Part shown: positions 1 to 64,000 of the stretch, one piece after another
How the letters are laid out: every line of letters starts with the position of its first letter
How positions within the stretch are numbered: the stretch's first letter is position 1
NCBI GenBank assembly: GCA_032128875.1
Contig: JAVLKG010000002.1
Location: 480,001 to 544,000, forward strand
Direction of reading: 5' to 3'
From: Candidatus Melainabacteria bacterium 17Bon1m
GTDB lineage: Bacteria; Cyanobacteriota; Vampirovibrionia; Obscuribacterales; Obscuribacteraceae
Length of the DNA: 64,000 bases
Translations under genes and position numbers: made by a program
The notes under the pieces: generated by a model
The model's input: only the letters and a program-made list of their open reading frames with translations
Told to the model about the DNA's origin: nothing
The model's database searches: none

Positions 1-1707
1 ATGGAAATTGCTCACTTTCTCGTAGTCAGCGAGCGACTTCGAGCGCTCGGCAATTTCTTTCTTCAGCATGTTGGTGACTTGCGGCATTTCGACAAGCTCT
101 GCGTAGCTGTTGAAACTCCAGCCTTCGTCAGAGGCGTGCTGAGTCAACGCTTGTTCGTCAAGCACGATGAGTGCAACCAACTGCTTGCGCTTGTCGCCGA
201 AAACCACAGCCTGATTGACAAAAGAGACTGTTTTCAGAACCGCTTCAATTTTTTGAGGAGCGATATTTTTGCCGGACGAATTGACAATGATGTCTTTCTT
301 GCGGTCGGTAATCTTCAAATACCCGTCACCGTCGATGATACCAATGTCGCCGGTGCGGAACCAGCCATCGACGAAAGCATCTTTGGTGGCTTCTTCCAGC
401 CCGTAATAGCCTTTAAAAATTGAAGCGCCACGAAGAAGAATTTCACCATCATCGGCGATGATCATTTCAACACTAGGCAGACTCGGTCCGACTGTGCCGA
501 TTTTCTTCCTCTCTACCAGGTTGACGCAAGCTGGTGCTGCGGTTTCGGTCAAGCCATAACCTTCTATGGTTGTGATACCAATAGAGTTGAAAAACTCAAT
601 CGTATGACCAGTCGCAGGAGCTCCTCCCGAAACAACCAGACGCAGACTGGGGCAGATCCTTTCTCTCAGTTTGCGGAAGACAGTCTTTTCAGCCAGCCAG
701 TGTTTGGCTCTCAATGCAACACGTGGTGCCACGCCACTGGCTTCTGCGTCGACAACTTCAGCGCCGACTTTCAACGCCCAGTCGATAAGCCGTTTGGCGT
801 TGCCAGAGGCTCCCTCGATACCGCTTCTGACTTTTGCGTAAATTTTGTCCAGCACGCGCGGCACTGTCAAAATCATGGTCGGTTTGACTTCTGCCATGTT
901 CTTCGCCATGGTCTCTATGCCCTCTGCATAAGCACAGACGCCGCCCGAGTAAATCCAATAGTACTCGCCGCAAACACGCTCGAAGACGTGGGACATAGGC
1001 AAATACGACAGGTAGACGTCGTTTTCGTCAATCGGAATTACGCCTTTCAAATCGTCAAGGACGCTGACGATATTGCCGTGAGTCAGGGGAACGCCTTTGG
1101 GTGTTCCGGTGGTACCGGAGGTGTAGATGATTGTAGCCATGTCTTCAAAGCAAATTTTTGCCATTCGCTCAGTGACTACTTCAGGATTTTGCTCCAGTTC
1201 TGTAAGACCTTTCTGTCTCAGTTCTTCCAGACCTATTACAAAGTCCGGGCTGATGTCATTTTCTGCAACAAACTCGCTCAAGGAGCGGCCTTTGTTTAAT
1301 TGCGATACGAGAACAACTGTCTTCAAAGTCTCTTGTTTTGATGCAAGAACTTTCTTGAGCAGTGCTTCGCCATGGACAAAAACGACTTTCGCACCGGAAT
1401 TACTCAGGATAAAGTCGATGTCAGCCTGCGAGCTGGTCGGATAAATAGGAACAGTAACTGCGCCACTGGATATGGTGGCAAGGTCGGCAGCAGCCCATAA
1501 ATGGGAAGTCTGTGAAAGAATGGCGACGCGATCGCCGGCTTCGATGCCTCTGGCAACCAGCCCAGCAGCCATTTCCTTAACTAGACGGGCCAGGGCGGTC
1601 CAAGTCATGGATTTGTAGGGAGACTTGTTTTCCTTGTAGCGTACAGCTTCCCTTTCGCAAAGAAGTTCTGCTCTTTCAAAAAACGTCGTAGCTAGGCTCT
1701 TGTTCAC
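1..1707 (-). CDS. fadD: Long-chain fatty acid-CoA ligase (AMP-dependent synthetase), 3' end runs off the window
   Basis: Missing from the ORF track because it has no stop in the window. Manual - strand translation from GTG at 1707 (GAGAGG upstream) gives MNKSLATTFFERAE..., IIYTSGTTGTPKGV (AMP-binding), GYGLTET and GWFRTGDIG...ITDRKKDII. Confidence 0.93.
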   Translation of the reverse strand, partial: MNKSLATTFFERAELLCEREAVRYKENKSPYKSMTWTALARLVKEMAAGLVARGIEAGDRVAILSQTSHLWAAADLATISSGAVTVPIYPTSSQADIDFILSNSGAKVVFVHGEALLKKVLASKQETLKTVVLVSQLNKGRSLSEFVAENDISPDFVIGLEELRQKGLTELEQNPEVVTERMAKICFEDMATIIYTSGTTGTPKGVPLTHGNIVSVLDDLKGVIPIDENDVYLSYLPMSHVFERVCGEYYWIYSGGVCAYAEGIETMAKNMAEVKPTMILTVPRVLDKIYAKVRSGIEGASGNAKRLIDWALKVGAEVVDAEASGVAPRVALRAKHWLAEKTVFRKLRERICPSLRLVVSGGAPATGHTIEFFNSIGITTIEGYGLTETAAPACVNLVERKKIGTVGPSLPSVEMIIADDGEILLRGASIFKGYYGLEEATKDAFVDGWFRTGDIGIIDGDGYLKITDRKKDIIVNSSGKNIAPQKIEAVLKTVSFVNQAVVFGDKRKQLVALIVLDEQALTQHASDEGWSFNSYAELVEMPQVTNMLKKEIAERSKSLADYEKVSNFH

Positions 1708-1974
1708 GGCCAGACCTCTCAATTCAGCGCCACCGGGCACAATTAGACAAATAAGTGAGACGCCCTTATTTTACTTCGGGTTCCCAATAGGCGGACGGTT
1801 TGTGAGAAATCTATACTGATCTATGAGCTATTGTGAACCTCTCTTAATCTTTCTCAGACTGCGTTTCGCTTGTTTTCGGCAAGCTTTCGAACGGCAAATT
1901 GGTACCACATTCGGTGCCGCGCCCCTGATTGGCATGGAGTGGTCCGCTTTCTATCTGACAAGTTGTGGTTGAAA

Positions 1975-2856
1975 CTATGTGAGAATCAGCTTTTCAGGTG
2001 ATGTTTCTGTAGTCCAATTATTGACTTTGTCGGCCAACTCATCAATAACCGGGTCAAACATCAAATCATGCCAAGCATCCTTGAACACGTGTTTTTGCTT
2101 GGAAGGCGCATTGAGACGCTCGAAAACAGCGTCGTTAACCTTGTTGTTGACAATTTTTTCATTGCCAGCCGTCAGCATTAATACTGGGCAAGGCGCTGAT
2201 TTGACGCGGTTTTGCACATCTTGAGAAAGCATGAGCAACTCGAATAGCATTTTGGCCGGAAGCTTGAAACGTCTCTCTGCGTCAGCATCTATCCATTTGC
2301 GCACGCCAACGTCTCTGGTGACTTGATCCGGCGCATAAGGCAAAGCCAGTTCAGTTTCCGGTGAGACCATTGCTGTCCACACTGAGTGAATGCGGAAAAG
2401 CAGGTCGAAAGTCTGTGGATTCCCATCAAAACCTGGCGAAAAAAGCACAAGACCATCAGGCTTAATGCGATTGGCGACTTTGAGCGCAACCAGCGCGCCC
2501 ATGCTGTTTCCCATCAAATATATCGGTTTGTCGCCCACTTTCTCGCGCACGTAATTGTAGGCTGTGACTGTGTCGTCAAGCCATTGGTGAAATGAGGAAA
2601 AGTTTTCTTTGCGTCTTTTGCCGAAGCCTACATGATCGGGCGCAACAGCAAACATTCGTCTTACTTTCAAGCGGCGGCCAAGGGCTTCGAACCAGCCGCT
2701 GTGTGCGCCCAGTCCGTGGATGAGGAGAGCTGCCGCACGGCATTCGGAGGCGGTCCCCCAGGTTCTTCCCGTTATCGGCGTGGCCGAGCCTTCTCCATCG
2801 CCTCTGGCGATTTCAATGGTGGATGCTGTCGGAGTCAGATTTATATCAGTGGTCAT
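1975..2856 (-). CDS. Alpha/beta hydrolase, lysophospholipase/monoacylglycerol lipase-like (Hydrolase_4)
   Basis: LLIHGLGAHSGWF, PDHVGFG, GNSMG nucleophile elbow and C-terminal AWHDL; lies upstream of the acyl-CoA ligase on the same strand. Confidence 0.88.
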   Translation of the reverse strand: MTTDINLTPTASTIEIARGDGEGSATPITGRTWGTASECRAAALLIHGLGAHSGWFEALGRRLKVRRMFAVAPDHVGFGKRRKENFSSFHQWLDDTVTAYNYVREKVGDKPIYLMGNSMGALVALKVANRIKPDGLVLFSPGFDGNPQTFDLLFRIHSVWTAMVSPETELALPYAPDQVTRDVGVRKWIDADAERRFKLPAKMLFELLMLSQDVQNRVKSAPCPVLMLTAGNEKIVNNKVNDAVFERLNAPSKQKHVFKDAWHDLMFDPVIDELADKVNNWTTETSPEKLILT

Positions 2857-2921
2857 CTTGCACGTTATTATAACTTTGATGAGTCTCGCATATGCGTTTT
2901 ATCTCAATTGAGAAGCATTAG

Positions 2922-4469
2922 ATGTCCAATGTTGATGCACATGAAAAGTCCGGCGCGCACCAGACCACATCCAGTGGTTTTAAGAAGTGGCGCGTCGTTA
3001 TCTTTGTTCTTATAGGTGCAGCAATAGTTGCTCTCTTGATTTTTTTCGGAAAGCCCGAAAGAACACCTTTTGAACAAGCAGTGGACTTAATAAAATCGGG
3101 CAAATCGGCCTTTGCCGTTCCTATATTGGAGAAGCTGTCGCGCGAACGCCCCGATGATGCCAACATTTATCCTTATCTGGCCCAGGGATATTTGACTACT
3201 GATCGGCCCGCTGAAGGTCGCCTTGCCCTGGATACCGCACTGCGACTGCGTATAGCAGGAAGACAATTGGCACCCGTGGTCAGTGCTTATGCCAGCTACT
3301 ACACGACAAAGGGGCATTTTGCTGAAGCAGAAAAGCTCTTTAATTCAGCTTCTTCAGTGATGGGTGCGCATGATGGTGCCGACGAGCGAGCTCGTTTGTA
3401 TCTGGCCTGGGCTGAAGAGAATTTGCGAAACACTGACCTGGAGGCAGCCGTTGCACACTTGAAGCAGGCGAATTCTCATGCTGAAGAGGTCAGCGAACCG
3501 CTGCGCTCTTTGATTCCGCATCGTTTGAGCGATTGCTACCGCCAGCTTGCCGCATTAGCCGAAACCAAAGAGAAAGACCAGAGGAAAGCAGCTTCTTTGC
3601 TTGAAACAGCTCTCAAAGTATCAGACGAGCCCATTACACGCATGAATCTTGCCTTGTTATACCGGCAGTTGGGCAACACGCAAGGTGCAATTCAAAATTA
3701 CGATCTGGTATCGAAGGCTGATCCGAACAACCTGGAAGCTCGCCATCACCTCATTACTTTGCTGTGCGAAAAGAACGATTTTCAAGCGGCTCAGACTGCG
3801 CTCATTGACCTCACTGACAAAGAGCGTAGTGTGGAAAATTATGTCCTTCTTGCCAGCCTTGATCTCAAACTGAACAACTACCCGGGGGCCGTGCGCGCAT
3901 TGGAAGACGCTTTGGACCTCGGTGACAAGCCCGAACTGTTGAAACAGCTTGAGAGTGTGCTTTTGGATTGGAGTCAAAAGCTCTTAAAAGAAGGCAAGAG
4001 AGAAGAAGCTGCATCCGTTAAGGTTCGAGCCGACCGGGTAGCAGAGCAGCTTTCCTTGCTCATCGGCAAGCCGGAAGACAAGGAAAAACCTACCGAAGAT
4101 GAGAGCAGCCTTGCGCAGAAGCCCGATGAATACTTCGAGAAGGTTCCTCCCATTGCTCTGAGTTCCAGCCGTATTTGGCTGGCGAGGGGCAGTTTTACTC
4201 CTGAAGGGGAAATCCGTATCCGCAACATTAGTGGCAGACCGGTCAAAGACCTGGCGTTGAAAGTTGTGTTTTTCGATCATTCTTCCAAGCGCGCTGCCGG
4301 CTCAGTCACTTTGCCGGTTGCGTCGCCGTCGTCACCCCCAATGGAGACCGGCGGCACTCGCACAGTTTATTTTTCTTCTCCTGCAACGGTAAAAGCGGAG
4401 CATCGTCTCGCTGTCGTCATATACTGGCGAGGGCGGCTGCTTAAGGAATATCCCGTAGTAAAGCAGTAG
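2922..4469 (+). CDS. Membrane-anchored tetratricopeptide repeat protein with C-terminal beta-rich domain
   Basis: N-terminal TM helix (VVIFVLIGAAIVALLIFF), multiple TPR-like helical repeats and a beta-strand-rich C-terminus (GEIRIRNISGRPV...LKVVFFD). Confidence 0.8.
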   Translation: MSNVDAHEKSGAHQTTSSGFKKWRVVIFVLIGAAIVALLIFFGKPERTPFEQAVDLIKSGKSAFAVPILEKLSRERPDDANIYPYLAQGYLTTDRPAEGRLALDTALRLRIAGRQLAPVVSAYASYYTTKGHFAEAEKLFNSASSVMGAHDGADERARLYLAWAEENLRNTDLEAAVAHLKQANSHAEEVSEPLRSLIPHRLSDCYRQLAALAETKEKDQRKAASLLETALKVSDEPITRMNLALLYRQLGNTQGAIQNYDLVSKADPNNLEARHHLITLLCEKNDFQAAQTALIDLTDKERSVENYVLLASLDLKLNNYPGAVRALEDALDLGDKPELLKQLESVLLDWSQKLLKEGKREEAASVKVRADRVAEQLSLLIGKPEDKEKPTEDESSLAQKPDEYFEKVPPIALSSSRIWLARGSFTPEGEIRIRNISGRPVKDLALKVVFFDHSSKRAAGSVTLPVASPSSPPMETGGTRTVYFSSPATVKAEHRLAVVIYWRGRLLKEYPVVKQ

Positions 4470-4534
4470 CTTGCCTAAAAGGGCATATCCGTCTTACGTG
4501 CATATATATAAGTAGGTCTCCCGGAGCTTGCTAA

Positions 4535-5008
4535 ATGACCCAAGAACCAGCCGCCCCAGCAAATTGCCGTCATGAGTACGTGACAATCTACCAGCGCCGA
4601 TTGAAAGGGCTGGACCGGCGGCTAGTTGCCACGCGCGCCTATCTTCCAGTCGGATTCAAAATGGCCGACTTCGGACATCTAAGTGAAGGCAGTTATTGTT
4701 TTTGCTCTCGCTGCCGCACCCGATTGTTTCCCAAGCGTTCTCAGGCAGAAAAACTCAAAGCTCGGGAACTGTTGGCTGCATCCAAGGCTCAAAAGGAATT
4801 GGACGCACAAGCTGCTTTTGCTGATGACGAAACCATGCTCGACAACGAAAACTTAGACGAAACCGAAAACGACGGATCTTCGTCTGCTGAGGTCCAGGTT
4901 GAAGAACTTGAAATTGAAGCCGTCGACGTTGAAGATATTCAGGCTGAAGGTGTCAAAATCAATGATGATGAGGAATCAACTTGTCTGGTTGATGACGCGG
5001 ACGATTAA
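4535..5008 (+). CDS. Hypothetical protein with putative Zn-binding N-terminus and very acidic C-terminal tail
   Basis: GGAG RBS; CRH and CFCSRC motifs; D/E-rich C-terminal half. Confidence 0.7.
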   Translation: MTQEPAAPANCRHEYVTIYQRRLKGLDRRLVATRAYLPVGFKMADFGHLSEGSYCFCSRCRTRLFPKRSQAEKLKARELLAASKAQKELDAQAAFADDETMLDNENLDETENDGSSSAEVQVEELEIEAVDVEDIQAEGVKINDDEESTCLVDDADD

Positions 5009-5250
5009 TTGAAAGGTGGAGCTACTAACCAATGCTCCAAGAGATAAGGGTTTCTGAAGGAAGTCGATTTTCTATTCCTAAGAACGAGGTTAAGCAGAAA
5101 TGAAACGTTTGATTGATAAGTTAATTGCTGCAGTAGTTTTATTGCCGCCTCTGTATATGCTCGTGCGCTTTGTTCGCTGGTCGATGAACCAGGATTATCC
5201 AAAGACGCAGGAAGAAGACATTTAGTTCGTACAGCAGTCGGAAAGGTTGA

Positions 5251-5853
5251 ATGGCTCAATACATCGCCAGAATTATCCGTGCAATTGTCGTTGGAGCCTT
5301 AGGCTTTGGCGGTGGCATCGGGCTGCTGATTATCATCATTTTCTTGACCGTCAAAGGTGATCAAAACGCTTTTGAATATGGCGTTAAGTGGGGGTTCGAG
5401 ATCGGGATGGTATTTGCCATTCTGATGGTGGCAGTGTTATTACCACTGGATCTTTTTTTGAGGATGAACAGAGCAAAAGGCGAACACAGCCAGCTCTGGG
5501 AATTGGAACAGTCCAGAGAATTGATTTTCGAAGGGTCCAGCAAAGAAGCGATGGCTGCTTGCCGCAAGGCACTGCTGATGGTGCCATACGTACATCAAGT
5601 TTCTGATGATACCGAGCATTTGACTGCGCGCGCTTCGACTGGCGCAAGTTGGCGCTCACCGGGTGAAGACCTTGAAGTAGAAATCAATCCTATTTCCGAG
5701 AACAAGTGGCAAGTTAAGTGCATCAGCCGCTCGCGCTCGAAGAACGTTGTTTTCGATTATGCGAAGAATTTTGAGAATGTAGAGACCTGGTTTAAAGGCA
5801 TTCAAGAACCAAACGATCCACCGCCTCAGACCCCGCCGAAAACTGTTGCCTAG
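5251..5853 (+). CDS. Hypothetical membrane protein (2 N-terminal TM helices plus soluble domain)
   Basis: 200 aa ORF with AAGG RBS and two hydrophobic segments. Confidence 0.75.
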   Translation: MAQYIARIIRAIVVGALGFGGGIGLLIIIIFLTVKGDQNAFEYGVKWGFEIGMVFAILMVAVLLPLDLFLRMNRAKGEHSQLWELEQSRELIFEGSSKEAMAACRKALLMVPYVHQVSDDTEHLTARASTGASWRSPGEDLEVEINPISENKWQVKCISRSRSKNVVFDYAKNFENVETWFKGIQEPNDPPPQTPPKTVA

Positions 5854-5859
5854 GCTTGT

Positions 5860-6609
5860 TTACTTGCCGGCAGTCGTTAGTTCCGGCGCAAAGTCTGTCT
5901 GCAAGAACGACTGCAGAAAAAGTTGCTCGCAATCGTTTCTCAACTCATTCAAGTCTTTTGCTGTGTCTATTGCTTTCCAGAATGATTGAGTAGGATAGGC
6001 TTTTAGAAGACCTTGCTCTGCCAGCAGCGGGAATGTACCGACTTCGTGGTCGCCTTTGTCCGGCAGCTCATCTACGATTTCTGGTTCCAAAACATAGATG
6101 CCGGCATTTACCCAAAGCGGTAATTCCGGTTTTTCTTTGAACGCCGAAACGTTCATGCTTTCATCAATTTCGATGATGCCGTAATCGCATTTGAGCGGCA
6201 CTGTGACAATCGTGGCCAGAGGTTTGTGTTTTCTATGGTAGCGGACGACCGATGAAAGGGCGAGATTCGTGATGATATCGCCGTTCATTGCCAGCACCGG
6301 TTCGTTTTTAGGTACAGAGCCGTGTTTGAGGGCTTGCTTTAGTGCTCCACCTCGTCCCAGTGGGGTTTCCTCAATCAAATAATTGATCTCGACTGAATGG
6401 CTGCTTCCGTCTCCAAAATAGTCTTGAATCAACTCATGCTTATATCCGCAGCACAGAGTCATTTTCTTGAATCCATGCAGGATCAGAAGTTTGATTTGAA
6501 GCGAGAGTAACGGGTTGCCTAAGACCGGAATCATGCATTTAGGCTTGTCTTCGGTGAAAGGTCTTAGCCTTTCACCTTTGCCGCCGCAAAGAATGATGAC
6601 ATGTTCCAT
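5860..6609 (-). CDS. Sugar-phosphate nucleotidyltransferase (NTP_transferase family)
   Basis: ILCGGKGERLRPFTEDKPKCM, EETPLGRGGA, NGDI, FKEKP, VNAGIY and WKAIDT motifs. Confidence 0.92.
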   Translation of the reverse strand: MEHVIILCGGKGERLRPFTEDKPKCMIPVLGNPLLSLQIKLLILHGFKKMTLCCGYKHELIQDYFGDGSSHSVEINYLIEETPLGRGGALKQALKHGSVPKNEPVLAMNGDIITNLALSSVVRYHRKHKPLATIVTVPLKCDYGIIEIDESMNVSAFKEKPELPLWVNAGIYVLEPEIVDELPDKGDHEVGTFPLLAEQGLLKAYPTQSFWKAIDTAKDLNELRNDCEQLFLQSFLQTDFAPELTTAGK

Positions 6610-6727
6610 TAGGCGCCACCTAAAGATGCCAGTAGATTATCCCACAGCGCCATGCGCCTTTGATTTGAGCGTTCTCAGATGAGGTTGCCCACCTCGCACG
6701 TTGCCCATCTGGATCGTTGCTAAGCGC

Positions 6728-7534
6728 TCAATTGCCGCGCAGTAGGTGTTCTTTGGGTGGCATCTGCCCGTCCTCAAAGTGTTTGAAAACGCCGAGATCC
6801 AATTTGAAACTATCAGGGCGTACCGAAATGTCTCCGGAGAATGGATAGCCGAAAACAAAAACTAGAAAAATGTTCAACGCCAAAGTCATCGCGACCAGGA
6901 TGGTCATTAAGACTTGAGTCTTTAAACTTTCGACGGCGAAGAAGTAAGTGAAGATCAAAGTGAAAACTCCACCTACGATAAGTACAATCCACATCACTGG
7001 GGCGACACCGTGAGATGCGCTTACTAAGCGAGTTCTGCGGCTTTCCGTCACTTCACAGATTTCAGATATTAGTTGCTGCTGAAGCGCCTCCTCGCGCGGT
7101 GTTTTCGGATCGAAGGTAGTGATTTCCTTCCAAAGTCCCCATGTGTTCTTAAATGCCTCAGGGCTGTATCCTCCTTTCTCAAGGAGAGGCCATTCGTCTT
7201 TAATGACGATTTCCGCATAGTCTCTGCAATGCGTTCGAATAGATATCTGCAGATCTTTAGGCAAACCGTGTGCAGCAAGAAAAATGTTGCAGAGGTGCGT
7301 CGCCTCGTTGTCGACGATTACCCGAAGATCTTGTTGATGTTGCATTGCGTCGACCACGACAAAACCAAGCAACACGGCATATAGAGTGCCGATTACAGAA
7401 AGAAGATGACCGGCAACTTCATGATGTGTAATTAGCTGCTGGACTCCAACTTTCTTTCTCACCAGAAGCATTCCTGCTACAGCGAGCGCCGTGGTGAAAA
7501 CTATGAAGAGTCCACCAGCTAGATAAGAGTTCAC
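6728..7534 (-). CDS. DUF4239-like (bestrophin-like) membrane protein
   Basis: 4 TM helices, GTLYAVLLGFVVV, RRTRL and C-terminal YPFSGDISVRPDSF typical of this family. Confidence 0.75.
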   Translation of the reverse strand: MNSYLAGGLFIVFTTALAVAGMLLVRKKVGVQQLITHHEVAGHLLSVIGTLYAVLLGFVVVDAMQHQQDLRVIVDNEATHLCNIFLAAHGLPKDLQISIRTHCRDYAEIVIKDEWPLLEKGGYSPEAFKNTWGLWKEITTFDPKTPREEALQQQLISEICEVTESRRTRLVSASHGVAPVMWIVLIVGGVFTLIFTYFFAVESLKTQVLMTILVAMTLALNIFLVFVFGYPFSGDISVRPDSFKLDLGVFKHFEDGQMPPKEHLLRGN

Positions 7535-7545
7535 GATATACGCCT

Positions 7546-9261
7546 TTAGAGTCCGAGGAAATCCGGTCCGCTGCCTTGAGAGGTCGGCTTAACGCGAAGG
7601 TTTACCTCCGGACAGACGATTTCACAAGTGCGGCAGTGTACGCAGTTTTCCAAAGACATTCCGTGTCTTTTCACCTGGTCGATAATGTCGACGCGGTGTA
7701 CTTCGGCTGTACAGTCGGCAACGCAAGGTGTTGTCTTGCCGAAGCCATCGTATTTGGAGATACACTTCACGCACACGTCGGCATTGAATTCGTCGATGTG
7801 TTGGTTGCCTTCGTGATACTTCGTCCCGGCGAAGAATACAGCGTCAGCGCGAGAGTAAATAGTTGCTTTCTCGTACTGCGGCTCTTCGAATTTCGGTGGG
7901 ACGAATTCGGGAATGATGTGCTTCCAGTCGGGCTCATACTTGATAGGACCAATATCGAATTTACCTTCGATGAGTCCAAGCGATCTAATACCGTCTTTGG
8001 GAGCTTTGAATGGGTTTTTGAAACCGATTTTGAGCATGCCGATCCACGGTGTGGACTTGTCGATGCTCTTCACCATTTCAGGCAAGTATTGACCCAACAA
8101 ACGCGGGTTTTCTTGGAATGCATAACGGAAATAACGATTGTTGAAAGACTCTTTGACGACAAAGCTGTCTTTCAAACGTGCGTCATACGCTTCAAGAGCG
8201 CTCTCAGAGCTGTCACCCTTCATCAAGGCGTCAAATACAACTTGTGCACCCACATAACCGCACTCCATAGCGCGGTCAATGCCGGCTAGATTTTTTACGT
8301 CGAGCACGCCAAGAGCATCGCCTAGAAGCAAGCCGCCATTGAAGTGAAACTTCTTGGGCAAGCTGTAATAGCCGCCTTCAGGCAGCAATGCAGCACCGTA
8401 TTTGAGCAGTTTGCCACCCTTGATCATGTCTTGAATCCATGGGTGTTTTTTATACTCTTGCAGTTTCAGCTGCGGATTCATGTTTGGATCCGGGCTGTCC
8501 AGACTGATGACCATTCCAATAGTCAGTTTGTTGTCTTTCATACCGTAGACGAAGCCACCACCGAAGGTGCCATCGAGGAGAGGCCATCCCAAGGTGTGCC
8601 AAACTTTTCCTGCGTAATCGCCCTCAACTTGCCAGACTTCTTTTACGCCTACAGACCAGATTTGCGGGCAATCTCTCAATTTGAAATGGTCGATTACGTC
8701 GCGTGAGATAAATCCTTTGTCGCCAAAACATGTGTATTTGGCGTAAACATAATCGTCTTCAGATTTCGGATCTTCAGAAACAGCCACGCCGGCTACGCGT
8801 CCATCTTCGAAAACAACTTTATGAGCGGAAAAGCCAGTATAAGGATCGACACTGACATTGGTCACTTCTTTCGCTTTTTCCATGACCTGATTGGCGAGCC
8901 AGCCGGTCACGTAGCTCAAAGTCAGTACCAAATAGCCTCTCTTGTCGAAAGACTTCGGATACATCTTAGGTGGCATGTCCCATTTCTTTTGAAGGGAAAG
9001 AACCGACATATTTGATTCGGTGCATTCCGCTTCGATGGGAAAGTTCTTTTCTTTGTAGTCCGGGAAGACTTTCTTCAAAACATGCGGATTAGAAACGGCG
9101 CCGCTCAAAATGTTCGAGCCAAAATCCTTTCCCTTTTCGAGAATTGCAATCGTGAATTCCTTGCCGCTCTCTTTGGCAAGTTCAAGAAATCGATAAGCGA
9201 GCGTCAAATTGGATGGACTGCCGCCTACCAAAAGAAGATCGTACTCAATGCGCGCTGACAA
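7546..9261 (-). CDS. Electron transfer flavoprotein:quinone oxidoreductase (FixC-FixX-like fusion)
   Basis: ILSGAV, VGVKEVW, HTLGWPL, GGGFVY, LPEGGYYSLPK and GDALG, plus C-terminal Cys clusters CVKC/PCVADC/CVHCRTCEIVCP and terminal GSGPDF; in an operon with etfBA. Confidence 0.9.
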   Translation of the reverse strand: MSARIEYDLLLVGGSPSNLTLAYRFLELAKESGKEFTIAILEKGKDFGSNILSGAVSNPHVLKKVFPDYKEKNFPIEAECTESNMSVLSLQKKWDMPPKMYPKSFDKRGYLVLTLSYVTGWLANQVMEKAKEVTNVSVDPYTGFSAHKVVFEDGRVAGVAVSEDPKSEDDYVYAKYTCFGDKGFISRDVIDHFKLRDCPQIWSVGVKEVWQVEGDYAGKVWHTLGWPLLDGTFGGGFVYGMKDNKLTIGMVISLDSPDPNMNPQLKLQEYKKHPWIQDMIKGGKLLKYGAALLPEGGYYSLPKKFHFNGGLLLGDALGVLDVKNLAGIDRAMECGYVGAQVVFDALMKGDSSESALEAYDARLKDSFVVKESFNNRYFRYAFQENPRLLGQYLPEMVKSIDKSTPWIGMLKIGFKNPFKAPKDGIRSLGLIEGKFDIGPIKYEPDWKHIIPEFVPPKFEEPQYEKATIYSRADAVFFAGTKYHEGNQHIDEFNADVCVKCISKYDGFGKTTPCVADCTAEVHRVDIIDQVKRHGMSLENCVHCRTCEIVCPEVNLRVKPTSQGSGPDFLGL

Positions 9262-10372
9262 CTGCTTCTACCTCTCGTCCGGACTGTACTGCCTTAAACT
9301 GTTTGATCAACTCAGGCAAAACCTGATAGACATCGCCCACGATTCCGTGATGCGCAAATTTGAAAATTGGTGCATCCGCATCTTTATTGATGGCCAAAAT
9401 CATTGTTGATTTAGACATGCCGACACGGTGTTGAATGGCTCCGGAAATACCGCAAGCGATGTAGAGCTTTGGCCTTACGGTTTTGCCTGTTTGACCGACC
9501 TGGTGCTGATACGGGATCCAGCCAAGGTCAACCACCTTTCTGGAAGCACCAACTGCCGAATTCGGAAAACATTTTGCCAGTTCATAAAGAAGGTTGAAGC
9601 CTTCTTTTGTACCCATACCGTAGCCACCACTGATGATGACATCAGCTTCGGTTAGTTTTACGCCTTTCGCGATTTCTCTGACCGTATCGGCAACGCTAAG
9701 ACGGCTATCTTCTTCCTTGAATTCGACATTCAATTTGATGATTTCGCCTTTGCGGTTGGTATCGCTTTTAAGTGGAATCATCACGCCCGGGCGGGTAGTT
9801 GCCATCTGCGGGTTCTTCCATGGTCCGAGAATTCTTGCTTTGAGACTTTCGCCGAAGCTTGGACGAATCGCATAAAGGCAATTTGGATACAAACCAATTT
9901 TGCTGGGATCGACTTTACTTTTGTGCTCGTAAGGCCCGATGTCCAACTCAGTACAGTCTGCGGTCAAACCAGTATCGAAATGCGCTGCAATGCGTGGTGC
10001 CAAGTCGCGACCAGTCGTTGTAGACCCTAACAAGCAGGTGTGTGGAGGCTCAGGAAGTGACTCGAGGAAATCGCAAACAACACGTCTGTACGGCAACGTA
10101 CGATAGCATTCCAACTCTGGATGATCGGCAACATAGACTCTGTCAGCGCCATGTTCGATCAACTTTTGTGGAATGTCGCCGAGATTGTGTCCCATGACGA
10201 TGGAAATCAGCGGTTTTTCCATTTTGTCGGCAAGCAGTCTTCCTGCGCCGAGAAGCTCAAGAGTGACAGGTTGCAATTCGCCCAGAATATGCTCGGCTAC
10301 TACCAGCACTTCTCCTTTAGGGCAATACTGCGAAACGTCTACTTCGGCGACGACTGGGGCTTCTTCTGTCAT
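9245..10372 (-). CDS. etfA: Electron transfer flavoprotein alpha subunit (EtfA/FixB)
   Basis: GRDLAPRIAA...TGLTADCT, PQMATTRPG and QVGQTGKTVRPKLYIACGISGAIQHRVGM. Confidence 0.96.
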   Translation of the reverse strand: MTEEAPVVAEVDVSQYCPKGEVLVVAEHILGELQPVTLELLGAGRLLADKMEKPLISIVMGHNLGDIPQKLIEHGADRVYVADHPELECYRTLPYRRVVCDFLESLPEPPHTCLLGSTTTGRDLAPRIAAHFDTGLTADCTELDIGPYEHKSKVDPSKIGLYPNCLYAIRPSFGESLKARILGPWKNPQMATTRPGVMIPLKSDTNRKGEIIKLNVEFKEEDSRLSVADTVREIAKGVKLTEADVIISGGYGMGTKEGFNLLYELAKCFPNSAVGASRKVVDLGWIPYQHQVGQTGKTVRPKLYIACGISGAIQHRVGMSKSTMILAINKDADAPIFKFAHHGIVGDVYQVLPELIKQFKAVQSGREVEAVVSAH

Positions 10373-10435
10373 TTTGTTATTCCGGTGTTTGGGATTCTAT
10401 TTTTTCGGACGAAAATTTGTTTTTAAATCCTGTGC

Positions 10436-11272
10436 TTATGAAGCAACCAGATAGTCCTTGATGTTCGAGCTCTTGAGTAATTCTTGAACAAGTTCTTCAG
10501 GTGAATGACCTTGGTGAACAACACAGCTTCCACCAATTTCACCGACCTTTTCAGTGGCGGCAACGATTGTCGGAGAGCCCTTCAGACCACAACGCTCAAT
10601 ATCGGCACCGACCAAATCGAGATCGATTGTTTTGATGAATTTGCCTAATTCTTCCGGATTGCGCTGCAACTGCTGCACTCTGTAAGTTCCGGCAAAAGAC
10701 TTATATTCGAGCGGATGATAGGAATTCGCAACGGTGACTAGTACCGGCGGGTCGACTACAACCTTCTGGTACCCGCCTTCAATAATGCGTCGTGCATGAA
10801 GTTTTTCATTCTCAATCGAGAAATCTTCACAGTAAGTGACCTGTGGAAGGTTCAATCTTTCCGCCAGCTGCGGTCCGACTTGAGCCGTATCACCGTCAGT
10901 TGTTTGCAAGCCACAGAAAATGAAGTCGAATTTGCCTACATAGTTGATTACTTTGTAAAGCGCATAAGCGGTCGCCAAAGTGTCTGAAGCTGCCAGCCGG
11001 CGGTCTGAAAGGAGAAATCCGCGATCTACGCCGTGTTCCAGAGCTTCCAGGAGGATTTCTACTGCCGGGGGCGGGCCCATAGAAATTGCTGTGACAGTGC
11101 CGCCGTATTTCTTTTTGACATGTAAGGCTGCTTGCAGTGCATATCGATCAAACGGGTTCAGCATTCGTTTGGCGCGCGCCCGGTCAATTGTGCCGTCCGG
11201 GTTGATACCCGCTTTAGAACCCTGGTCGGGCACCTGCTTGACCATCACAAAGATGTTGTACGACCGTGCCAT
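10436..11272 (-). CDS. etfB: Electron transfer flavoprotein beta subunit (EtfB/FixA)
   Basis: VKQVPD, NPFD, SMGPP, SDTLAT, DGDTAQVGPQLAE and GLKGSPT. Confidence 0.96.
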   Translation of the reverse strand: MARSYNIFVMVKQVPDQGSKAGINPDGTIDRARAKRMLNPFDRYALQAALHVKKKYGGTVTAISMGPPPAVEILLEALEHGVDRGFLLSDRRLAASDTLATAYALYKVINYVGKFDFIFCGLQTTDGDTAQVGPQLAERLNLPQVTYCEDFSIENEKLHARRIIEGGYQKVVVDPPVLVTVANSYHPLEYKSFAGTYRVQQLQRNPEELGKFIKTIDLDLVGADIERCGLKGSPTIVAATEKVGEIGGSCVVHQGHSPEELVQELLKSSNIKDYLVAS

Positions 11273-11571
11273 TAACTGCTTGAGCCTCCTCGATTTTTCA
11301 GCTATTTACAACGAGCTGAATCTATATCCGTGTTAGCCAGACTTCTGGGGCGCTAACTCGGTCCGGCTATTTTAGCCGCCAATGACTATTTCAATAGCTT
11401 TTCTAAATAAGGAGCTTAACTGTAATTGTTTTTTCTCTTTTGACACGCGGAATGGCACGAAAATCATTACGAAATCGGGTCGTCGGTGGAAAATTTGCCA
11501 GCCGATATCGGCTCGATATTTCAGTATCATTATGTTCTTTCAAGCAATTCCCAATAAAAGGTGAAAACCAG

Positions 11572-13644
11572 ATGTCTTTTCGCGTTCCCAAAACCTTCAC
11601 CTGGCTTGCTTTTAGCCTTCTTTTGATGACAAGCGGAGGCGCGCCTGCTTTGCCGGCATTGGCCCAAGAAGAAACAAAGCCCGCGCAGGAAGAAGCCAAG
11701 TCCATGCAAGAAGAAGGAAAAGCGACTGGCGATGAAGGCAAAGCCGCGCTGGAAGACAAGACCGCAAAAGACGGCAGCCCCGAGCCGGTAGCCAAAAACG
11801 TCAAGAGTGATGGAAAGGAAGCTTTTGCAAGCTCGCCGGTTAAACAGACAAAGAAAGATAAGAAATCGCCATCCGAGCCCGCCAAAGTTGTGGCGAAAGA
11901 AACAGCCAAAGCGCCTCGCGCAGCGAAGTCTAAAGAAGCCTCCGACAAAGGTGATGCTCGCAAGTATTACCTCACGCTTATAGACAATTACTTCGATGGT
12001 GTTTTCAAACTAGAGCCGCATTATGCAACCGAGCTAGGAATACACGAATACGATTCTTTGCTGCCGGACATGAGTCCGGAAGGAATGAAAAAGCAGAATC
12101 GTTTTTACAGAGACTATCTCAAAAAGTTCGAAGCACTCGACACATCTCCTCTTTCCGAGAAAGATCGACTGGACCTGGCACTTGTTGTCAGTCAGATCAA
12201 AGACAAACTTTTGGAAAACGAAGAGATTGCCAGTTACACACGCAATCCTGCCACTTACAGTGAATTGGCTTGTGCCTCTGTTTTCGCTTTAATGAAACGC
12301 AATTTTGCCGAGCCGGCGGAGCGACTGAAGAGCGTCATTGCCAGAGAAAAAGCGATCCCGGAAATGCTGAAGGTGGGGCGCTCGAACATAAAAGTAGAAG
12401 CTGTGCCGAAAGTTTATGCCGAAATCGATCTCGAACAATTACCTGGCATCATCTCGTTTTTCGAAAAGGATGTGCCGAGTGCGTTTGATTCGGTAAAGAA
12501 TGCGTCTCTCAATCAAGAGTTTGCGGATTCTAATAAGGCTGTAATTGCTGCCCTGAAGGCGCATGAAACATATGTGCGCAAGGAAATACTTCCGAAAGCC
12601 AAGGGGAATTATTCGCTTGGAAGCGAACTTTATAAGAAGAAGCTTCTGTATCAAGAGATGGTGGATGAGCCGATCGACGTCTTGTACCAACGCGGTATGA
12701 CCGAACTGCGCCGTTTGCAAAAGGATTTTGCTCGCACTGCACATGCGCTTGATCCCAATCGCTCAGCGCTGAAAGTCTTCGAAGGCGTTTCTTCCAAACA
12801 TCCTGAGCCAGCCGAGCTAATTGATTCAGTCAAGAAAGTATTGGAAGATTTGCGACGCTTTTGCGTGGAGAAGCCGATTTTGACTATACCTTCAGAGGAT
12901 CGCGCCTCTGTTGCCGAAACACCTCCATTCGCTCGCGCACTTTCTTTTGCTTCAATGGACACGCCTGGTCCATTCGAAAAGAAAGCCAAAGAAGCCTATT
13001 ATTTCGTCACTTTGCCTGAAAAAGATTGGCCGGCCAAACGTGTCGAAGAACACATGCGCAGCTTCAGCTTTCAGGATGTGCTCAATACGAGCGTGCACGA
13101 AGCTTACCCGGGACACTATGTTCAATTTCTCTGGGTCAATACCAACCCTTCGAAAGTTCGTAAATTGAGTGGTTGCGGCTCCAATGTAGAGGGATGGGCG
13201 CACTACTGCGAGCAGATGATGGTTGATGAAGGTCTGGGCTCCGGAGATCTCAAACTGCGATTAGCTCAATTGCACGACGCTCTTCTGCGCTGCTGCCGCT
13301 ATTTAGTGGCGATAAAAATGCACACAGATAAGATGTCGGTGGAGGAAGCCACCGACTTCTTTGTGAGAGAAGGCTTTCAGGAAAGAGCCAATGGTGAGCG
13401 TGAGGCTAAGCGGGGAACAAGTGACCCCACATATCTCGTCTACACCCTGGGTAAACTTCAGATTATTGCTTTGAGAGATGAGTACAAAAAAATGAAAGGA
13501 CAGGAGTACTCTCTGAAAGCATTTCATGACGCCTTTTTATCAACCGGATGTCCGCCCATAAAGCTCGTGAGAGCAGAGCTTTTGAACGATTATTCTGCGT
13601 TTCCTGCCGCAACAAAAAATTCGAAGGCGACTAAAAAGAAATAG
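11572..13644 (+). CDS. Exported DUF885-family protein (putative metallopeptidase)
   Basis: Start moved to MSFRVP (AAAGGTG upstream). Signal peptide, K/A/E-rich linker, ATELGIHEYD, HEAYPGHYVQ, VEGWAHYCE and YTLGKLQI. Confidence 0.88.
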   Translation: MSFRVPKTFTWLAFSLLLMTSGGAPALPALAQEETKPAQEEAKSMQEEGKATGDEGKAALEDKTAKDGSPEPVAKNVKSDGKEAFASSPVKQTKKDKKSPSEPAKVVAKETAKAPRAAKSKEASDKGDARKYYLTLIDNYFDGVFKLEPHYATELGIHEYDSLLPDMSPEGMKKQNRFYRDYLKKFEALDTSPLSEKDRLDLALVVSQIKDKLLENEEIASYTRNPATYSELACASVFALMKRNFAEPAERLKSVIAREKAIPEMLKVGRSNIKVEAVPKVYAEIDLEQLPGIISFFEKDVPSAFDSVKNASLNQEFADSNKAVIAALKAHETYVRKEILPKAKGNYSLGSELYKKKLLYQEMVDEPIDVLYQRGMTELRRLQKDFARTAHALDPNRSALKVFEGVSSKHPEPAELIDSVKKVLEDLRRFCVEKPILTIPSEDRASVAETPPFARALSFASMDTPGPFEKKAKEAYYFVTLPEKDWPAKRVEEHMRSFSFQDVLNTSVHEAYPGHYVQFLWVNTNPSKVRKLSGCGSNVEGWAHYCEQMMVDEGLGSGDLKLRLAQLHDALLRCCRYLVAIKMHTDKMSVEEATDFFVREGFQERANGEREAKRGTSDPTYLVYTLGKLQIIALRDEYKKMKGQEYSLKAFHDAFLSTGCPPIKLVRAELLNDYSAFPAATKNSKATKKK

Positions 13645-13745
13645 GCAGATGTTGCATTTTCTCTTGCAATGAAAGGACTCAAATTGCTGGAAGACATAAG
13701 AATAGCTGGGTCTCACACAAAGAACGCGCGGAGGGCGCACCAATA

Positions 13746-14285
13746 ATGAAGAATGAAATCAAGAGTTCGAATGTGAGAACCAGATTTGCAAATATTTTTG
13801 CACTGGCGACTGTTGCTATTACCGGGCTGAACCTATTTGGGGTGGCGCCGCAAGCTCAGGCTCAAGGCAATGCGCCAGGTGCTAGTGCCGACAAGAAGTT
13901 GATTGCGGTCAATGACTTGATGTGGAGCACTAGTTTGGCTACCAGCCTTGCTCAAGGAAAGCTAAAGAGGAAGTACGTTCTGGCCGACATCTACACGGAT
14001 TGGTGCGGTTGGTGCAAGCGCTTGGATCGCGACACTTTCTCCAATCCACAGATGATGTCTTATTTGAATACGAAATGGGTTTGCGCCAAAATCAACGCCG
14101 AAGGCTCGGCAGAAGGCAAAGAAGTGGCCAGCAAATATAGAGTGAGCGGATTCCCGTGTGCTCTTGTATTTGACCCGTCGGGCAAATTCATTGGCAAGCT
14201 CAGTGGTTATTTCAAACCCGATGACTATCAGAAAGCACTCGAAGACTTGATCAAAAACCCGCCGTCCGACCCTTACGCGGAATAA
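13746..14285 (+). CDS. Exported thioredoxin-fold protein (Thioredoxin_2/7-like)
   Basis: Signal peptide, YTDWCGWCKRLD active site and cis-Pro motif GFP. Confidence 0.88.
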   Translation: MKNEIKSSNVRTRFANIFALATVAITGLNLFGVAPQAQAQGNAPGASADKKLIAVNDLMWSTSLATSLAQGKLKRKYVLADIYTDWCGWCKRLDRDTFSNPQMMSYLNTKWVCAKINAEGSAEGKEVASKYRVSGFPCALVFDPSGKFIGKLSGYFKPDDYQKALEDLIKNPPSDPYAE

Positions 14286-14319
14286 GTCGAGGCAATACGA
14301 CTCTCGGGCTATGAACCTT

Positions 14320-14346
14320 TGTACTGGCTGAACTGGCTGTACTGGC
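14320..14346. repeat. 3 x 9-bp tandem repeat TGWACTGGC
   Basis: tgtactggc tgaactggc tgtactggc in the intergenic region before fabI. Confidence 0.6.
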
Positions 14347-14397
14347 GAGTAACCCTGGCGCAAGCCGCAATTGAACCTTAGCTAATGTTAACGGGCT

Positions 14398-14438
14398 TGC
14401 CAGTCAATCCTGACCTTGACTGGCAGGTGTGGCATAAT
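14398..14438 (+). promoter_or_regulatory. Putative fabI promoter with inverted repeat
   Basis: TGCCAGTCAA-N8-TTGACTGGCA inverted repeat around a CTGACC(-35)-17 nt-CATAAT(-10, preceded by TG) arrangement. Confidence 0.4.
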
Positions 14439-14528
14439 CTTTGGTCAGTTCAAGGGCGTGCTTTGAGGCATCGTCCCTTCGTGCCAAACAATGTGGCACC
14501 ACAATTTTGATTTTCAGGAGAACTACCC

Positions 14529-15338
14529 ATGTCTCAGGCTACGGAAAGCAAAGAGCTTACACGCAATGAAAACGGTATGCTCAAAGGCAAGAAAGGCATC
14601 ATTTTTGGTGTGGCAAACGACCACAGTTTGGCATGGGCGTGTGCAAAAGCGCTCTACAGTGAAGGTGCGGAACTGGCATTTACCTACCAAGCCGAAGCAC
14701 TCGAGCGTCGTATCAAACCGCTAGCAGAAAGCGTCGGCAGCAAATTCGTCGACATGTGCGATCTGGGCAAAGACGAAGACATCAAGGCTACTTTTGAAAA
14801 ACTAGGCAAGCACTGGGACAAAATCGATTTTGTTGTTCATGCTGTTGCCTTTGCTAACAAAAAGGACTTAGAAGGACACTTCGTCGACACTACGCGTGAG
14901 GGGTTTGCGCTGGCGCTTGATGTGAGCGCTTATACCCTGACTGCAGTCACTCGTGCGGCATTGCCAATGATGACTGACGGCGGCAGCGTCGTGACGCTCA
15001 CATATTATGGTGCAGAAAAGGTTGTTCAAAATTACAACGTAATGGGTGTTGCTAAAGCCGCATTGGAAGCTAGCGTTAGATATCTGGCCGCCGACTTGGG
15101 CGAAAAGAACATTCGTGTTAATTCGATTTCTGCCGGTCCGGTAAGAACACTTGCCGCCATGGGCATCGCTGGTTTCAGAGATATGCTCAAATTCGTTGAA
15201 CAACGCGCACCACTCAAACGCAATGTTCAAGCTGAGGAAGTCGGCAAGACTGCTCTCTACCTCACCAGCGACCTGGCATCTGGCGTCACCGGTGAGTGCA
15301 TTCACGTCGATTGCGGATACAGCATCATCGCTCTGTAA
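14529..15338 (+). CDS. fabI: Enoyl-ACP reductase FabI
   Basis: GVANDHSLAW, VHAVAFA, LTYYGAEKVVQNYNVMGVAKAALEASVRYLA and ISAGPVRTLAA. Confidence 0.97.
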   Translation: MSQATESKELTRNENGMLKGKKGIIFGVANDHSLAWACAKALYSEGAELAFTYQAEALERRIKPLAESVGSKFVDMCDLGKDEDIKATFEKLGKHWDKIDFVVHAVAFANKKDLEGHFVDTTREGFALALDVSAYTLTAVTRAALPMMTDGGSVVTLTYYGAEKVVQNYNVMGVAKAALEASVRYLAADLGEKNIRVNSISAGPVRTLAAMGIAGFRDMLKFVEQRAPLKRNVQAEEVGKTALYLTSDLASGVTGECIHVDCGYSIIAL

Positions 15339-15352
15339 TTCCCGGAGGGTTG

Positions 15353-17161
15353 ATGTCGAAGGATAAGATAGTACTTGTCCTTCTGCTAATTATTGCCGCC
15401 GCATCCTTTTGCGGCGGCATATTTCTTCTGGAGAAAGTAGAGAAGGACGGCTGGTTTCAAGGTCAATCCACCTGGCTTTTCCTGAACAAGAAATTTCGCG
15501 TGCTTCTTTCGGAAAACGAAAAGAAGGGCGATCAATCATCCTCGGACGCGCAAGCTATGCGCGCTCGATTGCTGCACAATGTCGGCATCACGTGCGGATA
15601 CACCGATCAATGGTCCGATGCGCTCAAGCTCTTGAATCAATCTCTCGATTTCAAAATGAAGAGCAAATCGGTCAATCCTGATTCACTCATTCAGTCGATC
15701 GAGTCGCTAGGAAAAGCATATTTTCTCACTGGCAATTACGACAATGCTAAAACAGCACTTGATTTTGCTGCGCGCGATTGGGTTCGCGAAAATGGTGAAG
15801 ACTGCAAGCCGTACGCTCGATGCCTGAGTTTCACCGGACGCGTGCATTTAGCGATGGGAGATCACAAGTCGGCAGAAAATTGCTTTGAGAAAGCGCGCCT
15901 CATCTTCAAAAAAGAAGATGATCGCAGCTCCACTGTGCGTGTGTTGTTGCTTCTGGCGGAAAGTGCGATCGCTCGCGGTGATTACAAGCGCGCAGAAAGA
16001 TGCATCAATGATTCGATTCCGCTTTTAATGATTGATTTTGGTGATGGCTATAGTTCTTACTTCAATGACGAAGTTGCGCTCTTGAAGCTGCTGCAAGGAC
16101 AGTTGCGTATAAAAACATCCGACGCCCTTGATACATCACAACTAAGTGAAGCGATCAGGCTCATTGAAGAAGCGCTTAGCGAGGCAGAAGTTTCATTCGG
16201 TAATGATGATGTTTATACGCAGAAATTTCGCCTGGCGTTGGCTGATGCCTATCTAAGCCAGGGTGATAAGAAAGGTTGCCTTGAGCAAGTTCAGAAAATT
16301 GAGGCGAGTTTTGAAAAAATAGGCTTGCCTAAACATCCTTTCCTCAAGAGTGTGTATGAGACTCACATAAAGGCTCTGGGAAGCGATGCTAAAAGTCTGA
16401 GTGATGATCTTTCTCGACGGCTGAGCGGCGTGAGGTATGTATCAACAGAAGAGGCTAAGAAAGCAGCAGACGCGCTCGGGGCCAGATTGAATCCGTCACC
16501 TAAATTTCTTTCCGGGCGCAACTATTCTGATTCGTGGATGCTGCCGCTGACATTCTTGATTGTTGCGTGGGCGTTTTCCGGTATGTTTGCTTGCTCTTTT
16601 GCATGTGCAGCCGTTGCCGCGCGCAAGGATTATGGTGCTTCTCTCTGGTTTATCCTTGGGGCCATCTTCAATTTATTTGCTTACTTAATCATTTCGGCAT
16701 TGCCAACGCGCAATACGATCACTAAAGAACTTGGCTGCGACTTTGCGTTGATAAATGATGCTCGCAACGGTGTTTTCTTGCTTGCTATGACGCCGCTATT
16801 TACTATCCTTGGAGCTTCAATTTTTTACTATCCGGCTCCGATTCGGGACATTTTTGTTGCCGTGTTCTTAGCTTTTGTCGTGTGTCTTGCGCTGTTTCCT
16901 GCGATCTGGTGCTTTGCTGTTGCGAAAAGCAAAGGACGCAAGCCGTGGCTGTGGGCGCTAATAGGTACATTGAGCGGAATTTTTGGATTGGTTTCTTTGT
17001 TGTTGTTGAAACCAGGCGATGATGTTGTAGTTGACGAAGAAGAGATCACCAACACTCAGTCAGAGATTGTGATGTTGTTTGTGTCTGCAGTCCACCTTGG
17101 ACTTTTTCTCTGCATAGTCTTGAACATTTACTATTCCTGGATGCTTCATGTGGAGCTTTAG
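15353..17161 (+). CDS. Membrane protein with TPR domain and multi-pass C-terminal region
   Basis: Start moved to MSKDK (GGAGG RBS). N-terminal TM, kinesin-light-chain-like TPRs, then about 7 TM segments with a duplicated A-x-x-K-(G/D)...LW...G motif. Confidence 0.8.
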   Translation: MSKDKIVLVLLLIIAAASFCGGIFLLEKVEKDGWFQGQSTWLFLNKKFRVLLSENEKKGDQSSSDAQAMRARLLHNVGITCGYTDQWSDALKLLNQSLDFKMKSKSVNPDSLIQSIESLGKAYFLTGNYDNAKTALDFAARDWVRENGEDCKPYARCLSFTGRVHLAMGDHKSAENCFEKARLIFKKEDDRSSTVRVLLLLAESAIARGDYKRAERCINDSIPLLMIDFGDGYSSYFNDEVALLKLLQGQLRIKTSDALDTSQLSEAIRLIEEALSEAEVSFGNDDVYTQKFRLALADAYLSQGDKKGCLEQVQKIEASFEKIGLPKHPFLKSVYETHIKALGSDAKSLSDDLSRRLSGVRYVSTEEAKKAADALGARLNPSPKFLSGRNYSDSWMLPLTFLIVAWAFSGMFACSFACAAVAARKDYGASLWFILGAIFNLFAYLIISALPTRNTITKELGCDFALINDARNGVFLLAMTPLFTILGASIFYYPAPIRDIFVAVFLAFVVCLALFPAIWCFAVAKSKGRKPWLWALIGTLSGIFGLVSLLLLKPGDDVVVDEEEITNTQSEIVMLFVSAVHLGLFLCIVLNIYYSWMLHVEL

Positions 17162-17179
17162 TAGACATTTGCATCTCTC

Positions 17180-17214
17180 GAAAAATAAAAGGACAACACA
17201 GATGTGTTGTCCTT
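17180..17214 (-). terminator. Intrinsic terminator between convergent genes
   Basis: Perfect inverted repeat AAGGACAACACA / TGTGTTGTCCTT (17189-17214) followed on the - strand by TTATTTTT. Confidence 0.7.
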
Positions 17215-17275
17215 GAGAGGGGGTGGAACAGGCGTTGAAACTTTTTAGCGAATCGTAAAAAGGGTTGGCTGCTGT

Positions 17276-17605
17276 TTATTCACATTGTGTGACCGCATAC
17301 ATTGTTTGAAGAGCGCAAGTGGCGCCCCCGCAGCGGCGAATGAAGTCGCGCGCCAGTTCTCTAATAGAATCCATGCTCTTGAAATTTGGCATGAAACCGA
17401 ATTTGATCGATCGAGAATTCGCCAGAATATGTCGGACAAATCGAAGGCCTGGTTCGGTGATATCGATGTTTTCCGGTCCACCACTGCCTTGAACAATGGT
17501 GCGTACAATCGACGCTTCAGCGACGAAAGAAGTAACTAGATCAACAGGAGCCGGAATTACCGGATCAAAGTTGATCTCATCGTTAGAAGTTGCGTCGTTG
17601 TTCAT
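17276..17605 (-). CDS. Hypothetical protein (109 aa)
   Basis: ATG with GGGAGA RBS and a terminator downstream; no recognisable motif. Confidence 0.55.
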   Translation of the reverse strand: MNNDATSNDEINFDPVIPAPVDLVTSFVAEASIVRTIVQGSGGPENIDITEPGLRFVRHILANSRSIKFGFMPNFKSMDSIRELARDFIRRCGGATCALQTMYAVTQCE

Positions 17606-18081
17606 GGAGGTCTCCCGAGTTCAATAATAAAGAAATTGTTGCGGTCACCCTTGTAATCTAATCACCGCCCCCGTGCTTGGCAACTAAACTAACGCTAAGG
17701 GACAATATCTACGGACTATTGAACCTATAGCCACCTCATATGAACTCGCCAAAAAACCGCATGTACTGTCCGTTTTCAACGACTGGAAATGGATGAGGAC
17801 AGGAGGTTTCGATATGTTTAGCCCGTAAATATGCGGATTTTAAGCATCGTGTATGAATCATCGCTCACCTGTCGAACTGGCATCATGTTGTAAGTCCAAA
17901 TCAAGTTCGAGAACGGTGCCAGTTGGCGCTTTTTCAGCTTGCGGCAAACAGTTCAGCAAGCCCAAGCGAAACTGCTTTCCCGTACCGTCTAAGCGTTCAA
18001 TCTGACATAATTACTGCTGCTGTACTCGCAGTGGCTGGGCGTTTTGCCTGCTATTGCTTCTTTACTGCCAGAGGACAACTG

Positions 18082-19278
18082 ATGCTTACGAGCCCTGAAA
18101 CCCAACAGACTAAGGAGACCGCAAAGACTTCGATGAAATGCCTTATAAAGGAAGACTTGAATAAAGACGGTCTCACATTGAAGAGTGACATGCCGTCACC
18201 AAAGCTTGGTCTCGATGAAGTGAAGATCAAGGTTCTTGCTACATCTGTATGCGGGACTGACAAGAGCATCTACCATTCGGCGCAAAGCGAAGGCATTCGC
18301 AATGAGATGCAGCGATATTTGGAAGGCAAATACGATCCGATTATCGTTGGTCATGAATTTTGCGGTGTTGTTGAGGAAGTCGGCGAAGCAGCAAAAAACA
18401 GCGGTTTACATGTCCCTGATCATTTGAAAATCGAGAAGGGCGATTATGTAACTGCTGAAATGCACCTGTCCTGTGGTCACTGCTTCTTGTGCAGAACAGG
18501 AAACGAACATATTTGTACGCAAGTAAAAGTCAAAGGGGTGCACTTAGATGGATGCTTCGCTCAGCATGTCGTAGTGCCCTACAAAAATGTCATCCTTCTA
18601 AATAAGGGTGGTGACACTTCTCAAATTCCTCCCACCATTGGAGCGATGCTCGATGCATTCGGCAATGCTGTCCACACTGTCTATGAAGCGGACGTGAGGG
18701 GCAAATCGGTGGCTATTTTGGGTGCCGGACCGTTGGGTTTGATGGCTGCATTCCTTTGCCACGATTTTGGCGCTTCGCGGATCTATATAACAGAAGCGAT
18801 GGATACAGAGCACAGGTTCAAACTGGCTGAATCATTTGGTGCCGATGCCTGCTTTGACGTCTCTAAGGGGTCTAAAGACTTATACGAGTCAGTCAGAAAG
18901 CATGAAACCGGCTCCAATGGCGTCGACGTGGTACTGGAAATGTCCGGCTCCCCAGCCGCCTACAATGATGCTTTTCAGATTGTTCGCAATGGGGGCACAG
19001 TCCTCCTTCTCGGAATTACGCGCAAGCCTTTGAACGATTTCGATATTGCCAATGGAGTTATATGGAAGGGCGTCACGGTAAAGGGCATATTCGGAAGAAA
19101 AATGTTTGACACCTGGGAGACAATGCTCAGACTGATGAAGTCGGAGCGGTTGGACTTGAAGAGCAAGCTGGCTCGCATTCTCTTCGAGCGCACATACGCG
19201 TTGGATGATTACCGGTCTGCATTCGATTTGCTCTCAAAAGGCGAGGCAATGAAGCTCGTATTCACTCCTGAAAAGTAA
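18082..19278 (+). CDS. tdh: L-threonine 3-dehydrogenase (Zn-dependent MDR)
   Basis: Start moved to MLTSPE (GAGGA RBS). CGTD, GHEFCG, CGHCFLCRTGNEHIC, GNAVHT, GAGPLG and KGIFGRKMFDTW; adjacent to kbl. Confidence 0.9.
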   Translation: MLTSPETQQTKETAKTSMKCLIKEDLNKDGLTLKSDMPSPKLGLDEVKIKVLATSVCGTDKSIYHSAQSEGIRNEMQRYLEGKYDPIIVGHEFCGVVEEVGEAAKNSGLHVPDHLKIEKGDYVTAEMHLSCGHCFLCRTGNEHICTQVKVKGVHLDGCFAQHVVVPYKNVILLNKGGDTSQIPPTIGAMLDAFGNAVHTVYEADVRGKSVAILGAGPLGLMAAFLCHDFGASRIYITEAMDTEHRFKLAESFGADACFDVSKGSKDLYESVRKHETGSNGVDVVLEMSGSPAAYNDAFQIVRNGGTVLLLGITRKPLNDFDIANGVIWKGVTVKGIFGRKMFDTWETMLRLMKSERLDLKSKLARILFERTYALDDYRSAFDLLSKGEAMKLVFTPEK

Positions 19279-19324
19279 TCACGGAAATTTCGTTGGGCAC
19301 TAGTTTCTTTGAAGGAACGTTGAA

Positions 19325-20590
19325 ATGGCTAAAGAGAATGTAGCGGTGAAGCAAAAGTTCGGCGTTGAAAAACTCTATTCGGTTCTTGGACAAGAGCTTG
19401 AGAAAGCGCATGAAAACAAGACCTTCAAGTATGAAGTACCTATCGAGGGAAAACAGTCCGGTGTTGTGAAAGTCGATGGCAAAGAGTGCGTAATGCTTGC
19501 CTCGAATAATTACCTGGGATTAGCTAATCATCCTCGTATTTTAGAAGCAGCAAAAAAGGGATTGGAAGAGCATGGATTCGGAATGGCGTCTGTGCGATTC
19601 ATTTGCGGAGCGCAAAAAATCCATTTTGAATTAGAAGAGCGAATTGCCCAATTCCTCGGTTGCGAAGCTGCGATCTTGCATTCTTCTTGTTTTGCTGCCA
19701 ATGAGGCGTTCTTTACCGGGCTAATGTCGAATGACTATGGTCAGAAAGACTATCGCGACATTATCTATAGCGATCAGCTTAATCATGCTTCGATTATCGA
19801 CGGAATCAGATTGTGCAGAATCGCGACGAAAACCACCGATTTAAAAGCATACAAACACAATGATATTTCTCAGCTGAAGCACTTCCTCGGCGAACCTGAT
19901 GCGGACCAGTACCGCATTGGAGTTATTGTCACGGACGGCGTATTCAGTATGGAAGGCGAATATGCACCACTTAAAGAGTTTGTTGATTTGGCGAAGAAAA
20001 ACGACGTTCTTCTGTTTGTAGACGAATCACATTCAACAGGTGTGCTTGGAAAAACTGGGCGTGGAACTCCTGAAGAATGCGGAGTCCATGGCAAAATCGA
20101 TATTATCTCCGGCACGCTTGGAAAAGCATTGGGTGGCGCTGCCGGCGGTTTCCTCACTGGCAAGAAAGAACTGATTGAATATTTGCGCCAGAAATCTAGA
20201 CCTTACACATTTTCCAACACTCTTCCACCGCCGGTGGTGACAGCTGCAATCGAAGCGTTCAAAATGCTGGAAGAAGATTCTTCGTTGGTCGTGAAACTCC
20301 GTGAAAATACGGAGTACTTTCGCAAAGAAATTGTGCGAGCTGGTTTTACCATCTTGGAGGGCATTCATGCAATTGTGCCCGTGATGGTCGGCGAGGCTGC
20401 TATTGCCCAGGATATGAGCGCTGAACTTTTGAAGGAGGGCGTGTATGTTCGTGGTCTCTGGTATCCAGTCGTTCCACAAGGTGAAGCACGTCTGCGCGTC
20501 CAGATTTCTGCTTCTCACGAGCGCAAAGATTTAGATCGTGCACTTGCAGCTTTCGAGAAAGTCGGCAAAAAGCTCGGTGTCTTGAAATAG
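19325..20590 (+). CDS. kbl: Glycine C-acetyltransferase (2-amino-3-ketobutyrate CoA ligase)
   Basis: [45 protein letters not shown] (PLP Lys) and [11 protein letters not shown]. Confidence 0.95.
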
Positions 20591-20604
20591 CAGCGTATTA
20601 AACT

Positions 20605-21978
20605 TTAAGCGCCAGGCACGTGTTTCTTTTCAGAGAGCAGCGCGGTGCCCATAATTTCTTTTACGCCCATCTCTCCAATCATTTGACCAAGCAACGACTC
20701 CGAACATGCCAGCAAAACTGGATTGCGTGTCATCAGAGCTATCTGATAGTTGTCTATGGCCATGTGCGCTTCTTCACCAATGACTTTGCAGCGGCTCTCA
20801 AAACGTTTGTCTAAATAGAGTTCTTTCAGCAACTTGCATGACTCTGGTCCGCCTGTCGCCATGACGTAGCTAAGCAGAGCAACCTTTGCTCCCGGACCTA
20901 TAAAGCTTGGTGTCAGAGCTGCAATACCGAGTCCCGTTTGCAAGACTTGTGAAGTCACCATCGAAAGACGGCTTTTGTGGTTGTATTTATGAACTCTTTT
21001 CTTGATCTCTTTAACCACTGGATCTTCTTCAATCGAAGCTTTGAAGATTTGATTTTGTTTCGTCTGCTTTTGTGCGACATCCCAGATCTTTTGTTCGTAA
21101 ACTGATTCGGGTACTTCAAAGTTTTCTTGAAACCCTGTGAGCATCTTCACTGTCTTTTGTGCTTCTTCTTCTCCAACGAGTTCTTTTAGCGACTTGATTC
21201 CGGCGTCAGTGATTTCCTGACCCCTTCCTCTATCCTGCATGCCAATGCCCATTGCCATTTGGAACATGCAAGTCGTCACTTTCAAATGTGTATCATCGAT
21301 GTTCTTTTGTCGTGCAAATTCGGCAGATGCGCGGCTCTTCATTTTTAGCTTTTCGCCCAAAATAATGTCGCCAGCTTCAGCCGAAGGCCCAAATCCTCTG
21401 TAGGGGATCATGTAGTCGAAGGCATCTTTCGTCTCGGCAATAACAATCTGACTCTTTTTTCGGTAGTGCGAAACCGCCATATCAATCGATTTTGTCTTTT
21501 CATCACGCGCAAGGGCACTCTCAAGCAGTCGGTCTATTTGCGAGCCAACATGCTGATACGGATCTGCGGTGCTGATTGAGCCTGTTAATTCCTTCGGCTG
21601 TTCAACCTGCGCTTGCGGCTGTACTGCAATACTTTGCTTTGTGACCTTCGATGTTTTTCTAGTTAAAAGAGACAGTGGTCCATCAATTGGAACTGCCCAA
21701 CCAGAAGCTAGAGGTTCCGAAGCTTCACCTTGATTCGTTTCGAATCCGGTCGATAGTGTCGACTCAGTGCTTAGCTGTCTGTTATTTGTTAATGGACCGT
21801 GATAAGGCGTTGCTAATCTCTTGGCATCATTGCTGGCTGAAGAAGCAAGGGTAGCTACTGGATTCAGGAAGGCGGCAATTAAAGAGAGGCAGAGGGACGT
21901 TTTCCAGGCTCTCTGATGCATTTGCGACTTACGGGAAAGATGCGCCGCTGTACCTGTAGGGATTCCTTTCGGACTCAT
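20605..21978 (-). CDS. Exported hypothetical protein, mostly helical
   Basis: 457 aa ORF with GGAG RBS, signal-peptide-like segment (LCLSLIAAFLNPVATLA) and a late hydrophobic hairpin. Confidence 0.75.
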   Translation of the reverse strand: MSPKGIPTGTAAHLSRKSQMHQRAWKTSLCLSLIAAFLNPVATLASSASNDAKRLATPYHGPLTNNRQLSTESTLSTGFETNQGEASEPLASGWAVPIDGPLSLLTRKTSKVTKQSIAVQPQAQVEQPKELTGSISTADPYQHVGSQIDRLLESALARDEKTKSIDMAVSHYRKKSQIVIAETKDAFDYMIPYRGFGPSAEAGDIILGEKLKMKSRASAEFARQKNIDDTHLKVTTCMFQMAMGIGMQDRGRGQEITDAGIKSLKELVGEEEAQKTVKMLTGFQENFEVPESVYEQKIWDVAQKQTKQNQIFKASIEEDPVVKEIKKRVHKYNHKSRLSMVTSQVLQTGLGIAALTPSFIGPGAKVALLSYVMATGGPESCKLLKELYLDKRFESRCKVIGEEAHMAIDNYQIALMTRNPVLLACSESLLGQMIGEMGVKEIMGTALLSEKKHVPGA

Positions 21979-22207
21979 AAAAGAAGGCTCCTGGAGACAT
22001 TCGTGAGGAATGTCATGCTATTGGCAGCCCTCAAGAGTACCAGACTTTCTCTTGAAGTCTCGAAAGGCGCAAGCAATGTCTCGTAAAACCTTTCTTAGAG
22101 ATATCAAGACGATCTCAAATCATTACGAAACCAGCAGGCGTGTTTGCTTCTGATTGTGTGAAGGGTAGCACCATATCTGGTGCACAGCGCGAATGCTTGG
22201 CGAACGT

Positions 22208-23236
22208 CTAGCGAAAAGCTTGCGCTTCCCAGCGTTCTCCCAACGTGGTTTCGCCTTCCAGATAAGGGCCTGAATAAGAGCCTTCATTCAAAATACTGAC
22301 GTTCGCTCTAAAGGTCAGTTCTTTGCTTGTTTTTGCTCCTTTCGCCTTTTCGTATTTGCGCACGAATTGAAGCTTGGGAAACGAGTACCAGCCCTTGAGT
22401 GTGAATTTCTCTTTTGTCTCTTCGTCGAATCCGTGACCTCTCACGTTTCCGGCCTCTTGCTCGATATACATAGTCGAATGGATTGTTTTGCCGTGATAGA
22501 GAAATCCCATGTTCCACTTACCGGACAAGTGAGGAGCCTTGCTGGGATCGGCAGATTGTTGCGGTGGCGGGCCTTGGTCTGGAGGAGGACCTTGCGGCTG
22601 GCCTTGATCGGGCGGCATTTGCTGTTGCATCTGCTGATTTGGCATTTGCTGTTGGCCCTGAGCTGGCGGCGGCGACGGGTCGGAAATCGCTGAGGTCTGT
22701 GCCTCCCATTTACCTTCAATGATTTTGCCGTTAAAAGCAGTTACGTACTCGCCTTCCATGTACGGACCTTTGTAGCCCATGGCATCCACCATGCGCATCT
22801 TGCCGTTGTATTCGATTGGAGCGCCCTTGCCTGTTGAATATTTCTTGTAAAAACGGACTTCTCCGCTACCGGTGACTTTCCCTTCGGTGATATTGAAAGG
22901 CGAACTATTGTGGTCGTCCGAACCTGTACCTTGAAAGTTGTTGCCAGTCTGCGTGATACGGGCGCTGGCGGTCATTGGCTTATTGCTGACGGTGTAGTTT
23001 ATCTTCCAGTATCCGGCGATATTGGGAGCATTGCTGGGGGCCGAGCCACCGCCCTGCTGCGCCTGACCCCCACCTTGTCCATCTTTCGGTTTGCCAGGAA
23101 GAGAAATGTTGGCGCATCCGCCAAGAATGAACGAAAGGGACAGCGCCAATGATAGACGGCTTGCTTGGAGCAGTCTTTTGGAAATGCTGGGATCGCTTGC
23201 TACGCAAGTGGCTTTTGAAAATTCTTTTTGAATCAT
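22208..23236 (-). CDS. Putative lipoprotein with two tandem copies of a beta-rich domain
   Basis: Lipobox-like ILGGC; repeats APNIAGYW...GPYMEGE...WEAQ and APHLSGKW...GPYLEGE...WEAQ separated by a Q/P linker. Confidence 0.75.
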   Translation of the reverse strand: MIQKEFSKATCVASDPSISKRLLQASRLSLALSLSFILGGCANISLPGKPKDGQGGGQAQQGGGSAPSNAPNIAGYWKINYTVSNKPMTASARITQTGNNFQGTGSDDHNSSPFNITEGKVTGSGEVRFYKKYSTGKGAPIEYNGKMRMVDAMGYKGPYMEGEYVTAFNGKIIEGKWEAQTSAISDPSPPPAQGQQQMPNQQMQQQMPPDQGQPQGPPPDQGPPPQQSADPSKAPHLSGKWNMGFLYHGKTIHSTMYIEQEAGNVRGHGFDEETKEKFTLKGWYSFPKLQFVRKYEKAKGAKTSKELTFRANVSILNEGSYSGPYLEGETTLGERWEAQAFR

Positions 23237-23537
23237 TCGTTTTTAGAACCGGAATAGTAAGGAGGCAAATCGCTAGCCTGGTGGTAGTTTTGTGCCTCAG
23301 CATCTCTCTGATGCTTTCTAGTACGAATTCTAGCGTTCTTTCGCCACCTGAAATGCCCTAGAACACACTCCTAAACTGCATAAAAGGATAGAAATGTATC
23401 GTTTTTGGGTATTTTTAATCTTGGATGGGAATTCCACCATGGACACGCCATATTTAATGTTTCAGAATACTGACAACTTACTATGTGACTCCCCAGTCGC
23501 ACATTTCTAAATCCTTAACGACGCACGGGACCATTCC

Positions 23538-25502
23538 ATGGCCGCCAACGCAGCTAAAGCTGATGAAAAGGATGTCGCAAAAAGCGGCACTCAGCAGCCT
23601 GACGCCGCGAAAAAGGAAGGCGAAGACGACGATAAGGTCGAGGGCCAGGAGAGTGAGGAGCAGTCAACTGAGGACACCTGGGCAAAGTGTGTTTCTGACC
23701 CAGCCTGGTGGGACATAGGCGGACAGTGCAAGAAAGTCGGACAAATTGCAGAAGGTGCTTGGGATGGCATGATTTCCAGCATCTGGCCCGAAGACAAGCC
23801 TAAAGAACAGCCGAAAGTCACACCGGCTGTTGCAACTACTACTGATGCCGCCACGCCCGATGCAGCCAAGGCTGAGAAGCGCGGCTTTTTTGGTGCAATT
23901 GCAGATGGCGCTGGAGCACTGTGGAGCGGCGCTAAGGCGCTCGCTGATGGAGTTGGTAACGTGGTCAGCGATGCCTGGAAGGGCGTTTTTGGTCAAGACG
24001 CGCAGATGGAAATTACTGACGCGGACAAGAATGGCAAAACAGACAAAGTAACCGTAACGCAGAAAGACGGCGACGTCATTACGACCGACATTGACAGAAC
24101 AACCATCAAAAAGCCGGACGGTACTCTTGTCACACGCGACAGAGGCGTCACCACAGTAGAGAAAGATGGAATCTCTATTACTCGTGACCGCAACGGTAAT
24201 GAAACGTTCAAGTTAAAGGACGGAACGACTGGTCGCGTCAGTGAGAACGGTGACATGAGCGTAGAGCTCAAAGCATTGCGTGAAAAAATCACCAAGGACG
24301 GTGTATACGGCGAAATTGAAACAGCCAACCGTTTTAATAAGGTTACCTACTTTAATACTCATCTTCGATACAGCCAATTGAGCCGCGAACAGAGAGACCG
24401 GGACGTCGTCAATGCCGGCGATCAGTCTGTCATGCGCGTAGATAAAGAGAATGGCATTCACGTTGTGCAAGGTACGACTGCAGAAGGAGACAAACGAGCA
24501 TTCTTTACTAAGGAAGGCAGTCAGGACATCGTTCAGATTGGTGTCGTGGACGGACAGCGTGTCTTCCGTGTTGGCAGACTTGGTGCCGACGGCAAGCCCG
24601 ATCCCAGCTCGTTTAAGTCAATGCGCGAAGGCGCTGAACTGCCTGATTGGTTCAAAGGTTTCGGACGCAGAAAATGTCACGGACGCGATCCCGTAAACGC
24701 GAACGAACTTATGGATGCCGCGGGCGTGAAAGTTGAGAACGGAAATGTCACCGTCACTCACGAAAACATGAAGATCGGACCTGCAGCTAATGGTGGCGCT
24801 ACAGTTGAAGTGCGCAGAGGCGATGGTCCGAACGACATTGTCAGACTAGAAAACGTCAACGGCAAACAGAAAGTCGATGATGTCGCGAACAAACAGACCA
24901 CAGAGTGGGATGGTGCCAATCACCAGTATTCGCAAAAGAATGACGGCAAAGAACAAATCAGCTACAACCCCGAAGAAAGACATTTAAAGGTCTACGACGA
25001 GAAAGGCAATTTGTTCGCCGACAGTACTCGCGGTGGAACTACATATGCGGACGGCTCGCACGTCGGAGCCGACGGTTCGTACACATCGAGCAGCGGCACC
25101 AAATACTTCAGTCATGAATACCAACAAGTTCAGACAGCCACTAACGCATCTGTCCAGGCTATAGCAGGCGCTGACGGACATATTGGTTCTTTCAAAGCTG
25201 CCCTGGGCAAGCCTGGTGTTGCAGTCGACATGGGAGAACTGACTGGCAGTATGGGTAACCTAACAACGGCTTTAGCTTTGTGCCTGAAGAGTGGAAATTT
25301 CACCCATCTGGCTGGAATTCTCAGCAGAATGGGAGAAGTTCAAAGCCTTATGGCTCTTGGAATTCAGCACAATGCTGATGTTCAAACAATCAAGGCGGCA
25401 GTTCCAAACGCAACAGAGACGCAAATCGCTTCCACCAAGCCTGCGCCCAATGATGTTTCCGTACACCAGCTCCAAGAGTTGAATCGTCGCGCCACTGCCT
25501 AA
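23538..25502 (+). CDS. Large hypothetical protein with amphipathic helices and DG-turn beta repeats
   Basis: 654 aa ORF; acidic N-terminus, G/A/W-rich amphipathic segment, many (K/P)DG/NG turns and a helical C-terminus. Confidence 0.8.
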   Translation: MAANAAKADEKDVAKSGTQQPDAAKKEGEDDDKVEGQESEEQSTEDTWAKCVSDPAWWDIGGQCKKVGQIAEGAWDGMISSIWPEDKPKEQPKVTPAVATTTDAATPDAAKAEKRGFFGAIADGAGALWSGAKALADGVGNVVSDAWKGVFGQDAQMEITDADKNGKTDKVTVTQKDGDVITTDIDRTTIKKPDGTLVTRDRGVTTVEKDGISITRDRNGNETFKLKDGTTGRVSENGDMSVELKALREKITKDGVYGEIETANRFNKVTYFNTHLRYSQLSREQRDRDVVNAGDQSVMRVDKENGIHVVQGTTAEGDKRAFFTKEGSQDIVQIGVVDGQRVFRVGRLGADGKPDPSSFKSMREGAELPDWFKGFGRRKCHGRDPVNANELMDAAGVKVENGNVTVTHENMKIGPAANGGATVEVRRGDGPNDIVRLENVNGKQKVDDVANKQTTEWDGANHQYSQKNDGKEQISYNPEERHLKVYDEKGNLFADSTRGGTTYADGSHVGADGSYTSSSGTKYFSHEYQQVQTATNASVQAIAGADGHIGSFKAALGKPGVAVDMGELTGSMGNLTTALALCLKSGNFTHLAGILSRMGEVQSLMALGIQHNADVQTIKAAVPNATETQIASTKPAPNDVSVHQLQELNRRATA

Positions 25503-25526
25503 AGCTCTTGACTGGCAAGCTTTAGG
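25498..25526 (+). terminator. Possible terminator hairpin
   Basis: CCTAAAGCT...AGCTTTAGG inverted repeat overlapping the stop codon; weak U tract. Confidence 0.35.
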
Positions 25527-25604
25527 GTCGCTTTATTGTGGTTCTTGACTCATAGTCATTTCTCGTCTGCTAACATTTGATAGTCAGCCAGCTGGGAGTT
25601 TGCC

Positions 25605-25820
25605 GTGGCAATTCCAATGAACACTCCTGTGACCGTTTTGCTCATCAGTGGTGAGCAAGTCGAAGGCGAGGTCGCCATGGCGGATCAAAACACCTATCTC
25701 TGCCTTCGCAGAGAAAATGAGACTCTCTATTTACCCTGGTCTGCCATCAAGTGTGTCAGGGGACCTGTGCTGCCGGAGCGCTCACCTTTAGGGGCTGCAA
25801 GATTTCCACCACAGACTTAG
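25605..25820 (+). CDS. Small Sm/Hfq-like protein
   Basis: GGGAG RBS before GTG; PVTVLLISGEQVEGEV...DQ...LCL...LYLPWSAIKCV follows the Sm1/Sm2 pattern. Confidence 0.6.
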   Translation: MAIPMNTPVTVLLISGEQVEGEVAMADQNTYLCLRRENETLYLPWSAIKCVRGPVLPERSPLGAARFPPQT

Positions 25821-25907
25821 CGCTGCGTCTGCGTTGTCTTTCATTGCATGACCGCACGTTGAGGGATTTTCTCAGGTTTTTCCCTCAACATTCTTGTCTG
25901 TCAGAGC

Positions 25908-26333
25908 CTATTTAAAAGCCGGCTCGATTCCATTGGCTGTGAGCCACTTTTCTATTCTGTTCAACATGATCTTCTCTCTAAACTGATCGAAGCGTTGCAG
26001 CTCTTCTGGATATTTTTCTAGGATCTTTCTGAACGCGCTGACTTTGTGCGGGCTTTCGAATGCAATAGGCAAAATGCTCTTCAAATCAGGCTTCTCGACT
26101 GTATTGAGGAATTCGTTTAGATCTTCGAGTAAATCTTCTTTGGAGAGTTTTGGCACGTAGAGAAAGCGCGTTGAGTTTCTCTCGATATCATCGGTAAGGT
26201 CTCTAAGTTCGATCAAGTTTCGGTTAACCATGCGGGTTTCGCCCTCGATCTTGTCGAGATAATAGGAATTGTCCTGTGAGTCGTCGAGCCACGCAAAGAT
26301 AATGTCTTTGGTAACTACTCTCAGTTTGTCCAA
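25908..26333 (-). CDS. UPF0158-family protein
   Basis: TTG start with AAAGGAG RBS; YYLDKIEGE, RFLYVP, AFRKIL and final EKWLTANGIEP match the family pattern. Confidence 0.75.
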   Translation of the reverse strand: MDKLRVVTKDIIFAWLDDSQDNSYYLDKIEGETRMVNRNLIELRDLTDDIERNSTRFLYVPKLSKEDLLEDLNEFLNTVEKPDLKSILPIAFESPHKVSAFRKILEKYPEELQRFDQFREKIMLNRIEKWLTANGIEPAFK

Positions 26334-26346
26334 ACCAAAAACTCCT

Positions 26347-28809
26347 TTATTGACCTTTGTCAACCAAAAGCCAGATTCTATCACTGAAATTACCTACTGG
26401 TTTCCCTTCTGCATCGACTGCTGCAACTCTAATTCCGTAAATGCCAGTCTTTTCGAATTTGTCCAAGCCGAGTCTTACATTGCCCGACGTTCCACTCAAA
26501 TCCTGTTTGAAAGCGACTGCCTCTGGGATTTCACCGCCTTCTGTCTGAAGTCTAAATTGATTTTTGGGAGAAGAAAATAGTATTGCTTTAGTACCACCTG
26601 TGATGGCGGAAATGTCATAACTTAAATTGACTTCCCTTTGACTTTTGTCGATGTGGTACAAACCTAGCTCAGCACTGTCTGGATAGTTAAAACACAGATC
26701 AGCGAAGCGATTAGGTAAATGAGCATTTCCGCTTACTTCATGTATTGAGTCAATATTTTCTGCAAACTTGAGCTTCGCAAACAAGCTCTTGCCTGCTTCA
26801 GTTTCTGTTCCTTGTTTGACGATTCCCACCTCTTGCACCTCGACTGTAGCGCTCGAGGGAAAGCCTATCATCATCTGCGTAATGGGTCCGTTTGCTGCCC
26901 AGCCCGTCGAACGCAACGAAAGATAGTATCGGTGAAACTCATTGTCATTCATTTTTGCCCGGGCAATGGCGCGGCGATCTTCTTTCTCGTATTGACCAGT
27001 CTGCATCGTCATCCAGTGTAGTTCTACATTCGGATTGCTTGGCACAACCGGAGTGGTTATTCTCGCATCGACATAGAATGCGTCTCCATCTAATGGACTT
27101 AAAACCCGTGAAAATAGACTTATTCCAGGTTCATGCTCAGAGTTGCTTGTGATTTTGAGAATGTTTTGCTGTTCATCCAGGCTGACGGTTTTCCAAAACT
27201 GCAATGGAGGATTGAGCGCGCTGCCTAACTCTTTTGCATTTAAGACGAATGGCGGGTTGTTGGTTTTTGGGTCAACTTCTACTTGTACAAGCGAGCTGAA
27301 TGTTCCGTCCCAGCGGGTCGTGCTGCCGAGGAATTTACCAGCCGCCAGAGAATCCTTAAGCGGTCCACCTGACACGGTAGGAGCACGCAGAAGACCATTG
27401 AATGCATCCAGAACTACTGGACGGAATGGAGAAATAATTGGCATGAAAGCGAGGCTTCGAGGTAAGTCTTTAGCTAGGCAGTAAGCTGCTTTTTCTTTTG
27501 CACAGACAATTTTTGCGGACTTCTGAATCTTTTGCAGGAGCCTTGATGCACTCTTATAACTCTGGGTTTGGGCAAATGAGTGACGACACGACACTATGAT
27601 GAAAGTCAGACAAACAGCCACGGCCGGCGCGGCGGCCCACAATCGTTTTTCATTCAGCGCCGATGCCAGACCGAAGCATAGTATTGGAATCAAAAGTGCC
27701 ATGCCAGCTTGAGCGTGCGCTAAATAGCGATGTCCATAGAAATCATCGCCAACTACTGATTGATTGCCACCAATCATCAAACCAAAAAACACCCACGCGG
27801 CTGCTGTAAGAACTGCGACGCGATACTTTGGAAGTTTGAATAGACCATATGCTGAAAGCGCGGCCGCAAGCCCGAAAATAATATAGAGAATGACGTATTC
27901 CAGACTATATTTCTTCCAGAGAGTGCGGTTGATGGGAAACATCAACGTCAGCAACATGCTACGGATTCCGTCAGGAAACATTGCTAAAAGCGAACCAATC
28001 GGATCTGTGCCTCTAAAAATTTCGAGCGCCATAAGTGTGATCGACACGAGAAAAAGCGTGCCAAGAGTTGCGAAAAAGCGCTTTCTACCTATTGTCGCGG
28101 TGTCTTTCCATAGAGTTCGATATTGATCTCTAGCTTGTGTATCCAAAGCAAAATTGAGCAATTCGAACATCGCAACAATCTTTATCAAGTACCAGCTTTT
28201 GGTATATGCGAGATACGAACATACAAAAAATACGATGGCAAGAATGCTGTTCAGTTTTGCTTTGTTTTCACGACCCGCTTTTACGATCGGATGCGCAGAT
28301 AGATAGCAGTTGAACGAAAGCGCGAAAAAGAGAATAGAAAGTTCGATTCCTGAGGCGCCAATGAAGTTTACTAGTTCTGCGCTTAACGGATGGACTGCAA
28401 AAATGATTGCTGCAAAAGCAGAGATAAGAATAGAAACAATGTTAGAACGCCAAGTCCACGCTGTTAAACTGCCGGTATCTGTGAGTTTTCGCGCCACCAA
28501 ATATAGCGCCACGCTACAGCCTGCATGGATAATCATCGACGCAAGTTTTGCTAGTCCAGCCCCGGATTGAGACAAGAAGACACATGTGAGGCTCGCCAAC
28601 GGTCCAAAGGCATCTTGAGCGCTGGGACCGTTCCATGCAAAATAATTACCCCAGCCGCCTGCAGCAGAGCCGGCAATGAGAGCTTTTGTCCAAGCTGCAA
28701 TGAATTGTTCGTCAAGAAGGTACTGACTGCCTAGTGCAGGCATAAACGCTATCAGTGTAGCCAGGAATGACAACACCGCAATGCCGATACAGAGTGATTT
28801 TTCTTGCAT
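26347..28809 (-). CDS. Polytopic membrane protein, GT-C/TMTC-like glycosyltransferase with large extracytoplasmic C-terminal region
   Basis: About 11 TM segments, first-loop LLDE acidic pair, IIFAVHPLSAELV motif, late HRYLA and a beta-rich C-terminus. Confidence 0.6.
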   Translation of the reverse strand: MQEKSLCIGIAVLSFLATLIAFMPALGSQYLLDEQFIAAWTKALIAGSAAGGWGNYFAWNGPSAQDAFGPLASLTCVFLSQSGAGLAKLASMIIHAGCSVALYLVARKLTDTGSLTAWTWRSNIVSILISAFAAIIFAVHPLSAELVNFIGASGIELSILFFALSFNCYLSAHPIVKAGRENKAKLNSILAIVFFVCSYLAYTKSWYLIKIVAMFELLNFALDTQARDQYRTLWKDTATIGRKRFFATLGTLFLVSITLMALEIFRGTDPIGSLLAMFPDGIRSMLLTLMFPINRTLWKKYSLEYVILYIIFGLAAALSAYGLFKLPKYRVAVLTAAAWVFFGLMIGGNQSVVGDDFYGHRYLAHAQAGMALLIPILCFGLASALNEKRLWAAAPAVAVCLTFIIVSCRHSFAQTQSYKSASRLLQKIQKSAKIVCAKEKAAYCLAKDLPRSLAFMPIISPFRPVVLDAFNGLLRAPTVSGGPLKDSLAAGKFLGSTTRWDGTFSSLVQVEVDPKTNNPPFVLNAKELGSALNPPLQFWKTVSLDEQQNILKITSNSEHEPGISLFSRVLSPLDGDAFYVDARITTPVVPSNPNVELHWMTMQTGQYEKEDRRAIARAKMNDNEFHRYYLSLRSTGWAANGPITQMMIGFPSSATVEVQEVGIVKQGTETEAGKSLFAKLKFAENIDSIHEVSGNAHLPNRFADLCFNYPDSAELGLYHIDKSQREVNLSYDISAITGGTKAILFSSPKNQFRLQTEGGEIPEAVAFKQDLSGTSGNVRLGLDKFEKTGIYGIRVAAVDAEGKPVGNFSDRIWLLVDKGQ

Positions 28810-28878
28810 TTTGCTGCTCAGTCTATCGCATCATTGATTTATAAGCTAATTGCTCTTTTATGCTGCATAATTTCTTTT

Positions 28879-30117
28879 ATGGGCGGAGAAGCAATACTGC
28901 ATATCCCTGAGGGTATTAATTTCGACTGCACCGGTTGTGGAAACTGTTGCTTTTCATGGCCTGTGCCTCTGACTGACGATGATTTGAAGCGCATTTGTTC
29001 CCTTGAAATACAAGGACATCACAAAGAGCCAGTTAATGTAATCAAAGCAGGAGTGGCTGGCGGTTCTGGACAGCGCGCGTTCACAAGTGCCCTGGGCAAG
29101 CGTGCAGATGGAAAGTGTCAGTATTTGTCGCCTGACAACCGCTGCGAGATTCATAATCAGTTTGGCGAGGAAGCCAAACCTTCAATGTGTCGCTTGTTTC
29201 CTTACACTTTTACGCCGACGCCTACTGGCGTCTGGGCTGCCGCCAGTTTCGCATCGACAGGTGTGCTTTATAACAGTGGACGTCCGCTCACTAGTCAGAA
29301 AGAGCACTTGATGAGAACTTACGAGTTGTTTCAATCGCTCTACCCAGATTTAGCACCGGATTGGACAAGCTTGCAGCTGGTCGACGGGCAGTCGCTCAGT
29401 TTTGATGAGTATCTCAAGGTTGAAACTGGTTTGCTCTCAGCACTATCTGAAAACAGCGCTGCTGCAATTTCTTCTTCTTCCGAATGGCGTACCGAAAAAA
29501 TCCTTTCTGGTTTAGCCAAACAAGCATCCACTCAAATCAAGCAAAAGCGTGATTTAGACAAGGTTCCCGGGCTAGAAACCAAGCCGCGTACCATTGACTC
29601 TCTTTTGGTAAGTTCATTGCTGAGTGCCTATTTCCCAGATGATGTTTATAGGGAAAACGCTTGTGAGATAGACACTGCGCAACTTGCTCGCAGTCTCGTT
29701 ATGCCACCAGCAAAGGTGCAACTTCAGTTCGATGGCAGACTTGTAAATTTCAGTGATTTGAACAATTACACTCTTGGTCGTCTCAATGAACAAGCAGAAA
29801 GCTTGCTCCGACGTTTTGCCTATTTGAAGGTCTTTTCAAAATTGTATTTTGGTCCTGGTTTTGCTGGTCTCAGTCTGATTGCAGGACTGAATCATCTTTC
29901 AGTGATCGTTTCACTGGTGCGTATCGTTATTAAATTACATAACTACACGAGCAATACAAAGGGCTCAGAGATTGCCTTTGAAGAAGTCGCGGAGTGTGTC
30001 CGGATGCTGGAAAGAAGGCTAACGGTAGCCAGCTATTCTCGAGAGACTAAGACGATGCTCGAGGTGCTTCTTTCCAGCTCTGAGAGAGCTGAACGTATAG
30101 CGATGCTTGCTTCTTAA
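28879..30117 (+). CDS. YkgJ-family CxxCxxCC cysteine-cluster protein (putative Fe-S/Zn, FliB-like)
   Basis: FDCTGCGNCC, GKCQYL...RCEIH and KPSMCRLFPY; start moved to MGGEA. Confidence 0.85.
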   Translation: MGGEAILHIPEGINFDCTGCGNCCFSWPVPLTDDDLKRICSLEIQGHHKEPVNVIKAGVAGGSGQRAFTSALGKRADGKCQYLSPDNRCEIHNQFGEEAKPSMCRLFPYTFTPTPTGVWAAASFASTGVLYNSGRPLTSQKEHLMRTYELFQSLYPDLAPDWTSLQLVDGQSLSFDEYLKVETGLLSALSENSAAAISSSSEWRTEKILSGLAKQASTQIKQKRDLDKVPGLETKPRTIDSLLVSSLLSAYFPDDVYRENACEIDTAQLARSLVMPPAKVQLQFDGRLVNFSDLNNYTLGRLNEQAESLLRRFAYLKVFSKLYFGPGFAGLSLIAGLNHLSVIVSLVRIVIKLHNYTSNTKGSEIAFEEVAECVRMLERRLTVASYSRETKTMLEVLLSSSERAERIAMLAS

Positions 30118-30132
30118 AAGGAGAAAGAAGAA

Positions 30133-31404
30133 ATTACGCAGTCTGTTCTGGCGAAAGAGTTTTCACAAACGTTTCGGTCGCTTCGGTATCGAAACTATAG
30201 ACTCTACTTTGTCGGACAGTTGCTTTCGTTGTCTGGAACCTGGATGCAACAAGTTGCACTGAGTTGGCTTGTCTACAGGCTTACGCAGTCCGCATTCATG
30301 CTTGGGGTTGTTGAAAGCGCTGTGTTATTTCCCGTCATGCTTTTTGGCTTGTTGGGAGGATCTGTTGCAGACAAGCGAGACAGAAGAAGAGTGCTCATAA
30401 TCTGTCAACTTATTTCAATGTTGCAAGCATTGATGTTGGCACTTTTGACTTTCAACAACCAAATTCAAGTTTGGCATTGTGTTGCGCTGGCACTTCTTTT
30501 GGGCACTGTTAACGCTTTTGAAATACCAACTCGACAGTCTTTCTTACCGGAGCTTATCGACAGAAAAGATTTGGTCAACGCTATTAGTCTAAATTCGTCT
30601 ATCTTCAATGGCGCTCGCATTATTGGCCCGGCGATTGCCGGAATGGCGATACCGTTGGTCGGCGAGGCGTCGTGTTTTTTCCTCAATGCTGCAAGTTATA
30701 TGTGGACTCTTCTTGCATACTCGTTGATTTCAATTGATAACGCTCAGAAAGAAGAAAACGCAGACGAGAAGAAGCCCATTGCTGAAGGTATAGATTTCAT
30801 TCTGAATTCGCCAACCATTTTGCGCCTTATATTCCTGGGTGGCGTGATTAGTTTATGCGGCATGAATTACAACGTACTGATGCCTGTATTTGCATCCGAG
30901 ATTTTACATGGTGATGTGCGTACTCTGGCAATGCTGAGAGCCGGCGCAGGGCTTGGGGCCTTTTGTGCCGCTCTAATGCTTGCTAATCGCGGCAAAGGCG
31001 ACTTTCTCAAAGTCAATCTTGGTTTTGCGTCAATATTTTTCGGTCTGAGCCTACTCGCATTTTCTTGGTCGAAGCAGTATTGGATTTGCCAATCGGTGAT
31101 AGTGCTTGTTGGATTCTTTCTTACTTCCCAGCTGAGCGGAGGTCACTCGTTGATTCAACTTGCTGTCAAAGATGAGCTTAGAGGTCGGGTATTAAGCCTG
31201 TACTTGATTGTGATGATGGGATTTTCGCCGCTGGGTAGTTTGGTTATCGGCTGGTCCGCCCATCGTTTTGGCGCACCACCTGTAGTATCGGTGTGTGCCT
31301 CCATTTGCATTCTGGCAGGACTAATCTATACAGTATGGACGAGGAGCGACAAAGGAGTTTCATATTCACTAGCCGCTGAATCGTCAAAACAAGAGCAAGT
31401 GTGA
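30133..31404 (+). CDS. MFS transporter (MFS_3/DUF894 type), probable non-canonical ATT start
   Basis: The conserved N-terminus TFRSLRYRNYRLYFVGQ lies upstream of the ORF-track TTG at 30220. GTWMQQVA, ADKRDRRR, NAISLNSSIFNGARIIGPA and LRGRVLSLY motifs. Confidence 0.88.
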   Translation: MTQSVLAKEFSQTFRSLRYRNYRLYFVGQLLSLSGTWMQQVALSWLVYRLTQSAFMLGVVESAVLFPVMLFGLLGGSVADKRDRRRVLIICQLISMLQALMLALLTFNNQIQVWHCVALALLLGTVNAFEIPTRQSFLPELIDRKDLVNAISLNSSIFNGARIIGPAIAGMAIPLVGEASCFFLNAASYMWTLLAYSLISIDNAQKEENADEKKPIAEGIDFILNSPTILRLIFLGGVISLCGMNYNVLMPVFASEILHGDVRTLAMLRAGAGLGAFCAALMLANRGKGDFLKVNLGFASIFFGLSLLAFSWSKQYWICQSVIVLVGFFLTSQLSGGHSLIQLAVKDELRGRVLSLYLIVMMGFSPLGSLVIGWSAHRFGAPPVVSVCASICILAGLIYTVWTRSDKGVSYSLAAESSKQEQV

Positions 31405-31510
31405 GCAAGCTAAAGTAAGCGTGAAGGGTTGAAACGACCTTCAGCGGCGGTGGAACATTACATTAGTGTGGAATGATACTCTTAAGCATTAAGAGCAAAG
31501 ATGAGCTTAT

Positions 31511-32884
31511 ATGGCTGAAAACGGCGATGACAATGTAGTGAAAGCTTCCGGACATTCTGAGGCGGATGCTGAGTCCGGCTGGGATTACAGCGCTTCGTCC
31601 GGTCCGAAAGATGGGACGAACGGCGCTGAGATTGTTGGTGGTCAGCCTGGAAGCAAGGACGAGTCCGGATTTTCGCTCAGTAGCAAATTGCTGATTAGCA
31701 TTCTTGTCGTTAATACATTTGGAGTTGGTATATGGATAGGCTCACAGTTCATGTCTCGTGACGACATTGAGAGCCCTAGAAAACCGACCACCGGTCAAGT
31801 AGAAACACACGAAACCGAGCTGCCTGTAGCCATTCCCCATAAGAATATTATTCGAAATTTGGGCGAGTCCACTGTTGCCGACATAGCTGAGAAAGTGGCG
31901 CCCGCCGTGGTTGCCATTGAAGTCACTGGCAGAAATAGTGCAGAAAAGACGCTGGCGGCGGCTATAGACGCCCCCACTCCGCAGTTCTTCTTTGGTCCAC
32001 GCATGCGCCTGGAGCAAACGCCACAGCCTTTTGTTGATGGGCAGGAAAAACGTTCTGCCGGCTCCGGAGTGATTATTAGAGAAGACGGCTATATTCTCAC
32101 AAACAGTCACGTGGCCCGAAATGACAGTCTGATAAAGGTCACCCTTAACGACAAGCGTGAATTTCAGGGGCAGTTGGTCGGCAAGGACAATTTCACCGAT
32201 CTGGCGCTCGTCAAAATCAATGCCACTGGTCTTCCAATCGCGCGGTTGGGCACCAGCAAGCACATACGACCGGGGGAGTGGGCAATAGCCATCGGTAACC
32301 CCTTTGGATTCGAGCACACCGTGACGCTCGGAATTGTAAGCGCCATCGGCAGGTCTGTTGCTGATTTAAATCACCACGTCGAACTCATTCAGACAGATGC
32401 GGCTATTAATCCAGGTAATTCAGGCGGACCGCTGCTTAACCTGGGTGGTGACGTAATTGGCATCAATACGGCCATTCGATATGACGCTCAAAACATAGGT
32501 TTTGCAATTCCGGTCGACGTGGCCAGAGAAGTTGCGACTGGATTACTTTCTCCGTATCACGCGATAAGCAGACCGTATTTAGGGATTTACATGAGAGACC
32601 TCGATCCTAAGGTGAGAGAAGCTCTTTCTATTCCCAAAGATGTCCGTGGCGTGCTTGTCCGCAAAGTGGCGGCTGGCGGACCTTCCAATCGGGCAAAGCT
32701 GGCGCCCGGAGACCTCATTCAAAAGGTCAATGGAGTGCTGGTTGCCTCGTCAAAGGATATGCGCGAGATCATAAAAGCCTGCAAGCCCGGAGACGTGCTT
32801 AAAGTATCGTTTACGAGGAAAGGTACTGTCTCTGAGACGGAGCTCACGGTAGGCGACTATTCCAAGGAAGTTGTCGACGATTAA
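31511..32884 (+). CDS. htrA: HtrA/DegP-family serine protease (TM anchor, trypsin domain, one PDZ)
   Basis: GSGVII, LTNSHV, DLAL, IQTDAAINPGNSGGPL and PDZ RPYLGI...GDLIQKVNG. Confidence 0.95.
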   Translation: MAENGDDNVVKASGHSEADAESGWDYSASSGPKDGTNGAEIVGGQPGSKDESGFSLSSKLLISILVVNTFGVGIWIGSQFMSRDDIESPRKPTTGQVETHETELPVAIPHKNIIRNLGESTVADIAEKVAPAVVAIEVTGRNSAEKTLAAAIDAPTPQFFFGPRMRLEQTPQPFVDGQEKRSAGSGVIIREDGYILTNSHVARNDSLIKVTLNDKREFQGQLVGKDNFTDLALVKINATGLPIARLGTSKHIRPGEWAIAIGNPFGFEHTVTLGIVSAIGRSVADLNHHVELIQTDAAINPGNSGGPLLNLGGDVIGINTAIRYDAQNIGFAIPVDVAREVATGLLSPYHAISRPYLGIYMRDLDPKVREALSIPKDVRGVLVRKVAAGGPSNRAKLAPGDLIQKVNGVLVASSKDMREIIKACKPGDVLKVSFTRKGTVSETELTVGDYSKEVVDD

Positions 32885-32901
32885 TGCTGGACGCATGAGT
32901 T

Positions 32902-33022
32902 TTGACTTCCGAATTTGATTTCCGAATCTAATTTCCAAATCTGCCTTCCAAATCTGACTTCCGAAGCTGACCTTATGATTCGGGACTTTTGATTCTGGAC
33001 TTCTAAATCTAGAACTCCGAAT
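32902..33022. repeat. Degenerate 13-bp tandem repeat (consensus about CTGACTTCCGAAT)
   Basis: ttgacttccgaat/ttgatttccgaat/ctaatttccaaat/ctgccttccaaat/ctgacttccgaag, then about 4 decayed copies. Confidence 0.8.
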
Positions 33023-33200
33023 TAAGGTTGCCGGTGGTATTTTCCCCAATGCGTGCCTTCTACCGCTCACATAGTATGCAGGTATCTTTTGGCGACCTTT
33101 TCCGAATCAATAACAACGTAGCTTCAGGCAAACCTGTGGCAGAGCATTCCTGCGAATTACAAGCAGCGTAAATGGCTCCTTTTGTGGAGAATTGGCTTAT

Positions 33201-34916
33201 ATGCCCGGTGGCGATTTCAGAGATAGTGTCTTGCAAGCTTCTGCTAAAGCCGAGGCGGTCAGCGAAGATGCAACAGAGCAAAAGCCACAAAAGAGTAGTG
33301 GTGATGCCTTCTCTGACTTTGCGGCCGGCGCTTGGTCTTCGTTTAAGTATTCGCTCGTTCAGGCCCCTCTGACCGGTGCAACACAATTAATAGATAAGGC
33401 CGCCGGAACTAATTGGGAGCAAAGCACCAAACTTTTTGATAAGCCCGCACATGCCGAATTCGGGTCTGCGGGTTGGGTAGGAGAAGCCGTTGGAGGCACA
33501 GCCGGAGCCGCCTTGCCATTTATTCTCATGGCTCGCGTCGCTGGTCCAGGCGCCGCGGCAAAAATGGAACAGTCTGCAGCATACGGTATTGCCAGCAAAG
33601 AAGCTGTTTTTCCTGTACTCAAATCTATAGGGGCCGGCGTAGCCTATAACGGAATATTCACTCCTGTAGAACAGGGCGAAGATTTCCTTTCCGCTCGCGC
33701 CAGAAACATGGCAGTTGGTGGACTGACATGGGGCAGTTTGACCGCAACAAGTATCGGGTTGAAAGGGCTTGGTTTGCGTTCTTTCAACCAGACTGCAATA
33801 GCTGAAGCGCAAGGATTAGCACCAGCTGCGAAATATACCGAGGGCGTATTTGCAAATAATACAGTCCGAACCGTCTTGAAAAATGATGTATTCAATGGAG
33901 CAGCCGGTGGTATTGTCGGCGGTATCGTAGACGTCCAAGGGCGCTCTCTGCTTTCTGGTCACGGACTGGCATCTGCTGGTGATACCATGCAAGGCGCAGC
34001 AACGTTTGCGCTGGGCGGCGCCCTTATGGGCGGTACCAATATTCTCTATGAAAAGGTTCGACCCACAAGTGGCGACAAAAGATATAGAACTCTTGAAGAC
34101 ATTACAAAGGTCGCTGATTCCACGCGGGATCCAAGCGCTCCACCGCGATATTACTATGACAATCTTGCCGCGCAGGAAGGAAACGTCATGGGTGGGCGAC
34201 ACGAGCAAATGTCGGCTCTCAAAGGTATGATCGAACAAAGCCGTCTACCGCAAGGCGAACAAGGCAAAGTCTTACGAGCTCACCAAGATTTAGTGACAGG
34301 CCTAGAAGCTGTGCATGACCATGGTCCTGTCGGAGTGATGTACGGCTCTGCTCGCACCAAATCAGATACTTTTGCTTATCAAAGAGGAAGACTCACTTCG
34401 GCACTTGTTGCGAAAGAGGGCTATCCAATGATGACCGGCGGGGGACCCGGAATGATGGAAGCTGGCAATCGCGGCGCTTATGAAGCCGGTGGCCGCTCAA
34501 TCGGGGTTTCGCTGGAATTGCCGCACGAACCAATCGGCAACGGCTATCAAACAACAATTCTAAGTGCTAAGGACTTCGGTCCTCGCAAAGAAATTCTGCG
34601 CACTCACGATTTTGCTGTCGTTGAAAAAGGTGGCATCGGTTCTGTCGACGAGATGGCCGAGCTTCTTACTCACTTGCAGACAGGTATGAAGCAAAGAACT
34701 CCCGTCTACATAATGTACGAGAAGCCTTACAAGCATTTTGATAGCATGATGCGCGAGATGGAAAAACAAGGTCTCATCTCCAAGGGCGACCGCGAATTAT
34801 ATAAAATAGTCAAATCTCCATATGAGATAGCTGCAGACTTGCGTGCCAGACGAGAAGCCGGTTTGCTGCGCCCGGGAACTAACAAGCCGATGATTAGTCA
34901 ACCGATCGGTTCTTAA
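33201..34916 (+). CDS. Fusion of a Gly/Ala-rich hydrophobic N-terminal region with a C-terminal LOG/SLOG (TIGR00730-like) domain
   Basis: C-terminal MYGSAR, TGGGPGMMEAGNRGA, SIGVSLELPHE, FGPRK and KGGIGSVDE; the first ~300 aa contain several GxxxG hydrophobic helices. GGAGA RBS 10 nt before ATG 33201. Confidence 0.85.
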   Translation: MPGGDFRDSVLQASAKAEAVSEDATEQKPQKSSGDAFSDFAAGAWSSFKYSLVQAPLTGATQLIDKAAGTNWEQSTKLFDKPAHAEFGSAGWVGEAVGGTAGAALPFILMARVAGPGAAAKMEQSAAYGIASKEAVFPVLKSIGAGVAYNGIFTPVEQGEDFLSARARNMAVGGLTWGSLTATSIGLKGLGLRSFNQTAIAEAQGLAPAAKYTEGVFANNTVRTVLKNDVFNGAAGGIVGGIVDVQGRSLLSGHGLASAGDTMQGAATFALGGALMGGTNILYEKVRPTSGDKRYRTLEDITKVADSTRDPSAPPRYYYDNLAAQEGNVMGGRHEQMSALKGMIEQSRLPQGEQGKVLRAHQDLVTGLEAVHDHGPVGVMYGSARTKSDTFAYQRGRLTSALVAKEGYPMMTGGGPGMMEAGNRGAYEAGGRSIGVSLELPHEPIGNGYQTTILSAKDFGPRKEILRTHDFAVVEKGGIGSVDEMAELLTHLQTGMKQRTPVYIMYEKPYKHFDSMMREMEKQGLISKGDRELYKIVKSPYEIAADLRARREAGLLRPGTNKPMISQPIGS

Positions 34917-34941
34917 GACACAGATCTCAGGAAATAGAAAA

Positions 34942-35268
34942 ATGACCCTAACTCAAAAGAAATGCATTCCGTGCAACGGCGGAACGCCTCAGTTGACCTC
35001 GGCCCAGAGAGCTGAGCTTCTCAAAGAAATTAGTGGATGGAACGTTGAAGACGAAAAGAAACTGGTCAAGGCTTTCTCATTCGACGATTTCAATGGGGCC
35101 ATGAGGCTGGCTAACAAGTGTTGGGAAGTCGCTGAATCCGAGGGGCACCATCCCGATCTCTTTGTCGCCTGGGGCAAATTGAAAGTTGAAATCTGGACGC
35201 ATGCCGTTGGCGGGCTTACCGAGAGTGACTTCATTCTTGCCGCAAAGATAGACGAAGCGGCAAAGTGA
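34942..35268 (+). CDS. phhB: Pterin-4-alpha-carbinolamine dehydratase
   Basis: KKCIPCNGG, AESEGHHPDL and WTHAVGGLTESDFILAAKID. Confidence 0.93.
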   Translation: MTLTQKKCIPCNGGTPQLTSAQRAELLKEISGWNVEDEKKLVKAFSFDDFNGAMRLANKCWEVAESEGHHPDLFVAWGKLKVEIWTHAVGGLTESDFILAAKIDEAAK

Positions 35269-35298
35269 TTGAGCTGCAATTAGTCTATGGCATTTGCG

Positions 35299-36021
35299 CT
35301 ATGGGAAAAGTTTGTAGCAGAGTGCTGACAACCCAAACAACACAAATATGATCGCCCATATCCATTGTGGCGAAGCGGCTCCGCTTCCCTTCATCTCTTT
35401 GGAGCGTGAAGAGTTTCGCATCGCCTGTGATGTGCCGGTCTGTTTTTGCGCTGCTACCGAATCTTCGGAGGACGCTGCAGCAGCCGCTGCAGGCGCCGTT
35501 TTGCCCCCACCTTTTGCAGAACTTATGATAGCTGCTACATCGTCATCTTCATCGTCATCAGACAGAGCCGCTGCAAGACCAGGAGGTATCGCATCTTTTG
35601 CCGGCTCTTTTGCAGCCGGAGCGGCTGCCGCTGGCGCTGCATGAAGCTGTTCTGCTTTCAGCACGACTCTTTTGACTACATCGGGAAGCTGATCTTTCCA
35701 CGTTTGTGAATCGAGGAAGTCCGTCGCGCCTAATTGCATGGAAGTTTTTATCAAACCGCCATCAAGCGTTTCATTGCTCACCAAAAACTGAATTTTTGGA
35801 TGCTGTTCTCTTAAGTCTCCCAGCATGGTCAGCGCCTTCATGGGCTCCGGCGCCAACTCAATCCAAACCAGTTTTGGAGAAAGCGCGGTGATTTGTTTCG
35901 CCGCACTTTGACGATTCACTGTACCTATGAGTCGCAGCTCTTTGTGAGCTCCGATCAATGCCTCAATTTGCTTGGCCTTGTCTTCTCCTGCCTCGCAAAT
36001 GATCAATGTAGGTAACGACAC
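35299..36021 (-). CDS. Atypical (pseudo) receiver-domain protein with C-terminal TM anchor
   Basis: REC-like fold (PKLVWIELA, where Glu replaces the phospho-Asp; MQLGATDFL lacking KP), Ala-rich linker and C-terminal WIWAIIFVLFGLSALCY. Confidence 0.7.
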   Translation of the reverse strand: MSLPTLIICEAGEDKAKQIEALIGAHKELRLIGTVNRQSAAKQITALSPKLVWIELAPEPMKALTMLGDLREQHPKIQFLVSNETLDGGLIKTSMQLGATDFLDSQTWKDQLPDVVKRVVLKAEQLHAAPAAAAPAAKEPAKDAIPPGLAAALSDDDEDDDVAAIISSAKGGGKTAPAAAAAASSEDSVAAQKQTGTSQAMRNSSRSKEMKGSGAASPQWIWAIIFVLFGLSALCYKLFP

Positions 36022-36042
36022 TATCTACCTCGAATCTAGTTA

Positions 36043-38523
36043 TTACGTTAGAGAGAAACCACTTAGGACTCCGCTTGTTTCCATGATTTTGCGGCGCACA
36101 TCTTCGGCCCCGATCGAGCCTAGTTCAAGGTCTTTGAAAATGCACAGCAGTTGCATGGAAGTCATCAAGCAAAGATTTTTCTTCTTGGCGAACTCAGCCA
36201 GCGCGTCAGTGAAATCGGGCTCAGTTCTTTCGCTTGGCGGTCTATTCGACCAGGTGCAAGCAACCAACAAGCCTTTTGGTTCACTTTCATGCTCGCCCCA
36301 GTAATTGATTACCGACTCACCGAGGAGAGCCAAGTCAGTACGCTTCGCTTGCGCATTGCTCTTCACTACGTGAGTGAGAACGTCTGCTTTTTCCCCGAGG
36401 TTCAACCACAATTCATTGGCATTGTTCGGTGAAACTGTCGCTGTCCAGCCGATTTTGCCGAATGCCTTCTGGCAAGCGGAAACCAGACCTGTTCCATCAG
36501 CCGACAAAAGCGAATTCTTAACGCCGTCAAGAAGGGAGATTCTCGATTCGATGGTGCTAATGCGATTTTGAATCTGACGAATTTGCTCGTTGAGATCGTT
36601 TCTCTCAGACTTGAGTTCATTCAGCCCAGGAAAGGAATACTGCAAGCACCAATCTGGTGCTCCGACTGCGGTGTTTTCTTCCAATTGTGTCGTCATTGTC
36701 CTTGCCTGTGATGAGAGTGGAGATTCAACTGGAGTTTCCGGCTTGGGCGGCGGAGGAGGAGCTGGTGGAGGTGGTGGCGGCGGAGGTGGCGGCGGCGGTG
36801 GCGGCTCCGGTTCCCTAGGGGGCGGAGGTGGTGGCGGCGGCGGTGCCTCGAACCTAATAGGCTCCGGCTCTATGACCGGTGGCGGCGGCGGAGGAAGCGG
36901 TGGTGGTGGTGGCGGTGGTGGAGGAGGCGGAGGAGGCGGCGGCGGCGGTGGTGGCAGAGGCGGTGCTTCCGGCTCGTCCATTTGCGTCAACGAATCGCCC
37001 AACGTGATTGGAGCATGCGTTCCGGTCGAAGTAGTCTCCGACGGCTCTTCTTCACGTGGTGCCTGTGGTTGTGTCGCTTGTCCCGAGACTTTGAGTGACT
37101 CGAGTTGGGCCATCAAACTGTTTGCTTTGCCAGTAGCGTCCAACGCTTCTACCGGCGTGGGCGGAGGAGGAGGCGGAGGAGGTGGGGGTGGTGGTAGCGG
37201 CTCCGGGATGGGCGGAGGAGGAGGTGGAGGAGGAGGTGGAGGAGGAGGAGGAGGTGGTGGTGGTGGCGGCGGTGGTGGTGGCGGAGGTGGTGGCGGCGGC
37301 GCCGGAGGTTCTGGTTCCGGTCCACTTAAAAGCGCTCCAAGAGATGCCTTCACAGGCGCTTCCGTTTTTGCAGCCTCTGCCTTAACCGAGTTAAGAATGT
37401 CTTCAGCGCTCATTGCCGCAGAGTTCGCAGTTAAATCGATTGTTTCCGGAGACAAGCTTTCTATGCTTGTTGCAGGTAATTTGTCGTAGGTCGCCATCGG
37501 TGAATTGTATTCGCCCGACGTCAGAGTCAGAGGCGGCACTGAAGATGCTACAGGAGTCGGTTCTGGTAAAGTTGCCGTGCTCGATTCTGCAGATTTTTGC
37601 GCCAACATAGCACCCAAGCCTGAGCCGCCTGCTGGAGCGGGTGCAGGTTCTTGAATTTGTGGGCTTTCCAACCTTGGCAGTTGAGTGCTCGAGGTACTTG
37701 CTTTGTTGGCGACAAATTTGTGAGGATCCGGCGCCGTTGCTTGTGCTTGATGTTCGACCGAAGCTGCAACCAGAGCTGCTGTTTCGTCTTTGACGTACTG
37801 GGATATGTCCTCACCTTCACGCTTGGAATACCAGAGGTTCAAGCAGTGAATTAGAGTCCGGTCGAAATCCGGCGAATAAGGAGCGGGCAAGAAAATGATC
37901 CTTCCGCCCTTGTCTCCGGCATATAAATGTGCGGAGATGCATTTCTTCGGACCGGCAGTTGCAAGAACGTTGTAGCCTTCCGTCAAGAAATCGGTGCGTA
38001 TTATGGTGCTCCACTCCACGCCCGGTTGTGCAAGATATGAAGCGAATTCCGATTCATTGCCTTCATCGGTCAATTCCACGTTTCGACCGTGAGAGACGGC
38101 ACTCATATGCCTGGTGTTTCTTTCAGTCGATTTATCTGGTGCCAGACTGAGCAGCCAGACATAGTTGTCCATCGCTGTAGTCTTTCCTTGAATAAGGAAT
38201 GGGCGGGCTAAGAAATAAACCAGAATGCCGCCCTTTTCGAGAAACTTCACCAGTTGCTCGGTGCGGCTGTTAATTTCGTCTGAGATCGCTTCCAGCAGCG
38301 CGTCATTGGTGGTGTTGACCGAAGTCAGTCCTTCAGTCTGCGCGCTTTCGACCTGCCGAACCATGTCCGGGTCACGATCGAAAAGGTGCAGCGTGCTCAC
38401 CGGATTGACGATGATCGCCGTGTAGTAATCGAGTGGTTTGGCGCGCCCGGACGTGAGGAAAGACTCTTCGCCGAAGCCAGGGCAATTCAGCCTGAGAATC
38501 CTATCCTTCTCAATGGATTTCAT
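36043..38523 (-). CDS. Polyproline-rich protein with coiled coil and C-terminal restriction-endonuclease-like domain
   Basis: 826 aa; globular N-terminus, several poly-Pro tracts, heptad coiled coil (LKSERNDLNEQIRQIQNRISTIESRI) and C-terminal EPKGLLVAC...FAKKKNLCLMTSMQLL. Confidence 0.8.
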   Translation of the reverse strand: MKSIEKDRILRLNCPGFGEESFLTSGRAKPLDYYTAIIVNPVSTLHLFDRDPDMVRQVESAQTEGLTSVNTTNDALLEAISDEINSRTEQLVKFLEKGGILVYFLARPFLIQGKTTAMDNYVWLLSLAPDKSTERNTRHMSAVSHGRNVELTDEGNESEFASYLAQPGVEWSTIIRTDFLTEGYNVLATAGPKKCISAHLYAGDKGGRIIFLPAPYSPDFDRTLIHCLNLWYSKREGEDISQYVKDETAALVAASVEHQAQATAPDPHKFVANKASTSSTQLPRLESPQIQEPAPAPAGGSGLGAMLAQKSAESSTATLPEPTPVASSVPPLTLTSGEYNSPMATYDKLPATSIESLSPETIDLTANSAAMSAEDILNSVKAEAAKTEAPVKASLGALLSGPEPEPPAPPPPPPPPPPPPPPPPPPPPPPPPPPPPPPIPEPLPPPPPPPPPPPPTPVEALDATGKANSLMAQLESLKVSGQATQPQAPREEEPSETTSTGTHAPITLGDSLTQMDEPEAPPLPPPPPPPPPPPPPPPPPPPLPPPPPPVIEPEPIRFEAPPPPPPPPPREPEPPPPPPPPPPPPPPAPPPPPKPETPVESPLSSQARTMTTQLEENTAVGAPDWCLQYSFPGLNELKSERNDLNEQIRQIQNRISTIESRISLLDGVKNSLLSADGTGLVSACQKAFGKIGWTATVSPNNANELWLNLGEKADVLTHVVKSNAQAKRTDLALLGESVINYWGEHESEPKGLLVACTWSNRPPSERTEPDFTDALAEFAKKKNLCLMTSMQLLCIFKDLELGSIGAEDVRRKIMETSGVLSGFSLT
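36745..37310. repeat. GGN trinucleotide low-complexity tracts (poly-Pro codons on the - strand)
   Basis: 37211-37300 is 30 consecutive GGN triplets, with further runs nearby. Confidence 0.95.
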
Positions 38524-38650
38524 TATTGGTACCTTTCAAGAATCTTCTCAAGAGACTTTTCACCGCTTACTCGATTCGTTATACCCACTAATTAAAAAGC
38601 GATCAAAGTCATATCGTTGCCAAGCATGACCGTCGCAGCTTTTCTTAATG

Positions 38651-39346
38651 TCAAGCCAAACTTCTTGGTGCAATGAGCTCCTCAAGTTCGACTTCATCCA
38701 TGCTGTTCAGGACCAGGTCAGCGTGTGCAAAATCCTGGTGCCTAGTAGCCTGGCACGGAATAGCAATGCACATCATACCCGCTGCCTTAGCCGCACAAAC
38801 CCCATTGAATGTATCTTCGATTACCAGACACTCGGAGGGTTGGACGCCCAGTCTTTGAGCCGCCAAAAGGAAAACATCGGGCGCCGGCTTGCCGTTTGGA
38901 ACTTCGTCACCGGAGCAGAGGTGTCCGAAGTACTTGCGCGTGCCTGTGATTTCTACAACAAGCTCGATCGTCGGCATCGTCGCAGAGGAGGCAATTACGC
39001 GTGGAACGTTCAATCTGTGAGCATTCTCCAGCGTTTTAAGCACGCCAGGTTGGATTGTGAGTTGCTCCACGAAGAGTTTGTGAAGCATCTCTTCCTTCTT
39101 TGCGACAAACTCAAGCGGGGTCATCTCGAGTTTATGTCGCTCGAGTAAATGTTTTGCACAATCCACGTCTTTCATACCGAGGAATTTGTGGTTGTCTTCT
39201 TCAAGAAACGTCAGTCCAAAATTGGCAAGAAATCGCTGATAAGCGAGCAAATGTAATGGCTCTGAATCAATGAGTACTCCGTCCATATCAAAGACGATTG
39301 CGCGTACGCCCTTAATAGTCGATTTGCCATTGGGTATCGAAGACAT
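38651..39346 (-). CDS. HAD-superfamily phosphatase (subfamily IA, beta-PGM/CbbY-like)
   Basis: FDMDGVLIDSE, IASSA, GKPAPDVF and VIEDTFNGV. Confidence 0.92.
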   Translation of the reverse strand: MSSIPNGKSTIKGVRAIVFDMDGVLIDSEPLHLLAYQRFLANFGLTFLEEDNHKFLGMKDVDCAKHLLERHKLEMTPLEFVAKKEEMLHKLFVEQLTIQPGVLKTLENAHRLNVPRVIASSATMPTIELVVEITGTRKYFGHLCSGDEVPNGKPAPDVFLLAAQRLGVQPSECLVIEDTFNGVCAAKAAGMMCIAIPCQATRHQDFAHADLVLNSMDEVELEELIAPRSLA

Positions 39347-39369
39347 TGATGTTTCCTCTTGATTGACGC

Positions 39370-39410
39370 AAATATATCAAATGGGGACGGTTTGTATATC
39401 CCGTCCCCAT
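39370..39410 (-). terminator. Probable intrinsic terminator
   Basis: ATGGGGACGG-N10-CCGTCCCCAT perfect inverted repeat (39381-39410) followed on the - strand by TTGATATATTT. Confidence 0.55.
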
Positions 39411-39474
39411 CGTCTAATTTCTTGCTTTTGTTCGCTTGTAAAACTTAATTCGACTGGTGCGAATCAGTTAGAGC

Positions 39475-39870
39475 TTAGTGCGAATCGAGCTCGTCACCCA
39501 TGCTGTAGGTTTCGAGGCTGAAGGGTTTTTCCCAACCGTGGTTGATGGAGTTTCTGCCGCCGGAGTACATGCCTTCTGCGGTTCCAACTACCATTCCGAA
39601 CGGGACGCCCATGAGAGAAGCCATGCCCAACGGAATCATGTGCTCTTTGCCACCGATGTTATCGGCGAACTTTTCTGAGAATTCAACACTACGGGAGCCT
39701 GTGCGGCGCACGATAGCTACCGGAATTCCCACAACCATGCCGGTGCCGATGGCAGCCATGCGTACAGGCAACATGAGAGTTTGCTTCGCCATGGACCCTT
39801 CACTTTCTGCAAAAGCAGGAGTATTAAGGGTGAGGGCGAGAAGCGCCAAAAGTCCGATCTTCTTAATCAC
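39475..39870 (-). CDS. Small exported/membrane hypothetical protein
   Basis: GGAGGA RBS, signal peptide ending PAFA and two similar hydrophobic G(I/V)P segments. Confidence 0.75.
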   Translation of the reverse strand: MIKKIGLLALLALTLNTPAFAESEGSMAKQTLMLPVRMAAIGTGMVVGIPVAIVRRTGSRSVEFSEKFADNIGGKEHMIPLGMASLMGVPFGMVVGTAEGMYSGGRNSINHGWEKPFSLETYSMGDELDSH

Positions 39871-40076
39871 AACGTATCCTCCAAAGCTGGCCGTTGCGGG
39901 GTTTCCGCAGTTTGCTCCCGACTCCCTTCTAATGTGACTCTTGGTAACTAGGGGTCATAGTAAGCGTAAGACGAAGTCATAATAACACCGTCTTAGTACA
40001 GACTCTGTTGGTGTACTGTAAAATCATGCCCGGCTGCAAAGGGCGCCGGACGGCTAAAGTAAGCCTTGTTTTTTAC

Positions 40077-41264
40077 ATGAGCAATTCAAATTCCACTTAT
40101 CACCGCAAGGGCTTCGGCCTCAAAGACGAGATTCACGGCGAGCTCAAGGCTGCCTACGAATCGGCTTTGATTGCTGAGCTGAGAGAAAATAACAACACTC
40201 TGGTCCGTTACGGCTTAACCATCAAGCTCGCTTCGGCGTTCGGATTTTGCTGGGGCGTCGACCGAGCCGTTTCGATGGCTTACGAGACCCGCCGTCATTT
40301 CCCGGACAAACGCATCTGGATTACAAACGAGATCATTCACAACCCGGTAGTCAATCAAAATCTTCGCGAGATGCAAATCGATTTCGTTGAGGTCAAATCT
40401 GACGGGACCAAAGACTTCTCCCATGTGAAAGAAGGCGAAGTTGTTATTTTGCCTGCTTTCGGTGCATCCGTAGAAGAGATGGATTTGCTCGAATCGAAAA
40501 AATGCGAAATCGTTGACACCACCTGCCCGTGGGTATCAAGGGTGTGGAATCGAGTCGCTAAGTACGAGCAAGGAGAATTTACTGCGATTATTCACGGTAA
40601 ATACAATCACGAAGAAACAATCGCGACTTCATCGAGAGCCCGTCACTATCTGATTGTTCAAAACATGTCCGAAGCCAATTGGGTGGCTGAATATATTTTG
40701 AATGGCGGCAAGAAAGAAGAATTCCTCGAGCGGTTTAAATCGGCTCATTCTAAAGAATTCGATCCTGACGAGCGCCTGGTGAGAATTGGCGTAGCCAACC
40801 AAACCACAATGCTCAAGGGCGAAACAGAACAAATCGGCAAACTGTTTGAGCGCACGATGCTCTCAAAGTACGGTCCGGAGCAATTGGACAAACATTTCTT
40901 GAGCCCCGGCGACACCATATGTGATGCCACGCAAGAGCGGCAGGATGCCATGCTCAATCTCATTGAAGAGAAACTTGATTTAGTTCTCGTGATTGGCGGC
41001 TTCAATTCCTCGAATACCGGCCATTTGCATGAAATAGCCGATCACAGAAAAATCCGTTCGTATCATATTGATGGACCCTCTTGCATAGGACCCGGCAATC
41101 AGATTAAGCACAAGCCGCAAAATTCAGTCGAATGCATAGTAGAGAACAATTGGCTTCCGGATGGCGATCTGACTATAGGAGTTACTGCTGGCGCATCTAC
41201 TCCTGACCAGGTTGTAGCGGAAGTTTTAGAAGCAGTATTTGCGATGCGCGGAGGCGCGAAGTGA
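40077..41264 (+). CDS. ispH: 4-hydroxy-3-methylbut-2-enyl diphosphate reductase (cyanobacterial/plant-type long form)
   Basis: YHRKGFG N-terminal extension, [46 protein letters not shown] and [10 protein letters not shown]. Confidence 0.97.
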
Positions 41265-42316
41265 CATCTCCAGCCCTCAGCGATAAACTTGCCTCGGCTC
41301 CTTTCATGCAGGCGCTCAGACGTGAGAAGTCTGATTACACGCCGGTCTGGCTGATGCGCCAAGCCGGACGTTTTATGCCGGAATATCGCGAAGTTCGCTC
41401 GAAAACAGGTTTTCTTGAACTTTGCCACAATCCACAGCTTTGCGCTGAAGTGACTGTAATGGCCGTCGACTTGTTGAAGGTTGATGCCGCGATCATTTTC
41501 TCTGATATTTTGCTTCCGCTGCAGTCTTTAGGTTGCGGATTGGAATTTGTCAAAGGCGATGGACCGGTCATTCATAATCCAGTTCGTACTATTGACGATG
41601 TGGAAAAATTGCCTGCCATCGATTGCAAAGACAGCCTTTCGTATGTCCTCGAAGCAGTTAGAACTACCCGCCGAGAACTTCCGGAAAACATTCCCCTGAT
41701 AGGTTTTGCAGGAGCGCCATTTACGCTGGCTTCGTATTTGATTGAAGGCGGATCTTCGCGTAATTTCGAGAAAACCAAGCGCTTTATGTACACGCAAAGG
41801 CGTGCCTGGGACAAACTCATGCAGCATCTTTCCAAGATAATTACCGACCATCTCAACAATCAAATTGACGCAGGCGCGCAAGCTGTGCAGATTTTCGACA
41901 GTTGGGTTGGTTGTCTTGGCCAATCCGATTACACTGAATTCGTGCTGCCACATGTCGCACGCACCATATCCGGTATTAAGAAGGGCGCTCCGGTAATTCA
42001 CTTCGGAACGGGCACATCAGCTTTGCTCGAACTTTTGAGACAGGCCGGTGGAGACGTTATCGGCATTGACTGGAGAATCGAGTTGGCATCGGCCTGGCAA
42101 AAGGTGGGCTACGACAGGGCCGTTCAAGGCAATCTGGATCCGGTTGTGCTCTTTGCTGATAAAGATGAAATCAAAAGGCGCGCTGCGAATGTTCTCAAAC
42201 AGGCTGACGGCAGACCGGGGCACGTTTTCAATCTCGGTCACGGAGTGCTTCCTGAAACACCATATGAAAATGTGAAATATCTGGTAGAGATAGTTCACGA
42301 ACTCGGTCGCAAATGA
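41261..42316 (+). CDS. hemE: Uroporphyrinogen decarboxylase
   Basis: [46 protein letters not shown] and FNLGHG. Confidence 0.97.
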
Positions 42317-43785
42317 CATCGCTTGCCAAGAAAGTTGTCATCATAGGTGGTGGCATATCAGGATTATCCGCAGCATTTCGATTGACGCAACTATGCGGTG
42401 ATGAACCAATCGAAGTAACCCTAATCGAGGCTAGCTCCCGCTTTGGTGGCGTAATAAGAACTCAATTTGTCGACAATTGTCTGATTGAGCATGGTCCCGA
42501 TAATATGTTGACTGCTAAGCCGTGGGGTGTAAATCTCATGAAAGAGCTTGGCATGGAAAAACAAATCGTCGAGACCGATGAAGCAAATCGTCGTGCTTTC
42601 ATTGCTGCAAAAGACGGTCTTCTTCCCATGCCTGAAGGTTTTCGTTTAATAGCACCAGCAAGCATTGCCGCACTTGCCGCGTCTCCTTGTTTGAGTCTTG
42701 CAGGAAAGCTGAGAGCTGTATGTGAGACTCTAGTTCCACGCCACGAAAAATTGTCATCTGGTAGTTTGCCGGATGATTTTGACGAGAGTCTTAGCAGTTT
42801 CGTGACCCGGCGGTTGGGAAAAGAAGCGCTCGATAAGCTGGCTCAGCCATTGTTTTCCGGCATTTATACGGCTGATCCAGAAACCCTCAGCATGCGTGCT
42901 ACCATGCCGCAATTTCTCGAATATGAAGCACAGTATGGCAGCGTTATTCGTGGTCTGAAGTCCTCGGGCAAAGAGAATGGCAAAGCTGAAGCCGTTCGAT
43001 ACAGTATGTTTATCGCTCCGCAAAGAGGCATGGGGTCAATTGTCGACGCGCTGGTCGATGAATTGAAGCGCCATAATAATGTCTCGCTCCGGACTGAAAC
43101 ACGTGTCACTGATCTGAATTTTTCTACCTGCGAAAAACAATGGGCTGTAAAACTTGCCGATCAATCAACCATCAACGCAGATGCAGTCCTTCTCTGTCTG
43201 CCAGCGCATGGAGCTGCAAAATTATTGCGCGAGACAAATGCTGAAATCAGTGAACTCTTAGCGTTTATAAACTATGCATCGTCTGCAGTCGTCAACTTTA
43301 TTGTCGAGCGTGAACGGGTTCTGCACCCCTTAGATGGCTTTGGTTTTGTTGTGCCTGCCGAACTTGGAAAACACGTTCTTGCCGGCAGTTTTTCCAGCGT
43401 GAAGTTTAAAAATCGGGCGCCGGAAGGTCTGACTGTATTGCGAGCATTCGTGGGCGGAGCTCTATTTCCTGAGATGCTGATGCTGTCGGATGCGGAAATA
43501 CGCGATCGAGCGTTTGAAGATTTGAGCTTTTATTTGTCTATCAGTCCACCGGCTCGCGGTTTGCCCTACAAGCATGCCTCAGTGACACGGTGGAATAATT
43601 CTATGCCGCAGTATAAAGTCGGACATCGAAACACTGTGCGGGCGATTGAGAAGCAGATTGAAACTCTCAGCGGCGTTTTCCTTTGTGGCGCAGCCTATGA
43701 GGGCGTCGGTATCCCGGACTGTATTCGCAGTGCAGACAAAGCTGCCGAATCTGTTTATCTTTCTCTCTTCGCTACTGTTTCATAA
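42313..43785 (+). CDS. hemY: HemY-type protoporphyrinogen/coproporphyrinogen oxidase (FAD)
   Basis: IIGGGISGLSAA, EHGPD, GIYTADP, GFGFVVP, MPQYKVGH and YEGVGIPDCI; ATGA overlap with hemE. Confidence 0.93.
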   Translation: MTSLAKKVVIIGGGISGLSAAFRLTQLCGDEPIEVTLIEASSRFGGVIRTQFVDNCLIEHGPDNMLTAKPWGVNLMKELGMEKQIVETDEANRRAFIAAKDGLLPMPEGFRLIAPASIAALAASPCLSLAGKLRAVCETLVPRHEKLSSGSLPDDFDESLSSFVTRRLGKEALDKLAQPLFSGIYTADPETLSMRATMPQFLEYEAQYGSVIRGLKSSGKENGKAEAVRYSMFIAPQRGMGSIVDALVDELKRHNNVSLRTETRVTDLNFSTCEKQWAVKLADQSTINADAVLLCLPAHGAAKLLRETNAEISELLAFINYASSAVVNFIVERERVLHPLDGFGFVVPAELGKHVLAGSFSSVKFKNRAPEGLTVLRAFVGGALFPEMLMLSDAEIRDRAFEDLSFYLSISPPARGLPYKHASVTRWNNSMPQYKVGHRNTVRAIEKQIETLSGVFLCGAAYEGVGIPDCIRSADKAAESVYLSLFATVS

Positions 43786-43896
43786 TCGGCCATTTAATGA
43801 TTATTGACCGGCCCAGATTGGGCAAAGAACTTTTGGTTCTGTCTTAACGAGCGACATGCTCGCTGGAATTATGCCTTTCTAGATCGATGGAGTCTG

Positions 43897-44949
43897 ATGG
43901 AATCTGTAATTCGCAAAGATAAGGATGCCGCCAAGCGACCGCCCAAGCATAAGATTGCTACGGTAGATAGCGGCTGTAATCTTTGCGGGTCATTTCGCCC
44001 AGCTCTCTACACGAGAGGCAAGGAGCATGAATACACCAATACAACCGACGATGTGTTCACCATCGTAAGCTGCACTAGCTGCAAGCTTATCTATATGGAC
44101 CCACGCCCTGATTTCCGGGAATTGGGTACCATATATCCGCCCAACTATTACTCATACAATCAAGACATTCTGCGGCGCAAAGCTAATCCGCGTTCAATAT
44201 TGAGCAGTCTTCGCTACAAGGGCTTTCGTGCCAAAGTAGAAAAGTCCCTCAAGCTGGCGGGACTGGAAGAGAAGGGCCAAGTCAAAATACTCGACATTGG
44301 CTGTGGTGATGGGCATTTGCTTAACCTCTATCGCGAAGCTTATGGCGACAAAGTTGAGACGCATGGTGTCGACTTCAACTTAGAGGCGGTAGTTTTAGCC
44401 TCAGCGGCTGGGCACCTCACGTATAAGGGCAGGTTCGAGGATGCTCAGATAGGTGAAAACCAATTCGACCTTGTTGTCGCCAGCCATGTGATCGAGCATG
44501 TCTCGGACCCGGTCTGGTTTACCGAGAAAGTCTCACAAGTCTTGAAGCCTGGTGGTGTTTTCTGGTTTGAAACGCCCAACATTGGCTCTATCGATGCAAA
44601 ATGGTTCAAAGAAGGGCATTGGGGTGGTTATCACTTCCCGCGTCATTGGTTTTTCTTCACGCCTGAGACAATCAAAATGTTGGCTGAGAAAACGCGTTTT
44701 ACCCTTGAATCCATCGACTACGTGCCAAATGCCATTTTCTGGTTTTGGACTTTTCACAGTCTCATGGTCGCGAAGAGTGAAAAGCTAAGACCACTGGCTG
44801 ACTTTCTCTTTCCGCCCATCGATTTTCAAAAGGACTCGCTGGCCAATTTCCTGAGAATCTGCCTTTTCTCGGTGGTCGACGTTTTGATAAAGCGTCGCAC
44901 CGGGCAGACTTCAAATATGATCGTGGTTTTCCGGAAGCCTCAGTTTTAA
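43897..44949 (+). CDS. Class I SAM-dependent methyltransferase with N-terminal Zn-ribbon
   Basis: CNLCG...CTSC, LDIGCGDG, HVIEHV and LKPGG...ETPN, HWGGYHFPRHW; start moved to MESVI (GGAG RBS). Confidence 0.9.
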   Translation: MESVIRKDKDAAKRPPKHKIATVDSGCNLCGSFRPALYTRGKEHEYTNTTDDVFTIVSCTSCKLIYMDPRPDFRELGTIYPPNYYSYNQDILRRKANPRSILSSLRYKGFRAKVEKSLKLAGLEEKGQVKILDIGCGDGHLLNLYREAYGDKVETHGVDFNLEAVVLASAAGHLTYKGRFEDAQIGENQFDLVVASHVIEHVSDPVWFTEKVSQVLKPGGVFWFETPNIGSIDAKWFKEGHWGGYHFPRHWFFFTPETIKMLAEKTRFTLESIDYVPNAIFWFWTFHSLMVAKSEKLRPLADFLFPPIDFQKDSLANFLRICLFSVVDVLIKRRTGQTSNMIVVFRKPQF

Positions 44950-44959
44950 CCGACAGCCA

Positions 44960-47023
44960 GTGAGCTTGGATAAAACACCAGTAACAGGGTCGCAATTCAG
45001 TGATTCGTCTTCTGCGGCGAACGGTGAAACTTTGACCATGCCGGTTTGCCCGTCTTGCGGCATGAAGCTTGCTCACGGAACGATCAAATGTCCTAACGAC
45101 GGCACGGAAGTAGTGACAAAGTACAAATCCGGCGATTGCCTGAGCGAGAAGTATCAATTTCTCGAATCAGTCGGCTCGGGCGGCATGGGCATCATTTACA
45201 AGGCCAATCATCTGGCTTTGAATCGCATCGTAGCCATCAAACTTCTGCACCCATATTTGTTGAATCCCGACACTATTATGCGATTCCAGCGCGAAGCTCG
45301 CACTGCTAGTAAACTTCGTCATCCCAATTTGATCGAAGTACAAGATGTGGGCAGCACTGACGAAGGTCAGCCCTACATGGTCATGGACTTCATTAGCGGC
45401 AAGTCCCTGTCTGATCTTATACGCGAGAAGGGGCGCCTCACGGTAGAGGAGACGATACGGATTTTTATTCAGATCTGCAATGGACTCGCTTATGCGCATA
45501 AGCAGAATATTCTTCATCGCGATTTGAAGCCCAGCAATGTGATGCTTGTCACTGATGAGCACGGCGTAACAGTAGCGAAGATTTTAGACTTTGGTATTGC
45601 AAAAGTATTGGAAGAAGGCGAGAACAAAGGCGCCACTTTGACAAAGACAGGCGATGTGTTCGGCAGCCCGCTCTACATGAGCCCGGAGCAGGGGTCCGGT
45701 GGAAAAGTCGATCGGCGCTCCGATTGTTATTCTCTCGGGTGTATGCTTTTTGAGTGCCTGACAGGCACGCCACCTTTTGTCGGCAAGAGCATAATAGAGA
45801 CATTGATGGGTCACGCGCAACAGCGCCCACCCAGTCTAAAAGAAGCTACTCTTGGCTCAGATTTTCCGGAAGAGCTCAATGCTCTTGTTTTGAAGCTGCT
45901 TGCTAAGGCTCCTGATGACAGGTATCAGTCTGTCGTAGAGGTACGCGAAGACTTGCAAGCTATCCTCGATTCATTGGCTCATGCTCATACTGACACACTT
46001 GATTCCGTCTCAAAGAGCGAATTGCGAAAAAAGGCGGGAAGTGACGGCACCGTATCTGATGGCAGGAAGAGTTTCTGGGTCACTGCCAGTGGAAAAGACT
46101 TGACTATTCTGCTTTTATCTTTGGCCGTGATCGTTTTGGTTGGCAAAGACATTTGGATCTCATACAGTGAGCAAAAAGACAGCACTTTGCCTACGGTTGA
46201 AGCAGACAATAAGTACAAGGTGAATTTCGAGTCTTTTGCAAACGATACCTCAAATGAAGTGCAGCGGACTCTGGATTTGCATCCAAGCGCAGACGTCTTT
46301 GAATTACGCGGAGTTGACATTGATGATTCATCTCTGGCTGTGTTGAAAAACAACCAGCAAATTCAGAAGCTCGATTTAGAATCTACAGGCTTGAAAGGCA
46401 CTGGACTTGCTGTTTGTCAGACTCTGCCCAATTTGGAAAAGCTGAACGTTTCTGCAAATCCATTGACTGACGAAGGAGTGATGGTAATAAGCCAGCTTCG
46501 CCAAGTAAAAAATCTTGAGATGAAAGGGATAACACTGTCTCCGTTGGCCATGAGCTACATCGGAAAAATGAAGAATCTGACCAAGTTGGAATTGGATGAG
46601 GATGACCTTCAGGATAAGAATCTCGCTTACTTGTCGAACATGCCCGCGCTTGAGGAGTTGTCGCTAAACGATCAGAAGAAAATGAGCGACAGGAATTTGC
46701 TTGTGCTGAGAAATCTTCCGGCTTTAAAAATGTTGGATGTCAGCGGAACAAAAGCGACGGGAAAAGGTCTCGTTCATCCTAACGAATACCCTCATCTGGA
46801 GAAGGTTTCGCTCACTGATAATAAACTTTCTGAAGAAGGTTTTCGTGCGCTTGGAAAATTGAAGAATTTGCAAGAACTGGATCTTCGTCGATCGACTTTC
46901 GATGCAAATTGGATCAAGTTTTTGAAAACTTGTCCAAGGCTGAATAAGTTGAAGGTGGCGGGCGAAGTAGACATGGGAACAATTGAGCGCTTGCTGCCCC
47001 ATGTGAAAATCAATCCGGAGTAA
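44960..47023 (+). CDS. Hanks-type Ser/Thr kinase with N-terminal Zn ribbon, TM helix and C-terminal leucine-rich repeats
   Basis: CPSC...CPNDG, GSGGMG, VAIK, HRDLKPSN, DFG and GSPLYMSPE; TM LTILLLSLAVIVLV; LxxLxL repeats. Confidence 0.93.
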   Translation: MSLDKTPVTGSQFSDSSSAANGETLTMPVCPSCGMKLAHGTIKCPNDGTEVVTKYKSGDCLSEKYQFLESVGSGGMGIIYKANHLALNRIVAIKLLHPYLLNPDTIMRFQREARTASKLRHPNLIEVQDVGSTDEGQPYMVMDFISGKSLSDLIREKGRLTVEETIRIFIQICNGLAYAHKQNILHRDLKPSNVMLVTDEHGVTVAKILDFGIAKVLEEGENKGATLTKTGDVFGSPLYMSPEQGSGGKVDRRSDCYSLGCMLFECLTGTPPFVGKSIIETLMGHAQQRPPSLKEATLGSDFPEELNALVLKLLAKAPDDRYQSVVEVREDLQAILDSLAHAHTDTLDSVSKSELRKKAGSDGTVSDGRKSFWVTASGKDLTILLLSLAVIVLVGKDIWISYSEQKDSTLPTVEADNKYKVNFESFANDTSNEVQRTLDLHPSADVFELRGVDIDDSSLAVLKNNQQIQKLDLESTGLKGTGLAVCQTLPNLEKLNVSANPLTDEGVMVISQLRQVKNLEMKGITLSPLAMSYIGKMKNLTKLELDEDDLQDKNLAYLSNMPALEELSLNDQKKMSDRNLLVLRNLPALKMLDVSGTKATGKGLVHPNEYPHLEKVSLTDNKLSEEGFRALGKLKNLQELDLRRSTFDANWIKFLKTCPRLNKLKVAGEVDMGTIERLLPHVKINPE

Positions 47024-47032
47024 TATGCAAAA

Positions 47033-47075
47033 AATGCTGCTCACCGGCAGCATTCTTCTTTTACTCTTTTTCTTT
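47033..47075 (+). terminator. Intrinsic terminator after the kinase
   Basis: AATGCTGC-N6-GCAGCATT followed by a long T-rich tract. A second hairpin GAGTCAGACC/GGTCCGACTC plus TTTT lies at 47099-47125. Confidence 0.7.
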
Positions 47076-47278
47076 TCTATCAAAAATCGGCGCTTTTGGA
47101 GTCAGACCGTTGGTCCGACTCTTTTGATTTTCAGTTCTTTCTCGGCTTAGCGCCGTATTACCGGAAGAACAAGCAACGCAACCAGAGTCCAACTCAGACA
47201 ATGATAAATATGCCCATCCCTTGGCAGCCTAAACGCAATTGAGGGTTTTGAAGATTAACATGCTCTCAGCTTTGCGGC

Positions 47279-48304
47279 TCAGGCACTATTAGGTTTGCGC
47301 GCAGTCAAAGACATATTAGATGTTGTTCCGGTCATTGCTTTCAAAACGACGTCCAGCAAAGTGAACGCGGATACGAATATCAGATTTTTCAAGCTGTTTT
47401 TCTGAAATTCAGTAGGTGGAAAGATCCAGTCTGAAAATCTGCTGAAACTTCCTTCCCTATCTCGATCTACTGAGCCAATGAGCGAATGCATTGTCCAGTT
47501 CCAGAAAGCCGGTGCCGGATGAAATTGCGTTTGTTCGACGATAAAACCGCGTTCTTCAATCATTTTTTTCAAAGTGTTCGGACTGTAAAAGATCCAGTGC
47601 CTGGGAAAGTGATATCCGCCCCAGTGGCGGTTCTTGAATAGCTTTGCGTCGGCGGCTTCGATGTTGGGTGTCTCGACAAGGAAGATGCCTCCAGGCTTGA
47701 GCACTTCAAATGCTTTTTGAGCGAAAAGTTTTGGATCGGCAACGTGTTCTATCACGTGTGTGGCAACTACAAGATCGAAGTAGGCTGCCGGGACATCGGC
47801 TTCTTCAAAGCGCCCTGCATAAACTGTATGACCGGCTTGTCGCGCCAGTTCTACAGCCTTTTCATCGAAATCTACACCATAAGTCTCGACATTCACGCTC
47901 CGTACTTGTTTGTACCAATTGAGCGCACGCCCGTCTGCGCAACCGATATCCAGCACTTTGACGGTAGAATTCGGACCGCACATCGATACAGCCTTCTCCA
48001 GGCGGTTCAGATAAACGTGCCGCCGGGCTTTGTAGAGAAGGGAATCGGTGTTCTCAGTGGCTTTTTGCGCTAAATGGTAGGCGTAATAATCGTTGGGATA
48101 GATTGTGGATAGTTCGGATACATCCGGGCGAGGATTGAGATAGACGAGTCCGCAATCCGTGCACTTGACCACGCGAAATACATCGGAAGTAGTGTTTTTG
48201 TACTCATGTTCTGTGCCCTCAGTAACCAGAGTGGAGTTATTACTGCCGCAGTTGTTGCAGCAGACCTCCACTTTCTTGATTGCTGTTTTCATGGCACTTT
48301 GCAT
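47279..48304 (-). CDS. Class I SAM-dependent methyltransferase, paralog of 43897..44949
   Basis: CNNCG...CTDC, LDIGCADG, HVIEHV and HWGGYHFPRHW. Confidence 0.9.
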   Translation of the reverse strand: MQSAMKTAIKKVEVCCNNCGSNNSTLVTEGTEHEYKNTTSDVFRVVKCTDCGLVYLNPRPDVSELSTIYPNDYYAYHLAQKATENTDSLLYKARRHVYLNRLEKAVSMCGPNSTVKVLDIGCADGRALNWYKQVRSVNVETYGVDFDEKAVELARQAGHTVYAGRFEEADVPAAYFDLVVATHVIEHVADPKLFAQKAFEVLKPGGIFLVETPNIEAADAKLFKNRHWGGYHFPRHWIFYSPNTLKKMIEERGFIVEQTQFHPAPAFWNWTMHSLIGSVDRDREGSFSRFSDWIFPPTEFQKNSLKNLIFVSAFTLLDVVLKAMTGTTSNMSLTARKPNSA

Positions 48305-48461
48305 TTCTTGCTCTTAGCCAAGCCCAAAGGCGGCTTAATTTGTGTTTGCGGCGCTCCAGCTACAATTTTTACGATAGCAGGCTTCAAGATTCAACTTATG
48401 GCGCCCCGCTTGCTGCATAATTCTAAGAACGGTATCCCTATAAAAGCGCAGAAACTACCCT

Positions 48462-50135
48462 ATGCCACGTAAGCAAGCGCCAGCGCAGGAAGAAAAGCAG
48501 AGCCGTTCCGGCTCGTGGGTGCAGGTCGAAGGCGGCCCGATTTTGGCTTGCATAGACATGGGTACCAACTCATTTCACATGATTGTCTGCCAGGCCAGCC
48601 CTGAGCGTGACCATTTCGAAGTGATTACCAAGGTAAAAGAGGCGGTGCCCTTCTTCAGACGGTCGCTCACTGCTCACTATATCGACGAAGTAGCGTTGCA
48701 TTCGGCGATAAGCATTTTGAAAGTAATGCGCAAAAAGGCTTATGAAAAGGGTGCCAACAGCATTGTAGCCGTGGCAACATCGGCAGTGCGGGAATCTCGC
48801 AACGGTGCTGAAGTACTGAGCAAAATCAAAGAAGAATTGGAAATAGATGCGCGTATGATCTCCGGAAAGGAAGAGGCGCGCCTGATTTACCTCGGTGTGT
48901 TGTGGAGCATGCCGAAGCTGAAAGGACAATTCGGTATCGTCGATATCGGCGGCGGGTCTACCGAAGTGATCATGGGTGATCGGCATGGCATCGGCTTTGC
49001 TGAATCCTACAAACTTGGTGCTGCTCGTCTTACTCAACGATTTTTCAAGAAAGGGCAACCGACGCAAGAGACACTGCGCGAACTGCACGATGAAGTGAGG
49101 GGCGTGCTGCGCCCTGCTGCTGCAAGGCTCAACGAACTTGGTGGAGTACAGCAACTGATCGGTACATCAGGTACTGTTCAATCGCTTGCGAAAATCGATC
49201 GTGCGCGTCAAGGCAAACCCGGACATGAACTGCAGGGCTGGAAAATCTCTCAAAAACGCCTTGAAGAGATAGTCTTACTTATCGAAGAGAGTTCTATCAA
49301 GCAAGAGAAAATCAAAGGTGTAAGTTCTGATCGAAGCCAGACTATTCTTGCAGGCGCAATTGTTTTGCTTGAAACCATGCGTTCTTTCAATGTATCTGAA
49401 GTCATAGTTTGCACCGCAGCACTAAGAGAAGGCTGTGTTGTCGATCGATTTTTGCAGACCGGTTGGTTGGATGGCGGATTGAAAGAACATCGCGATCCGC
49501 GCTCAACATCAGTGCATCAACTCATGGACAAGTATCATGTGCCATACGATCACGCCGAGCAAGTAGCGAGAATCGCCTCTGACATTTTTATTCAAACGCG
49601 CGGCATTCTGCATGAATACACACCATATGTAGGACATCTCCTCTGGTCCGCATCAATGTTGCACGACATTGGGATGTTTATTGGAAGAAACGGGCACCAC
49701 AAGCATTCGTATTATTTGATCAAGCATTCTGGACTGCTAGGACACTCAGAAGAGGAAGTCGGCATCATTGCAGCGATTGCTCGTTATCACAGAGGCAGCG
49801 AACCGAAAGATTCGCATGAGGCGTTCTATACTGTCACGCCTGAAAATAGAAAGGTGCTGACCGATATGGCAGCAATTTTGCGTGTCGCCGAAGCTCTAGA
49901 TCGCAGTCACAAACAGGTTATTGAGCGAGTCACAGTGGCAATGCAACCGTTTCAAAAAGGCGGCTATGAGAAAAAACTGTTATCGCTTATCGTGAAATTG
50001 AAATCCGGCGAAAATTGCTATTCGGAAAGTTGGGCATTGCTCGAGAAGAAAGAGTTTTTCGAGAATCAGTTTCAAGTCCGGCTCAGTCTGCAGGTTCAAG
50101 CCGAAGCAGGCTATGCGGTTAAGTCGAACAAATAG
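48462..50135 (+). CDS. ppx: Ppx/GppA exopolyphosphatase / pppGpp phosphohydrolase with HD domain
   Basis: IDMGTNSFH, ATSAVRE, EEARLIY, DIGGGSTE, ALREG, LHDIG, HHKHSYY and ARYHR. Confidence 0.93.
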   Translation: MPRKQAPAQEEKQSRSGSWVQVEGGPILACIDMGTNSFHMIVCQASPERDHFEVITKVKEAVPFFRRSLTAHYIDEVALHSAISILKVMRKKAYEKGANSIVAVATSAVRESRNGAEVLSKIKEELEIDARMISGKEEARLIYLGVLWSMPKLKGQFGIVDIGGGSTEVIMGDRHGIGFAESYKLGAARLTQRFFKKGQPTQETLRELHDEVRGVLRPAAARLNELGGVQQLIGTSGTVQSLAKIDRARQGKPGHELQGWKISQKRLEEIVLLIEESSIKQEKIKGVSSDRSQTILAGAIVLLETMRSFNVSEVIVCTAALREGCVVDRFLQTGWLDGGLKEHRDPRSTSVHQLMDKYHVPYDHAEQVARIASDIFIQTRGILHEYTPYVGHLLWSASMLHDIGMFIGRNGHHKHSYYLIKHSGLLGHSEEEVGIIAAIARYHRGSEPKDSHEAFYTVTPENRKVLTDMAAILRVAEALDRSHKQVIERVTVAMQPFQKGGYEKKLLSLIVKLKSGENCYSESWALLEKKEFFENQFQVRLSLQVQAEAGYAVKSNK

Positions 50136-50159
50136 AGAATTAGTGATACAGGTTTTGGA

Positions 50160-50927
50160 ATGAAAAAAATTGCAATCGCGACAATGGCTCTTGCCGCATT
50201 TAGTCCTGCATTAGCTCAGACTTCGAGTTCTCCGAATTCTCTACCGCCACCAGCAAGCTCCCTCGGCGCTACCAACCCGCCTGTCAGTGTCCAGCAGACC
50301 AAGTCATTTGAATTGTTTCGTCAGGGACAAAACGATTTCATTCAGAAGAATTACTCAGAGGCTGAAAGCAATTGGAAGAAGGCGATCGAGTTGGCGCCAA
50401 CTGAAAATGACAATAAAAGTAAAGCCGAGTGCATGTGCGGACTGGCAATTGTCTATACGAAGCAAGGCCGCATCACTGATGCCAAAAAAGCGAGCGACGA
50501 AGCAATTCAATTCATAACAAGTTCGTTCGGCGCAGACGATCCACGCCTGGCACTATTGAAAAGACTATCGGAAGGTGCCAGCAACAAGTGCGTAGCGCCT
50601 TCCGTCGATGAGTCAGGGTCTGAATGGATGAAGAATATCGAAGCCGGAACAGCAGCCATGAACTCGGGTAATTTCAGCGATGCGGTGTCTAGCTTTGAAG
50701 CTGCGCTGGCTATAGTCGACAAGACTCAGCCTGATTCAGGAGTAGCTGCTGCAACTCTGTCACCCTTAGTCGCTGCCTATTTGAAGTCCGGAGATCTGAA
50801 GAAGGCAGAAGCGACAATCAATAGAGCGCTACCCCTGTGTAAGAAGTATTTCCCGGACAAGCCAAAGTTGACCGAAGCACTGCAAAGTGAATTGGCTTCC
50901 CTGAAAGCCAAGCAGTCTAAACCGTAG
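50160..50927 (+). CDS. Secreted TPR protein
   Basis: Signal peptide MKKIAIATMALAAFSPALA and two TPR blocks. Confidence 0.8.
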   Translation: MKKIAIATMALAAFSPALAQTSSSPNSLPPPASSLGATNPPVSVQQTKSFELFRQGQNDFIQKNYSEAESNWKKAIELAPTENDNKSKAECMCGLAIVYTKQGRITDAKKASDEAIQFITSSFGADDPRLALLKRLSEGASNKCVAPSVDESGSEWMKNIEAGTAAMNSGNFSDAVSSFEAALAIVDKTQPDSGVAAATLSPLVAAYLKSGDLKKAEATINRALPLCKKYFPDKPKLTEALQSELASLKAKQSKP

Positions 50928-50944
50928 AGATTAACGGAACCGGC

Positions 50945-52222
50945 TTATTGTGCGCCTGCGCCTGAGCGTTGTGCGAGGCGATTTTTCTCTGCCAATTCGC
51001 GAACGTGTGCAAGTCTTCTTTCCATTTTCTTTTGGGTGATGCCGTTCATCATCATTTTCGGTACTGGCAAACCAGTGTCGATGTGCGAAGACAGTTCGAG
51101 CGTAGTCGATTTGCCGTCTGCTGAAGGGGTTAGTACCCAGCTGCCTTCCATCGATTTGAACTTGTCTGATTTGACCATTTGATAGTCGATGCGACGATTA
51201 GGAATTTCCTGCGTGTTTATCAAGCAGGTCGCCGAACCAATCATTGGCAGTGCAGTAAATTTCTGCTCCAATTGTGACTCGTTGACGCCTTGTCTCATGA
51301 TTTTGCTGTATGCAAGTTCTGGGTCAACCTTTCTCTGCTCGTGAACAGCGTTGAATACGACATCAGGCGGCGCCTTAATGACGATAGATGCTTTTACTCT
51401 CGACTTACCGCTATTCAAGTTTGGTTTTGGTGTCTCTGCTTGAACAGCTTGAGCGGTCGATTGTTTTTCTTGCTGTGCTGCAGATTCCTTTTTGACTTTG
51501 GAAATTCTGTCTCCGAAGACGCCTGGAAGCAGCCGACTTGTCTTGCCCTCATTCTTATCGTCTGAAGACTTATCTTCGTTTTTTGCTTCCTTTTCTTTCT
51601 TCTCTTTCTTTTCCTTCTTTGTTTCGGCCTTGGATTCAGTTTTAGACTCAGGCACCGTATTTGGTGACGGCTTGGCCGCGATTGCTGTAGGTTTTTTTGC
51701 TGGTGCCGCTATTTGCTCTGCAGAATCTAGATCTTGGATGTGCGACTTATATGCAGGAGTTGCTTTTGTATTTACATGTGCAACTTCGTAGTCTGCACTT
51801 TCTTCGAGAGTTGGCTGTTGCACGCGTGCCGGTGGTGCTTTTACTGCAACCGGCTCTGCTTGTCTTTGAACTTGCTGAGCAACTTGATGCTCTATATGTT
51901 GTTCTTCTCTGGCAAGCGTCTTAAGCACTGCCGCTTGAGCCGTCAAGGTTTCGTGCAATGAATTCTGTTTTTGTTCGATAACAGTGGTGCGTTTATTCAT
52001 CTGCAGTTGCAGCTGAGTCATTTGCGCCTGCAATTGCGTCAATTGCTGCTGAATCTGATAGAGCTGTGCTTGCAGCGTTTGCGGAGAATTAGCATCCTTA
52101 TCTTCGCTACCGAACAGTCCTTTAGCTTGCGCGGAAGAACCAAGGATGGTGCAAAGGACTAAAGATATGGCAACTGCAATAGTTTGCCGTTTGAGCGATG
52201 CTCTCAAATCGTTCTTAATCAC
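50945..52222 (-). CDS. Exported protein with Gln-rich coiled coil, charged linker and C-terminal SRPBCC/START (Polyketide_cyc) domain
   Basis: Signal peptide ending SAQA; LQAQL heptads; C-terminal VKASIVIKAPPDVVF...IDYQMVKSDKFKSMEGSWVL. GTG start at 52222 preferred. Confidence 0.8.
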   Translation of the reverse strand: MIKNDLRASLKRQTIAVAISLVLCTILGSSAQAKGLFGSEDKDANSPQTLQAQLYQIQQQLTQLQAQMTQLQLQMNKRTTVIEQKQNSLHETLTAQAAVLKTLAREEQHIEHQVAQQVQRQAEPVAVKAPPARVQQPTLEESADYEVAHVNTKATPAYKSHIQDLDSAEQIAAPAKKPTAIAAKPSPNTVPESKTESKAETKKEKKEKKEKEAKNEDKSSDDKNEGKTSRLLPGVFGDRISKVKKESAAQQEKQSTAQAVQAETPKPNLNSGKSRVKASIVIKAPPDVVFNAVHEQRKVDPELAYSKIMRQGVNESQLEQKFTALPMIGSATCLINTQEIPNRRIDYQMVKSDKFKSMEGSWVLTPSADGKSTTLELSSHIDTGLPVPKMMMNGITQKKMERRLAHVRELAEKNRLAQRSGAGAQ

Positions 52223-52465
52223 GTGCGTCTCTCTTTCTACGGATACGATAAAAAGCGAAAAAACCTGTATCGGTGGCGCTTTTAGCACATCGGCAAAGCT
52301 TATCATGACAAGTGGGGGATTTGAAGAGGAGTAAGACTAAAAGAAAGTCATACACTTGTCATGAGTTTCGCGAGTCTGTCTAATGCTCAGTCTCGCACTA
52401 AAAAATTGACGGCTGCTTGATAACTGTTTTGGCCGGCAAGCAGATTCGGAAATTGGCGAGAAAGC

Positions 52466-53116
52466 TTACACGCCTATTGGAATGAACTTCGGCACAAGTC
52501 TGCGCCATTTCATCTTTTCTGCGTATTCGCGGTAGCCGTCGCCCAAGCTTTCGAGCAAGATCTTTTCTTCGTATTTGGCGCGATTCAGCCACAAAGGTGC
52601 GACTACACAAACGGTAAAAAGCACCAGCGGGACAGATGTTGAAGCCAGCGAAGCGCCGAGCAGCGATTGAATGATTCCGGAATAGGCTGGGTGCATGACG
52701 AATTTCAGCAATCCGTCGCTTTTCACTTTGTGATCTTCAAGAATTTCGGCGTCAGTGGTGAAAGCTTCCCCAAGAGAAATCCAACCGCCGATCATGAAAA
52801 TCAAACCGCTTATCAAAACGAGAATTCCCAACCAGGAAATGATCATCGTAATGCCGGTAGGTTCGCCCTGACCGAGCGTGATCAACGGATGCGCCCAATC
52901 TGCTTTTATAACGTCGGAGTACATCAAAAATGCAGGAATTAAAGCGAAGATCGTTGCTACCGAAGCATATTGAGGTGCGCGTTGAATGATGAAGTTCTTT
53001 TCGTATTTAACTCCGGTTCCGCGGCGAATGAAGGCTTTGGTAAGAACCGGCGCTGCAATTACCGCACCCACTGATACCAAGGCTACGGTCACCAATGTTG
53101 GGACGTTGAAACTCAC
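52466..53116 (-). CDS. ICMT/PEMT-family integral membrane methyltransferase
   Basis: Multiple TMs, LGEAFT, GLLKFVMHPAYSG and YEEKILLESLGDGYREY...RRLVP. Confidence 0.85.
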   Translation of the reverse strand: MSFNVPTLVTVALVSVGAVIAAPVLTKAFIRRGTGVKYEKNFIIQRAPQYASVATIFALIPAFLMYSDVIKADWAHPLITLGQGEPTGITMIISWLGILVLISGLIFMIGGWISLGEAFTTDAEILEDHKVKSDGLLKFVMHPAYSGIIQSLLGASLASTSVPLVLFTVCVVAPLWLNRAKYEEKILLESLGDGYREYAEKMKWRRLVPKFIPIGV

Positions 53117-53361
53117 TTAGTTATCTCCCTCTAAAGAGAATCGATTGCCGGGCAATCCGAAATCGTTTTGAAATTTTGCCTGGAACTTTCTGAAGACAGC
53201 TTGCCATCTTTAGTCGTATCACTGTACAGGCAGGTAGCTCTCTGCGTCAACGAAAACACATTTGAACAATCGAGACTCCATCGTGATTTGTTTGAAACAC
53301 GAGTTGACTGACGTCAGTTGCATTTATTTGTTTCATTGGCAATTGTTCATTGCCGAAAGAA

Positions 53362-54063
53362 TTAGCGAGCGTCTTCGAGTAATTGCTCGTCGGACTCAAG
53401 CGGGCATTTCCAGAGTCTGTAGAGTGCATTGAGCACTGTTTGAGCGGGCTGTGGCAATTCGTCACCAGGTGCCACTTCGATATCGTCCAGCATACGTCTC
53501 ATCCAGAGTGCGTGACGAGTATGCGGACGTGAGTGATGTCTCAGCCATTCCAAGCCGTCCTCAACTTCTTCTTTCGTATATTCAGAAGCATGATCGGCGA
53601 AATACTTTTCAAAAATTTCGAGAGTCTGGCGTGCATACGCTGTTGCGGCCAACTCTGCCGTTACTACTGCCAGTACTCCGTCTTTATGATTTGGGCTTTC
53701 GCACCATCTGCGCATAACCTGGCAAAGATGATGGCTTGCTTCGTTCAAAAGATCAGTCTTCAATTGTTCGTCCGTAATGCCTGCCAGGTGGCACTGTTTG
53801 ACGTACATCTGCTGGTAGGTCAGCTCTTCATCAGCTAATTGGTTGAACAGCTTTTTGCCGGCGTCCATGTTATCGGGCAGACAATCTCTGACAAGCGAGA
53901 TATTGCGCGGCAACTCCCTGATAAATGGCCAGAGGCTCAAACAGATTTCGCTTCCCAGAGGGATGACCGTTTCGTCTTGGATGCCGCCACTAAAGGGACT
54001 TGTTTTGCATCCGAGCGTTATTCTTTCGATAAGGGTTGGCATCCACCCCGATTTACGCGACAT
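53362..54063 (-). CDS. Heme-oxygenase-like (TenA/PqqC/CADD/UndA-type) helical metalloprotein
   Basis: LWPFIRE, QLADEELTY...CHLAG, VTAELAA and WLRHHSRPHTRH follow the HO-like ligand spacing; the start may be 54075 (TTG). Confidence 0.65.
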   Translation of the reverse strand: MSRKSGWMPTLIERITLGCKTSPFSGGIQDETVIPLGSEICLSLWPFIRELPRNISLVRDCLPDNMDAGKKLFNQLADEELTYQQMYVKQCHLAGITDEQLKTDLLNEASHHLCQVMRRWCESPNHKDGVLAVVTAELAATAYARQTLEIFEKYFADHASEYTKEEVEDGLEWLRHHSRPHTRHALWMRRMLDDIEVAPGDELPQPAQTVLNALYRLWKCPLESDEQLLEDAR

Positions 54064-54331
54064 ATTAGATTCCAATAACCTATAAAACCCCAGTCATATA
54101 CTTTACTACGCAAATTAGACAGTCCTATGTAATCTAACTAATGAATGTTAAGCACCGGTGAGAAATCCCCTAAAAGTCTGCAGAACTGCGTTATCAGGGG
54201 GATGTAGAGATCTCAAGCAGTGTTAAACTCAGGCGCTGGCGCACATTTGCGGATTTTTACGAACTTAATTTCGATATTCGAGCCAGAATATATATTTTGG
54301 TTTTCAAATCTTAGGGAATTCCCCCAGCTCA

Positions 54332-55399
54332 ATGCCTTCAGTCGACAGCAGTCAAGAAAAGCAGACGGCACAGGCCGAAGAAAAGGTTGTTTCACCTTTG
54401 CCCTTGCCCATGCAGAGTCTGGCAACGGGAGAAAAGCTGCAGAGCAGAACGGATAGCTCGGTCGAAATCGTCAATGTTCGTGGTGCGAACCTGCAATTGC
54501 GTAAATTTCTCCCTCAAGATTCATCGCTGAATTTTGCTCCCGAACAACCAGCCAAAATCAACGAGAATAAACCAGTCGCTCTCTACTTGCACGGCATTGA
54601 AGGCCATGCCGAATGGTTCGCTAATACTGCTTCTGTGCTCAATCAAGCCGGCATTTCGGTCTATGCGCCGGACAGGCGCGGAGCCGGTCTTAATTTCTTC
54701 GAGCGCGGGCACGTGGAAAATGCCCAAGTGTTGATCGAAGACGTTGAGTTTTTCCTGAGCCTGGTTGCCGAAAGACACCCCGGGGCGCCGCTCTTTCTTA
54801 TCGGGAACTGCTGGGGAGCGAAATTGGCCGCTATTGTTGCTTCTGAAACACACAAATGGTCGACCAAAAGCGCAGAACATCCCGCAAAACCTGAACTTAC
54901 GGGCCTGGTCTTAATTTGCCCGGCAATAAAAACCAAGCCCGACCTGAAATTCTCTGACAAACTGTCGATTGCAGCTGCTTTGATCGCAGGAAAAGACGCC
55001 CTCAAACAACAGCTGCCGATTCCTCTCACCACTTTGATGTTTACCGACAATCATCTCTTTCTCGACTATATCGATAAAGACCCTCTACGACTGACGTCTG
55101 CTAGTAAAGCCTTTTACTTTGCCAGTTTTCTTCTCAGTCTAAAGTCCGCTCGAATCGCGCCATCCATCAAGATTCCCACCCTGATTCTCCAGTCAGATAA
55201 CGATGCGATTGTCGATGTTCCCGGCATCGAAAGTTGGTTTTCCAAAATTGCAACTGCCGATAAGAGATACAAAAAATACGACGGCGCTGCGCACAGTATG
55301 GATTTCGATAAGCGGCAATTTATGGATTATGCTCGCGACCTTACCGAATGGATAGAGGAGATCGGCACCCAAAGTCAAAAGCAGGGTGTCTTGCAATGA
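54332..55399 (+). CDS. Alpha/beta hydrolase (Hydrolase_4) with Cys nucleophile
   Basis: YLHGIEGHAEWF, PDRRGAG, RGHV, GNCWG, SDNDAIV and AAHSM. Confidence 0.88.
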   Translation: MPSVDSSQEKQTAQAEEKVVSPLPLPMQSLATGEKLQSRTDSSVEIVNVRGANLQLRKFLPQDSSLNFAPEQPAKINENKPVALYLHGIEGHAEWFANTASVLNQAGISVYAPDRRGAGLNFFERGHVENAQVLIEDVEFFLSLVAERHPGAPLFLIGNCWGAKLAAIVASETHKWSTKSAEHPAKPELTGLVLICPAIKTKPDLKFSDKLSIAAALIAGKDALKQQLPIPLTTLMFTDNHLFLDYIDKDPLRLTSASKAFYFASFLLSLKSARIAPSIKIPTLILQSDNDAIVDVPGIESWFSKIATADKRYKKYDGAAHSMDFDKRQFMDYARDLTEWIEEIGTQSQKQGVLQ

Positions 55400-56625
55400 T
55401 CAAAATCACTGATATTCAAGTATCGACTGTCCTTCTGCCGTTTCGATTTGCGTTTAAACACAGCCTGGCTTCGCGCTCATTTTCGACCAACGTCATCGTC
55501 AAAGTGAAGATGGAAGACACCGCAACGGGTGCCACTGTATTTGGTTTGGGCGAAAGCGTTCCTAGAGACTACGTCACCGGTGAAACCTGCGAAACCGCAC
55601 TAGCTGAGATTAAGAGCAACTTTGCTCCCAGATTTCTCAACCAGAATCTCGATCAAGAACGCAAAGCGACTGAATCAGTAAGGCGAATGATAGAAGAGGT
55701 CGCTGCCTCTCTCAATGTCTACGGACGCAGAGTGGGAGCCTCTTTCTGCGCCCTGGAACTGGCACTTCTTGATGCTGCCGCCAAAATTGAGGGTGTTTCT
55801 ATTAGCCAGTGGTTGGCTGCCGAAAACGGCCGAGACGCTGTTGAATCAATTGATTACGGTGGCGTCATTCCTTTTGGAAAACGCAAAGTGCTCGCCGCAT
55901 TGCTTTACTTTTATAAGTTCTACGGATACAAAACCGTCAAATTGAAAGTCGGCGACGATCCAGACCTCGATCTCTTTACAGTCCGAAAAGCACGCGAACT
56001 TCTGGGATCCTCCACCGTCATTAGAGTTGATGCGAATTGCGCCTGGGACTTCGACAGCACAGTTGATTTTTCTCAAAAGGCGCAGGGCTACAACATAGCC
56101 TCTATTGAGCAACCGGTGCCCTTCGACCGGCTGGACGAATTGGTCGAGCTGACAAAGGTTTTGAAGGAAGAAATAGTCGTTGACGAATCATTGTGTACAG
56201 TGCAAGAGGCTCAAGACCTGGCGACAAAAAGAGCGTGTGGCGGTTTCAACATAAGAATTTCCAAGGTTGGTGGTCTTTTGGCTGCTCAGAAAATAATTGA
56301 CATTGCCCACAAGAATGGAATTAGCATCCATCTTGGCGCTCAGGTTGGCGAGAGCGGTATTTTGACGGCGGCCGGAAGAGCTTTGGCATGCGCGAATCAG
56401 AAATTTGAAAATTACGAAGGCGCCGCTAATTTTTTCCTCCTCAAAGAAGATCTGACAAAAGAAAATATGACCGCCGGTTTTGGCGGCAGAGGCAAAATGC
56501 CTAACGGTAAAGGTATTGGCGTGACGGTAAACGAGCAAAATTTAAATCGGTTTGAAGTGAAGCTTCAATCTGCCGATGCGAGTTCCGCTGCCCTTGAGGC
56601 GACAGGGAGAGGTCTTCATGTTTAA
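55396..56625 (+). CDS. Enolase-superfamily enzyme (muconate lactonising enzyme/dipeptide epimerase subgroup)
   Basis: FKHSLASR, GLGESVPRDYVTGE, ELALLD, KLKVG, RVDAN, IEQP, VDES and NIRISKVGG; ATGA overlap with the upstream stop. Confidence 0.88.
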   Translation: MIKITDIQVSTVLLPFRFAFKHSLASRSFSTNVIVKVKMEDTATGATVFGLGESVPRDYVTGETCETALAEIKSNFAPRFLNQNLDQERKATESVRRMIEEVAASLNVYGRRVGASFCALELALLDAAAKIEGVSISQWLAAENGRDAVESIDYGGVIPFGKRKVLAALLYFYKFYGYKTVKLKVGDDPDLDLFTVRKARELLGSSTVIRVDANCAWDFDSTVDFSQKAQGYNIASIEQPVPFDRLDELVELTKVLKEEIVVDESLCTVQEAQDLATKRACGGFNIRISKVGGLLAAQKIIDIAHKNGISIHLGAQVGESGILTAAGRALACANQKFENYEGAANFFLLKEDLTKENMTAGFGGRGKMPNGKGIGVTVNEQNLNRFEVKLQSADASSAALEATGRGLHV

Positions 56626-58285
56626 ACGTCCCAGTTTGATTCATATGGGTCAGTTATATAGGCGCGCGACGCACATTCGGCGTTTTTTCAACGCTGTCAA
56701 AAATCCTCAAGAAGTGCAAGCGCAGAAATTGCTCGGCTATATTCGCGCCAATGAAAATAGCGCCTTCGGCAAAGCAAATAATTTCGACAAGATACGCACC
56801 GTCGAAGACTATCAACGCTATGTTCGCCCCTGCAAATATGAAGATCTTCAGCCATATATCGATAAGGTTCGCGCCGGTGCTACCAATCAATTGACGCGCG
56901 AAAATCCATTTATGTTTGCCACTACCAGTGGCACCACTGCCCTTCCGAAATTCATTCCTATAACGGCAACGCATATTCGCGATTACACGCATGCGTTTCA
57001 AGTGCACAACTATCACTTGATTCAAGATTATCCGCGCGCCGCGGACGGTCGATTTCTTTTAATCACAAGCAATGATGAAGAAGGGCGCACCGAATCTAAC
57101 ATTCCCTATGGTGCTGTTTCCGGCATGTTGAATCGCCGGCAACCGGAGATCATCCGCAAGCATTTTGCTACTCCATACGAACTTTGCAAAATCAAAAATG
57201 TCGATGCCAAATACTATTTGATGTTGCGCTCTGCTCTCGGATTGGATGTAACGGCGGTGATTTGCTGCAATCCATCTAGTTTGCTTTTGCTGGCAGATCA
57301 AATGAAAGAGCACGCAGCAGATTTGGTCGCCGACCTCTTTGACGGCACGGTCAAAAACACATACAGACCCCCTGCTGAATACAGCGATGCCTTTGCGAAA
57401 TTCTTCGTACCCAACAAAGAACGTGCTCGCCAACTCGACAAAATGCTTGAGAAAGACGGCTTGCTCCTGCCTCGCACTGTCTGGTCGAATTTGGAAATTC
57501 TGGTGTCCTGGAAAGGTGGACCGATGGCTTTCTATTTGGACAAGCTTCCTGAAATGTATGGAAATATGCCGGTCCGTGATTTCGGTTATATGGCAAGCGA
57601 GGGGCGCGGATCCATTCCGATTACCAGCGAAGGCTCAGGTGGCGTTTTGGCTATTACTAGCCACTTCTATGAATTCGTAGAGGAAGACGCGCACGAACAG
57701 CCCAATCCGAAATTCCTGCTTGCGCATCAACTGAAAAAGGGTGGACGTTATTTCATCTACTTCACCACCGGCGCCGGTCTATATCGGTACAACATCAATG
57801 ATTTGGTGGAAGTTGTAGATTTTGAGGGCAATGCACCGATTATTCGATTTGTTCAAAAGGGCATGGGTGTCAGCTCAATAACTGGGGAAAAACTCACCGA
57901 AGAGCAGGTTTTGGTTGCACTGACGATGGCAAAAACTCAGTTGGGCTTGAGCGAAGTCGAACATTGCACGGTGGAAGTAGAACTCGGCTCACCGCCTTTC
58001 TACGTGGCATTCGCAGAGACGAGTTCTGAGTTGCCGGACTCCGTGAAAAATCAGTTTATTCGTATATTTGATGATTCACTCAAAAATCAAAATCCAGAGT
58101 ATCAAGATAAGCGGTCAACCAAACGGCTTGGATTGCCGGTCATGCGCACTCTGCCCTCGGGGACTTACATGAAATTGAGACAACAACGCGTGCTGCAGGG
58201 GGCACCTGAAGCGCAGGTTAAAATACCTCTCTTGAGTGCGCACAGCTCCTTTACCGGGCAGTTGGCGCAAATCCAAGTCTCATAA
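56618..58285 (+). CDS. GH3-family acyl acid-amido synthetase (ANL superfamily)
   Basis: ATTSGTTALPKFIP, YMASEG, FYEF, GLYRYNINDLV, GEKLTEEQV, NPEY and QVKIPLL. Confidence 0.9.
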   Translation: MFKRPSLIHMGQLYRRATHIRRFFNAVKNPQEVQAQKLLGYIRANENSAFGKANNFDKIRTVEDYQRYVRPCKYEDLQPYIDKVRAGATNQLTRENPFMFATTSGTTALPKFIPITATHIRDYTHAFQVHNYHLIQDYPRAADGRFLLITSNDEEGRTESNIPYGAVSGMLNRRQPEIIRKHFATPYELCKIKNVDAKYYLMLRSALGLDVTAVICCNPSSLLLLADQMKEHAADLVADLFDGTVKNTYRPPAEYSDAFAKFFVPNKERARQLDKMLEKDGLLLPRTVWSNLEILVSWKGGPMAFYLDKLPEMYGNMPVRDFGYMASEGRGSIPITSEGSGGVLAITSHFYEFVEEDAHEQPNPKFLLAHQLKKGGRYFIYFTTGAGLYRYNINDLVEVVDFEGNAPIIRFVQKGMGVSSITGEKLTEEQVLVALTMAKTQLGLSEVEHCTVEVELGSPPFYVAFAETSSELPDSVKNQFIRIFDDSLKNQNPEYQDKRSTKRLGLPVMRTLPSGTYMKLRQQRVLQGAPEAQVKIPLLSAHSSFTGQLAQIQVS

Positions 58286-58303
58286 CAAGGAAAGGAAAAT
58301 TCA

Positions 58304-59356
58304 ATGACTGGAAAAGTAAAGGTGGCGATAACGGGAGCCTCTGGGCTCGTAGGAAGTCACCTGGCAGAGCATCTCGTTCTGAGCGGATACGATGTTGTTG
58401 CTATGTCGCGGAATGCTTCAAGTGAAAAGTGTTTGACTGCAATTACCGGTCCTGGCAAATTGACTTTGCTAAATGTTGATGTGAATGATGAAAACGCATT
58501 GCAACACGCTTTTACCGGCTGTGATGTTGTCGTCCATGCGGCAGGCACCGTTGATCCTTACGGCTCGCGCCAGACAATTTTCAAAACCAATGTTGAAGGC
58601 ACTCGCAACGCCATGTCTGCCGCTCGCAATCGCGGGGTAAAGCAGTTTATCTTTGTCAGCAGCCTGTCTGTAATTACAGGTCAAGGTGACCAGTTCGATG
58701 TCGATGAAACTGCCGAGCTCAAACCTTGCGGCGAGTCGTATGCCGATTCGAAAGTAGAAGCCGAAAGGCTGGTGATGAGCGAGCCTGAAACCTCTTCGAT
58801 GAAAGTTACGTCAGTGCGTCCCGGCTTTATATATGGGCCCAGAGAGAAAGCCTGGATGCCTCGCTTGATCAATTCAATTGGCACAGGTAAGGCAATGTTG
58901 ATTGGTGGTGGCGTCAAAGAAACCAACGTCATCTATGTCGGTAATCTGAGCAAAGCGATTGAAAATGCCTTTCTCAATCCAAAAGCGTACGGACAAGTAT
59001 TCAATTTGACCGATGGGGAAAAGGTCACCAAAAAAGAACTCTTTGATGCGATTGCTGATGGGTTGGGGCTTCCTAGAGTATCGAAACAGATACCTGTTCC
59101 AGTTGCGCGCTTTGCCTGCGAGTTGATTTCCTCTTTTGCGCCTCTTTTGCCAGTGGAAAAGCAGCGCGGACTGGCACGCTTTTCGCGAGCAGCATTCCGC
59201 CTGGCCGGAGTGAATCAGGGCTTTTCGGTCAAGAAGGCAGAACGAGACCTAAACTATGTCAATCGCACCTCATTTAAGGAAGGCATGGCCAAGACTCTGG
59301 AATACTTCAAAGCTGAGCGCCAGGGTGCGCAAAAAGAGGTTGCAACGCGCAGATGA
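58304..59356 (+). CDS. Extended SDR, 3-beta-HSD/OleD-like NAD-dependent dehydrogenase
   Basis: TGASGLVG, VVHAAG, NVEGT, FVSS, YADSK and RPGFIYGP. Confidence 0.88.
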   Translation: MTGKVKVAITGASGLVGSHLAEHLVLSGYDVVAMSRNASSEKCLTAITGPGKLTLLNVDVNDENALQHAFTGCDVVVHAAGTVDPYGSRQTIFKTNVEGTRNAMSAARNRGVKQFIFVSSLSVITGQGDQFDVDETAELKPCGESYADSKVEAERLVMSEPETSSMKVTSVRPGFIYGPREKAWMPRLINSIGTGKAMLIGGGVKETNVIYVGNLSKAIENAFLNPKAYGQVFNLTDGEKVTKKELFDAIADGLGLPRVSKQIPVPVARFACELISSFAPLLPVEKQRGLARFSRAAFRLAGVNQGFSVKKAERDLNYVNRTSFKEGMAKTLEYFKAERQGAQKEVATRR

Positions 59357-59613
59357 TGAATGCCAAAGAGTTTGTAATCGACTATATAGGCAGGCACAAA
59401 CACCCTGTTAATGCTTGCTTGCACTTGGTCGGTGTGCCGTCGGCGTTTTACGGCATGTTTTTATTTGTAACCGGCAAATTTGCCTGGGGTTCTGCACTCA
59501 TTGTCCTTGGCTATTTTCTTCAATACCTTGGTCACAAAGCGCAGGGAAATGAAGTTGGCGAAGTTACTCTTATAAAACACCTATGGAAAAAAGTTTCCGC
59601 ACCGCGGAGTTGA
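59353..59613 (+). CDS. Mini DUF962/Mpo1-like membrane protein
   Basis: YIGRHKHPVNACLHLVGVP and LQYLGHKAQGN His motifs; overlaps the upstream stop. Confidence 0.8.
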   Translation: MMNAKEFVIDYIGRHKHPVNACLHLVGVPSAFYGMFLFVTGKFAWGSALIVLGYFLQYLGHKAQGNEVGEVTLIKHLWKKVSAPRS

Positions 59614-59617
59614 ACAG

Positions 59618-60634
59618 ATGAACGAAATATTGACGCAGCCCAATGAATTGAAATCGCGATTCGATCTCGCCGGTCGAGGCCCTATTGTTGTCGATGGTGC
59701 GACCGGTTATCTCGGCAGTCACCTTGTCGCTGCACTTGCCGCATCCGGAGCCGATATTCGCTGCTTGGTGCATAAAGGCAGCAAAGCGGAGGATGTGCAG
59801 GTTCTCAAAAATTTGGGCGCTAAGGTTTTTGTTGGCGAACTAACAGGTAATGATGAGCAAGTCACCAGCGCATTTAAAGATGCGCGAGTCGGCGTTCATC
59901 TGATTGGCAGCATCGCGCCCAAGAAGGGGCTCAGCCACGATCTTCTCCATGTCGTTATGACCGATTCATTTATTGAAAAGTCTAAAGCAGGCGGAGTGGA
60001 AAATGCACTCATGGTCACCGCACTTGGTACCAAAGCAAATGCTCCCAGCACTTATCATGCCACCAAATGGTTGGCAGAAGAAAGCCTGCGTAAGAGTGGT
60101 TTGAATTCAACTATCCTGCGCCCGTCGCTGCTTGTGGGACGTCAGGTTGGACGAAGAAACAGTAAACTGGTCGATCGACTGCTTAAGGTTATTGCTGAGA
60201 AAAAAGCGGTGCCTCTGGTTAATGGTGGCGCAAACAAGTTGCAGCCGCTCTTCATCGGCGATATGGCAATGGCTGCAGTTGCGTCGATTGATAAGCTGAC
60301 CGGTGCAAATGGCGAAGTATCCGGCGGCGTCAATGACCACGGCTCAAAAGATCCGATTGAGCTGGGAGGCAACGAAATATTGCCCATGCGCGACTTTGTA
60401 AAACAGCTGATGGCCGTGCTTCACGTCGATAAATCAATAGTTACCCTTCCGTACCCGATTGCAATGGCGGCGGCTACTGTCTGTCAGTTGATTCAAGAAG
60501 TTCCAGTGCTTTCGTGCGATCAGGTCAAGCTGTCAATGCGGGATAATATCTGCACCGATAATCGAATTGAGGAGCTTCTGGGTGCGAAGCCTGTGCCCTT
60601 GAGTACCGCTCTTCAGGTCTATGCGTCTAAGTAG
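59618..60634 (+). CDS. Atypical SDR, NDUFA9/NAD(P)H-binding family
   Basis: DGATGYLG, VHLIG, TALG, YHATKWLAEE, TILRPS and LQPLFIGD. Confidence 0.85.
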   Translation: MNEILTQPNELKSRFDLAGRGPIVVDGATGYLGSHLVAALAASGADIRCLVHKGSKAEDVQVLKNLGAKVFVGELTGNDEQVTSAFKDARVGVHLIGSIAPKKGLSHDLLHVVMTDSFIEKSKAGGVENALMVTALGTKANAPSTYHATKWLAEESLRKSGLNSTILRPSLLVGRQVGRRNSKLVDRLLKVIAEKKAVPLVNGGANKLQPLFIGDMAMAAVASIDKLTGANGEVSGGVNDHGSKDPIELGGNEILPMRDFVKQLMAVLHVDKSIVTLPYPIAMAAATVCQLIQEVPVLSCDQVKLSMRDNICTDNRIEELLGAKPVPLSTALQVYASK

Positions 60635-60640
60635 GAATAA

Positions 60641-61672
60641 ATGGAAGCTCAGGGTCCCTTGAAAATTTTAGTCACCGGCGCAAGCGGTTTTATTGGCACC
60701 AGCCTGGTGCCGAAGCTTGTGGCATTAGGACATAAAGTTCGCACCATGGGGCGCAGTAGCTCGTGCCCCAAGGACTTTCAAGGATTGGCTTTGGAGCACA
60801 AGCGCGGGGATGTTACCAATCCTGAGCAGGTGCAGGACGCGGTTGCCGGCTGCGACGTTGTCTATCACCTGGCTGGTCTTGTCTCTTACAAGAAAAGGGA
60901 TTTGAATCGGCAGTATGCGGTCAATGTGCTCGGAACGCGTAATGTCCTTGATGCATGCTTGCGCAATAACGTGAAGCGCGTCATTCATACAAGCTCTGTT
61001 GCTGCTATGGGCATACCTGAAGAAGGACAGATTGCCGATGAAGAGTTCGAGTACAACCTGCATGGACTAGGACTTTCTTACTGCGACACCAAGCATGAAG
61101 CAGAGCTGGAAGTAAATTCTTTCGTCCGGCAGGGCTTACCTGTCATTATGCTCAACCCCGGTATCATATTTGGTGAAGGCGATACTCATCCTCATCATCA
61201 CGTGATCTTCGGCGCCATGGCTAAAGGATGGGCGGTAGGCGTGCCGCCTGGCGGTGTGCCGTTCTCAGACATCAATGATGTCGTAGACGCTCATATCAAC
61301 GCGCTTACGCAAGGGCGCACAGGCGAGAGATATGTGCTTGTCAGTGCAAACCTGACTATGAAAGAAGCAGGCACGATTTTTTCTAAAATCTTCGGGACGA
61401 GAGCACCTATGCTGGAAATCCCTGGTCCTTTGCTGGTTGGTTTAGGAACAGCAGTAGAAACGATATTTCCTCTCTTCGGACTCAATCCGGCGCTATCCAG
61501 ACAGGTTGCCTGGCTCAGTCAGCATAAAATCTTCTTTTCTTCGAAGAAGGCAGAAGAGGAGCTGAATTTCCACGCCACTCCATTTTCAGAAACGATTAAA
61601 AGAACCACGCCCTATTACCTGGGCAAATCTTCAAATGGAAAAGATGGGGCGCGAACATCTGTAAGAGTTTAA
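60641..61672 (+). CDS. Extended SDR, HpnA/dihydroflavonol-reductase-like
   Basis: VTGASGFIG, VYHLAG, NVLGTRNV, HTSSVAA, YCDTK, NPGIIFG and GRTGERY. Confidence 0.88.
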   Translation: MEAQGPLKILVTGASGFIGTSLVPKLVALGHKVRTMGRSSSCPKDFQGLALEHKRGDVTNPEQVQDAVAGCDVVYHLAGLVSYKKRDLNRQYAVNVLGTRNVLDACLRNNVKRVIHTSSVAAMGIPEEGQIADEEFEYNLHGLGLSYCDTKHEAELEVNSFVRQGLPVIMLNPGIIFGEGDTHPHHHVIFGAMAKGWAVGVPPGGVPFSDINDVVDAHINALTQGRTGERYVLVSANLTMKEAGTIFSKIFGTRAPMLEIPGPLLVGLGTAVETIFPLFGLNPALSRQVAWLSQHKIFFSSKKAEEELNFHATPFSETIKRTTPYYLGKSSNGKDGARTSVRV

Positions 61673-61741
61673 TACAGGCTCTTTCGTTCGATCACATCAA
61701 ATTGGCGAGCACTAAATATGGTGCTAACGCGCTCTTTCAAT

Positions 61742-62461
61742 CTACCGTGTTTCACCGACTGTGCGGGACTGTGTTTGTCCTTGCGTTCCTGTTTGTACAG
61801 GTGTAACGGTGCCGGGTGCAGCCGTTGTTGTTGCCGATGTGGCTTCCTGAATGCGACGCAGAGACAGCTTTTGTTCTTGCACGTTCTGATACAAAATTCT
61901 GTAATAGCGCGAAAGCATTTCGGTCTTCGCTGCCTTATAACCAGTCAGACATTCAGCAAACGCTTCATCGTACTTGCCGACCGAACTAAGTGTCTTGATC
62001 AAGCTGGCCCGGGCAGGGTCGTAATTAGCATTGCTCTTGAGTGCTTCTCTAAAGCAGGCTTCGGCATCATTGAGCCTACCCATTTTCGAATACGCTTCAC
62101 CCAGCGTGTAATTGTCGAAAGGAGTAGCTTTTGCCATCTTCTGAATGATTATCAGCTGGTACATAGCCTCTTGAAGCGAGCCATGGCGCAAAAGGGCAAA
62201 AGCGAGGTAGCGGCGGGCGGACACACTGTCCGGATCGGCTGTTACTGCTGCTGCCAAAATGCGAATGGCACCTTCATAGTTGCCTTTGCGCATTTGCTCA
62301 TAACCTTTTTGCAAATACTGTCCGACAGTAGCGCTTACGACTTTGGTTCTTGCCTGCGGCTTTGCCGGTGCCGAAGCAGTGGCTTGAGCTACATTCGATG
62401 AGATGCCGGTCGCTACGATAATCGCCCCGAGGGTAAACATCGCTGTCTTTCTGCCTGACAT
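61742..62461 (-). CDS. Secreted TPR protein
   Basis: Start moved to MSGRK (GGAG RBS); signal peptide and TPRs (QKGYEQM...ARRYLAFALL). Confidence 0.8.
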   Translation of the reverse strand: MSGRKTAMFTLGAIIVATGISSNVAQATASAPAKPQARTKVVSATVGQYLQKGYEQMRKGNYEGAIRILAAAVTADPDSVSARRYLAFALLRHGSLQEAMYQLIIIQKMAKATPFDNYTLGEAYSKMGRLNDAEACFREALKSNANYDPARASLIKTLSSVGKYDEAFAECLTGYKAAKTEMLSRYYRILYQNVQEQKLSLRRIQEATSATTTAAPGTVTPVQTGTQGQTQSRTVGETR

Positions 62462-62794
62462 CAAAAGCTCTCCTTGCCGATTCCGAACTTGTTTTAAAAC
62501 GCCATAGACGTTCCTAGCCAAATAGTAACACCATGAAAACATTGTGATTCAGTTTTCGGCCCAGTCCTGCCAATTTTGGCAATCAACGAATCAGCTTGGC
62601 GGACAAAGCCATGTACCAATCATGTTTGCCAGGAGGTTAAAAGGACCTCTTTGGAACTTGGTAATGCCACAGTTTGAATTGCAACTATGGCTACGATAAA
62701 GAATGGAAATTAGCTTAAGCCGTGCAGCAAAACTGCCCTAAATACGTCTCGGCATTGTGCCATAAAAATAGATCGCAATGCGAAACTACAATAT

Positions 62795-63469
62795 CTACGC
62801 TCCGGGAGGCGGCTCGTTAGATGGTGTCTGATCTTGCAGATTGTCGGGCGTGATATCGGGACGATCGATCGGTTTTACTTCCGGAACAGGCGTCAGCTCA
62901 AGTCTGCGAATCGCCAGGCGCAACTTATAGAGATAGGCTCTCTTCTTTTCGTCCGGAGTATCGGCAATAAGTTCGGCTAGAGTCTTGTAAGCAGTCTTGA
63001 AGTCACGCTGCATCGCTTTGGCTCTGACGATGCCACAACTTGCCCAGAAAAGCTCAGGATTTAGTTTTAGAGCGTCAGTGAATGCTTCTTCGGCTTGAAC
63101 GTAACTTCCGGCGATCAAATAGACTTCACCGAATGTGCACCAGTCAACAGCTCCGGGCGGTGACAAGCGTGTCAAGAGGATGAGCTGATCCAGCGCATCT
63201 TCTGCAGAACCTGCACACAGGAGTGCATATGCCAGGCAGCGTCTTGCCAGAGGATCGTTGTTGTTCTGCTTGACTGCTTCCCGGAATGTTGTGATTGCGC
63301 CTCTGTAATCAGCCTTTTTCAGCTGTTCGTAGCCCTTTTTCACAATCTGGGGAATTTCAGGAGCCTTGGTCTGTGCCGGTACCGCAAACGCGGGGGTGGC
63401 GGTGTTAATAGCAAGAAGCGTCGCCGCGATCCTCAAGACCATATCGACTTTTCTCACCCGCAGACTCAT
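62795..63469 (-). CDS. Secreted TPR protein, paralog of 61742..62461
   Basis: Signal peptide ending PAFA; KKGYEQL...ARRCLAYALL. Confidence 0.8.
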   Translation of the reverse strand: MSLRVRKVDMVLRIAATLLAINTATPAFAVPAQTKAPEIPQIVKKGYEQLKKADYRGAITTFREAVKQNNNDPLARRCLAYALLCAGSAEDALDQLILLTRLSPPGAVDWCTFGEVYLIAGSYVQAEEAFTDALKLNPELFWASCGIVRAKAMQRDFKTAYKTLAELIADTPDEKKRAYLYKLRLAIRRLELTPVPEVKPIDRPDITPDNLQDQTPSNEPPPGA

Positions 63470-63670
63470 ATCAGCTCTCCCGACTCGACTCAGAACAGAT
63501 CACTAGAAGCATCTTAACACCTGTCGTGCTCCGTATCACACTCAAAGACCGTTCTATGTGAGCTTTACATCTTATCTTTGACTGTTGTCACGGCTGACTA
63601 TATCCCAAAGATAACCAACAGTTAGAAATTGGTTGATTGGCTTCTCGCCCTCCGGCAGTTCAAGGAGACA

Positions 63671-64000
63671 TCAGTCTTGAGTGCTGCCGTAACTCTCATT
63701 AGACGTCAAATGCTGCTTGAGGCGGATCAATATTCCTTTGAGTAGGTCCGCTTCTCGCTTACTCGGATGCGTTCTTTGCCAGAGCTGTCTGAATTCAGTT
63801 TGCACCAGTTGGCGGTTGTATGTGCGCGAGAAATTCACAGAATCGGAAATCTGCCCGAACAGCTCGAGCAACTCATCGTCTATCGCGCCTGTTGAGAGTT
63901 CCGTTGCATTGTTTGGCCAACTTGATCTAGGAAAATTATTTCCCAACCGCGAGATCTCATACCCAATAACGCAAGCCGCTTGAGCCAGATTTAGAGACGG
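63671..64000 (-). CDS. trmJ: TrmJ/LasT-family SPOUT tRNA/rRNA methyltransferase, C-terminal part (5' end beyond the window)
   Basis: In-frame extension to the window edge reads PSLNLAQAACVIGYE (SPOUT motif 3), followed by the TrmJ-like C-terminal FRQLWQR...EADLLKGIL. Confidence 0.8.
   Translation of the reverse strand, partial: PSLNLAQAACVIGYEISRLGNNFPRSSWPNNATELSTGAIDDELLELFGQISDSVNFSRTYNRQLVQTEFRQLWQRTHPSKREADLLKGILIRLKQHLTSNESYGSTQD

Follow-up and report, generated by a model that had tools for sequence, protein, structure and literature searches.

A type II LOG domain on a lineage-specific helical module in Obscuribacterales, a possible exported effector

The window analyzed here is a 64,000-nucleotide stretch of contig JAVLKG010000002.1 from Candidatus Melainabacteria bacterium 17Bon1m (genome G000), a member of an uncultured, non-photosynthetic lineage related to cyanobacteria. 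Between the genes for an HtrA/DegQ protease and the dehydratase PhhB lies a gene whose product joins a helical N-terminal region to a LOG phosphoribohydrolase domain (Table 1). The first-pass annotation, made from the letters alone, had recognized this domain and its KGGIGSVDE variant of the PGGxGTxxE motif, and both are borne out. The domain covers residues about 346-552 (Pfam Lysine_decarbox, E 6.8e-19; LDcluster4, E 1e-13), the Pfam LOG/SLOG match lying at residues 377-546, and no Pfam family is matched in the first 345 residues. As also annotated, there is no signal peptide; the leader carries neither a Sec nor a Tat signal (best 11-residue hydropathy among the first 35 residues, 0.7). Gly plus Ala account for 31% of residues 1-300 versus 17% in the long ORFs of the genome. 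The hydrophobic GxxxG helices described at the same time stand in part: the helices are there and are moderately hydrophobic (19-residue peaks of 1.0-1.5), but the seven GxxxG motifs of the N-terminal 300 residues match composition (5.4 ± 2.0 in shuffles, P 0.28), and their enrichment was rejected as evidence.

Table 1. Parts of the LOG-fusion gene, its neighbors, and the type-IV-secretion-like loci; positions refer to the window unless a contig of genome G000 is named.
Feature	Position	Strand	Remarks
HtrA/DegQ protease, upstream neighbor	31511..32884	+	Context; not an immunity gene
LOG-fusion gene, whole	33201..34916	+	571 aa: leader, lineage-specific helical module, linker, type II LOG domain
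Leader, residues 1-35	33201..33305	+	Disordered (pLDDT <50), acidic/Ser-rich, poorly conserved
Module first half, residues 36-111	33306..33533	+	Most conserved half of the module; candidate export-recognition element
Module second half, residues about 112-291	33534..34073	+	Four moderately hydrophobic, small-residue-rich helices; predicted fold similar to Tim17/Tim22/NDUFA11
Linker, residues about 292-345	34074..34235	+	Conservation limited to LOG fusions
LOG phosphoribohydrolase domain, type II (TT1465/CgLOGII-like), including the alpha-1 helix	34236..34856	+
Arg462, catalytic (= CgLOGII Arg155)	34584..34586	+	Arg in 44/45 fused LOGs; numbering from the available text of PMC5379747
K476-GGIGSVDE484, variant of PGGxGTxxE with catalytic Glu484 (= CgLOGII Glu178)	34626..34652	+
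Pterin-4a-carbinolamine dehydratase PhhB, downstream neighbor	34942..35268	+	25 nt gap; housekeeping; not an immunity gene
Type-IV-secretion-like locus 1 (L142)	C1:794364-808895		With VirD4-like protein
Type-IV-secretion-like locus 2 (L144)	C3:874800-888608

Misassembly of the fusion, a caveat of the annotation, is rejected: in a run from another study, a single contig covers all 4.7 kb with seven differing letters, and full-length orthologues (65-97% identity) occur in nine other genomes of the genus, that is, in 10 of 13 with this one counted. The three genomes lacking an orthologue are 64-84% complete. An ORF script placed HtrA upstream in 8 of the 10 loci and PhhB downstream in 7; at the remaining loci it chose an overlapping ORF or reached the contig end. 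Against the closest orthologue, dN/dS is 0.020 for the module, 0.016 for the LOG domain and 0.80 for the leader, dS being saturated at greater distances. The gap between htrA and the fusion gene measures 307 nt here versus 143-213 nt in most relatives, and short imperfect repeats (ttccgaat/ttccaaat/tctgact variants) are visible by eye at window positions 32890-33030. Promoter and terminator scans at the locus remained at chance level. In RNA-labeled runs the locus appears as a single flat contig of 13.5 kb, which gives no sign of expression. At least half of the words of the window DNA were recovered in 16 sequencing runs, comprising plankton, drinking-water, seawater, aquatic and oil-facility metagenomes as well as five runs filed under single organisms; one of these samples may be the window's own source.

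With a linker-plus-LOG query, the fused type was detected in 33 of 107 genomes of the order and in 13 of 38 genera, patchily within genera, counting matches that start at query positions 1-4 and leaving out one fragment in G015. A word-index search with the deep alignment returned nine LOG fusions and nothing else. Two genomes of the same genus (G009 C51, L032; G004 C103, L033) have, in a different neighborhood, an additional module-LOG gene that is divergent (39-40% identity), which points to an old duplication or a transfer.

Judged by its sequence, the enzyme domain is a type II LOG with both catalytic residues. It aligns to TT1465 from residue 9 onward, and the alpha-1 helix corresponds to residues 351-374 of the model, at low pLDDT. 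The catalytic Glu is present in all 45 fused LOGs, and GGxG[ST]xDE is kept, whereas the motif Pro, replaced by Lys here, is found in 2 of the 45 and in 12 of 12 comparison rows. Relative to type II LOGs (TT1465/1WEK, CgLOGII Cg1261/5WQ3, S. coelicolor 5ZI9; TIGR00730), the protein differs in the fused 345-residue N-terminus, and the fused LOGs in the loss of the Pro (43/45), in variation at the base and prenyl pocket positions F153, K156 and D177, and in forming a clade of their own with longer branches; the tree was built by a quick method without bootstrap, with 47 of 115 lower-ranked outside LOGs left out. The domain scores 78.9 against TIGR00730, below the cut-off of 96.35. Since the base pocket departs from that of the housekeeping LOG, the preferred nucleotide may differ too. 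The genome also encodes a stand-alone type II LOG, 33% identical, which is kept in a separate clade, so the fusion represents an extra copy. In genome G034, from another order of the class, a gene (L037:3720-5246, minus strand) appears by eye to combine a DeoC-like aldolase with a LOG domain; such a fusion would couple nucleotide cleavage to deoxyribose-phosphate use.

With a profile of residues about 30-295, 12 module genes are identified in this genome, or 13 when the profile is deeper. The module is found in 73 of 81 genomes of the order at 1-30 copies each (copy range 0-30), with no match in 200 other genomes of the phylum or in five more of the class. At 50% identity there are 1,339 module clusters, in a cluster library without names, which may therefore include members from outside the order. 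In the first half, 89-99% of 146 modules have Q54, P56, Q62, W92, G98 and G102. Scanning 15 module sequences with Pfam and PHROG gave nothing meaningful. The module starts within 70 residues of the N-terminus in 145 of 151 proteins, behind disordered leaders rich in Ser, Pro, Asp and Glu; among 138 proteins a single one begins like a signal peptide, and a Tat motif is absent from all. A 119-residue gene of this genome (C5:562587-562946, L029) consists of the conserved first half alone and is possibly a decoy, a regulator or a remnant.

What follows the module is highly variable. Searched alone in the genome and its relatives, as the annotation had advised, the N-terminus was recovered with many different C-terminal enzymes and not with LOG only. 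The 138 C-termini fall into 42 unrelated groups, and in 35 of 68 pairs whose modules are at least 50% identical the C-termini are unrelated, as in P0029 (patatin) and P0037, with modules 80% identical. A Pfam scan covered the 137 proteins of at least 400 residues among the best 150 with the module. Their tips are LOG (16), GNAT (6), patatin (5), NADAR-like (5), LRR (4), TPR plus methyltransferase (2), PTP/phytase (2) and single cases of GGDEF, zeta-toxin, HAD, adenylate kinase, AAA_28, FHA, pentapeptide and, weakly, RelA/SpoT; for 78 there was no family. Paralogues in this genome add HD, EEP, NADAR and esterase plus trypsin domains, together with candidate kinase-like, nuclease-like, papain-like and nucleotidyltransferase-like tips seen by eye (a strict kinase-motif regex gave one match). 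Such a repertoire is typical of effectors. A 2,598-residue gene with an acidic disordered start (C15:63412-71208, minus strand) stands tail to tail with a NADAR-bearing module gene. In three 2.8-2.9 Mb genomes of a separate family (G025-G027; L125-L127, L130) there are 17-19 module genes, often in tandem and often with PRTase-CE tips; the fused LOG was not found in these three, which are a candidate host-dependent lineage.

A candidate route of export is offered by a type-IV-secretion-like machine. Both of its loci contain a giant gene of ~1,700 residues, a DUF2225 gene, a small gene and then a VirB4-like ATPase, with no relaxase nearby; at locus 1 a VirD4-like coupling protein gene follows the VirB4 copy, and the gene order is kept in three other genomes checked. 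Profile PF19044 finds both VirB4 copies here and PF03135 gives no match. A VirB4-like ATPase is present in 106 of 107 genomes of the order, usually in two copies, and 98 of the 107 encode the coupling protein (PF02534, E 1.5e-18), which is 72-100% identical among them. The two loci are core and order-specific. None of 118 other genomes of the class yielded the coupling protein, whose boundary is the same as that of the module (0/200, 0/5). No clear VirB10 was detected, there being three sub-threshold matches. The relaxases of this genome sit on separate elements with their own neighbors, namely two MOBP relaxase elements, and TrwC occurs in 1 of 107 genomes. As the machine is also present in module-negative genomes (G016, G044, G047, G073, G024, G094 and G095) and none of the module genes of this genome lies near either locus, we can only infer its link with the module.

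Vampirovibrio, a related predator in a sister order, has been proposed to inject hydrolases into Chlorella by type IV secretion (PMC4451040, available text). According to the accessible portions of the sources, the Xanthomonas X-Tfe effectors share the XVIPCD domain across many enzymes, engage VirD4, carry that domain C-terminally and are paired with immunity genes (PMC8740702), and the Bartonella Bep proteins are type IV effectors with a shared translocation domain, BID (PMC8714903). The likeness consists of one lineage-specific domain on many catalytic domains, VirD4 in the same genomes, and small genes of the module only, of which the 119-residue gene is the case here. The shared domain differs in being N-terminal, all-helical and hydrophobic, no sequence likeness being apparent; it comes without paired immunity genes, and VirD4 binding by the module is putative. 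The C-termini of module proteins have neither a translocation domain nor a positively charged tail (net charge of the last 25 residues 0.37 versus 0.55 genome-wide).

We consider it probable that the protein is an exported effector and, should it be one, the chromosomal type-IV-like machine is its likely route. For the complete proposal, a Tim17-like membrane module carrying a LOG enzyme that splits nucleoside monophosphates in a host or prey cell, the prospects are close to even. Export is favored by the N-terminal module with swapped C-termini, effector-type tips and no signal peptides, and likewise by the copy number of 0-30, the tandem runs, a VirB4/VirD4 machine with the boundary of the module and the extra LOG copy. 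Against this, order-wide co-occurrence can arise by shared ancestry alone, the two MOBP relaxase elements suggest that the machine may serve DNA transfer, and the C-terminal position of XVIPCD and BID, together with C-termini here lacking excess positive charge, argues against a type IV effector.

In the proposed mechanism, the protein would be made in the cytoplasm and recognized through residues 36-111, most likely by the type-IV-like machine. The Tim17-like half would then enter a membrane of the target cell or organelle, where it would anchor the enzyme or help it to cross. The LOG domain, as a dimer or hexamer, would convert nucleoside monophosphates to base and ribose-5-phosphate inside the host or prey cell, draining nucleotide pools and freeing bases and pentose for uptake; activation of cytokinin in an algal host is a conceivable sub-case. 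The effect would probably be metabolic manipulation or feeding and not fast killing. The cargo mixes eukaryote-type and bacteria-type activities, so the target could be a host or prey of either kind. Matches to the TLC nucleotide-translocase family are weak and partial, single copy in 41 of 107 genomes and none in the small genomes, and hence give no evidence of an intracellular lifestyle; in this genome the distant, partial match is at C6:295171-295770.

The module is predicted to adopt a four-helix arrangement matching the mitochondrial import protein Tim17 and Tim22/NDUFA11 over 105-132 residues, and shares with the Tim17/Tim22/Tim23/NDUFA11 family (PF02466) small-residue helices and the tail of the PRAT motif; it differs in being bacterial, with an extra conserved 75-residue region before and an enzyme after. 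The motif tail, D-x6-[GAS]-G-x3-G, occurs in 43 of 146 modules versus 5.8 in shuffles, and 79 of 146 have Asp or Glu at the site that motif spacing would equate with Tim17 D76. The full PRAT motif is found in 0 of 146, Pfam Tim17 detects no module (its one match across the genome is an unrelated 22-codon stretch), and Foldseek of the module against PDB and BFVD gave nothing at E <= 0.001. Plant NDUFA11 was the top non-LOG match in three profile searches of 177,635 sequences (E 0.04, 0.04 and 1.8), with a sequence signal no stronger in deeper alignments; a trimer prediction was uninformative (score 0.00).

To our knowledge, the Tim17/22/23 family has been held exclusive to eukaryotes. Its ancestry is described as obscure in the available text of PMC12176269 and PMC5072337, and the supplements of the latter, with prokaryotic motif matches, could bear on the question of bacterial members. 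A bolder and rather unlikely version has the module as a true bacterial Tim17/22/23 member, a built-in insertion or translocation unit on exchangeable enzymes that an undescribed type IV machine, present throughout the order, exports. It would be a remnant of the prokaryotic ancestor from which the mitochondrial import channels come, or else a captured host gene that aims effectors at host organelles.

Within the available, largely non-subscription literature, papers on secretion, effectors, lifestyle, pili, VirB4 or VirD4 in Obscuribacterales contain no account of the family, the fusion or the machine, and those on bacterial Tim17 homologues none of the module family. The LOG domain is a known enzyme type; the module, its family and the candidate exporter appear to be undescribed. 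Through them one could begin to see how the Obscuribacterales, which are widespread in freshwater and of unclear lifestyle, act on other cells: as many as 30 candidate effectors in a genome bear the same module, and the core VirB4/VirD4 machine is a candidate exporter. A LOG enzyme serving as cargo would, if true, be an effector of a new kind, one that drains nucleotides or releases cytokinins. A bacterial domain with a Tim17-type predicted fold makes the ancestry of these translocases testable; were the likeness merely convergence, the family would still be an undescribed effector-like one.

The most serious alternative, though an unlikely one, is that the module is a lineage-specific anchor or scaffold in the cell's own membrane and the LOG fusion acts in its own nucleotide salvage or signaling. 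The locus, fixed between htrA and phhB across the genus and under strong purifying selection (dN/dS 0.02), resembles a housekeeping gene more than an arms-race toxin. The single ancient fusion, the missing immunity genes, a Tim17-like fold of membrane-resident type, and adenylate kinase, GGDEF, HAD and methyltransferase cargoes with ordinary cytoplasmic roles agree with this. However, cargo swaps between close modules, 0-30 copies, tandem runs and patchy spread are unusual for housekeeping, a stand-alone LOG is already encoded, and outside targets would better account for the patatin, LRR, phytase-like phosphatase, zeta-toxin and protease-like tips.

The annotation had offered a polymorphic toxin or a nucleotide-gated membrane effector, an interpretation now partly supported. 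What survives of the former is the constant N-terminus with exchanged C-termini, a likeness to CdiA, MafB, LXG/PT-TG and Rhs toxins and to phage and plasmid polyvalent proteins that extends to the cargo (NADAR, GNAT, phosphatase, RelA/SpoT, HD), and the family includes bacteria-directed tips (zeta-toxin, RelA/SpoT, GGDEF, NADAR). Unlike those systems, the family has no immunity genes or known secretion marker domain and is not phage-borne in the collections searched. An antibacterial toxin whose LOG tip kills competitors by nucleotide depletion, its producer protected by a cognate immunity protein, is improbable: the neighbors are HtrA and PhhB, this gene has no cognate immunity gene, its paralogues mostly have none, the LOG tip itself is not exchanged, and LOGs are normal cytoplasmic enzymes. 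Eight of the 11 module genes scored here have no small same-strand gene just downstream; in the other three it is PhhB in one case and ORFs of 103 and 168 residues in two, which could be read in favor of a toxin. Two module genes have a short putative ORF upstream, and four consecutive module genes in L125, from a 2.8-Mb genome, have no gene of at least 70 residues between them.

Somewhat less probable still is export by another route, such as outer-membrane vesicles, type IVa or Tad pili or phage-ejection-like delivery, with the Tim17 likeness a convergence of small-residue helical bundles. This genome has loci for type IVa and Tad pili as well as three secretins, and language-model (Atlas) look-alikes of the module are unnamed phage proteins (0.93), LPD22 (0.90) and P22 gp16 (0.87), scores sometimes reached by shuffled proteins; BFVD rows, including phage polyvalent proteins, are weak (E above 0.3). 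A phage origin is disfavored, there being no match to the module in 50,697 phage records (tblastn), PHROG or IMG/VR, the last scanned with two motifs, both from the LOG-fusion alignment only. Type III secretion or a flagellum, type VI secretion, a contractile sheath and WXG100 were not found as routes (sheath 0/107, VipB 0/107 and FHIPEP 1/107 genomes; WXG100 none in this genome).

Thoeris ThsA is a SIR2-SLOG protein, and SLOG-TM proteins belong to conflict systems. A pore of their kind, formed by the N-terminal helices and opened to abort phage infection once SLOG has sensed a signal nucleotide, would suit an SLOG-superfamily fold beside hydrophobic helices, a diverged base pocket and motif Pro, and type II LOG hexamers (PMC5379747, available text) clustering six modules, but is very improbable, the domain belonging to the catalytic LOG branch rather than to the cADPR-binding SLOGs, with no TIR partner or PADLOC match.

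Other genes of the window were noted in passing. The 654-residue product of the gene at 23538-25502 (plus strand), likewise of lineage type and lacking a signal, matches no Pfam family; it combines a leader that is acidic and disordered with short repeats of beta type, and its C-terminal part is hydrophobic. In the product of 36043-38523 (minus strand; 826 residues, no Pfam family), poly-proline runs of great length accompany a coiled coil, and the C-terminal domain resembles a restriction endonuclease by eye. The product of 35299-36021 (minus strand) consists of a receiver-like domain, a low-complexity linker and a C-terminal hydrophobic helix, and its N-terminus looks, by eye, similar to the CpaE-like gene in the Tad locus (C5:309335-310516).

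Follow-up and report, generated by a model that had tools for sequence, protein, structure and literature searches.

To our knowledge, every characterised GH3 enzyme makes amides, and the plant members of the family, such as JAR1, GH3.12/PBS3 and the IAA-amido synthetases, also accept non-lipid acids. A first function for bacterial GH3 enzymes, in the formation of an ornithine lipid, was reported in 2025, and further amino-lipid products were predicted by its authors (PMC12493201). In the passages of that report drawn on here, the bacterial GH3 enzyme OlsH makes N-acyl ornithine from a free fatty acid and ATP and shares its operon with the alpha/beta hydrolase OlsI, which acts as an O-acyltransferase, and a dependence on free fatty acids is noted; in Singulisphaera acidiphila, OlsH and OlsI work with OlsG in ornithine-lipid synthesis (PMC12493201; review PMC12971839). 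Where the consulted part of the review gives the orders with OlsH homologues, the lineage studied here is not named (PMC12971839).

The locus described below lies in a 64-kb window (the whole stretch of DNA that was analysed) and also combines a GH3 protein and an alpha/beta hydrolase in one operon, with only an enolase-type gene between them and with overlapping stop and start codons. The two systems further share the three nucleotide-binding motifs of the GH3 protein, an associated methyltransferase, and a likely lipid context. However, at 104 vs 620 bits the GH3 protein does not qualify as an OlsH equivalog, the methyltransferase is an ICMT-type membrane enzyme where the known system has OlsG, and the enolase-type enzyme, the three short-chain dehydrogenases/reductases (SDRs), and the DUF962 protein are without counterpart in OlsHI. 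The sequence-only reading of this DNA knew of no characterised bacterial pathway with this gene set, which stands for the full gene set only, since a pathway of GH3 and alpha/beta hydrolase has been characterised in OlsH/OlsI (PMC12493201).

Layout and extent of the operon

Seven co-oriented ORFs on the plus strand encode, in order, an alpha/beta hydrolase with a Cys nucleophile, an enolase-superfamily enzyme, a GH3 protein, an SDR, a DUF962 protein, and two further SDRs. The ORFs of the second and third genes span 55348-56625 and 56576-58285, and their starts were set at 55396 and 56618, Met residues that align with the starts of homologues; the latter start gives a GH3 protein of 555 aa, equal in length to its best database matches at 100% coverage. 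The remaining ORFs have the coordinates listed below. With the revised starts, the successive junctions are a 4-nt overlap, an 8-nt overlap, an 18-nt gap, a 4-nt overlap, a 4-nt gap, and a 6-nt gap, so that intergenic gaps are at most 18 nt throughout and the other junctions are overlaps. The ORF list thus bears out the seven co-oriented genes, their order and the overlaps or gaps under 20 bp described in the sequence-only reading, and Pfam agrees with the gene families that it named. None of the operon's enzymes reached a curated equivalog cut-off in NCBIfam, and a simple scan for promoters and terminators gave no signal above shuffles. The features are as follows:

50945..52306, minus strand: membrane protein whose C-terminal domain is SRPBCC (lipid-binding type), a possible member (Polyketide_cyc2, 42.3 bits)
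52466..53116, minus strand: ICMT-family membrane methyltransferase, divergent, probable member (Pfam ICMT, PF04140, 40.7 bits vs 24)
53362..54075, minus strand: TenA/CADD-like protein, divergent, probable accessory member (TENA_THI-4, 25.4 bits vs 22)
54076..54331, no strand: divergent intergenic region of 256 bp separating the operon from the TenA-like gene, presumably with the promoter (from coordinates)
54332..55399, plus strand: alpha/beta hydrolase (Hydrolase_4) whose nucleophile elbow carries Cys, with a hydrophilic extension of ~75 aa at the N terminus (Pfam, 135 bits)
55396..56625, plus strand: enolase-superfamily enzyme of the MLE subgroup, strand-6 catalytic Lys replaced by Arg (R287) (MR_MLE_C, 139 bits; MR_MLE_N, 29 bits)
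56618..58285, plus strand: GH3 acyl-acid amido synthetase homologue, predicted ATP-dependent adenylating ligase (three GH3 Pfam domains)
58304..59356, plus strand: extended SDR 1, 3-beta-HSD/OleD-like (Pfam 3Beta_HSD/Epimerase, 121/120 bits)
59353..59613, plus strand: membrane protein of 86 aa, DUF962/Mpo1-like family (Pfam, 43.3 bits vs cut-off 24)
59618..60634, plus strand: extended/atypical SDR 2, kept in relatives (Pfam NAD_binding_10/Epimerase, 59/54 bits)
60641..61672, plus strand: extended SDR 3, HpnA/SdmB-like (Pfam Epimerase/3Beta_HSD, 115/99 bits)

The seven genes had earlier been taken as the full unit, which leaves conserved ICMT and TenA-like genes outside; the conserved unit reaches upstream of 54332, where it takes in the divergent ICMT gene as well as, for most relatives, the TenA-like gene. 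The ICMT gene, which scored below the NCBIfam equivalog cut-off for isoprenylcysteine methyltransferase (51.8 vs 160), is present in every same-family locus that reaches its position, among both the GH3-found loci and seven further ones. The TenA-like gene occurs in 10/10 GH3-found loci extending that far and in 5/7 loci of other genera in the family. The top solved match of its product is CADD/4-aminobenzoate synthase (E 2e-6); no invariant six-ligand di-iron set was found in this protein, and its comparison with the Haem_oxygenas_2 genes of distant clusters did not indicate orthology (hhalign probability 18%). The gene for the SRPBCC protein is syntenic in relatives, as is the unrelated ppx, and its linkage to the operon is weak.

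Distribution within and beyond Obscuribacterales

Analysis of the gene neighbourhood bore out the conservation of the cluster, as all seven genes were found in order at 11 of the 13 genome loci located via GH3, the other two ending at contig ends, and at 7/7 additional loci in other genera of the family, which is more than chance would give. The enolase variant was detected in 61/61 genomes and 22/22 genera of the order Obscuribacterales; no sampled genome lacks it, a pattern that favours a housekeeping lipid of the envelope over a secondary metabolite of sporadic occurrence. Unrelated ppx and TPR neighbour genes are likewise syntenic within the order, and synteny inside the order alone therefore proves little.

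Beyond close relatives, pairs of enolase and GH3 genes recur in distant lineages. In other genomes of the phylum, the two are adjacent at 9 of 19 GH3 loci, across deep divergence (GH3 30-37% identical), and among the 62 enolase-found metagenome loci with room downstream, GH3 directly follows the enolase gene in 36 and does not in 26. The distant pairs adjoin di-iron oxygenases and ICMT methyltransferases, with an ICMT gene directly after GH3 in four loci (L017, L019, L031, and L053). A FA_hydroxylase domain, which we take to be of the OlsE family, is fused to GH3 in two more (L027 and L030), and an LpxL-type acyltransferase adjoins the enolase gene in loci L061 and L066. The operon is not strictly centred on GH3, as had been proposed: the sister family keeps a cluster of hydrolase, enolase, SDR, DUF962, and SDR genes with no GH3 in it, and one of three sister-family genomes (94% complete) has no GH3 anywhere at the Pfam threshold. 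The sister-family hydrolase shows a weak match to Acyl_transf_2 (LuxD family, 32.7 bits). The deeply conserved pair is enolase with GH3 or enolase with hydrolase.

Active sites of the GH3, hydrolase and enolase-type proteins

The GH3 protein matches GH3, GH3_M, and GH3_C (PF03321, PF23571, and PF23572; 206.3, 71.1, and 63.1 bits, cut-off 23.6), and its top solved match is JAR1 (E 1e-28). It shares family and fold with the plant enzymes; the differences are the bacterial host, an operon with lipid-type enzymes, and no sign of a hormone-like acyl substrate. The residues T103, S104, G105, K111, E328, G387, L388, R390, Y391, and D395 are invariant in a 20-sequence alignment. Measured against the templates that PMC12493201 quotes for AtGH3.11 and OlsH (I, [ST]SGT[ST]xxxxK; II, YxxSE; III, GLYRYxxxD), motifs I-III read T-T-S-G-T-T-A-L-P-K, G-Y-M-A-S-E, and G-L-Y-R-Y-N-I-N-D, so that all three nucleotide-binding (adenylation) motifs are present at the sequence level. 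Motif III (G-L-Y-R-Y-x-x-x-D) resembles that of the plant enzymes more closely than the version quoted there for OlsH does. Identity as an OlsH lyso-ornithine lipid synthetase (NCBIfam NF052613) was rejected at 104.2 bits vs 620, a score whose best stretch spans only residues 292-565 of the longest GH3 ORF.

The nucleophile elbow of the hydrolase reads G-N-C-W-G. In a 40-sequence alignment this column holds Cys in 26 sequences and Ser in 14, and the Asp and His columns of the triad are retained, which indicates, at the level of sequence, a Cys-Asp-His triad. An NCBIfam search of the operon proteins at E up to 0.01 returned no match named OlsI. Among solved structures, monoglyceride lipases match the hydrolase best (E 1.9e-15), as would be expected if the operon served salvage or catabolism, with the hydrolase liberating fatty acids from lipids or conjugates of the environment or of prey, the other enzymes detoxifying or recycling them, and GH3 conjugation acting as a sink. 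The ETF and ETF-QO genes elsewhere in the window and the dependence on free fatty acids noted in the OlsH report (PMC12493201) also speak for such a role. We nevertheless consider it quite unlikely, as no beta-oxidation, transporter or regulator genes were found within or adjoining the operon, and the order-wide universality, the tight coupling to a methyltransferase, and the oxygenase partners in distant lineages look biosynthetic.

The nearest solved structures to the enolase-type enzyme are the dipeptide epimerases 3rit and 1jpm/1tkk, the N-succinyl-Arg/Lys racemase 2p88, and N-acylamino acid racemases, all of which use N-acylated amino acids; this lends no support to the earlier proposal that the enzyme isomerises or cyclises an acyl chain. 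In common with these epimerases and racemases (3rit, 1tkk, 2p88, and 1sja), it keeps the strand-2 KxK (K182/K184) and the Asp/Glu/Asp metal ligands D212, E238, and D263, which align with their 1jpm/1tkk counterparts and, together with R287, are invariant in a 12-sequence alignment. The 'second-shell' Lys of the B. subtilis dipeptide epimerase (K271, at +3) also has a retained counterpart, K290. However, in the MLE subgroup the strand-6 catalytic Lys (K268 of B. subtilis YkfB; K263 of Amycolatopsis NSAR) is described as conserved in the part of bioRxiv 10.1101/2022.03.03.481873 used here, whereas it is Arg throughout the present family. R287, within the motif N-I-R-I-S-K-V-G-G, aligns with this Lys of the solved relatives in 4/4 alignments, and Arg occupies the position in 12/12 aligned relatives, 79/80 metagenome loci, and 120/120 database representatives. 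The genomic setting differs too, as the variant is linked to GH3 and hydrolase genes and not to murein-peptide or D-amino-acid genes. With Arg in place of the strand-6 Lys, one would not predict the canonical 1,1-proton transfer by two bases, and the change leaves the exact reaction uncertain, even for N-acyl-amino-acid epimerisation.

The enolase-type enzyme also matches the o-succinylbenzoate synthase (OSBS) model weakly, and the operon's alpha/beta hydrolase, OSBS-type enzyme, and adenylating ligase have the same fold types in the same order as MenH-MenC-MenE. An analogue of this segment of menaquinone/phylloquinone synthesis is nonetheless highly improbable: MenB and MenD remained below their cut-offs in this 93%-complete genome (best 174.5 vs 342.7 and 81.1 vs 244.2), and the ICMT, di-iron oxygenase, and FA_hydroxylase partners do not fit. 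MenC identity itself was rejected, with 90.5 bits vs 200.65 and no menaquinone context.

Candidate pathways and their product

The three SDRs retain the cofactor and YxxxK motifs, with GxxGxxG in SDR 1, and all of them match NAD_binding_4 and thioester-reductase models weakly. The best NCBIfam matches of SDR 1 are OleD models (153.2 and 149.6 bits vs 580), and its solved matches include sterol-4-alpha-carboxylate 3-dehydrogenase; SDR 3 reached 236.6 bits vs 367.65 for HpnA and 167.2 vs 600 for SdmB. OleD, HpnA, and SdmB equivalog identities of SDR 1 and SDR 3 were rejected on these scores, which lie below the curated cut-offs. The DUF962/Mpo1-like match (PF06127) covers only profile positions 2-64 of 95 in a putative family enzyme of 86 aa, which is 56-95% identical among relatives; Pfam describes DUF962/Mpo1 as a 2-hydroxy fatty acid dioxygenase family, and the activity would be Fe-dependent.

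OleD reduces free beta-keto acids, and the operon resembles OleABCD and LuxCDE in its combination of an adenylating enzyme with a hydrolase of the alpha/beta type and an SDR that is OleD-like or of the reductase type, acting on free fatty acids. The core enzymes could all use free carboxylic acids as substrates, with conjugation to an amino acid coming later or not at all: the hydrolase would release a 3-oxo- or 3-hydroxy-acyl acid, the OleD-like SDR would reduce the 3-oxo acid, the enolase-type enzyme would dehydrate the 3-hydroxy acid in a one-base, OSBS-like reaction, and GH3 would activate the product for an amide, for a beta-lactone (OleC-like), or for transfer to the hydrolase Cys and aldehyde formation by a thioester-reductase-like SDR (LuxCDE-like). 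The gene order of hydrolase, enolase, GH3, and SDR matches this reaction order, the matches of SDR 1 to OleD and of all three SDRs to reductase models are consistent with it, as is the Pfam description of DUF962/Mpo1, and the sister-family cluster survives without GH3 and has a hydrolase with a LuxD-family match. The strand-6 Arg is also compatible with a one-base reaction in which the residue only stabilises charge, as stated for K263 in the OSBS reaction in the consulted part of bioRxiv 10.1101/2022.03.03.481873. Several observations, however, make this route rather improbable: the enolase-type enzyme is nearest to N-acyl amino acid and dipeptide epimerases and not to dehydratases of simple hydroxy acids, no homologue of the OleA thiolase, OleB, OleC, LuxC or LuxE was seen in the cluster, and the OleD and thioester-reductase scores are far under their cut-offs. 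The hydrolase is of the Hydrolase_4 type with Cys, whereas OleB is a dehalogenase-like enzyme with an Asp nucleophile, and amides are the product of every characterised GH3 known to us.

A lipid-amino acid conjugate, as first suggested from the sequence, remains the best reading given the GH3 motifs, the lipase-like hydrolase, and the ICMT and FA_hydroxylase membrane lipid partners. It is also favoured by the tight packing and order-wide conservation of the genes, the OlsH precedent, the enolase-GH3 pairs at deep divergence, the N-acylated amino acids used by the nearest solved relatives of the enolase-type enzyme, the LpxL-type acyltransferase partner, and the OleD matches of SDR 1. Counting against it are the scores below every equivalog cut-off, the use of non-lipid acids by plant GH3 enzymes, the loss of a strand-6 Lys that racemases require, the sister-family cluster lacking GH3, the 26 enolase loci not directly followed by GH3, and the results for the TenA-like protein. 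With confidence a little short of even, we propose that the operon and the divergent ICMT gene synthesise and tailor a membrane-associated lipid of the N-acyl amino acid type, in a route that would be kin in logic to, but not an orthologue of, OlsH/OlsI. For this conjugate, GH3 would adenylate a free (possibly 3-hydroxy) fatty acid and couple it to an amino acid, and the Cys hydrolase may transfer acyl groups via a thioester, either supplying the free acid or O-acylating the product, like OlsI. The enolase-type enzyme would deprotonate the conjugate beside its free carboxylate; since the second Lys is missing, a one-base reaction (beta-elimination/dehydration) or an unusual epimerisation seems likelier than standard two-base racemisation. 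The ICMT enzyme would methylate the carboxylate, and the OleD/HpnA-like SDRs and the DUF962 protein may modify the acyl chain where it is oxygenated at the beta or alpha position.

A bolder and more doubtful possibility, which we put forward tentatively, is that the Arg-for-Lys variant represents a new reaction class of the enolase superfamily on a lipid-linked amino acid or hydroxy fatty acid, for example a one-base beta-eliminating lyase giving a dehydro-amino-acid or enoyl head group; alongside GH3, a Cys hydrolase that forms thioesters, and a methyl-esterase step by ICMT, it would help to build a class of envelope lipid not described so far, which would occur throughout Obscuribacterales and also in several other phyla. 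The operon offers a concrete, order-wide case with chemistry beyond GH3, namely an enolase clade in which one catalytic lysine of the two is lost, an alpha/beta hydrolase of the Cys type, three SDRs, DUF962, and ICMT. Once it is solved, several large 'generic' families would gain functions, and a superfamily known as a textbook case of enzyme mechanism would gain a new reaction; a new membrane lipid could also come to light in the non-photosynthetic relatives of cyanobacteria.

Gene content and conservation of the operon

The ORF listing placed seven open reading frames on the forward strand across window positions 54332-61672. The starts of genes 2 and 3 were set at 55396 and 56618 because the Met residues there align with the starts of homologues, and these starts also match best database hits of 555 residues at 100% coverage.

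Pfam families of the seven operon genes (all + strand)
Gene 1, Cys hydrolase: Hydrolase_4
Gene 2, enolase-type enzyme, start 55396: MR_MLE_C / MR_MLE_N
Gene 3, acyl-acid amido synthetase homologue (GH3), start 56618: GH3 / GH3_M / GH3_C
Gene 4, SDR1: 3Beta_HSD / Epimerase
Gene 5, DUF962: Mpo1-like (DUF962)
Gene 6, SDR2: NAD_binding_10 / Epimerase
Gene 7, SDR3: Epimerase / 3Beta_HSD

Genes 1 and 2 overlap by 4 nt, genes 2 and 3 by 8 nt, and genes 4 and 5 by 4 nt; gaps of 18, 4, and 6 nt separate genes 3 and 4, genes 5 and 6, and genes 6 and 7, respectively. Together with the ORFs, the Pfam assignments, and the G-N-C-W-G nucleophile elbow of the hydrolase, these junctions bear out the sequence-only reading in its description of seven co-oriented, tightly packed genes of these families. 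The GxxGxxG and YxxxK motifs were read in all three SDR sequences, and the three GH3 nucleotide-binding motifs, as quoted in PMC12493201, are present in the GH3 of the window and conserved. None of the seven proteins reached a curated NCBIfam equivalog cut-off, the bit scores against cut-offs being 104 vs 620 for OlsH, 153 vs 580 for OleD, 237 vs 368 for HpnA, 130 vs 335 for muconate cycloisomerase, and 90.5 vs 201 for MenC. A scan for promoters and terminators returned counts of 8 and 13, not above those of shuffled sequences (9.9 and 13.1), and a predicted complex between the GH3 and the enolase-type enzyme scored 0.00, which counts neither for nor against an interaction. All sampled words of the stretch were found in the contigs of three RNA-Seq-labelled runs, which represent one sample, possibly the source sample, and may reflect DNA carry-over. 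Near-identical DNA of 54000-61800 (78-100% of sampled words) also occurs in metagenome runs of several studies, labelled plankton, aquifer, soil, drinking-water, and oil-facility.

The window lies on contig 2 of an assembly of 7.55 Mb (93% complete), and the best homologues of its GH3 carry the source names Candidatus Obscuribacterales or Melainabacteria. All seven genes occur in the same order in 11 of the 13 genome loci found via GH3 (64-99% identity), contig ends interrupting the cluster in the other two. The same arrangement is present in seven more loci, which belong to other genera of the family. The ppx and TPR genes outside the operon are likewise syntenic, so synteny within the order alone is weak evidence of function. 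Two divergent genes identified with Pfam lie just upstream:

52466-53116, ICMT methyltransferase gene, divergent from the operon
53362-54075, TenA/CADD-like gene, divergent from the operon

The ICMT gene is present in every locus of the family that extends that far, and the TenA-like gene is retained in 10/10 loci of the GH3-found set and in 5/7 of the set from further genera. As both are conserved, the functional unit probably extends beyond 54332-61672.

Several other features were recorded. In one of the seven loci from further genera (L123:10545-12193), the GH3 matches as two fragments in separate reading frames; they join near 11171, where a frameshift or an assembly error is possible. 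Downstream of the operon, a 227-aa ORF (61718-62401, +) without a family match runs antisense and almost wholly within a TPR gene (61742-62542, -), and is probably not a gene. Elsewhere in the window, the ETF-QO and ETF alpha and beta genes (7546-11272, -) and an IspH(LytB)-HemE-amine-oxidase-type gene row (40008-43785, +) form ordinary housekeeping context, and a second Hydrolase_4 alpha/beta hydrolase (1975-2856, -; 152 bits) is remote from the operon.

The enolase-superfamily enzyme with arginine in strand 6

The best solved matches of the gene 2 product are the dipeptide epimerases 3rit (E 7e-30), 1jpm/1tkk, and 3q45, the N-succinyl-Arg/Lys racemase 2p88, and N-acylamino acid racemases, all of them enzymes whose substrate is an N-acylated amino acid bearing a free carboxylate. 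In the printed alignments, the strand-2 KxK and the Asp/Glu/Asp metal ligands can be seen, and an arginine (R287) stands opposite the strand-6 catalytic lysine, K268 of the B. subtilis enzyme as counted from the alignment. The strand-6 motif, N-I-R-I-S-K-V-G-G, is kept in register by the G-G after the arginine, with no gap between them, and its +3 position is a lysine (K290). According to the available text of bioRxiv 10.1101/2022.03.03.481873, members of the MLE subgroup conserve the strand-2 and strand-6 catalytic lysines; in the racemase reaction the strand-6 lysine serves as acid/base, whereas o-succinylbenzoate synthase uses it only as a charge partner, and the +3 position, occupied by lysine in dipeptide epimerases, belongs to the second shell.

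The arginine is invariant in 12 cluster-linked sequences with identity down to 30%, and it is present in 120/120 database representatives among the matches listed and in 79/80 metagenome loci, which had been retrieved by patterns that do not include the Arg motif. Within the order, the Arg-variant enolase was found in 61/61 genomes and 22/22 genera, and the source genome has a single high-scoring copy (523 bits, the next match reaching 141 bits). The protein atlas clusters it just under the generic label "dipeptide epimerase / OSBS family", and one more homologue bears the source name Candidatus Rokuibacteriota. With KxK, the metal ligands, and the +3 lysine kept and the strand-6 lysine replaced, the variant retains the architecture of N-acyl-amino-acid epimerases, but lacks one of their two bases. 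From the loss of this base, we infer that the Arg variant may catalyse a one-base reaction, such as an elimination or dehydration, or an atypical epimerisation.

Gene neighbourhoods of distant homologues and of the sister family

Viewed from the enolase, GH3 lies directly downstream in 40/80 metagenome loci overall and in 36 of the 62 with at least 500 nt of downstream sequence. A Hydrolase_4 gene immediately precedes the enolase in 19 loci and immediately follows it in 11, and a Haem_oxygenas_2-type gene is upstream in 16. Among the 40 aligned hydrolases, the nucleophile column holds Cys in 26 and Ser in 14, including all ten of the loci in which the enolase precedes the hydrolase. Among alpha/beta-fold enzymes, those of the Cys type, PHA synthase for one, favour acyl transfer. 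In two loci, an LpxL-type lipid A acyltransferase gene stands just upstream of the enolase. The genes of one further locus, L113, are listed with them; its enolase is the sole one of the 80 without a match to the Arg motif pattern.

L061:6004-7011 and L066:271-1293, LpxL-type gene overlapping the Arg-variant enolase; no GH3 or hydrolase neighbour
L113:2142-8979, GH3, Methyltransf_20, two DUF1571, enolase-type gene, Ser-type Hydrolase_4

A survey of 301 sampled genomes of the phylum (match at E up to 1e-10) detected GH3 in 59, with 1/123 in the small-genome family. The 19 GH3 loci fetched from other genomes encode proteins 30-37% identical to the GH3 of the window, the ORFs of high-GC loci being called with a GC3 filter. 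An enolase-superfamily gene directly adjoins GH3 in nine of them, which are compact operons by Pfam annotation; two are assigned to Candidatus Sericytochromatia by the source names of the matching enolase proteins. A Haem_oxygenas_2 (di-iron oxygenase type) gene precedes the enolase in 5/9, ICMT follows GH3 in 3/9, and an FA_hydroxylase domain is fused to GH3 in 2/9:

L027:3006-5609 (+), N-terminal FA_hydroxylase membrane di-iron domain and full GH3; Arg-variant enolase adjoins
L030:1848-4490 (-), FA_hydroxylase-GH3 fusion; Arg-variant enolase adjoins; leucine-carboxyl-methyltransferase (LCM)-type gene nearby

The TenA-like protein of the window was compared with the Haem_oxygenas_2 partners as a candidate orthologue, but the profile-profile probability was just 18% over 19 columns, and its invariant residues lack a complete set of di-iron ligands.

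The association of GH3 with the enolase reaches beyond close relatives (9/19 loci at 30-37% identity). It is absent at the second GH3 of the source genome. This paralogue (contig 9, L016:9935-11626, +; 39% identical) has no enolase or hydrolase neighbour; on one side lies a GT2 glycosyltransferase, on the other an LRV/HEAT-repeat protein, with a proline dehydrogenase homologue nearby. A maximum-likelihood tree of 48 GH3s, built quickly after 15 rows had been dropped (near-duplicates, partial sequences, and loci repeating the window or the paralogue), requires three changes of the label "enolase-adjacent", and the ten non-adjacent genome GH3s, the paralogue included, form one clade. As the metagenome rows of this tree were selected through the enolase, the genome rows alone form an unbiased sample.

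In a sister family of the order, all three loci (L120, L121, and L122) carry hydrolase, enolase, SDR1, and DUF962 without GH3, about 190 nt separating the enolase from SDR1. SDR2 follows DUF962 in both loci that are long enough, no matches to SDR3, ICMT, or the TenA-like gene were found in the three, and the one long locus is bordered by housekeeping genes. Two of the three genomes encode a GH3 elsewhere, 44-47% identical to the paralogue type vs 35-37% to the cluster type; the third, 94% complete, has no GH3 at the Pfam threshold. The same GH3-less arrangement occurs on metagenome contig L063. The operon, described from sequence as GH3-centred, is therefore not strictly so.

Relation to GH3-dependent amino-lipid pathways

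The GH3-like protein OlsH of Singulisphaera acidiphila converts free fatty acid, with ATP and Mg2+, to N-acyl ornithine; O-acylation is performed by OlsI, an alpha/beta hydrolase of the same operon, and the gene of the methyltransferase OlsG lies between the two (PMC12493201, JBC 2025). Its authors expect other amino acids for other bacterial GH3s, as far as the available text states (PMC12493201). A review lists orders with OlsH homologues, and its available text does not name the Obscuribacterales lineage (PMC12971839). With the OlsH/OlsI report, the sequence-only reading's statement that no characterised bacterial pathway has this gene set is outdated for the core of GH3 and hydrolase, but it holds for the full set in the literature searched. 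There, the OlsH paper and its review alone were relevant, and no description of a module of GH3 and an enolase-superfamily enzyme was found, subscription journals lying outside the scope of the search.

A tentative overall mechanism, to which we give slightly less than an even chance, is that the operon and ICMT make and tailor an N-acyl amino acid lipid. The GH3 would adenylate a free, possibly 3-hydroxy, fatty acid and join it to an amino acid, while the Cys hydrolase would use an acyl-thioester route, either supplying the acid or O-acylating the product. The enolase variant could act on the carbon beside the free carboxylate, which ICMT would methylate, and the SDRs and DUF962 may work on the acyl chain where it is oxygenated. 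The GH3-less form is the chief result against this reading. The main rival, in which free acids are the substrates and the enolase would be a hydroxy-acid dehydratase, in an Ole- or Lux-like logic, is unlikely, at roughly one chance in five, and a salvage role is more doubtful still. A menaquinone-like route, with an analogue of MenH-MenC-MenE, is extremely improbable and was rejected because neither MenB nor MenD was above cut-off in the 93%-complete genome.

The operon is real, conserved, and uncharacterised. We would class it as a variant of the GH3-dependent amino-lipid pathways that were described recently; at its core stands an enolase-superfamily clade of unassigned reaction.
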